DNA of 28,586 nt from Clostridia bacterium (GTDB lineage: Bacteria > Bacillota > Clostridia > RGIG6154), in NCBI GenBank assembly GCA_017523005.1, contig JAFWXG010000178.1, positions 1 to 28,586 on the forward strand, given 5' to 3'. A model generated the notes under the pieces. The model was given only the letters and a program-made list of their open reading frames with translations, was not told where the DNA came from and made no database searches. This document shows positions 1-28,586 of the stretch, piece by piece. Made by a program: the position numbers and the translations under genes. Numbering within the stretch: position 1 is the first letter of the stretch; each line of letters opens with the position of its first letter.

Positions 1-312
1 ATTCGAGACACGACAGTCCAATCTGCTTCGCATATTGGCTGTCTCAACGAACCGCCTTATGGCGGTTCTCTTCTCCTTTTCATTCCCGCCAATAAAAATA
101 GACACCTTTTTAGGTGTCTTTTTGCTGTTCAGGAGAAACTCTGCATTTCGCATTTTTTCGGACTGCCCTCGGCACTTGCCGAAAAACTTGCTCATTCGAG
201 ACACGACAGTCCAATCTGCTTCGCATATTGGCTGTCTCAACGAACCGCCTTATGGCGGTTCTCTTCTCCTTTTCATTCCCGCCAATAAAAATAGACACCT
301 TTTTAGGTGTCT
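1..312. repeat. tRNA-linked tandem direct repeat, 193-bp period, at least 1.6 copies visible (runs off the window start)
   Basis: Bases 1-119 are identical to 194-312. The full visible unit is 120-312 and contains several inverted repeats. It lies immediately 3' of tRNA-Ala. Confidence 0.92.
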
Positions 313-321
313 ATTTTTATT
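284..321 (-). terminator. Intrinsic terminator hairpin directly after the tRNA CCA end
   Basis: AATAAAAATAGACACC (284-299) and GGTGTCTATTTTTATT (306-321) form a perfect 16-bp inverted repeat with A/T tails. A copy with a shorter arm is at 91-119. Confidence 0.85.
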
Positions 322-396
322 GGTGGAGATGAGGAGAATCGAACTCCTGACCCCCTGCTTGCAAGGCAGGTGCTCTCCCAGCTGAGCTACACCCCC
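321..396 (-). tRNA. tRNA-Ala (anticodon TGC), CCA encoded
   Basis: The reverse complement GGGGGTGTAGCTCAGCTGGGAGAGCACCTGCCTTGCAAGCAGGGGGTCAGGAGTTCGATTCTCCTCATCTCCACCA is 76 nt and folds as a cloverleaf with G3:U70 and a TTCGA T-loop. Confidence 0.98.
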
Positions 397-412
397 GTAA
401 TTTCCAAGTAAT

Positions 413-441
413 AGTATACATTACATCGCCTTGTTTGTCAA
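413..441 (-). promoter_or_regulatory. sigmaA promoter of tRNA-Ala
   Basis: TTGACA-N17-TATACT on the minus strand with a TG extension, just upstream of the tRNA. Confidence 0.8.
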
Positions 442-445
442 GATA

Positions 446-1195
446 TTATTTAAATTTAACTAAAAATTCTAAATTTTGTTCAAATTTGGTGCCATACCAA
501 TACTTTTCTTTTTCGTCCTGAGTCGCATTTATATTTCCCCACACAAAATCAAGCGCACCCTCTATTGATTTTTCCAATTCTCCCGTTTTCATATAAAGCC
601 CTGTAAACGCACTTGAAAAGGCATCTCCTGCACCATAGAACTGTCCGTCAAATGCTGGTCTTAACCATTCTTTTTGGTCTAATCTAATGCCTATCATTCC
701 GTCTTTTTCAACGCCTGTCTGCAAAACGCGTGCATTTTTTACTCCAACAAGAAGTTTATATTCGCTGGTATTAGGTGTAATAAAATCTGCCATTTCGCAT
801 AAAGTTCTCATAGCGTTTACATAAGACATATCAAATCCGCTGTACAAAACATCATTTTCTGCCATGGCGGGGTCTACGACTACAACCGCGCCTTTACCGA
901 AAATTTCAACAATTTTCTTTGCTCTTTCGATTAAAGGGATTGAACCTAAATAGCCTATCAAAATTGCATCAAATTTAAGATTTAACTTTTTAAAATGCTC
1001 TATTATTTTATCGTCTTCATAAGCTAAATCCAAAAATGTGTACCCTGAAAACTCACTTGTATGAGTAGAAAGCAAAGCGGTTGGTAAAGCAACCGCCTCG
1101 TGTCCGCACGCCGACAAAACTGCTACCGACATACTTATTGAGCATTTTCCGAAACAGGATAAATCCTGCATTGTTAATATCCGTTTTTGTATCAT
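446..1195 (-). CDS. pdxK: Pyridoxal/pyridoxamine kinase (PfkB/ribokinase superfamily)
   Basis: QDLSCFGKCS, PTALLSTHT, VDPAMAE, ITPN and GAGDAF motifs. ATG at 1195 follows GGAG. Confidence 0.82.
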   Translation of the reverse strand: MIQKRILTMQDLSCFGKCSISMSVAVLSACGHEAVALPTALLSTHTSEFSGYTFLDLAYEDDKIIEHFKKLNLKFDAILIGYLGSIPLIERAKKIVEIFGKGAVVVVDPAMAENDVLYSGFDMSYVNAMRTLCEMADFITPNTSEYKLLVGVKNARVLQTGVEKDGMIGIRLDQKEWLRPAFDGQFYGAGDAFSSAFTGLYMKTGELEKSIEGALDFVWGNINATQDEKEKYWYGTKFEQNLEFLVKFK

Positions 1196-1209
1196 TTGTA
1201 TCTCCAAAG

Positions 1210-1779
1210 TTATTTTAAGTTCTTAAACAATTTTACAGGCTCGTTGTAGCTTTTTAAATACTCTATAACCTCTTCAGGACTTGCTAAAGTTTTGTATAAA
1301 GTTCTGCAGTCTTCTCTTACAAAGCCCTCTTTTATACAATGGTCTATAAATTCCATAAGCTTGTCATAATAACCTAAAATATCATAAATCACGACAGGTT
1401 TATTGTGTCTTGCAAGCTGTTTTAATGTTATAATTTCAAAAAATTCATCAAAAGTTCCAAGACCGCCAGGCACCATTATAAAGGCATCTGCCATATCTTC
1501 CATAATCTTTTTTCTCTCGCGCATGGTTTCGGTTGGAATAAATTTCGTGCATTTATCATAGAGAACACCGTCTACATCAAAAAAAGTGGGAGCAATACCT
1601 ATAACTTCCCCGTTACCTTTTGTAAAACCTCTCGCACTTGCGCCCATAAGACCGTTTGTACCTGCGCCGAAAACTAAATTATGTCCGTCTTTTGCCAGAG
1701 CATACGCCAATTTCTCTGTTTCTTCGAAGTATTTATTATCAATCTTATTGCTTGATGCACCATATATACAAATATTCAT
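1210..1779 (-). CDS. LOG-family (TIGR00730) nucleotide phosphoribohydrolase
   Basis: ICIYGASS, LVFGAG, GLMG, MRERK and PGGLGTFDE motifs. Confidence 0.9.
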   Translation of the reverse strand: MNICIYGASSNKIDNKYFEETEKLAYALAKDGHNLVFGAGTNGLMGASARGFTKGNGEVIGIAPTFFDVDGVLYDKCTKFIPTETMRERKKIMEDMADAFIMVPGGLGTFDEFFEIITLKQLARHNKPVVIYDILGYYDKLMEFIDHCIKEGFVREDCRTLYKTLASPEEVIEYLKSYNEPVKLFKNLK

Positions 1780-1831
1780 ATCCTCTCCTGCCTTTCTTTT
1801 TCATGTTATGTCCTGCCACGATAGTTTATGA

Positions 1832-2374
1832 TTAGATTTTCTTTGTGGCAAGTATTTCGCCATCTATGGATTTAATTGTAAAAATTCCATCTTCATATAC
1901 CATATATGAATGATTTTGGTTCTCTTTGGGTAAAGTAACAGAGCCGGGGTTTAAATAAGTGAACTCATCAAATTCCTGAGCTTTCCATACATGAGTGTGT
2001 CCGTTTATTAAAATATCTCCTTTTTGCATCTTTAATGGATTTTCTGGATTAAAATTATGTCCGTGAGTTATATACACGCGTTTTCCGTTTAAATAAAGCA
2101 TAGCATAGTCTGCCATCATGGGAAAGTCCAAAACCATCTGGTCTACTTCGCCGTCACAATTTCCTCTTACACAAAAAAGCGAGTCTTTCATTCCGTTTAA
2201 AATTGAAAGGGTTTCTTTAGGATTATATCCATCCGGCAAGTCATTACGCGGGCCGTGATACAGATAATCCCCGAGCAAAATTAACTTTTCTGCCTTTTCG
2301 GACTCAAAAATATCCTTTAGTATTTTTGCGTATTTGGAAGAGCCGTGAATGTCTGATGCAAATAATAATTTCAT
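1832..2374 (-). CDS. yfcE: YfcE-like metallophosphodiesterase
   Basis: SDIHGS, LGDYLYHGPRN, RGNCD, HGH and GHTH motifs plus NPGS. The probable start is the second Met. Confidence 0.88.
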   Translation of the reverse strand: MKLLFASDIHGSSKYAKILKDIFESEKAEKLILLGDYLYHGPRNDLPDGYNPKETLSILNGMKDSLFCVRGNCDGEVDQMVLDFPMMADYAMLYLNGKRVYITHGHNFNPENPLKMQKGDILINGHTHVWKAQEFDEFTYLNPGSVTLPKENQNHSYMVYEDGIFTIKSIDGEILATKKI

Positions 2375-2391
2375 AATAATCACCTTAAGTT

Positions 2392-2420
2392 ATTTTATCA
2401 TACATTTTTATTTTTTGCAA
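2392..2420 (-). promoter_or_regulatory. sigmaA promoter of the yfcE-LOG-pdxK operon
   Basis: TTGCAA-N17-TAAAAT on the minus strand with a TG extension. Confidence 0.6.
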
Positions 2421-2457
2421 CAAAAACCGCTTTCTTAGGAAATTATTTATTCTTTTA

Positions 2458-2486
2458 TTGACATGGAAAAATTTTCATGATATCAT
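2458..2486 (+). promoter_or_regulatory. sigmaA promoter of rubrerythrin
   Basis: TTGACA-N17-TATCAT with a TG extension. RBS AAGGAGG precedes ATG 2514. Confidence 0.7.
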
Positions 2487-2513
2487 TAACATAATAAAAA
2501 GGAGGATAAAAAA

Positions 2514-3047
2514 ATGAATTTAAAAGGTTCAAAAACAGAAAAAAATTTAATGGCAGCTTTCTCAGGGGAAAGCGAAGCAAGAAACAAATACACCTACTTT
2601 GCATCAGTTGCAAAAAAAGAAGGATACCAGCAGATTGCGGCAATTTTTGAAGAGACCGCAAACAACGAAAAAGAGCACGCAAAACTTTGGTTTAAAGCAC
2701 TTGGCGGATTGTCTGATACAAAAGAAAATCTTTTAAGAGCAGCCGAAGGCGAAAACTACGAATGGACTGATATGTACGCAGGCTTTGCAAAAGATGCAGA
2801 AGAGGAAGGGTTTACAGAACTTGCTGAACAGTTCAGAAAAGTTGCTGAAATTGAAAAATCCCACGAAGAGCGCTACAGAGCATTACTAAACAATGTAGAA
2901 ATGCAAAAAGTATTTGAAAAGAGCGAGGAGACCATGTGGGAATGCCGTAACTGCGGACACCTTGTTATGGGTAAAAAAGCTCCTGAAGTTTGCCCTGTTT
3001 GCAAGCACCCCCAAAGTTATTTTGAAGTTAGAAAAGAAAATTATTAA
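2514..3047 (+). CDS. rbr: Rubrerythrin
   Basis: [20 protein letters not shown] and EKSHEERY diiron motifs, plus a C-terminal rubredoxin domain (CRNCG...CPVC). Confidence 0.96.
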
Positions 3048-3053
3048 ACTTTT

Positions 3054-3080
3054 AAAAAAGCCGGAAATTCCGGCTTTTTT
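3054..3080 (+). terminator. Intrinsic terminator after rbr
   Basis: AAAAAAGCCGGA-AAT-TCCGGCTTTTTT. Confidence 0.88.
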
Positions 3081-3082
3081 TA

Positions 3083-3111
3083 TTGACATTTTTTAAAATT
3101 AGTGGTAAAAT
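3083..3111 (+). promoter_or_regulatory. sigmaA promoter of the Fur-family/metal ABC operon
   Basis: TTGACA-N17-TAAAAT. Confidence 0.8.
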
Positions 3112-3125
3112 GAAAACGATTTTCA
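3111..3125. promoter_or_regulatory. Fur-family-like 7-1-7 operator overlapping the transcription start
   Basis: The inverted repeat TGAAAAC-G-ATTTTCA directly follows the -10 box of a Fur-family gene. Confidence 0.55.
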
Positions 3126-3140
3126 AATTGGAGGTTTTTT

Positions 3141-3536
3141 ATGGACTATAAAACCAAACAAAAAGACGCCATTTTAAACTATCTCAACGAACAAAAAGAG
3201 CGTTATGTAACTGCAAAAGAGCTTTTAGAACATCTTAAGGCTAAAAATATTGAAATCGGACTTACCACTATCTACAGACATTTAGAAAAGTTAGAAGCAA
3301 AAGGATTGGTTCGCAAATATCATTTAGACGGAGAATTATCTGCGTGCTATAAAGCGTGTGCTGAACAGGAAAATTTCCTACTCAAATGCGAGGACTGCGG
3401 GGATATGGTAGAATTTAAATGTCCTGATTTAGAGCATCTTTATACTCATTTTAATGACGAGCATCACTTTGCAATAAACCCGCACAAGACTGTATTTTAC
3501 GGCAAGTGCGGAAAGTGTAAACTTATGGAGGTGTGA
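3141..3536 (+). CDS. Fur-family metalloregulator (probably Zur-like by gene context)
   Basis: IGLTTIYRHLEKL winged-helix motif, CEDC and CGKC structural Zn sites. It heads a ZnuABC-type operon. Confidence 0.88.
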   Translation: MDYKTKQKDAILNYLNEQKERYVTAKELLEHLKAKNIEIGLTTIYRHLEKLEAKGLVRKYHLDGELSACYKACAEQENFLLKCEDCGDMVEFKCPDLEHLYTHFNDEHHFAINPHKTVFYGKCGKCKLMEV

Positions 3537-3537
3537 C

Positions 3538-4455
3538 ATGAAGAAATTATTTAGCTTACTTATTTTAGTTTCTCTTCTGCTTTCTTCCTGCACCGCACCA
3601 GAAAGTTCAACCGACAGTTTATCGGTTGTATCGGTTTCATTTCCCGGGTATTCTCTTGCGAAAGAGATTTTAGGGGAAACCGCAGATGTGACCATGCTTT
3701 TACCTCTCGGCACAGAAGCTCACGGCTTTGAGCCTACACCAAAGGATATTTTAAAAATCCAGAACGCTGATGTGTTTATTTACGGCGGTGGCGACTCCGA
3801 GCATTGGGTAGATGACATTTTGTCTTCGCTTGACGAAAGCGTTACAACTCTTGCTATAAGCAAAGTTGAAGGTATTTCCTGTATTATGGAAGAACACGCT
3901 CACCCGTCTATGTTTGACAGCCATATAGAAACAGATGAACATGTTTGGTTGTCAATCCCAAACTCTGTTATAATAATCCGCAAACTTACAGAGATTTTTA
4001 AAGAAAAAAGCCCTGAGAATTCTTTAATTTTTGAGGAAAATTCCGATACTTTCATAAAAATTCTTGAAGAATTAGACCTTGAATTCCGCACCATGACAGA
4101 AAATGCACCCCGCAAAGAAATTGTTGTTGGTGACAGATTTCCATTCCGCTATTTAGCTCATGAGTATAACATAAACTATCACTCTGCGTTTCCGTCTTGT
4201 TCAGGCGAGGCAGAACCAAGTGCATCGAAGATTTCAGAGCTAACTGACCTTGTGAAGAAAAATAATATTCCTGTTGTTTTTTACACAGAATTTTCAAACC
4301 AAAAGGTTGCAAATATTATATGCGAAAATAATAATGCAAAGCCAATGCTTTTACATTCCTGCCACAATGTATCAAAGGCTGATTTCGAGGCAGGCATTAC
4401 CTATTACCATTTAATGCGAACAAACTACCTCGCACTTAAGGAGGCTTTGTACTGA
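3538..4455 (+). CDS. znuA: Metal (Zn/Mn) ABC transporter solute-binding lipoprotein, ZnuA/AdcA family
   Basis: Lipobox LLSSC, EAHGFEPTP, DEHVWLS and EPSA motifs, with a short His-containing loop. Confidence 0.88.
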   Translation: MKKLFSLLILVSLLLSSCTAPESSTDSLSVVSVSFPGYSLAKEILGETADVTMLLPLGTEAHGFEPTPKDILKIQNADVFIYGGGDSEHWVDDILSSLDESVTTLAISKVEGISCIMEEHAHPSMFDSHIETDEHVWLSIPNSVIIIRKLTEIFKEKSPENSLIFEENSDTFIKILEELDLEFRTMTENAPRKEIVVGDRFPFRYLAHEYNINYHSAFPSCSGEAEPSASKISELTDLVKKNNIPVVFYTEFSNQKVANIICENNNAKPMLLHSCHNVSKADFEAGITYYHLMRTNYLALKEALY

Positions 4456-5147
4456 TGCAGATTTCATGCGAAAATTTGAGCATATCATACGAGGGAAAAA
4501 CCGTAATTGACAACCTATCATTTTGTGTAAATAAGGGCGACTATTTATGTATTGTCGGGGAAAACGGGTCAGGAAAAAGCACCTTGATTAAAGGACTTTT
4601 GAGCCTAAAAAAAGCTTCGAGCGGTAAGATATTTGTTGACAGCAAGGCAAAAATCGGGTATCTTCCCCAGAAAACTCCTACTCAAAAGGATTTTCCTGCA
4701 AGCGTGTGGGAAGTAGTCCTGTCAGGAACTTTAAACACCAAAAAATTTATGCCGTTCTACAGTCGTGCTCAAAAGAAAAAGGCAAAAGACTGCCTTGAAA
4801 AGCTTAATATTTTGGACTTAAAAAAGGCTTGCTACCGAAATTTATCAGGCGGTCAGCAACAAAGAGTATTCTTAGCAAGAGCTTTGTGTGCGGCAGAAGA
4901 TTTGTTGTTGCTTGACGAGCCTGTAAACGGATTAGACCCCGTCGCAGCACAGGAATTTTATGAGCTTATCAAAAACATCAATAAGTCCGGCACAACCATT
5001 ATAATGGTTACTCACGATATTTCCCATGCCTTAAAATATGGAACACACATATTACATTTAAGCGAAAATGATATGTTCTTCGGCACAAAAGAAGAATATC
5101 TTAATTCTGATTTGTGTAAAAACTTTGGGGGAGGCAAAAAACTATGA
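4455..5147 (+). CDS. znuC: Metal ABC transporter ATPase
   Basis: GENGSGKS, IGYLPQ, LSGGQQQR and LLLDEP motifs. Translationally coupled to its neighbours. Confidence 0.9.
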   Translation: MQISCENLSISYEGKTVIDNLSFCVNKGDYLCIVGENGSGKSTLIKGLLSLKKASSGKIFVDSKAKIGYLPQKTPTQKDFPASVWEVVLSGTLNTKKFMPFYSRAQKKKAKDCLEKLNILDLKKACYRNLSGGQQQRVFLARALCAAEDLLLLDEPVNGLDPVAAQEFYELIKNINKSGTTIIMVTHDISHALKYGTHILHLSENDMFFGTKEEYLNSDLCKNFGGGKKL

Positions 5148-5941
5148 TAGAAATGTTAAGCTATCCCTTTATGCAACGCGCACTTATCGGGGGCTTGTTT
5201 GTGTCGCTTTGTGCGGCATTGCTTGGCGTAAGCCTTGTTTTAAAAAGATATTCTATGATTGGCGACGGATTGAGCCATGTGGGTTTTGGTGCACTCGCGA
5301 TTGCTACCGCTCTTAACACAACACCCATTTTTGTTGCACTGCCCATTGTAATTATATTTGCATTTTTACTTCTTCGAATGAGCGAAAACAGTTCAATTAA
5401 GGGAGATGCGGCTATTGCTATTGTGTCATCGGGTTCGCTCGCTGTAGGGGTTATAATAGTTTCACTCACAAAGGGAATGAACACCGATTTAAACAACTAT
5501 CTGTTCGGCAGTGTTCTTGCCATGGACTTAAGTGATGTGATTTTGGCTTGTGTTCTTTCGGTAATTGTAATTTTGTTGTTTTTGCTGTATTATCACAAAA
5601 TCTTTTCAGTTACCTTTGACGAAACATTTACCCGCGCAATCAAGCTTAAAGCAGGTCTTTATAACGGCATGATTGCAACACTTACAGCTGTAACCATTGT
5701 TCTTGGCATGAAAATGATGGGCGCACTTTTAATCTCAAGTCTTATCATTTTCCCCGCACTTTCAGCCATGAGAATTTGTAAAACTTTCCGTGCGGTTTTA
5801 CTTATATCTGCAGTTATTTCCTGTGTTTGCTTTGTTTTGGGAATGGTTTTATCTTATCTTTACGATTTGCCCGCAGGTGCAACGGTAGTGTGCGTGAATA
5901 TGATTATTTTCTTTATATGTTCAATATTTAAAAAGAGCTGA
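5144..5941 (+). CDS. znuB: Metal ABC transporter permease (ABC-3 family)
   Basis: SMIGDGLSHVGFG, YLFGS, FDE and GALLISSL motifs. Hydrophobic throughout. Confidence 0.9.
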   Translation: MIEMLSYPFMQRALIGGLFVSLCAALLGVSLVLKRYSMIGDGLSHVGFGALAIATALNTTPIFVALPIVIIFAFLLLRMSENSSIKGDAAIAIVSSGSLAVGVIIVSLTKGMNTDLNNYLFGSVLAMDLSDVILACVLSVIVILLFLLYYHKIFSVTFDETFTRAIKLKAGLYNGMIATLTAVTIVLGMKMMGALLISSLIIFPALSAMRICKTFRAVLLISAVISCVCFVLGMVLSYLYDLPAGATVVCVNMIIFFICSIFKKS

Positions 5942-5960
5942 ACTATCGTTCAGCTCCTTT
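5931..5960. terminator. Bidirectional terminator between the convergent znuB and amino-acid ABC ATPase genes
   Basis: GAGCTGAAC-TATC-GTTCAGCTC flanked by AAAA and CTTT. Confidence 0.8.
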
Positions 5961-5963
5961 AAA

Positions 5964-6707
5964 TTACAATATACTTTTTAAGAATTGCTGTGTCTGCGGA
6001 TGTTTGGGATTAGCAAAGATTTCTTCGGGAGTTCCGATTTCCTTAATCTGACCGTCTGCCATAAACAGAATTCTGTCTGCAACCTCTCGTGCAAATCCCA
6101 TTTCGTGTGTTACAACAACCATGGTCATTCCCTCTTCAGCAAGCTGTTTCATAACGCTTAAAACTTCCCCTACCATTTCTGGGTCAAGCGCTGATGTAGG
6201 CTCGTCGAAAAGCATTACATCAGGACTCATCATGAGAGCTCTTACTATCGCAACTCTCTGCTTTTGTCCGCCAGAAAGCTGTGCAGGATAAGCTCCTGCT
6301 CTGTCCTTTAAGCCAACTCTGTCAAGAAGTGCAAGCGCTTTTTCTTCTGCCTCGCCCTTTTCCATTTTGAGCAGTTTCATTGGTGCTAAAGTTAGGTTTT
6401 TAAGGATTGTCATGTGCGGGAACAAATTAAACTGCTGGAACACCATTCCCATTTTTCTTCTTGTTAAGTTTATATCATTTTTTGCATCACAGATATCTAC
6501 ATCTTCAAAGAAAATCTGTCCGCCTGTAGGCTCTTCAAGTCTGTTGAGCGACCTTAAATATGTAGATTTTCCAGAGCCTGACGGTCCGATTACCACTACA
6601 ACCTCGCCCTGCTTGATTTTGGTGTCAACCATGTCTAAAGCCTTAATCTCTCCGCCTTTATAATACTTGCAAAGACCGCGAGTTTCAATAATAATTTTAT
6701 CGTTCAC
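5964..6707 (-). CDS. glnQ: Polar amino-acid ABC transporter ATPase
   Basis: [49 protein letters not shown] and VVTHEMGFA motifs. Confidence 0.93.
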
Positions 6708-7425
6708 TCTTTCTCAGCCTCCTCTCAAGCACATCTACAAGCCAAGTGAAAAACAACACCATAATAAGATATATAGCAGCTATTGCCATAAGTGGCCAGA
6801 AGCTCTGGTATGTAATACCTCTTATAATGTTTGCGCCTCTTGTAAGGTCAGTCACACCAACATAGCCAGCGATAGCTGTTTCTTTTAAAAGCACGATAAA
6901 TTCGTTAGCAAGTGCAGGTAAGATGTTTTTAAATGTCTGGGGAAGCACTATAAACCACATTGTCTGCATATAATTTAGGCCAAGACTTCTTCCCGCCTCT
7001 GTTTGCCCAACATCTATGCTCATGATACCGCCTCTTATGATTTCAGCTACATAAGCACCCGAATTTATACCAAACGCAATAATACCGCACAGCATTTTAT
7101 TGTCAGAGCTTGCCATTATGATAAAGAATATAATAAGTATCTGCACCATAGCAGGTGTACCTCTGATAACAGTTAAGTATACTCTGCTTATCGCATTACC
7201 TATCGACAAAAGTGCTTTGGCAAATGACGGGCGCATTTCATGATACTGCTTATCATAAGTTGTTCTTATGCCCGCAACAATTATACCGAAAACTACACCA
7301 AGGATAAGTGCAAAGAAGGTTAAAATAAGTGTATTTTGTATACCCTCTACGATATATTTCCACCTGTTATCCACGATAAATGCGGTGCTGAAATCTTTTG
7401 CTAATTTTAAAATCCATTCAGGCAT
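6697..7425 (-). CDS. Polar amino-acid ABC transporter permease (HisM/GlnP family)
   Basis: [28 protein letters not shown] and [15 protein letters not shown] motifs. Confidence 0.92.
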
Positions 7426-7454
7426 TTGAAATATTCCTTTCTAAAAACATAAAT

Positions 7455-7484
7455 TAAAGGGCTGTAAAAACACAGCCCTTTTAT
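7455..7484 (-). terminator. Hairpin/terminator between the solute-binding and permease genes
   Basis: AAAGGGCTGT-AAAAAC-ACAGCCCTTT. Confidence 0.7.
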
Positions 7485-7493
7485 TTGCGATTA

Positions 7494-8252
7494 TTATTCA
7501 GCAGGGATATATTTTTCAATTATATTCTTAACTGTGCCATCAGCAATAAGTTCGCCTAAAGCTTTGTCAATATCAGCTAAAAGTTCAGGACTGTCTTTTG
7601 AAACTGCTGCTGCATAATCTTCTGTTATGTATTCTGTGTCAAGAATTTTTAAACCTGGGTTGTTCTGAACGAATACTTTTGCAGGTTCGTTGTCGATAAC
7701 TACGCAGTCAACTTTACCTGAATTGAGTGCCATAACAGCGTCTGCACCTTTGTTGTATCTTTCAACTGTGCCAAGACCTTCGTCTTCGATATCCCATGTG
7801 CAGTAAAGGTCGCCTGTTGTAGCAAGCTGAACACCGATTTTATTGTTTGCACCGTCAGCGAATAAATCGTCAGCCGAAGTGATAGCTGAACCTTCTTTTA
7901 CAATGATTACCTGTACGCCTGTAGCATAAGTCTGTGTGAAATCAACCTGTTCTTTTCTCTCATCTGTAACAGTCATACCAGCCATAACAAAATCATATTT
8001 GTTTGTCTGAACACCAGGGATGAGTGAATCGAAATCAACATTTTCGATTACTAATTCTTTGCCGAGTTTGTCAGCAATAGCCTGTGCAATTTCTGCGTCG
8101 ATACCAACAATTTTGCCGTCTTCCATGAATTCGTATGGTGGGAATTCAGCATTTGTTGCCATTGTAAGAGTATTGTCGTCTTTCGCACCGCAACCTGCAA
8201 ATACTGCAAGGCAAAGTACAAGAGCAAGTGATAATGCCAATAATTTTTTCAT
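7494..8252 (-). CDS. Polar amino-acid ABC transporter solute-binding lipoprotein (family 3)
   Basis: Lipobox FAGC, TNAEFPPYE and GIDAEIA motifs. The start MKKLL follows GGAGG. Confidence 0.92.
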   Translation of the reverse strand: MKKLLALSLALVLCLAVFAGCGAKDDNTLTMATNAEFPPYEFMEDGKIVGIDAEIAQAIADKLGKELVIENVDFDSLIPGVQTNKYDFVMAGMTVTDERKEQVDFTQTYATGVQVIIVKEGSAITSADDLFADGANNKIGVQLATTGDLYCTWDIEDEGLGTVERYNKGADAVMALNSGKVDCVVIDNEPAKVFVQNNPGLKILDTEYITEDYAAAVSKDSPELLADIDKALGELIADGTVKNIIEKYIPAE

Positions 8253-8286
8253 GATTATTTCCTCCAAAATATTTATTTATAAGTTC

Positions 8287-8315
8287 AGTATACCGCATAA
8301 ATATACATTTGTCAA
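8287..8315 (-). promoter_or_regulatory. sigmaA promoter of the amino-acid ABC operon
   Basis: TTGACA-N17-TATACT on the minus strand. Confidence 0.78.
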
Positions 8316-8333
8316 TACTAAAAATTCATTCCC

Positions 8334-8362
8334 TTGCTATTTTATGATAAATATGGTAAAAT
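8334..8362 (+). promoter_or_regulatory. sigmaA promoter of the SDR gene (divergent from the amino-acid ABC operon)
   Basis: TTGCTA-N17-TAAAAT with a TG extension. Confidence 0.55.
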
Positions 8363-8379
8363 AATTCCGGGTGATAATT

Positions 8380-9141
8380 ATGAAGGCGATTGTGACGGGT
8401 GCATCATCCGGAATCGGCAAAGAAATTGCAAAAATTCTAAGCGAAAAAGGTTATTATATTATATTGGTGGCACGCCGAAAAGAGCTTTTGGATGCCCTTA
8501 TTCCAAAGCTTAAAAACGGCGGGGAAGTTTTTGTTGCAGATTTATCTAAAGAAAATGCTTGCAAAGACTTATATGAAGCTTATAAAGATGCCGATATTGA
8601 TGTTTTGGTTAATAATGCGGGATTTGGAGTTCACGGGAAATTCTCAGAAACTGATTTAGAAAGAGATTTATCCATGCTTAAAACTAATGTTTTAGGACTT
8701 CACACCTTAACAAAGCTGTTTTTGCCTGATATGCTTAAAAGAAACAAAGGTTACATTTTAAATGTCGCATCTCTTGCGGCATTTATGTCAGGACCTTTGA
8801 TGTCTGCGTATTATGCGTCAAAGGCTTATGTTTTAAGATTAAGCCGTGGAATTTCAAAAGAAATCAAGGGTAGCGGTGTTAAGATTTCGGTGCTTTGCCC
8901 AGGGCCTGTAGACACCGAATTTAATAAGGTTGCAGGAGTTAAGTTTGCACTAAAACCGCTTTCCGCAAAAAAGGTTGCTCACATTGCCGTTAAACGAATG
9001 TTTAAAGGAAAGTTCTTAACTCTGCCCGGAATAACCGCAAAATTTTCTGCATTGTTTTCAAAAATTTTGCCTGATTGTATCTTAAGCGAATGTTCTTATC
9101 TAATTCAAAAGAAAAAAGTAAAGAAAAATTCAAAATTTTAG
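8380..9141 (+). CDS. Classical short-chain dehydrogenase/reductase (DltE/YqjQ-like)
   Basis: TGASSGIG, VARR, NNAGFG, NVAS, YYASK and CPGPV motifs. Confidence 0.92.
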   Translation: MKAIVTGASSGIGKEIAKILSEKGYYIILVARRKELLDALIPKLKNGGEVFVADLSKENACKDLYEAYKDADIDVLVNNAGFGVHGKFSETDLERDLSMLKTNVLGLHTLTKLFLPDMLKRNKGYILNVASLAAFMSGPLMSAYYASKAYVLRLSRGISKEIKGSGVKISVLCPGPVDTEFNKVAGVKFALKPLSAKKVAHIAVKRMFKGKFLTLPGITAKFSALFSKILPDCILSECSYLIQKKKVKKNSKF

Positions 9142-9170
9142 TTGAAAAACATAAAAAAAAGTGATATACT
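9142..9170 (+). promoter_or_regulatory. sigmaA promoter upstream of the DUF1846 gene
   Basis: TTGAAA-N17-TATACT with a TG extension. Confidence 0.62.
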
Positions 9171-9190
9171 ATATAAGGCAAGCAAAAATC

Positions 9191-9223
9191 GGCAGGGAGA
9201 AAAAATTTCCTGCCTTTTATCTT
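9191..9223 (+). terminator. Terminator-like hairpin (SDR terminator or attenuator in the DUF1846 leader)
   Basis: GGCAGGGAG-AAAAAA-TTTCCTGCC followed by TTTTATCTT. Confidence 0.6.
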
Positions 9224-9251
9224 GAATTTTGAGTAAAGGACGGCGAAAAAA

Positions 9252-10736
9252 GTGAAGGCTATCGGGTTTGATAACGAAAAATACATAAAAATACAGTCTG
9301 AACAAATCAGAAAACGAATATCTGAATTCGGTGGCAAGCTTTACATGGAATTCGGCGGAAAGCTTTTTGACGACCATCATGCAGCAAGAGTCCTGCCTGG
9401 TTTCGCCCCCGACTCCAAACTTAATATGCTGTTAGAACTCAAAGACCGTGCGGAAATCGTAATTTCGGTGAGTGCAATTTCTCTTGCAATGGAGAAAAAG
9501 CGTCGTGACCTCGGAATTACTTACGATTTGGAGGTTTTAAGACTTATTGACCTTTTCAGAAGTGTCGGTCTTTATGTAGGCAGTGTTGTTATTACTCAGT
9601 ATGACGGTCAGAAAGCTGCCGACAAATTAAAATCAAGACTCGAGGCAAGCGGTATTCCTGTGTTTATTCATTATATGATTCCAGGCTATCCGTCTGATGT
9701 TCAGAGAATTGTAAGTGACGAGGGATATGGCAAAAACGATTATATAAAAACCACCAGAGAGCTTATAGTGGTAACTGCACCAGGTCCGGGAAGCGGAAAA
9801 ATGGCAACCTGTCTATCCCAGCTTTACCACGAAAACAAAATGGGAATTGCGTCGGGTTATGCTAAATTTGAAACATTCCCAATCTGGAGTATTCCGCTTA
9901 AGCATCCTGTAAATTTAGCTTATGAATCTGCAACCGCAGATTTAAACGATGTTAACATGATTGACCCTTTCCATTACGAGGCTTATGGCGAGGTTGCAAT
10001 AAATTATAACCGAGATGTGGAAGTTTTCCCTGTATTAAACGAGATTTTTAAGCAGATTTACGGACAATCTCCATATAAATCACCTACCGATATGGGTGTA
10101 AATATGGCGGGCTTTTGCATAAGCGATGACGAGGTTGTTTCAGAGGCTTCCCGTCAGGAAATTATAAGAAGATATTATGGTGCGGTTTGTGACCGCCTGA
10201 GAAACGGAAACGAAACTCAGGAGGTTGAAAAAATCAGCATGATTATGAATCAGGCAGGAATTCAGCTTACCGACAGAAATGTTGTAAAATCTGCCATAGA
10301 AACAGAACAAAAGACAGAAAGTCCTGCTATGGCAATTTCATTGCATGACGGAACTATGATTACAGGCAAAACAAAAAAATTACTCGGTTGTTCAGCTGCA
10401 GCAGTGCTTAATGCACTAAAATATTTAGCAGGAATTGACGATAAAGAAGAATTGTTGCCACCTGCTTTAATTGAACCTGTTCAAGACCTTAAAGTAACAT
10501 TTTTAGGTTGTAAAAACCCCAGACTTCATGTAGAAGAAGTGCTGATTGCTTTATCTGTAAGTGCGGCTAACAATCAGGACGCAGCAAAAGCACTTTCAAT
10601 GCTCCCCAAACTTGCGGGGTGCGAGGCTCATTCTACTGTAATTTTATCTTCAGTGGACGCAGATATTTTCAGAAAGTTAAATGTGAACCTTACCTGTGAG
10701 CCACAATTCCAGAGTAAAAATTTATATCATATATAA
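9252..10736 (+). CDS. DUF1846 / UPF0371 family protein
   Basis: KLYMEFGGKLFDDHHAARVLPGF, VTAPGPGSGKMATCLSQLYH, AKFETFPIW and SPTDMGVNM motifs. GTG start. Confidence 0.9.
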   Translation: MKAIGFDNEKYIKIQSEQIRKRISEFGGKLYMEFGGKLFDDHHAARVLPGFAPDSKLNMLLELKDRAEIVISVSAISLAMEKKRRDLGITYDLEVLRLIDLFRSVGLYVGSVVITQYDGQKAADKLKSRLEASGIPVFIHYMIPGYPSDVQRIVSDEGYGKNDYIKTTRELIVVTAPGPGSGKMATCLSQLYHENKMGIASGYAKFETFPIWSIPLKHPVNLAYESATADLNDVNMIDPFHYEAYGEVAINYNRDVEVFPVLNEIFKQIYGQSPYKSPTDMGVNMAGFCISDDEVVSEASRQEIIRRYYGAVCDRLRNGNETQEVEKISMIMNQAGIQLTDRNVVKSAIETEQKTESPAMAISLHDGTMITGKTKKLLGCSAAAVLNALKYLAGIDDKEELLPPALIEPVQDLKVTFLGCKNPRLHVEEVLIALSVSAANNQDAAKALSMLPKLAGCEAHSTVILSSVDADIFRKLNVNLTCEPQFQSKNLYHI

Positions 10737-10745
10737 TAAAAATAT

Positions 10746-10773
10746 TACGGGACGATGTTAACATCGTCCCGTA
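10746..10773. terminator. Bidirectional terminator (perfect 28-bp palindrome)
   Basis: TACGGGACGATGTTAACATCGTCCCGTA lies between convergent genes with A/T-rich flanks. Confidence 0.8.
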
Positions 10774-10791
10774 TGTTTTTAAAATTTTATT

Positions 10792-11454
10792 TTATTCTCC
10801 AAACAACTTTTTGTTATTCTCTATAATTTCTGCCTGTCGTTTTGCTTTTTCTTCTTCATAATTTGGATTTTCCAAATGCAATTTTTCAATTATCTGTGGC
10901 AGTTCTTCAATTTCAAAAATTCGTTCCTTATCCTTGCAGTTTTCGTATGTTGTCATTAAATTGTCTTTCGGCACGAATTTGCCCTGATACATACCTGACA
11001 GCACATAATAGTCCTCATCAGTTTTCAAATCGCCATCATCATAAGATAAAAACAGCAAAACCTTTTCGCCGATAGAAAAATCGGGATATCCGTCAGAAGC
11101 GACTTGGTATTTCTCATCTTCGCCCTTGTTAATCCTGACAGCTATGATTTCCGATTTCGGCTCGCCTTTAAAGATTTTGTCAACCTCAACAAAAATGTCT
11201 GTCTGCAAAATGTTGCGTGCCATATCTTTTTCAAATCCCGGATTGCTCCACTTGGATTTGCCGATTTCTTTTACGGTTCCTGTAACAATCAATTCAGAAT
11301 CAAGAACAAGATAATCGTCTGTTACCCCCGCCACAAGACCTGAAACATTATATTGAGTTTTTTCTGGCTCATCTTTTTTTACAGCATTGAATGAACAGGA
11401 TGTGAGTAATAAAATAACGGCAATAACCGAAATAATTTTATTTAATTTCCTCAT
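10792..11454 (-). CDS. Uncharacterised lipoprotein
   Basis: Signal peptide with lipobox LLTSC, RBS GAGGAGG, and upstream TTGACT-N17-TATATT. Confidence 0.8.
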   Translation of the reverse strand: MRKLNKIISVIAVILLLTSCSFNAVKKDEPEKTQYNVSGLVAGVTDDYLVLDSELIVTGTVKEIGKSKWSNPGFEKDMARNILQTDIFVEVDKIFKGEPKSEIIAVRINKGEDEKYQVASDGYPDFSIGEKVLLFLSYDDGDLKTDEDYYVLSGMYQGKFVPKDNLMTTYENCKDKERIFEIEELPQIIEKLHLENPNYEEEKAKRQAEIIENNKKLFGE

Positions 11455-11537
11455 ATAATGTCCTCCTCTTGTGATGCTTTGTAATTAAAATATAACATTT
11501 TATTGCCTATAAGTCAATACTATCCGTCATTATAAGC

Positions 11538-11567
11538 AAATGGAGCGATAATTACATCGCTCCATTT
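11538..11567 (-). terminator. Terminator hairpin after spoVAE
   Basis: AAATGGAGCGA-N8-TCGCTCCATTT. Confidence 0.72.
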
Positions 11568-11569
11568 CC

Positions 11570-11923
11570 TTACTTTTCTTTGGATTTTGAAAGCACTGAT
11601 GCTATTACACCAAACAGGATAGCGGCGGCAATACCGCCTGCAGTTGCAGTAAGTCCGCCTGTGAAAATTCCCAAAAAGCCTTGTTCTGTGACTGCTTTTT
11701 CCACCCCTTTTGCCAGGGAATACCCAAAGCCTGTAAGGGGTACTGTTGCTCCTGCACCGCCGAATTCAACCAGCGGTTCATACACACCTATAACTTGCAA
11801 AAAAACTCCCGCAACCACATACATAACTAAAATTCTTGCAGGGGTAAGCTTGGTTTTGTCAATTAAAATCTGGCCTATTACACAAAGCAGACCGCCAACT
11901 ATAAATGCTCTTAAAAATTCCAT
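11570..11923 (-). CDS. spoVAE: Stage V sporulation protein AE
   Basis: AFIVGGLLCVIGQILIDKTKLTPARILV and GAGATVPLTGFGY motifs. Confidence 0.93.
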   Translation of the reverse strand: MEFLRAFIVGGLLCVIGQILIDKTKLTPARILVMYVVAGVFLQVIGVYEPLVEFGGAGATVPLTGFGYSLAKGVEKAVTEQGFLGIFTGGLTATAGGIAAAILFGVIASVLSKSKEK

Positions 11924-12921
11924 CAGGCATCCGTCCTTTCTATTGCAACCGCATGAGCAATCCCGGGAATATTTTCCCCTTGGAAACAGGTTGTAGGGTT
12001 CATTAACGCACCTGTTGCAGTGAGTAAAATTCTCTTGTATTTCTTGTTTTGCAAAAGCTTATACAACCAACCCGAGAATACCGACGCACAGCATCCGCAT
12101 CCTGAACCGCCTGCATGAGTATCCTGGCGTTTACCGTCAAAAATCTGTTCTCCGCAATCTAAATACCTATCCTTTACATCTATTCCATATCCAAAAAGCT
12201 GTTCTTCAACTATCTGTCTGCCAACCATACCCAAATCCCCTGTTACTACCAAGTCAAAGTAATCGGAAGATAAATTTCTGTCCTTAAAATGGCGAACTAT
12301 TGTGTCTATTGCAGCAGGAGCCATGGCGGCGCCCATATTGTTAACATCTTTAATTCCGTAGTCTACTATTTTCCCTACTGTTGCATGAGTTATACGGATA
12401 TCTCCGCCTGTTGACACGAGTGCCGCTCCTGAACCTGTTACTGTCCATTGAGCTGTAGGTGTGCGCTGACCTCCATACTCAAGCGGAAATCTGAACTGTC
12501 TTTCAGAACTGCAAAAATGACTTGATGTTATAGCAACCGCCTTTTTAGCATGACCACCATTTACTGTAATACTTGCTAAAATCAAACCTTCAACAAATGT
12601 AGAGCACGCACCGTAAAGTCCAAAAAACGGTATATTAAAATCAAGCAAGCCGTAATTTGAGCCTATGCACTGATTAAGCAAATCCCCGCCAAAAACAACA
12701 TCAATGTCACTTGGTTTAAGCTTTGTCTTGTCAAGCAAAGTTTGTAAAGTATTTTTTACCAGTCTGCTTTCCGCTTTCTCCCATGATTTTTCTCCCAAAT
12801 AAGCGTCCTGATAAATATTGTCGAAATACTGCCCTAAATTTCCCTCTCCCTCTTTTTTACCTACTGATGATGCTGTTTCTAAAATACAAGGGTATCTGTC
12901 CTCAAAGGTTAATGTTGACAA
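11923..12921 (-). CDS. spoVAD: Stage V sporulation protein AD
   Basis: VGKKEGEG, GGDLLNQC, GLYGACST, SSHFCSSERQFRFPLEYG, NMGAAMAPAA and HAGGSGCGC motifs. TTG start after AAGGAGG. Confidence 0.95.
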   Translation of the reverse strand: MSTLTFEDRYPCILETASSVGKKEGEGNLGQYFDNIYQDAYLGEKSWEKAESRLVKNTLQTLLDKTKLKPSDIDVVFGGDLLNQCIGSNYGLLDFNIPFFGLYGACSTFVEGLILASITVNGGHAKKAVAITSSHFCSSERQFRFPLEYGGQRTPTAQWTVTGSGAALVSTGGDIRITHATVGKIVDYGIKDVNNMGAAMAPAAIDTIVRHFKDRNLSSDYFDLVVTGDLGMVGRQIVEEQLFGYGIDVKDRYLDCGEQIFDGKRQDTHAGGSGCGCCASVFSGWLYKLLQNKKYKRILLTATGALMNPTTCFQGENIPGIAHAVAIERTDA

Positions 12922-12952
12922 AGAAAAACCTCCTTAAAATTCAAAAAATAAT

Positions 12953-13002
12953 AGCCTTAAAGCATATTCTCCCAAATTATGAGATTTTTATGCCTTAAGG
13001 CT
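12953..13002 (-). terminator. Long hairpin ending the polysaccharide operon
   Basis: On the minus strand AGCCTTAAGGCATA...TATGCTTTAAGGCT forms 14 bp (one G:U) and is followed by ATTATTTTTT. Confidence 0.6.
12965..12993 (-). promoter_or_regulatory. Candidate forespore (sigmaF/sigmaG-type) promoter of spoVAD-spoVAE
   Basis: GCATA-N14-TGGGAGAATA resembles the B. subtilis sigmaF consensus (GYWTA...GGnrAnAnTw). It lies upstream of spoVA genes. Confidence 0.42.
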
Positions 13003-13009
13003 TTATATT

Positions 13010-14179
13010 TTAAAATTTTCTCCACACCATTTTGTCAACCACACCGGTATATGACTGAATGATTTTTACAACCTTTGTGGAAACATTTTCTTCTATGTAG
13101 TCAGGAACGGGAATTCCGTAATCTTTGCTTTCGTTCATCTCAATGGCTGTGTCTACCGACTGGAGCAATCCCTTTTCATCAATACCCGAAAGAATGAAGC
13201 ACGCTTTGTCAAGCGCCTCGGGGCGTTCTGTCGATGTTCTTATGCAAACAGCGGGGAACGGCTTGCCGATACTTGTAAAGAACGAACTTTCTTCGGGAAG
13301 TGTTCCGCTGTCCGACACTACTGCAAAAGCATTCATTTGCAGACAGTTGTAATCATGAAATCCTAATGGTTCGTGCCTTATAACTCTCTTATCAAGCTTA
13401 AATCCGCTTTCTTCAAGGCGTTTTTTGCTTCTCGGGTGGCACGAATAAAGGATTGGCATATCGTATTTTTCAGCCATTTTATTTATTGCCGTAAAAAGGC
13501 TTGTGAAGTTCTTTTCCGTATCAATATTTTCTTCTCTGTGTGCAGAAAGGAGAATGTACTTTCCTTTTTCAAGACCAAGTCGGGAATGAACATCGCTTTG
13601 CTCAATTTCTTTAAGGTTGTTATGAAGCACCTCCGCCATGGGTGAGCCTGTTACATAAGTCCTTTCCTTTGGAAGACCGCAATCCGCAAGATATCGTCTT
13701 GCATGCTCAGAGTATGCCATATTGACATCTGATATAATGTCAACAATTCTTCTGTTTGTTTCTTCGGGCAGACATTCATCTTTGCAACGGTTTCCTGCTT
13801 CCATGTGGAAAATCGGAATGTGAAGTCTTTTTGCACCTATTACCGACAGGCACGAATTAGTATCTCCCAAAACCAAAACCGCATCAGGCTTTAATTCTGC
13901 CATAAGCTGATACGACTTTGCGATAATGTTTCCCATAGTTTCGCCAAGGTCATTTCCTACCGCATTTAAGTAAACATCAGGGGCATCAAGTTTTAAATCC
14001 TTGAAAAACACACCGTTTAGGTTGTAATCGTAATTTTGTCCCGTATGTGCGAGAATGGTATCAAAATATTTTCTGCATTTGGTAATAACTGCAGAAAGAC
14101 GAATAATCTCGGGGCGGGTCCCCACAATAATTAACAATTTAAGCTTGCCATTGTTTCTAAATGTAGCATTAAATTCCAT
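13010..14179 (-). CDS. fnlC: UDP-N-acetylhexosamine 2-epimerase (FnlC/Cap5G/WbjD)
   Basis: VGTRPEIIRL, HTGQNYD, LGDTNS, HMEAGNR, HREEN and DSGT motifs. Start at 14179 after GAGGAGG. Confidence 0.92.
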   Translation of the reverse strand: MEFNATFRNNGKLKLLIIVGTRPEIIRLSAVITKCRKYFDTILAHTGQNYDYNLNGVFFKDLKLDAPDVYLNAVGNDLGETMGNIIAKSYQLMAELKPDAVLVLGDTNSCLSVIGAKRLHIPIFHMEAGNRCKDECLPEETNRRIVDIISDVNMAYSEHARRYLADCGLPKERTYVTGSPMAEVLHNNLKEIEQSDVHSRLGLEKGKYILLSAHREENIDTEKNFTSLFTAINKMAEKYDMPILYSCHPRSKKRLEESGFKLDKRVIRHEPLGFHDYNCLQMNAFAVVSDSGTLPEESSFFTSIGKPFPAVCIRTSTERPEALDKACFILSGIDEKGLLQSVDTAIEMNESKDYGIPVPDYIEENVSTKVVKIIQSYTGVVDKMVWRKF

Positions 14180-14180
14180 T

Positions 14181-15377
14181 TTATACCTCCTCGTAAAATG
14201 TATCGGGCCTATTTTTATCAAACTGCTCGTTTGCCCACATGAGTGTTACAAGATTTTCGGTTTCGGAAAGATTGATTATGTTGTGTGTATAGCCTGGCAA
14301 CATATGCACTGCTTCAATTTTATCTCCTGAAACATAGAAATTCAAAATCTCATCTGTGCCTATTTTCCGTTGCTGAATAAGCCCTTTACCGCTCACTACT
14401 ATGAAAAATTCCCATTTAGAGTGGTGCCAGTGCTGTCCTTTTGTTATGCCCGGCTTTGAAACATTAACCGAAAACTGACCGTTATTCTTAGTCTTTAGAA
14501 TTTCGGTAAAGCTTCCTCTTGTGTCCTCATTCATCTTTAGAGGAAAAGAAACTTTTTCTTTAGGAAGATAAGAAAGATATGTACTGTAAAGCTTCTTTTC
14601 AAAGGAATTTTGAGGGATTTCGGGCATAACCAAGGTTTCTGGTTGAGTCTTAAAACTTTCAAGGATATCAACAATTCTTCCTAAAGTTACTTTGTGCGTA
14701 ACAGGTACTGCGCAATATTTTCCGTCACTCTTAAGGACTGTATTTATGCCGTCAAATTCCGCGTGATGCTCTTTTCCTTCTAATGCGTCAAGCATTTCTG
14801 AAACTAAATCGTCTATATAAAGAAGTTCAAGCTCCACATTTCTGTCGCTTACGGTTATAGGCAAGTCATTTGCTATATTGTTGCAAAAGGTTGCAACTGC
14901 GCTATTGTAATTTGGTCTGCACCATTTGCCGAAAAGATTTGGAAATCGATAAACCAAAACAGTAGCACCTGTTTCTTCAGAATAACTAAACAAAAGTTCT
15001 TCCCCTGCTTTTTTACTTCTTCCGTAGTCGCTGTCATATCTGCCGATACAGGTCGCCTGAATTGAAGACGAAAGCATGACGGGGCAGGTGTTTTTGTGTT
15101 TTTTAAGCAAGTTGAGAAGATTGCCTGCAAAATCGCAATTTCCCTGCATGAATTCTTCGGGGTTTTGCGGACGGTTTACCCCTGCAAGATTAAACACAAA
15201 ATCTGCTTTTTGTGCGTATTCATCAAGCAAATCGGAGTTTGTATCCAAATCGTATTCAAAAATTTTGCTAATATTAAGTTCAGGGCGGGTTTTATCTTTT
15301 CCGTCACGAATATTTTTAAGACTTTCACATAGATTTTTCCCTACAAAGCCTTTCGCCCCTGTAACAAGAATATTCAT
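14181..15377 (-). CDS. fnlB: Bifunctional epimerase/reductase with C-terminal cupin (FnlB/Cap5F/WbjC)
   Basis: TGAKGFVG, LAGVNRP, YGRSK, NLFGKWCRPNYNS, KGQHWHH and PGYTHNI motifs. Confidence 0.92.
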   Translation of the reverse strand: MNILVTGAKGFVGKNLCESLKNIRDGKDKTRPELNISKIFEYDLDTNSDLLDEYAQKADFVFNLAGVNRPQNPEEFMQGNCDFAGNLLNLLKKHKNTCPVMLSSSIQATCIGRYDSDYGRSKKAGEELLFSYSEETGATVLVYRFPNLFGKWCRPNYNSAVATFCNNIANDLPITVSDRNVELELLYIDDLVSEMLDALEGKEHHAEFDGINTVLKSDGKYCAVPVTHKVTLGRIVDILESFKTQPETLVMPEIPQNSFEKKLYSTYLSYLPKEKVSFPLKMNEDTRGSFTEILKTKNNGQFSVNVSKPGITKGQHWHHSKWEFFIVVSGKGLIQQRKIGTDEILNFYVSGDKIEAVHMLPGYTHNIINLSETENLVTLMWANEQFDKNRPDTFYEEV

Positions 15378-16423
15378 TACCTCACACCCTTTGTAAGCTC
15401 GTCCTGAATGTATTTCAGACTTGCGATTTTAACCTTTGTTTCCTCAACACTTAAAAGCTTTGTATTATTCGAATTGAACTCGGTAAGCGTATTTCTCGTT
15501 GTGTCGCCTTTAATGTAATATTTGTCATAATTAAGGTCACGCTTATCGCACGGAACTCTGTAAAAATCGCCCATATCAACAGCGTTTGCACATTCTTCGT
15601 TGGTAAGAAGTGTTTCATACATCTTCTCGCCGTGACGGATACCTATTGTTTTAATATTTTCCTTATCCCCGCCAAACAGCTCGCAAACAGCCTCTGCCTG
15701 GGTTTTAATTGTACAAGCGGGTGCTTTCTGGACTAAAATATCCCCGCTTTTGCCGTGTTCAAACGCAAAAAGCACCAAGTCAACCGCTTCATCCAATGAC
15801 ATTATAAATCTTGTCATGTCTGGGTTTGTTATTGTAATGGGGTTTCCCGATTTAATCTGCTCAATCCAGAGCGGAATAACCGAGCCTCTTGAACACATAA
15901 CATTTCCGTAACGGGTACAGCAAATCTTTGTTTTATCAGGGTTTACAGTACGGCTTTTTGCAACAACCACCTTTTCCATCATAGCCTTTGAAGTTCCCAT
16001 CGCATTTACTGGGTATGCCGCCTTATCGGTAGATAAGCAAACAACATTTTTAACTCCCGCCTCGATAGCAGCTGTAAGAACATTTTCTGTGCCTAAAACA
16101 TTTGTTTTTACCGCTTCAATGGGGAAAAATTCACAAGACGGAACCTGTTTTAATGCTGCTGCGTGGAATATGTAGTCAACACCCTGCATAGCGTTTCTCA
16201 CAGACTGAATGTCACGCACATCGCCTAAATAAAACTTAATTTTATCCGCAACTTCAGGCATTTTTACCTGAAATTCATGACGCATATCATCCTGTTTTTT
16301 TTCGTCACGCGAAAAAATTCTAATCTCCCCTAAGTCTGTAGTAAGAAAACGATTCAATACGGTATTTCCAAATGACCCTGTTCCTCCGGTAATAAGGAGG
16401 GTTTTGTTTGTAAATAATGACAT
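15377..16423 (-). CDS. fnlA: UDP-GlcNAc 4,6-dehydratase/5-epimerase (FnlA/Cap5E/WbjB)
   Basis: TGGTGSFG, SRDEKKQ, AAALKQVPSCEFFP, STDKA, RYGNVMCSRGSVIP and RHGEK motifs. Confidence 0.94.
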   Translation of the reverse strand: MSLFTNKTLLITGGTGSFGNTVLNRFLTTDLGEIRIFSRDEKKQDDMRHEFQVKMPEVADKIKFYLGDVRDIQSVRNAMQGVDYIFHAAALKQVPSCEFFPIEAVKTNVLGTENVLTAAIEAGVKNVVCLSTDKAAYPVNAMGTSKAMMEKVVVAKSRTVNPDKTKICCTRYGNVMCSRGSVIPLWIEQIKSGNPITITNPDMTRFIMSLDEAVDLVLFAFEHGKSGDILVQKAPACTIKTQAEAVCELFGGDKENIKTIGIRHGEKMYETLLTNEECANAVDMGDFYRVPCDKRDLNYDKYYIKGDTTRNTLTEFNSNNTKLLSVEETKVKIASLKYIQDELTKGVR

Positions 16424-16452
16424 AATATTCCCCTTTCAAAAGCTTTTATAGC

Positions 16453-17184
16453 TCAATAAACCTTTTCAATAATACCATAATTTTTCTTCTTGTTGGTATC
16501 ATCTCCCACATGGTACATTCCTTCAACAGTAAAATCATCCCATGGATGCTTTCTCTTTCTGAGAAGAATCTGCAACGCACGAAGAACACTGCCCTGACTA
16601 ATCAAAAGCACCTTTTTACCTGCGTACTGCTCGTTGATAATGTCGAACACATCTACACAGTTTGCGATTACCATTCCCCACGATGTTCCGCTTTGAGTTC
16701 TGGCAAACATATTGTTGTCAAACTCGCGAGCGATAAATGTGGGATTATGCTGAAGTTCCTCAAACGACTTATATTCCCAACCGGTATTGTCAATGCCATG
16801 AAGCTTATGAATCTTGATCGCCTCAAATTTCTGTGGTTTTTCCATTATGATAAGCTGTGTATTTACTACACGAGGAATAGGACCATAAAGTGCGATATCA
16901 AAATTGTATGCGTCAAGTTCTGCAGCCTGTTTTCTGGTGATTTCAATTCCGCTTTCGGTAAATCCACAGTTATCTGATGTATCGCACATGAATTCATGCT
17001 TTACAACAGCTTCCGTCTCTGCGTGGCGTATTAGGTATATAGATTCACATTTTATCTCCGGAATGCTTGTCCCAGGGATATAATCAATTTCCCCTGTCTC
17101 CTGATTTATTGCGATACCGTATCTAAGCAATTTCTCTGTAATATGTACTCTTTCAGACACAGGAATCGTATTTATATCAAACAT
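16453..17184 (-). CDS. Divergent histidine phosphatase (phosphoglycerate-mutase-like) family protein
   Basis: IYLIRHAET, GPIPRVV, GWEY and VLLISQG match the RHG / SPLxRA / GxWEG / SHG layout. It has an N-terminal extension of about 45 aa. Confidence 0.75.
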   Translation of the reverse strand: MFDINTIPVSERVHITEKLLRYGIAINQETGEIDYIPGTSIPEIKCESIYLIRHAETEAVVKHEFMCDTSDNCGFTESGIEITRKQAAELDAYNFDIALYGPIPRVVNTQLIIMEKPQKFEAIKIHKLHGIDNTGWEYKSFEELQHNPTFIAREFDNNMFARTQSGTSWGMVIANCVDVFDIINEQYAGKKVLLISQGSVLRALQILLRKRKHPWDDFTVEGMYHVGDDTNKKKNYGIIEKVY

Positions 17185-17196
17185 ATTGTCTTCTCC

Positions 17197-17748
17197 TTAT
17201 TTCTGTAGTAATCCGATAACCTTTTCAGTCAACCCATTCTGAATGATATATTCGTATACTGCGTTAGGGACCATGTCTTTCCACTCATCTCCGTTGACAA
17301 TCTTCTGTCTGATTTCGGTAGAGCACATTGCCTTTTCTCTGGTATCAAACAACACCACTGTGCCATAGCCGAGTTCTCCCAGTCTATGCAGTTTCTCATA
17401 TCCCCAATCGTCGTAAATAGTAAAGAACGAGGTTGCACTAATCGGCACATAATTATAAAGAATTTCGGGGCGTTCAATGGGGAATGGAACTATTTCAAAG
17501 TCTTCCCTTTTCAACCCGGCTTCGAGAAGTGCCACCTTTACCATGTTGAATCTTTCATAGAAGGTAAAGGGGTTGGCTGCTGCATTACTTCTGTGCGGAT
17601 CAACCTCCTCGTGAAGCAAATTTGAATTTTCAGGGGATGTAATACCCACGATAAGTTTTTCGCATTGCTCCTTTGCAAGCAAAGCATATCTCAAGTGGTC
17701 GTTATGGAACAACTGAAATCTGCCGTGAATAAATCCGAGTTTTACCAT
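17197..17748 (-). CDS. HIGH-superfamily nucleotidyltransferase, NadM/NMN-adenylyltransferase-like
   Basis: HGRFQLFHNDH, NPFTFYER and STEIRQKIVNGDEWKDMVP motifs. RBS GGAGG. Confidence 0.82.
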   Translation of the reverse strand: MVKLGFIHGRFQLFHNDHLRYALLAKEQCEKLIVGITSPENSNLLHEEVDPHRSNAAANPFTFYERFNMVKVALLEAGLKREDFEIVPFPIERPEILYNYVPISATSFFTIYDDWGYEKLHRLGELGYGTVVLFDTREKAMCSTEIRQKIVNGDEWKDMVPNAVYEYIIQNGLTEKVIGLLQK

Positions 17749-17930
17749 TTAGGTTCCTCCAGTAATTTGATTTATATTTTAAGAGCTAATTAAAAGTTAG
17801 ACCCCAAATATATTTTTTAACAAATCATTTATGTAAACAGGAAATAAATGTTTTAGTTATATCTCCTTCAACTCTTTCATCAAAAACTTGTTTAGATTTT
17901 TCTTCGGTGGTTCTGTCGGCTTGTTCAATA

Positions 17931-19451
17931 TTATTTTTTTCTCCGACAAACCATCCTTAAAACTATTGACCGCATTTGCCTGCGCTCGTTTTTTGTTGCC
18001 CCGATTATAAAAATCAACGCAAAATAAAGAACAAGGATGATGGTTGCCTTAATCATCAAAGACATCCAATCACAATGAGGAATAAGATAGTTTACTCCTA
18101 CTCCAAACGCTATGGTTATAGCCATACATATTCCTAACGGAATGTAGCATTCCGTAAATAGCTTTTTAATGTCCATTTTCAGGATTTTGTGATATGCGAT
18201 AAAATATCCGATATTTCGCACATTATATGCGACAAAAATCGCCGCGCAAGCACCAAGTACGCCATACTTTCCTGACCAGATAAATGCCAAAATCACATTG
18301 ATAATTCCCACGGCTACATTGGTAATAGCTTGAATCCTCACACGATTTTTCATCATCACAGCTGTATTGGCAATCTGGAGCGAATAGTAGAACAAACTCG
18401 GTATGGTGACAAACAGTATGCCGTAATATGCCATACTATAAGATTCGTCCAGCCACAGCAGAATAAAATCCTTTCCTAACAGAAGAAACCCCGTAACGAT
18501 CAGACCATGCAGTGCAAATTGGAATCTCCCTACCTTAACAATCAAGCTATTGAGCTTAAAAGTGTAATTTTCCTCGGTCAATATCCTCGATATGCGTGGC
18601 ATGAACATACCATTGAGTGCTGTTGTTACGAGATGGATATAATTTTCCATAAGCGACACAATGCCAAAAACAGCAATAGCCGCAGTGCTGGAGACAATGC
18701 CCAAAATAGATGGGGTAATACCAAAAATTAACCGTTGGGCAAGAGTTGATATGGTAACCCACAAAGAAAAGCCCAACAGATCTCCGACCATTCCTTTTCC
18801 TTTGTAAGAAAAATTGATTTTAATCGGAGTCTTTGATTTTATGACAAACAGTTTGAATGCCAGAACCAATACGCCCACAATGGTGTTGACACAAACCAAT
18901 GCATACAAACCACCATTGCATAATAATGCTACGACTGTAATCAACACACTAAAAATTCGATACAGAGCATCGGCTATTTTTAGTGTAATAAATTTCTCAT
19001 ACGCATTCAGTATTCCCGTAAAAGTAACACATGGGAAGTTGATGACAGCAAACACAGCAGAGATTATGAATACCACTCTGAATCGCTGAATCTCCAATGG
19101 TGTCAGATTAGTGTATATCTGCTCCAGAAAAACAGAAATTACAACCAGAACAATACAAATAATTGCGTCAATAATAAAATACAGCTTGTAGATAGCACCT
19201 AATATACAATCCACCTTGTCCTGTCGTCCTTCAGCCAAATACTTTGACACAAATCGAGATGTTGCTGCACTCAATCCGAAGTCAAATAAGAACAAATTGA
19301 TAAGCGAATTTGCCAGCGTGTATAAGCCGTAATCCGAATCTCCTATTTGTTTGACAATCCACGGCGTATATAGCAGACCAGACACAATATTGATGGCAAT
19401 TGTCAGGTAGGCTATTACTGCACCAATTTTTAATTCTTTAGATCGATTCAT
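17931..19451 (-). CDS. wzx: Wzx-type polysaccharide flippase (MOP superfamily)
   Basis: 506 aa with many hydrophobic segments, and GAVIAY, YTPWIVKQIGDSDYGLY and FDFGL motifs. Located in a polysaccharide locus. Confidence 0.88.
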   Translation of the reverse strand: MNRSKELKIGAVIAYLTIAINIVSGLLYTPWIVKQIGDSDYGLYTLANSLINLFLFDFGLSAATSRFVSKYLAEGRQDKVDCILGAIYKLYFIIDAIICIVLVVISVFLEQIYTNLTPLEIQRFRVVFIISAVFAVINFPCVTFTGILNAYEKFITLKIADALYRIFSVLITVVALLCNGGLYALVCVNTIVGVLVLAFKLFVIKSKTPIKINFSYKGKGMVGDLLGFSLWVTISTLAQRLIFGITPSILGIVSSTAAIAVFGIVSLMENYIHLVTTALNGMFMPRISRILTEENYTFKLNSLIVKVGRFQFALHGLIVTGFLLLGKDFILLWLDESYSMAYYGILFVTIPSLFYYSLQIANTAVMMKNRVRIQAITNVAVGIINVILAFIWSGKYGVLGACAAIFVAYNVRNIGYFIAYHKILKMDIKKLFTECYIPLGICMAITIAFGVGVNYLIPHCDWMSLMIKATIILVLYFALIFIIGATKNERRQMRSIVLRMVCRRKK

Positions 19452-19464
19452 AGTATCCCTTACT

Positions 19465-20619
19465 TTATTTCGCGAAAAGTTTGCGAAGTCTTCGTTTCAT
19501 TGCATAATATCTTCGAACCATTTTGCTCGGCAATACTTTTTCCGCATCATATTTTCTTACCAATGTCTCATAATCGCAAACAGGTAATTCGTTGAAAAAT
19601 GATTTCCTGCATGACGGCTTACGGGAACTCATCATCAGGTGATCATACAGCTTAACCGTATGGTTAGTGTCCTTCTGCTCCATAACAATATCCCGTTTTA
19701 TTGCCTCTATCAGAGCATTTCCCTTCTCTGAATTAACAAATACCGTGTTGACTCCAATCTCGTTATCCGTATCATCCAAATCTTTTCCTATATAGTCTGC
19801 GAGTGTAATATCAGAAGGTCGTTTCCGAGAAGTGAACGGACATTTATAACAACTTTCTCTGACACTAAGTGAGGTAGCAAACCAGTAATATACACCTGAA
19901 TCGGTGGTGTTCCGAACCGTCTTGTCCGGATACTCGACTTGTATCTCAAAGCAAGCTTTTTTGTTGCGATATCCTTGACTCTTATTTCGAAACCGTATCG
20001 AAATTGGTAAAGTTGTTTGATTCAGGGAGTCAATGTATTTGTCAAACACATAGCGTGAGGATACGCCATGGCAAACGAAATCCACCAGATACAATTTGTC
20101 GTACTCTTTTCCCAGATAGTTCTGAAGAGCCGATACCTGACACGGAGTACCAATAAACAGCACAGGCTTATTCGCTTGCAACTGTTCTCTCACATGGCGG
20201 TAGACGCCCACCGTATAGCTTTGCAAATACTTGGACCCCTTAAAACCATTCAACTCTTCTAACTCTGAAGCCAGGCTGTGTTTCAAGCAAAATGTATCAT
20301 CAAACCCGCAACCGGCAACTGTACCCCCGTTCTTGATCACATACTCGCTCAAAACCGAAGCAATACCACCTGATGTACTTTGTATGGCAGCCTCCTTATC
20401 CGTACGGCGTGCCTTATACGCCTTTTGAATTCCATGAGGTTTGTTGGGGTAATTCGCTGGACATACATCCTTACAACGATGGCAATTTATACAGAGACTG
20501 TCATCAATATAGCTTTTATAGAACCCATGAGCATCATATTTAATTGAAATGCACTGCTTGGGGCATACATCTGCGCACATACCACAACCGGTACATTTCG
20601 ACGATTTACAAATTTCCAT
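19465..20619 (-). CDS. 2x[4Fe-4S] ferredoxin fused to an F420 hydrogenase beta-subunit (FrhB-like) domain
   Basis: CTGCGMCADVCP, CINCHRCKDVCP, STSGG, GSKY, GTPCQV, DFVCHG and CYKC motifs. Start MEICK after GAGG. Confidence 0.86.
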   Translation of the reverse strand: MEICKSSKCTGCGMCADVCPKQCISIKYDAHGFYKSYIDDSLCINCHRCKDVCPANYPNKPHGIQKAYKARRTDKEAAIQSTSGGIASVLSEYVIKNGGTVAGCGFDDTFCLKHSLASELEELNGFKGSKYLQSYTVGVYRHVREQLQANKPVLFIGTPCQVSALQNYLGKEYDKLYLVDFVCHGVSSRYVFDKYIDSLNQTTLPISIRFRNKSQGYRNKKACFEIQVEYPDKTVRNTTDSGVYYWFATSLSVRESCYKCPFTSRKRPSDITLADYIGKDLDDTDNEIGVNTVFVNSEKGNALIEAIKRDIVMEQKDTNHTVKLYDHLMMSSRKPSCRKSFFNELPVCDYETLVRKYDAEKVLPSKMVRRYYAMKRRLRKLFAK

Positions 20620-21775
20620 AAGAACCTCTCTCTTTATCGTAATGCAACGCATCTGTCAGAAATTGACGATCTGTTTGTCGTTTTCTGCCAAGAAGTTCAT
20701 GCGCCTTCTGAAAATCTATGTCATACAAGAAATCAGCAGAAAAGGTGTCATTTGCATCTACTAATCTGTCACTAAGTTCCACCATATCCAAGAGAGTAAC
20801 CAATCGGTCATTCATACTCTTCTTGTCACTCTTATCAAATCGGCAAAGCGAAATAAACGGAGTTTTTAAATTGATCGAAAAAGCGGTGGCGTGGAATGAA
20901 TCAGTAAGTACTAACGATGCGTTTTTGATCAGGCTGATAAATTCTGCCGGACCGGCATCAAATATTTTTTCATCATCCGAGGACAGTTCTCTGGGCACAA
21001 ACGGTATACAGACAACCTTCATTCCTGTCAATTCCTTGACCTTTTGCTTAACAGAAGCAATGTATTCACGCTCACCAAACAAGTAGCAAAACACATACGG
21101 TTCTTTGAATATACGGGGAGCTGCCACTTGGGACCAGTCATCCTTATCCAGCAAAAGCGTGGGGTCCAGAACCACTGTTGCTTTTTTTTCAGAAATGGCG
21201 TTGATAATATCAGCACCCTTTTGCTCTCTGGTAGAAATCACATCAAAACGGTTAAGCAACGGAGCCATAAACGCGGCTTGCTTTTTATTTACCGTGGAGA
21301 CTCCAACGCTTGAGGCGTAGGAAATTTTCAAGGCATCCTCTGGCGCAAAACCAGCAAAATAAAAGCCGTTATCACAATACAAATTGGGATTCCATATCTG
21401 ATCACTTCCACACAGGTACACATCATACTGTGGTGGATTTTTAACATAGTCATCGTAGCAAGTATATCCTGTTTTATTGATGCAAAGGTTTTTGCATCGG
21501 AAATCTTCAAATCTCTTTGCTTTTGACGAAGTCTGCGATAAATACTGCTGATATGTTCTTCTCTTGGCAAGATAATCAGAAGGATTCTTTATCGCACATA
21601 GAAGGTTGGCCGTTTTCTCCTTCATTTTTTTGAATCCTGTTTTTTGATTTAAAAATTCGTTTGAAATAAGTTCACAATCAAGATGATTGGCTTTTACCAT
21701 TTGCTGAAGAGCATACGCCTGCAAGACGCCTCCGTAATTATCCCCGTAATATGTAATCAAACCAACTTTTTTCAT
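20606..21775 (-). CDS. Polysaccharide pyruvyl transferase family protein
   Basis: NYGGVLQAYAL, GSDQIWNP, SYASS, TREQ, DPTLLL and TDSFHATAFSI motifs. Confidence 0.9.
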   Translation of the reverse strand: MKKVGLITYYGDNYGGVLQAYALQQMVKANHLDCELISNEFLNQKTGFKKMKEKTANLLCAIKNPSDYLAKRRTYQQYLSQTSSKAKRFEDFRCKNLCINKTGYTCYDDYVKNPPQYDVYLCGSDQIWNPNLYCDNGFYFAGFAPEDALKISYASSVGVSTVNKKQAAFMAPLLNRFDVISTREQKGADIINAISEKKATVVLDPTLLLDKDDWSQVAAPRIFKEPYVFCYLFGEREYIASVKQKVKELTGMKVVCIPFVPRELSSDDEKIFDAGPAEFISLIKNASLVLTDSFHATAFSINLKTPFISLCRFDKSDKKSMNDRLVTLLDMVELSDRLVDANDTFSADFLYDIDFQKAHELLGRKRQTDRQFLTDALHYDKERGSYGNL

Positions 21776-22920
21776 ACATTCTCCTTTTCGCATTTCAAAA
21801 ACGCATTCAAATCACGAGCAAATGTCTCATGCAGTTCATGCAATCTGTCTGACGAGTCGCAAGTATGATCTACTGGAACACACATGACCGCATTGGCAAT
21901 ATCCTTAGGGGTAGGAGTATCGTAATAGAAAATGTAATCCTTAACATTAGATGTCTCCACCACAGGAATTCGGATACTCACGACCGAAATTCCATTGGAC
22001 ATATACATCAAAATTTTAGACGGAAATGACGAAGCGTTATATTTCCCGTCAGGTTGTTGTGTGCTAAGTCCTATATGGCAAGACTGGATAAATGCGTCAA
22101 ATTCTTTTCCTGTCTTATATCCATCGAAAACGACGCTGCACTTGGTTCTCGCAGACACCTGCTCAATCTTTTTTATAACCATTTCGGTATCAGCCTCGGT
22201 TCCATTCCCCAAAATATGCAATACATAATTATCATCCAGATATTCAGCGGCTTCAATGGCAGAGAAGGCTCCCCCTTTCACAGGGTTGAAGGTGCCCGCA
22301 TATACGATATGTATTTTACCATCGTTGAATTTTTTGCTATATTTTGGAACAGCCCGATAGGTTCCGTGAGAGATTATTCTCGGTTTATTTTGTCCATTGA
22401 CTTGCTTGTTCAGCAGTTCGGTTATGACAATGTATTTATCTGCAATCTGCAGATACTCAAGTTCTTTTTCTCGCAATACTTGATCTTCATTGACATCCGA
22501 ATACAGTTCCTCTACCTCAATAATCAGATGGCATTTCTTCTCTTTCTTGAGTTTTTTTACAACACTCATCAACGCCAATGAATGGTAAACAACTACCGTA
22601 TCATCGGACTTTACATGTGTCATTAAAAAGTGAAGCAGTTGAAATTTTGTCCAAATGTGTCCCAAGCCGCGAATGATTTTATTCTTACTGTGAAAGGAAT
22701 CAAATGTTCTCAGGGACACTCGACCATTCAAGTCATGTAAACTCCCCTTGACATAGCTATGCAAGGAAGTTTCGCAGGGAGAAACCACGATTGAATGGAT
22801 ATCAGTCATTTCTGACAACACCGATATTATATATCCCATTTTGTTCATAGCGGGAGGTGCCGCTACTCGTTTTTCAGCCGCGATCTGCTCACAGCTATAG
22901 TATCCCAAATAATATACCAT
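21772..22920 (-). CDS. Glycosyltransferase, GT-B fold (GT4-like)
   Basis: IVYAGT, LHILG, SFPSKILMYMSNGISVVS and DIANA motifs. Located in a polysaccharide locus. Confidence 0.78.
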   Translation of the reverse strand: MVYYLGYYSCEQIAAEKRVAAPPAMNKMGYIISVLSEMTDIHSIVVSPCETSLHSYVKGSLHDLNGRVSLRTFDSFHSKNKIIRGLGHIWTKFQLLHFLMTHVKSDDTVVVYHSLALMSVVKKLKKEKKCHLIIEVEELYSDVNEDQVLREKELEYLQIADKYIVITELLNKQVNGQNKPRIISHGTYRAVPKYSKKFNDGKIHIVYAGTFNPVKGGAFSAIEAAEYLDDNYVLHILGNGTEADTEMVIKKIEQVSARTKCSVVFDGYKTGKEFDAFIQSCHIGLSTQQPDGKYNASSFPSKILMYMSNGISVVSIRIPVVETSNVKDYIFYYDTPTPKDIANAVMCVPVDHTCDSSDRLHELHETFARDLNAFLKCEKENV

Positions 22921-22941
22921 ATGAACCTTTCCTTCTTAATC

Positions 22942-22971
22942 ATAATATCAATTAACCAATTAGATAGTCAG
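22942..22971 (-). promoter_or_regulatory. Possible internal promoter for the glycosyltransferase block
   Basis: CTGACT-N18-TATTAT with a TG extension, upstream of RBS AGGAAAGG. Confidence 0.35.
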
Positions 22972-23010
22972 CGATTCATCTCCTCCGAGAAGGAGGGACG
23001 GAAAGATACA

Positions 23011-26000
23011 TCAGTCGATCATCTTGCCGTCTTCATCAAAGGTGTGGTAGCCCACCTCGACCATAGAGCCGTCAGCATAGGTCTTGCCTGCTACAAATTT
23101 GGAACTGAGCCATAATTTAATGTTCTTAGCAATCTTATTACCATCATTGATGAAGTAGAAATTGCCATCATATTCTACCAGCTGATATGCGTTCAAACGA
23201 ATGCCATTGCGATAGAAATAATCCCCAATAATGCCATTTTTACCAACCATCTTGCCCTCTCCATCAAAGGTGTAGTAGCCCTCAGCTAATGGAGTGCCGT
23301 CCTCATAAGTGAAACCGCTCACAAATCTGTTGATTAAGTAAAGACGACAATCTTTGGCAATTTTGTGACCATCGTTTATGAAATAGAAGTTATCCTCATA
23401 ATTGACGAGCTGGTAGCAATTCAAACGAGCATTGTTAATATACAGATAGTCGCCAATAAGACCCTGTCTGATAACCATTTTACCTTCTTCATCGAAACTG
23501 TAATTACCTGCAGGCAAAGGAGCGCCATCTGCAAAAGTATGTCCGCTGACAAATTTGTTGTTAAGATATATTTCTCTGTTAATTGCAAGTCTGTGGCCTG
23601 CGTCGATAAAGTAGTAGTCACCTTCGTAGTTGACAAGCTTGTAGTTGTTCTGACGAACATTGTTTACATAGAAATATCTGTCAACAGGGCCGTTCAAAAT
23701 TACCATCTTGCCTTCTTCATCAAAGATGTAGTAACCTACAGTCAAGGGTGTACCGTCATCATAGGTATGTCCGCTGACAAAACGGCTGCCAAGATAAACA
23801 CTGCAGTCCTTCGCAATCTTGTGACCGTCGCTGATGAAGTAGAAATCGCCATCGTAGTTGATAAGCTGGTAGGCAGTTTGACGAGCATTATTGATATACA
23901 GATAATCGCCGATAACACCGTTTCTGATTATCATCTTACCTTCTGAATCAAAGGTGTAGTTGTCTTCAGGCAAAGGAGTGCCGTCTGCAAAGGTGTGTCC
24001 GTCAACAAAACGACTGCCAAGGTAAATAGTGCAATCTTTTGCAATCTTGTGACCATCTCCAATAAAGTAGAAATCGCCATTATTGTTGACAAGTCTGTAG
24101 TTGCTCTGACGAATATTGTTTGCATAGAAATATTCACCAGAAGGACCATTTTTAATAATCATTTTGCCGTCTGCGCCAAAGGTGTAGTAGTCCTCCGAAA
24201 GAGGTGTGCCATCCGAATAGGTGTGTCCGTTAACAAAACGACTGCTCAGGTAAATAGTCTTATCTACAGCATATCTGTGTCCTGCATCAATAAAGTAGAA
24301 ATCGCCTTCGCTCGACTGAACCAGCTTGTAGTTCTGCTGCATAACTCCATCGATATAGAAGTATCCGTTATATGGGCCAACCAACAAGGTTGCAATACCA
24401 TCAGCATCACAATTATAATAAACAGTCTCTTTTGTAGTCGGCTCGAAATAATGGTATACACCATCAGTCAGCAAGTAGCCATACTTATCAAAGATATAAA
24501 GGTTACCGTCAATTTCATAACGCTCGCCGGCGGATTTGGTCGGAGATGTCTTTCTGTAGTAGCTTGGACCGTACCAATAGCGCATTTTGCCATTTACCTT
24601 GACCCAAGTACCATCTAACAATCGTCCGTTATCAAAGCTGAACTTAACAGCATTTTGGCTGTATTGCTCGCCATCTACACCAACAAAGGTCTTTTCGTCA
24701 AAGAGATACCACTCTTCATCAATCATCTGCCAGCCACCAAGCAATATACCATTCATAGCGTAATAGTTTTTACCATTTACTGTCTGCAAACCGGTAGCGT
24801 TAGACACTCTGCCACAATCGCAAACGATCTTGTTACCCGATACCTTGAAGGTATGACTGGTTGCAGGAATGGTAGTACCCCAATCCACTACAGAATTACA
24901 AACCTCGCAAAATGTTCTGTCGGTATATCCGTTTTCTGAGCATGTAGAAGCCTTATCAGTGAGAGCTACAGGAGTGTGTACATGAGTAGTACCATGTTCA
25001 GAGAAGTACGCCTTATCCATGTTTGCCATACTTGTGTACATTTCGGTGTCCACATGGAATTCTTCGTTTGAAAAAGTACTGGTCTTTCCGTCAATATGAG
25101 TAATAAGTCCCATATCAACATCCATCTTCATATCCTGAGCCCAGAAGGGATAGGTTGTCCAATAAGTTTGTGCAGTATAACCCGGAGTCTTGATATCAGT
25201 ATCAAAATATAAAATACGAACAGGAAGCTTAGCAAGAGTTTTAGCTCCAGTATCATAATTAGTGCCTGTGCGGGTAATAGTAATAGTTGCAGTATTAGTT
25301 TCTTCTGCGATTGTGTAAGTTGCATCAAATCCTTCTGCAATCTCCATGTGATCAAGCTCCCAATGGTTAACATTATTGAGGTCGATTACAGCAGAAACGG
25401 ATTGAATGGTTTCAATCGCAGTTGCTTCAAGGTTCATCCAGTATACTGAACCAAAATGTATTCTATCAAGTGTCGAATCATCGGGAACGACATTTATCGT
25501 AGACTTCTCTTCTCCGGATTCAACTTTAATTACGCGGATAACCACAGACTTGTTGCCCATGTTATCACAGATCTCGAATTTAACACGATGATATCCATCA
25601 GGAACAACAATCCCGTTTGCAGAAAGAACGCCATTTGCAAAGGTGGACTTAACCTCAACACCATCAATGTAGACCTTTGCTGTAGCAGCATTCAAACCTG
25701 ATGCATTGTAAAGAGGGATTTCATTCTTATTAGCATCAAGCTTGAAATCCTTATCTCTTACAGCAGCAGACAAATTAAGAGTGTTGTTTGAAGTTGTGAC
25801 AACATCACGCTTAACGAGAGCAGTACTACCATCAAGATATATCTTGTCAAATACAGGATTTTCCCTATCTTCAACAGCCTCGGAATAGTCTACGGTAAAG
25901 TTATCAAGATAATATGTGTAGTTTCCGTTTATAGAACCATTTTCCTGCCAAAGCTTATTGTTGATAGCCTTATGGAAAACGATAGCAAGGAAAAATTCGC

Positions 26001-28089
26001 CCTTTTCTCCGGACATACCATCGCTGGGGTCTTTATCATACTGCTTATCTGCCTGGAGCGCAATCTTTGAGAACGCACTGATATCCATGGACAGATAATG
26101 CCAACCTGACTCATCAATATTGTAGTATACATTTTCAGATTCCATCATGCTGACAACATTGTCGGTATCGAATATACCATCTCCATTAGAGTCGGTCTTG
26201 TAGTGACCCTGTACCCAGCACTGAATGTTATCTTCAGGAACATAGAGCCAGAAGCCAACAGAGCGAGCATTTTCAAGAACGAGTGCTTCTCCGTCGACAC
26301 CAAGTCTAATCCAAGCATACTGCTCGGAATGAGAATCTTTAGAAGAAAGGCCGTTGGTTTCAAGACGCATGGAATAATTACCATCGTGAACCTTGCCGTT
26401 TGTACGATCTGCAAGCGAGAGATTTAAGTAGTAATCCCAATGTGCCGCATTCTTTCTGTTGTTAATAACATTCCAAACATCAATGTCAGCCTGACCACCC
26501 TCAAAATCCCAAAGAACTTCGGAAGCCTTGCCGAGATTGAGCTGAACAGTTGCGGTAGGGTTTGTTCCCATATTTAAGGTAGCAGTTACTACACTTGTAA
26601 TATCCGCAGGGGCTTTTTGTTCGCTGACTGCAGTAAAATTCAAGCCATCAAAGCTTCCAAGTGCTGTATTAGTTGTGGTAAAGGTAATGTCATTGTCTCC
26701 AAGACCTATTTCATAGCTAACACCATCAATTGTTGCAGTAGCCTTTACGGGAATCTTTGCGGTTTTGCTATATGGAATGGTAACTATCGGTTGTTCAAAA
26801 GAAAGCTGATCGGGAGTAACAATAGTAATAGTTTTCTCACCGACAACATTTCCATTATAAAAAATCTGTGCGGTAACTTTACCCTCGGTTCCATTGGATC
26901 TGAATACACCATTTTCGATCACACCCATGCCATGTTCTTTGATTTGCCACTGTATATCAGAAGGAATATCAACTTTAGTACCAACCGCATCGGTACCAAG
27001 AGTGCTGAATGTAACAGAACTTCCTGGAGTGTAGTAATCATAATCGGTCGATATAGTCGCGCGAGCGAACACACCATCAGAAGGAGCGGTGGAAACAATC
27101 AGGAAAGTGTTGGATGTAGGTCTTTCGCCACCATCTGAGAGAGAACAGTTAACCTTCAACTCCTCGCCCGGGCGCTGAGAACAGAAAGTGGTAGATCCAC
27201 CCCCGTCACAGTTTGCAGCAATTACACATCCCATCTTAATCATGTAATCTGCCATTTCAAAATTGGTAAATCCAGTGGAGTAAGGGGCCTGTTCGCCGTC
27301 TGAAACAGCCAATACCAAAGAGCCGTCTGCTCTTACACCAACAAAAGTTCTGGAAGCGATGCCGGTGCCATGATCTTCCTTATACTGATTTACAGGCACG
27401 CCATTGGCGTCGGGTTTGACAAGATATCCAAATAATACAGGAATTGCTTGTTCTTCCCAACCTGTAAGGGGCTCGTTAATTCCACGAATCCATACCTTAG
27501 GCATATCTGCAGGTCTGGGTTCACCGGTAATAGGGTGATTATCATAATTAACGACAACGACAGTCTGTACACCACCTGAAGAAAGTGTACCATTTTCGCG
27601 TCGGCTATTAGCATAATACTTACCATCAAGGATAGAGTATCCAAGAGGTTCGCCAATTAAATGTGGATTTTCTTTGTAATAAGGTTCGGTATACCAACTC
27701 AAAGATGCATTAGTAGCCACAACTACATTACCATATCCAAGCTTTTCCGCATTAAGTGCCTGAGTGGAAGTGGATTCGGTACCATAGTTTCCTTCTTCTG
27801 GCCACATTCCCTTTGTGCCCGGCATAACCTTAACAAACGAATTGTTCACATCAATGATTGCGGTATGAACAACCTGTCTGCGGGTACCATCATCGTTATT
27901 CATAACAAGCTCGGTCTCTTTAACACCAGGAGCGATAGTCCATTCTTTTTCGGAAATGATATTATAGTAGTCACTTCCACCGTTGCTGTCGCTGTATCCG
28001 GTATTTGCAGCAAAAGCATTCATTGGTAGAATTCCAATAACCAGCATTGTAGCAATCAATATTGACAAAATACGCAGTTGTTTCTTCAT
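23011..28089 (-). CDS. 1692-aa secreted multidomain protein: NAGPA-family phosphodiester glycosidase domain, beta-sandwich domains, aromatic cell-wall-binding-like hairpins, six 76-aa C-terminal repeats
   Basis: Signal peptide ending AFA; SRTFVG..DG..SDG....S.G.T..EMA..M...G...A.NCDGGGS motif; HxH...TC..G...C..C motif; GW/YY hairpins. RBS AAAGGAG. Confidence 0.85.
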   Translation of the reverse strand: MKKQLRILSILIATMLVIGILPMNAFAANTGYSDSNGGSDYYNIISEKEWTIAPGVKETELVMNNDDGTRRQVVHTAIIDVNNSFVKVMPGTKGMWPEEGNYGTESTSTQALNAEKLGYGNVVVATNASLSWYTEPYYKENPHLIGEPLGYSILDGKYYANSRRENGTLSSGGVQTVVVVNYDNHPITGEPRPADMPKVWIRGINEPLTGWEEQAIPVLFGYLVKPDANGVPVNQYKEDHGTGIASRTFVGVRADGSLVLAVSDGEQAPYSTGFTNFEMADYMIKMGCVIAANCDGGGSTTFCSQRPGEELKVNCSLSDGGERPTSNTFLIVSTAPSDGVFARATISTDYDYYTPGSSVTFSTLGTDAVGTKVDIPSDIQWQIKEHGMGVIENGVFRSNGTEGKVTAQIFYNGNVVGEKTITIVTPDQLSFEQPIVTIPYSKTAKIPVKATATIDGVSYEIGLGDNDITFTTTNTALGSFDGLNFTAVSEQKAPADITSVVTATLNMGTNPTATVQLNLGKASEVLWDFEGGQADIDVWNVINNRKNAAHWDYYLNLSLADRTNGKVHDGNYSMRLETNGLSSKDSHSEQYAWIRLGVDGEALVLENARSVGFWLYVPEDNIQCWVQGHYKTDSNGDGIFDTDNVVSMMESENVYYNIDESGWHYLSMDISAFSKIALQADKQYDKDPSDGMSGEKGEFFLAIVFHKAINNKLWQENGSINGNYTYYLDNFTVDYSEAVEDRENPVFDKIYLDGSTALVKRDVVTTSNNTLNLSAAVRDKDFKLDANKNEIPLYNASGLNAATAKVYIDGVEVKSTFANGVLSANGIVVPDGYHRVKFEICDNMGNKSVVIRVIKVESGEEKSTINVVPDDSTLDRIHFGSVYWMNLEATAIETIQSVSAVIDLNNVNHWELDHMEIAEGFDATYTIAEETNTATITITRTGTNYDTGAKTLAKLPVRILYFDTDIKTPGYTAQTYWTTYPFWAQDMKMDVDMGLITHIDGKTSTFSNEEFHVDTEMYTSMANMDKAYFSEHGTTHVHTPVALTDKASTCSENGYTDRTFCEVCNSVVDWGTTIPATSHTFKVSGNKIVCDCGRVSNATGLQTVNGKNYYAMNGILLGGWQMIDEEWYLFDEKTFVGVDGEQYSQNAVKFSFDNGRLLDGTWVKVNGKMRYWYGPSYYRKTSPTKSAGERYEIDGNLYIFDKYGYLLTDGVYHYFEPTTKETVYYNCDADGIATLLVGPYNGYFYIDGVMQQNYKLVQSSEGDFYFIDAGHRYAVDKTIYLSSRFVNGHTYSDGTPLSEDYYTFGADGKMIIKNGPSGEYFYANNIRQSNYRLVNNNGDFYFIGDGHKIAKDCTIYLGSRFVDGHTFADGTPLPEDNYTFDSEGKMIIRNGVIGDYLYINNARQTAYQLINYDGDFYFISDGHKIAKDCSVYLGSRFVSGHTYDDGTPLTVGYYIFDEEGKMVILNGPVDRYFYVNNVRQNNYKLVNYEGDYYFIDAGHRLAINREIYLNNKFVSGHTFADGAPLPAGNYSFDEEGKMVIRQGLIGDYLYINNARLNCYQLVNYEDNFYFINDGHKIAKDCRLYLINRFVSGFTYEDGTPLAEGYYTFDGEGKMVGKNGIIGDYFYRNGIRLNAYQLVEYDGNFYFINDGNKIAKNIKLWLSSKFVAGKTYADGSMVEVGYHTFDEDGKMID
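23014..24369 (-). repeat. Six tandem 76-aa (228-bp) repeats in the C-terminus of the large protein
   Basis: Consensus G.YFY.NN.RQ..Y.LV...GDFYFI.DGHKIAKD..IYL.SRFV.GHT..DGTPL..GYYTFD.EGKM.I.NG. DNA similarity is visible, e.g. 23780-23852 versus 24007-24080. Confidence 0.93.
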
Positions 28090-28106
28090 GATTTTTCTCC
28101 TTTAAA

Positions 28107-28141
28107 AATGTAAATTGTGTTATATATACAGTCAATGACTG
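28107..28141 (-). promoter_or_regulatory. Candidate internal promoter of the large gene with an overlapping palindrome
   Basis: TTGACT-N17-TACATT. The palindrome CAGTCA-A-TGACTG (28129-28141) covers the -35 box. Confidence 0.45.
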
Positions 28142-28151
28142 ATTATTTTTA

Positions 28152-28586
28152 CTATAATTTATACGCTTTAAAGCCGTGATGTGTCTTCTGCTTTTCCTTT
28201 GGTGGCTCGGGCAGATAGTCTCCATACAAGCAGGTAAGGTATTTGTCCCAACCGATTGGAGCAGGAAACATTTCGCCTTCAAATTCAACATCAACGGTGT
28301 CGGCAAATACTTCTGCCGGAATTATGCCCTTTTCTCCGTAAACACACCATGCCTTACAGCCTAAGTAGTTGTTGCCATTTTGTCCTTCTTTATTGCTTGC
28401 TTTGATGATTTTTTCGATATAATGCTTACTTCCAACCATCTTGCAAAAACTCATAAGGAGCCCTTTGACAAGCCTTTTTGCCAAACCTATCGAGTCCGGC
28501 TTCTTTAGCTTTGATAAACCAAGTGCAAACATATTCTTACGAATATACTTAACCTCTCGTTTTGCTTTTTCAAGATCATCATCCCA
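28152..28586 (-). CDS. licD: LicD-family phosphotransferase, C-terminal part (5' end outside the window)
   Basis: EFEGEMFPAPIGWDKYLTCLYGDYLPEPPKEKQKTHH is the typical LicD C-terminus. The frame is open to the window edge (WDDDLEKAKREVKYIRKNM...). Confidence 0.85.
   Translation of the reverse strand, partial: WDDDLEKAKREVKYIRKNMFALGLSKLKKPDSIGLAKRLVKGLLMSFCKMVGSKHYIEKIIKASNKEGQNGNNYLGCKAWCVYGEKGIIPAEVFADTVDVEFEGEMFPAPIGWDKYLTCLYGDYLPEPPKEKQKTHHGFKAYKL

Follow-up and report, generated by a model that had tools for sequence, protein, structure and literature searches.

A Clostridia bacterium of the RGIG6154 lineage carries, within an operon for polysaccharide synthesis, two adjacent genes encoding a nucleotidyltransferase (NT) and a histidine-phosphatase-fold protein (HP). 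The question raised by this locus is what such a pair makes among genes for a surface glycan. The window, which is the whole stretch of DNA that was analyzed, covers 28,586 nucleotides of contig JAFWXG010000178.1 from a metagenome-assembled genome (MAG). The following features were assigned around the pair:

13010..16423, minus strand: genes for FnlA, an FnlB-like protein and FnlC, for UDP-6-deoxy-L-HexNAc synthesis (TIGR04130 516 bits, NF047837 362, TIGR00236 221)
16453..17184, minus strand: HP, a histidine-phosphatase-fold protein of 243 aa (PF00300 and fold)
17197..17748, minus strand: NT, a PhpF/NMNAT-like nucleotidyltransferase of 183 aa (PF01467 and fold)
17931..19451, minus strand: Wzx-type flippase of 506 aa (PF01943, E 1e-13, and MatE)
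19465..22920, minus strand: FrhB-like Fe-S protein, polysaccharide pyruvyl transferase and GT4-type glycosyltransferase (Pfam)
23011..28089, minus strand: secreted 1692-aa protein with a phosphodiester glycosidase (NAGPA) domain (PF09992, E 1e-22)
28152..28586, minus strand: LicD-family phosphotransferase, truncated at the contig end (PF04991, E 8.5e-7)

Both NT and HP are real genes. Each has more than 100 homologue clusters at 66-94% identity, the predicted folds are confident (pLDDT 87 for NT and 94.5 for HP), and GGAG-type ribosome sites precede the starts of NT, HP and the FnlA-type gene (15377-16423). The preliminary description of this DNA had placed the pair between wzx and fnlABC, with 12 bp between NT and HP and 29 bp between HP and the FnlA-type gene, and this layout is confirmed by the open reading frames and their flanks. 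The flippase gene lies 182 bp upstream of NT, and its product shares 75% identity with the flippase of a related locus (L018). The FnlA, FnlB-like and FnlC genes are located downstream of NT-HP in the same operon, and roughly one in two of the related loci also have them after HP. The 1692-aa glycosidase protein has C-terminal repeats of approximately 95 aa and a weak, sub-threshold match to Choline_bind_3. Full-length orthologues of the LicD of the window were found in 23 related loci.

The Nucleotidyltransferase

NT scores 34.8 bits against PF01467 (cut-off 21), which places it in the cytidylyltransferase-like superfamily of HxGH nucleotidyltransferases. Its two motifs are GRFQLFHNDH and CSTEIR. 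Both histidines of the (H/T)xGH motif are kept and the glycine is replaced by aspartate, giving HNDH at residues 15-18. This substitution had been pointed out in the preliminary description and is indeed present, but it is not peculiar to this protein; it is common to a large NT family: 117 of 120 close relatives have it, as do 64 of 120 in a wider set, and most of the others have HxGH. Since glycine and aspartate vary at this position across one broad family, HNDH is no sign of special chemistry. HNDH as a mark of such chemistry was rejected on this alternation and on fused forms with HxGH. A clade-specific insertion of about 12 residues (DPHR) contains an invariant His52-Arg53, and Pro51 of the insertion is invariant except in a fused form. 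The wider stand-alone family comprises hundreds of clusters from bacteria and Asgard archaea, and one of its members bears the name PhpF (JGI annotation).

The closest solved relatives of NT, by sequence as well as by fold, are adenylyltransferases (NMNAT, NadM, NadD and PPAT) and not cytidylyltransferases. The best PDB sequence match is 1f9a (E 5.5e-13), and the top Foldseek matches of the NT model are the archaeal NMNATs 1m8f, 4yp7 and 1f9a (TM 0.70-0.81). No TagD or CCT structure is present among the 50 nearest folds of the model. The NMNAT models themselves give scores below their cut-offs, namely 66.1 bits for TIGR01527 (cut-off 181.2) and 68.3 bits for NF002243 (cut-off 127), and the HldC model TIGR02199 gives 21.1 bits (cut-off 181.5).

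The Histidine-Phosphatase-Fold Protein

HP belongs to branch 1 of the histidine phosphatase superfamily (59.1 bits against PF00300, cut-off 21.7). The nearest structures to its model are PhoE (1h2e), phosphoserine phosphatase and CobC, and the protein has an N-terminal extension of 47 residues. The best named sequence model is alpha-ribazole phosphatase, and the score on this CobC model (TIGR03162) is 41.3 bits, against a cut-off of 162.9. Arg53-His54 of the RHG nucleophile motif and the second phosphate-binding residue, Arg105, do not vary among 25 family members, the most distant of which share 30% identity. However, alignment to PDB 4ij5 indicates that the proton-donor glutamate is replaced by Gly130 and the second catalytic histidine (of the 'SHG' motif) by Gln197. 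Both replacements occur in every member of the HP family, including fused forms, whereas canonical outgroups keep the glutamate and the histidine. HP is therefore probably not a plain GmhB-type phosphatase, and with two catalytic residues absent its activity is uncertain. The preliminary description had missed these two residues. Its proposal that the pair follows the logic of GmhB and HldC probably does not hold for the phosphatase part, as the replacements extend through the whole family.

A Conserved Module in Clostridia

In gut and rumen Clostridia, NT and HP are the two constant members of a conserved module of three genes, which is built into Wzx/Wzy-dependent surface-polysaccharide loci. 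HP lies 3' of NT by 11-76 nt in all 46 informative related loci, which come from many Clostridia families; the spacing resembles that of translational coupling, and the place inside the operon is constant. The third gene encodes a DHH protein resembling family-II pyrophosphatases. Of 47 loci, 40 have it immediately before NT, on the upstream side, so that the gene order elsewhere is DHH, NT, HP. The trio is also present on a metagenome contig of 28% GC, where the DHH orthologue shares 40% identity. In distant lineages, HP-NT fusions (P0137/P0211 and P0141) are observed, and a DHH-NT fusion exists as well (P0247). A possible hidden HP next to the NT of locus L057 was dismissed, the 238-aa open reading frame having no similarity to HP and looking spurious.

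The DHH gene was overlooked in the preliminary description. It is absent from the window and from the rest of this MAG, which is 82% complete. A blastn comparison of the intergenic region 17749-17930 with the related loci did reveal a short match upstream of NT:

17754..17810, minus strand: remnant of about 57 nt, 93% identical to the DHH 3' end and spacer of locus L023

The DHH gene has been lost from this window, with a remnant left behind.

In the close family, the module is located within cps operons in essentially every locus, between flippase and sugar-nucleotide genes and with cps-type neighbors such as Wzz, CpsB, LCP, a priming transferase, GT2 and EpsG. The neighborhood survey, covering approximately 48 independent Clostridia loci, bears out the earlier suggestion that the pair is a functional unit of surface glycan loci. 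The most constant neighbor is the phosphodiester glycosidase protein, a homologue of which is encoded no further than 10 kb away in 32 of 50 loci; among the 23 loci with a full upstream flank, 21 have one. Of the 50 loci, 23 have LicD at a distance of no more than 10 kb, and in five it immediately follows HP; across the class, LicD is encoded in only 102 of 400 genomes. The link to LicD that had been suggested earlier is thus strong, but it is not obligate, because two carrier MAGs with the trio have no LicD. LicD could instead pair with the adjacent phosphodiester glycosidase and act on an ordinary NDP-sugar. Among the conserved neighbor gene clusters there is no second nucleotidyltransferase, and those with annotation include no isomerase or sugar kinase. 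A CDP-alcohol phosphotransferase is absent from both the window and the conserved neighbors. In one distant lineage (L061), no glycan genes could be recognized in the 7 kb surrounding the trio. Locus L050 alone has an RPE-like gene beside the trio, together with a second, divergent copy of cytidylate kinase inside the operon; the pentulose-phosphate substrate to which this could point is a lead at this stage.

The NT-HP pair is rare, being found in 2 of 399 other genomes of the class and in none of 17 genomes of the order. This patchy distribution, combined with 66-94% identity across different Clostridia families, indicates horizontal spread. No paper on the NT-HP pair came up in literature searches.

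Fusions of NT Relatives and the Proposed Pathway

Relatives of NT with 46-47% identity and the HNDH motif are fused to CDP-alcohol phosphotransferase domains. In these domains the DGx2ARx8Gx3Dx3D motif is intact, and the best scores are obtained on (archaetidyl/phosphatidyl)inositol-phosphate synthase and IPCT/DIPPS models. Another relative, 49% identical and also carrying HNDH, has an ApgM-like domain as its fusion partner; on the PhpG model, which is named 'CMP-5'-phosphonoformate--3-phosphoglycerate phosphonoformyl transferase', this domain reaches 531 bits (cut-off 545). NT relatives are thus fused to enzymes that consume CMP- or CDP-activated phospho-donors, which fits a route to a nucleotide-activated substituent. 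Such a route had been proposed in the preliminary description. The glycan-tied pair and these fusions speak for it, and the part that probably does not stand is HP as a plain phosphatase.

Gene linkage, fusions, glycan context and active-site changes are directly observed, and from these we infer a chemistry, a nucleotide, the kind of compound X and an order of steps. The best explanation, which we regard as somewhat more probable than not, is a module, so far undescribed, for the synthesis of an NMP-activated phospho-donor and then of a phosphodiester-linked glycan substituent. NT would convert an NTP and a small phosphorylated compound (X-P) to NMP-P-X and pyrophosphate. The NTP would most likely be CTP, because of the analogy with the fused relatives of NT, and the activated donor is thus probably cytidylyl. 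The DHH protein would remove pyrophosphate; in this window, where its gene has been lost, a housekeeping enzyme presumably stands in. HP would use its His54 nucleophile, which is retained, to process that small molecule in the step right before or after NT, and may make X-P, trim X-P or pass the activated group on. The activated group would finally become a phosphodiester-linked substituent of the glycan, and in this window LicD would be the likeliest enzyme to install it. In favor of this explanation are the constant pairing, the fusions within the module, the recurrence of the trio, the phosphotransferases fused to NT relatives, the link to PhpF, the cps surroundings, the frequent LicD and, as a lead towards cytidine, the second cytidylate kinase of L050. 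Against it count the adenylyltransferases as nearest solved relatives of NT, the two catalytic residues missing from HP, the carriers that show no LicD and the L061 trio.

Comparison with Known Systems

Among the closest known systems are PhpF and PhpG of phosphinothricin tripeptide synthesis, in which a PF01467 nucleotidyltransferase also works with a partner of the 'phosphoglycerate mutase' type. PhpF is a CTP:phosphonoformate cytidylyltransferase and a member of PF01467 (PMC6697681), and its assay was run with added pyrophosphatase (bioRxiv 10.1101/2025.05.01.651723). This need for a pyrophosphatase to pull the reaction is matched by the DHH gene of the module, and in the 49%-identical NT relative a nucleotidyltransferase and a PhpG-like domain are joined in one protein. 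A PhpF-like character of NT is suggested by the shared family, the fusions and the naming. PhpG, which uses CMP-5'-phosphonoformate, is a metal-dependent member of the ApgM/alkaline-phosphatase superfamily, to which the histidine phosphatase superfamily of HP is unrelated. In addition, NT-HP is located in a surface glycan context instead of an antibiotic cluster, and five carrier genomes have no PEP mutase above cut-off.

A second comparison is with IPCT/DIPPS-type enzymes, which share the logic of a nucleotidyltransferase followed by a phosphodiester-forming transferase and a phosphatase; the CDP-alcohol phosphotransferases fused to NT relatives score on inositol-phosphate synthase models. 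However, the IPCT domain has another fold than NT, the role of the missing CDP-alcohol phosphotransferase would have to be filled by LicD, and the active site of HP is not that of a normal follow-up phosphatase.

In the Lic pathway (LicA kinase, LicC cytidylyltransferase and LicD phosphotransferase), as here, a LicD-family transferase that needs an NDP-activated phospho-donor is encoded in the same operon. PF01467-type enzymes make activated donors in teichoic-acid and capsule pathways (PMC10918830); TagD and CDP-6-fructose/glucitol-type activation in capsule loci are further systems of this kind. NT is not LicC, however, and is not close to TagD, and neither the Lic nor the TagD or CDP-6-fructose/glucitol pathways include an HP-fold partner. 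Phosphocholine transfer by the Lic route was rejected as an explanation, as five carrier genomes contain no choline kinase and the choline-binding match in the window is weak.

Archaeal and NadM-type NMNATs have the same fold as NT (TM 0.72-0.81) and the shared GRFQ..H..H and (S/C)ST.IR motifs. NT is set apart from them by its scores far below the cut-offs, its 12-residue (approximately) clade-specific insertion, its position among glycan genes and the separate NadD of the genome. GmhB and HldC also couple a phosphatase-type protein to a nucleotidyltransferase of the PF01467 superfamily in a glycan pathway. GmhB is a HAD-family enzyme. In contrast to this system, HP does not have the residues of an efficient phosphatase, and no heptose isomerase or kinase is present in the loci.

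Alternative Explanations

A rather unlikely alternative is that HP itself is the transferase, as a histidine-phosphatase-fold analogue of PhpG. His54 would attack the X-bearing phosphorus of the NT product, CMP would leave and the group would be transferred to an acceptor hydroxyl, with LicD and the phosphodiester glycosidase acting as a separate pair. In lineages without HP, the fusion partners of NT are donor-consuming transferases (the CDP-alcohol phosphotransferase and the PhpG-like domain), and HP takes the corresponding fused position in P0137 and P0141. The family-wide changes from Glu to Gly and from His to Gln would leave space for a phosphoryl group that bears a substituent, the lost glutamate acid may be unneeded with a good leaving group such as CMP, and the two carrier genomes with the trio manage without LicD. 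However, we know of no member of the histidine phosphatase superfamily that forms or transfers phosphodiesters, fused partners may also catalyze an earlier step, as HldE and Fom1 show, and LicD directly adjoins HP in several loci. As HP is soluble, the acceptor would have to be soluble too. It is doubtful that the HP family is a new non-hydrolase branch of the superfamily and a convergent, fold-unrelated counterpart of PhpG; if true, the module would decorate the surface glycans of many Clostridia from rumen and gut with a group attached through a phosphodiester. An explanation of lower probability still is that the product of NT-HP is a phosphodiester compound, either soluble or attached to a lipid (a compatible solute or a polar head group, for instance), with HP stripping a terminal phosphate after transfer and the glycan link being incidental. 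The pathways of di-inositol-phosphate and phosphatidylinositol-phosphate, whose logic this follows, need a follow-up phosphatase; the inositol-type scores of the fused CDP-alcohol phosphotransferases and the L061 trio without visible glycan neighbors agree with it. The near-constant location in cps operons in the close family and the lack of a CDP-alcohol phosphotransferase among the conserved neighbors argue against it.

The remaining explanations have even less in their favor. A cassette for NAD/NMN salvage, with NT as NMN adenylyltransferase and HP as ribotide or NADP phosphatase, either inserted in the locus or supplying NAD to its sugar-nucleotide enzymes, is very improbable. It would account for the archaeal NMNATs and NadM as best named matches and nearest folds of NT, for alpha-ribazole phosphatase as the best named model of HP, and for a 46%-identical NT relative that adjoins two Nudix genes (L056), recalling NadM-Nudix. 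Yet the genome has its own NadD, above cut-off and located elsewhere than the window, the NMNAT scores are low, the pair is rare and in the close family confined to glycan loci, NT relatives are fused to phosphotransferases and not to NAD enzymes, and HP has lost two residues normally needed by phosphatases of its family. This alternative, raised in the preliminary description, is thus disfavored. Phosphonate tailoring, in which the compound activated by NT would be a phosphonate (for example 2-aminoethylphosphonate) that a LicD-type enzyme then transfers to the glycan, is hardly credible, even with a PhpG-like fusion in the NT clade, phosphonate activation by PhpF and the Fom1 cytidylyltransferase, and LicD-like genes in phosphonoglycan loci (PMC6697681). 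PEP mutase above cut-off was found neither in the five carrier genomes nor in the loci, so the substrate of NT is probably not a phosphonate. The chance insertion of a mobile defense or phage-derived cassette in a variable glycan locus, proposed earlier as a phage-related cassette, has the smallest probability of all. The patchy distribution at high identity across families would fit it, but the operon position is constant and the spacing is like that of translational coupling. PADLOC gave no matches for NT, HP or the DHH protein, PHROG gave weak matches to generic families only, none of 50,697 phage records matched, and the plasmid search returned canonical phosphatases only.

Implications

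Dozens of uncultured Clostridia from rumen and hindgut share this module, which is highly conserved and has spread horizontally. Its genes are annotated in databases as NAD enzymes or a generic phosphatase, and the whole pathway is therefore mis-annotated or unannotated. If the product were identified, a further route to a nucleotide-activated donor would be known for bacterial glycans, and possibly a new glycan substituent. The conserved loss of two catalytic residues in the HP family illustrates how the histidine-phosphatase fold can be re-tuned, and the wider stand-alone NT family of bacteria and Asgard archaea would gain a functional anchor.

The glycan operon and its gene pair

The window is one entire contig of a Clostridia MAG (1.2 Mb, 82% complete) and carries a surface-glycan operon on its minus strand, with the following genes in operon order:

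LicD, minus strand, incomplete at the contig end
23011-28089, minus strand, NAGPA-domain (phosphodiester glycosidase) protein, 1692 aa
Between the NAGPA protein and the pyruvyl transferase, minus strand, GT4-type glycosyltransferase
19465-21793, minus strand, polysaccharide pyruvyl transferase, then FrhB/FpoF-like 4Fe-4S protein
17931-19451, minus strand, Wzx flippase
17197-17748, minus strand, nucleotidyltransferase (NT)
16453-17184, minus strand, histidine-phosphatase-fold protein (HP)
After HP, minus strand, FnlA, FnlB-like gene and FnlC

The sequence confirms the preliminary description: NT and HP are 12 bp apart, 29 bp separate HP from FnlA, and NT has the HNDH motif. GGAG ribosome sites are present as well. 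The pyruvyl transferase and FrhB/FpoF-like genes (window 19465-21793, minus strand) overlap by 47 nt, and their gene types recur in a few related loci (neighbour cluster c21 in L018, L039 and L055; c30 in L036 and L041). The end of the operon is adjoined by the sporulation genes spoVAD and spoVAE; this stretch (10792-12921, minus strand) also has a 220-aa ORF without a match in a family search, and the opposite strand encodes a DUF1846 protein (9252-10736, plus strand).

Distribution of the pair

More than 300 clusters of NT homologues exist, the best 120 of which show 78-89% identity. A scan of species-representative genomes yielded 50 loci with NT, and the carriers are nearly all rumen or hindgut Clostridia MAGs, labelled as Oscillospiraceae, Acutalibacteraceae, Lachnospiraceae and others. 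In all 46 loci with a detectable HP homologue, HP lies downstream of NT on the same strand with a gap of 11-76 nt. The pair is real and conserved, and its two members are obligate partners. The sequence of L053 stops too early after NT for the presence of HP to be judged. Its distribution is rare and patchy: none of the 17 other genomes of the same order yielded the pair, and in a wider sample of 399 other genomes from the class, 2 did. Median identities across different families are 83% for NT and 79% for HP, which implies horizontal spread of the pair with the glycan locus.

A single close-family locus (L051:4807-8255) has NT without HP, the space after NT being occupied by other genes, including a flavin-reductase-like ORF; the two genes before NT resemble, by eye only, selenophosphate synthetase and cysteine desulfurase. 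Also, an HNDH relative of NT (L056:9992-11755, 46% identical), without HP and DHH (the third gene described below), adjoins two Nudix genes and a LysR regulator in a layout that recalls NadM-Nudix.

A third gene

Immediately upstream of NT, 40 of 47 informative loci carry a gene for a DHH protein of about 315 aa, and two more carry it within 2.2 kb. This protein is a diverged relative of the family II (DHH/DHHA2) manganese pyrophosphatases (PDB 4rpa, E 1.5e-7; NF003877, E 2.5e-18 with a score far under the cut-off). The gene is missing from the window, L013, L033, L051 and L053, and a search elsewhere in the incomplete MAG of the window did not find it. In the window, the ~57 nt just before NT match the DHH 3' end and spacer of L023 with 93% identity, and this remnant shows that the window lineage has lost the gene. 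DHH is part of the module elsewhere, and its dispensability fits a pyrophosphate-removing helper. In L024, a single 750-aa ORF upstream of NT combines Wzx with DHH; it may be a genuine fusion or the product of a frameshift or a faulty assembly.

Fusion proteins and relatives of NT

There are HP-NT fusions (P0137/P0211, 509 aa; P0141, 447 aa), in which the HP signature is preserved and the NT portion has the canonical HxGH. One HP-NT fusion lies on a metagenome contig of 28% GC and is followed by one small ORF and a DHH orthologue with 40% identity to the Clostridia DHH, which indicates that the trio is old and self-contained. On this contig (L061:2278-3972) the fusion ORF has 564 aa, where the database cluster has 509 aa. 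The extra length comes from an internal stretch of ~55 residues around the RH motif that is directly repeated, which may be a true tandem duplication or an artefact of assembly. A DHH-NT fusion is present in the close family (P0247).

The most informative fusions have NT parts that are 46-49% identical to the window NT and likewise show HNDH. Three carry CDP-alcohol phosphotransferase domains with a complete catalytic motif, and one carries an ApgM-like domain that scores 531 bits on the NCBIfam PhpG model and 293 bits on true ApgM. PhpG is a transferase using CMP-5'-phosphonoformate and is fed by the cytidylyltransferase PhpF, a PF01467 enzyme (PMC6697681); pyrophosphatase was added in PhpF assays (bioRxiv 10.1101/2025.05.01.651723). 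The wider stand-alone NT family comprises at least 398 clusters, from Desulfovibrio, Syntrophus, Asgard archaea and others, with mixed HxDH and HxGH motifs; the source of one member names it PhpF. Together, these findings suggest that the NT clade repeatedly feeds consumers of CMP/CDP-activated phospho-donors.

The active site of HP

The high-confidence model of HP has a histidine phosphatase fold (pLDDT 94.5), with PhoE, phosphoserine phosphatases, CobC and the PFKFB phosphatase domain as the closest structures. The family is small: a set of 1.8 billion proteins contains ~13 of its full-length representative clusters at 50% identity. All members share Arg53-His54 and Arg105. Invariants new to the family include Ser70, Asn72 and Arg153-Glu154, and there is an N-terminal extension of 47 residues. 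Gly130 occupies the position of the proton-donor Glu and Gln197 that of the second catalytic His; every one of the 25 family members, the most distant at 30% identity, shows both replacements, as do the fused forms, whereas canonical outgroups keep Glu and His. Judged by these residues, HP is probably not an ordinary phosphatase. The kept nucleophile His54 in a remodelled pocket suggests altered chemistry, which may be phosphotransfer, mutase activity or the handling of a substituted phosphoryl group.

Glycan context and alternative roles

The preliminary description had left room for an NAD/NMN-salvage or phage-related cassette. Salvage is unlikely, given NMNAT scores far under the cut-off, a separate NadD in the genome and glycan genes as neighbours. 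PADLOC, phage and plasmid searches gave no sign that the pair stems from a defence system or a phage, and this proposal was dropped. Phosphonate tailoring and a classical choline route are also unlikely, as PEP mutase and choline kinase, respectively, are absent from five carriers.

In the neighbourhood survey, cps-type genes always surround the module; a complete locus (L025) encodes Wzz, CpsB, LCP, a priming transferase, GT2, DHH, NT, HP, LicD, the NAGPA protein, GT2 and EpsG. Among the conserved neighbour gene clusters, no second nucleotidyltransferase was found besides NT. The most constant neighbour is the NAGPA protein, usually directly after LicD. Of the 50 loci, 32 have a homologue no more than 10 kb away, and among the 23 whose upstream flank is complete, the figure is 21. 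In the window, it has a signal-peptide-like N terminus and ~95-aa repeats over its C-terminal ~500 residues (with GDFYFI..DGHKIAK and FD.EGKM among their motifs). Its match to Choline_bind_3, at a GW..D..WY.FD stretch, is below threshold.

The association with LicD held in part: 23 of 50 loci have LicD at a distance of 10 kb or less, compared with LicD anywhere in 102 of 400 class genomes. Where LicD was not nearby, five carriers were checked further; it is on another contig in three, and none was detected in two. Ordinary NDP-sugars can also serve LicD-family enzymes as donors of sugar-1-phosphates, and therefore LicD and the phosphodiester glycosidase might form a separate pair of their own. 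In L050 (6765-13321), a locus without LicD, the operon carries, ahead of and next to the trio, a cytidylate-kinase gene that is a divergent second copy, a gene for a 224-aa protein whose N terminus resembles WbqC (by eye), and an RPE-like gene. The kinase and RPE-like genes are leads, confined to L050, that point to cytidine nucleotides and a ketose phosphate. After the trio come genes for a GlpQ-like phosphodiesterase and an enzyme of family GH43.

A probable nucleotide-activation module

The earlier proposal of a route to a nucleotide-activated substituent is supported in part: it fits the gene linkage, the NT fusions and the glycan loci, but a plain phosphatase step is unlikely, as the HP active site is not that of an ordinary phosphatase. 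A transferase like PhpG, built on the histidine phosphatase fold, is a rather doubtful role for HP. A general scheme based on linkage and fusions is somewhat favoured, in which NT would use CTP or ATP to form NMP-P-X, pyrophosphate would then be removed, HP would work on the same small molecule via His54, whether by supplying, trimming or transferring it, and the group would finish as a phosphodiester substituent. NT, HP and the pyrophosphatase-like third gene are most likely an undescribed nucleotide-activation module of surface-glycan loci.
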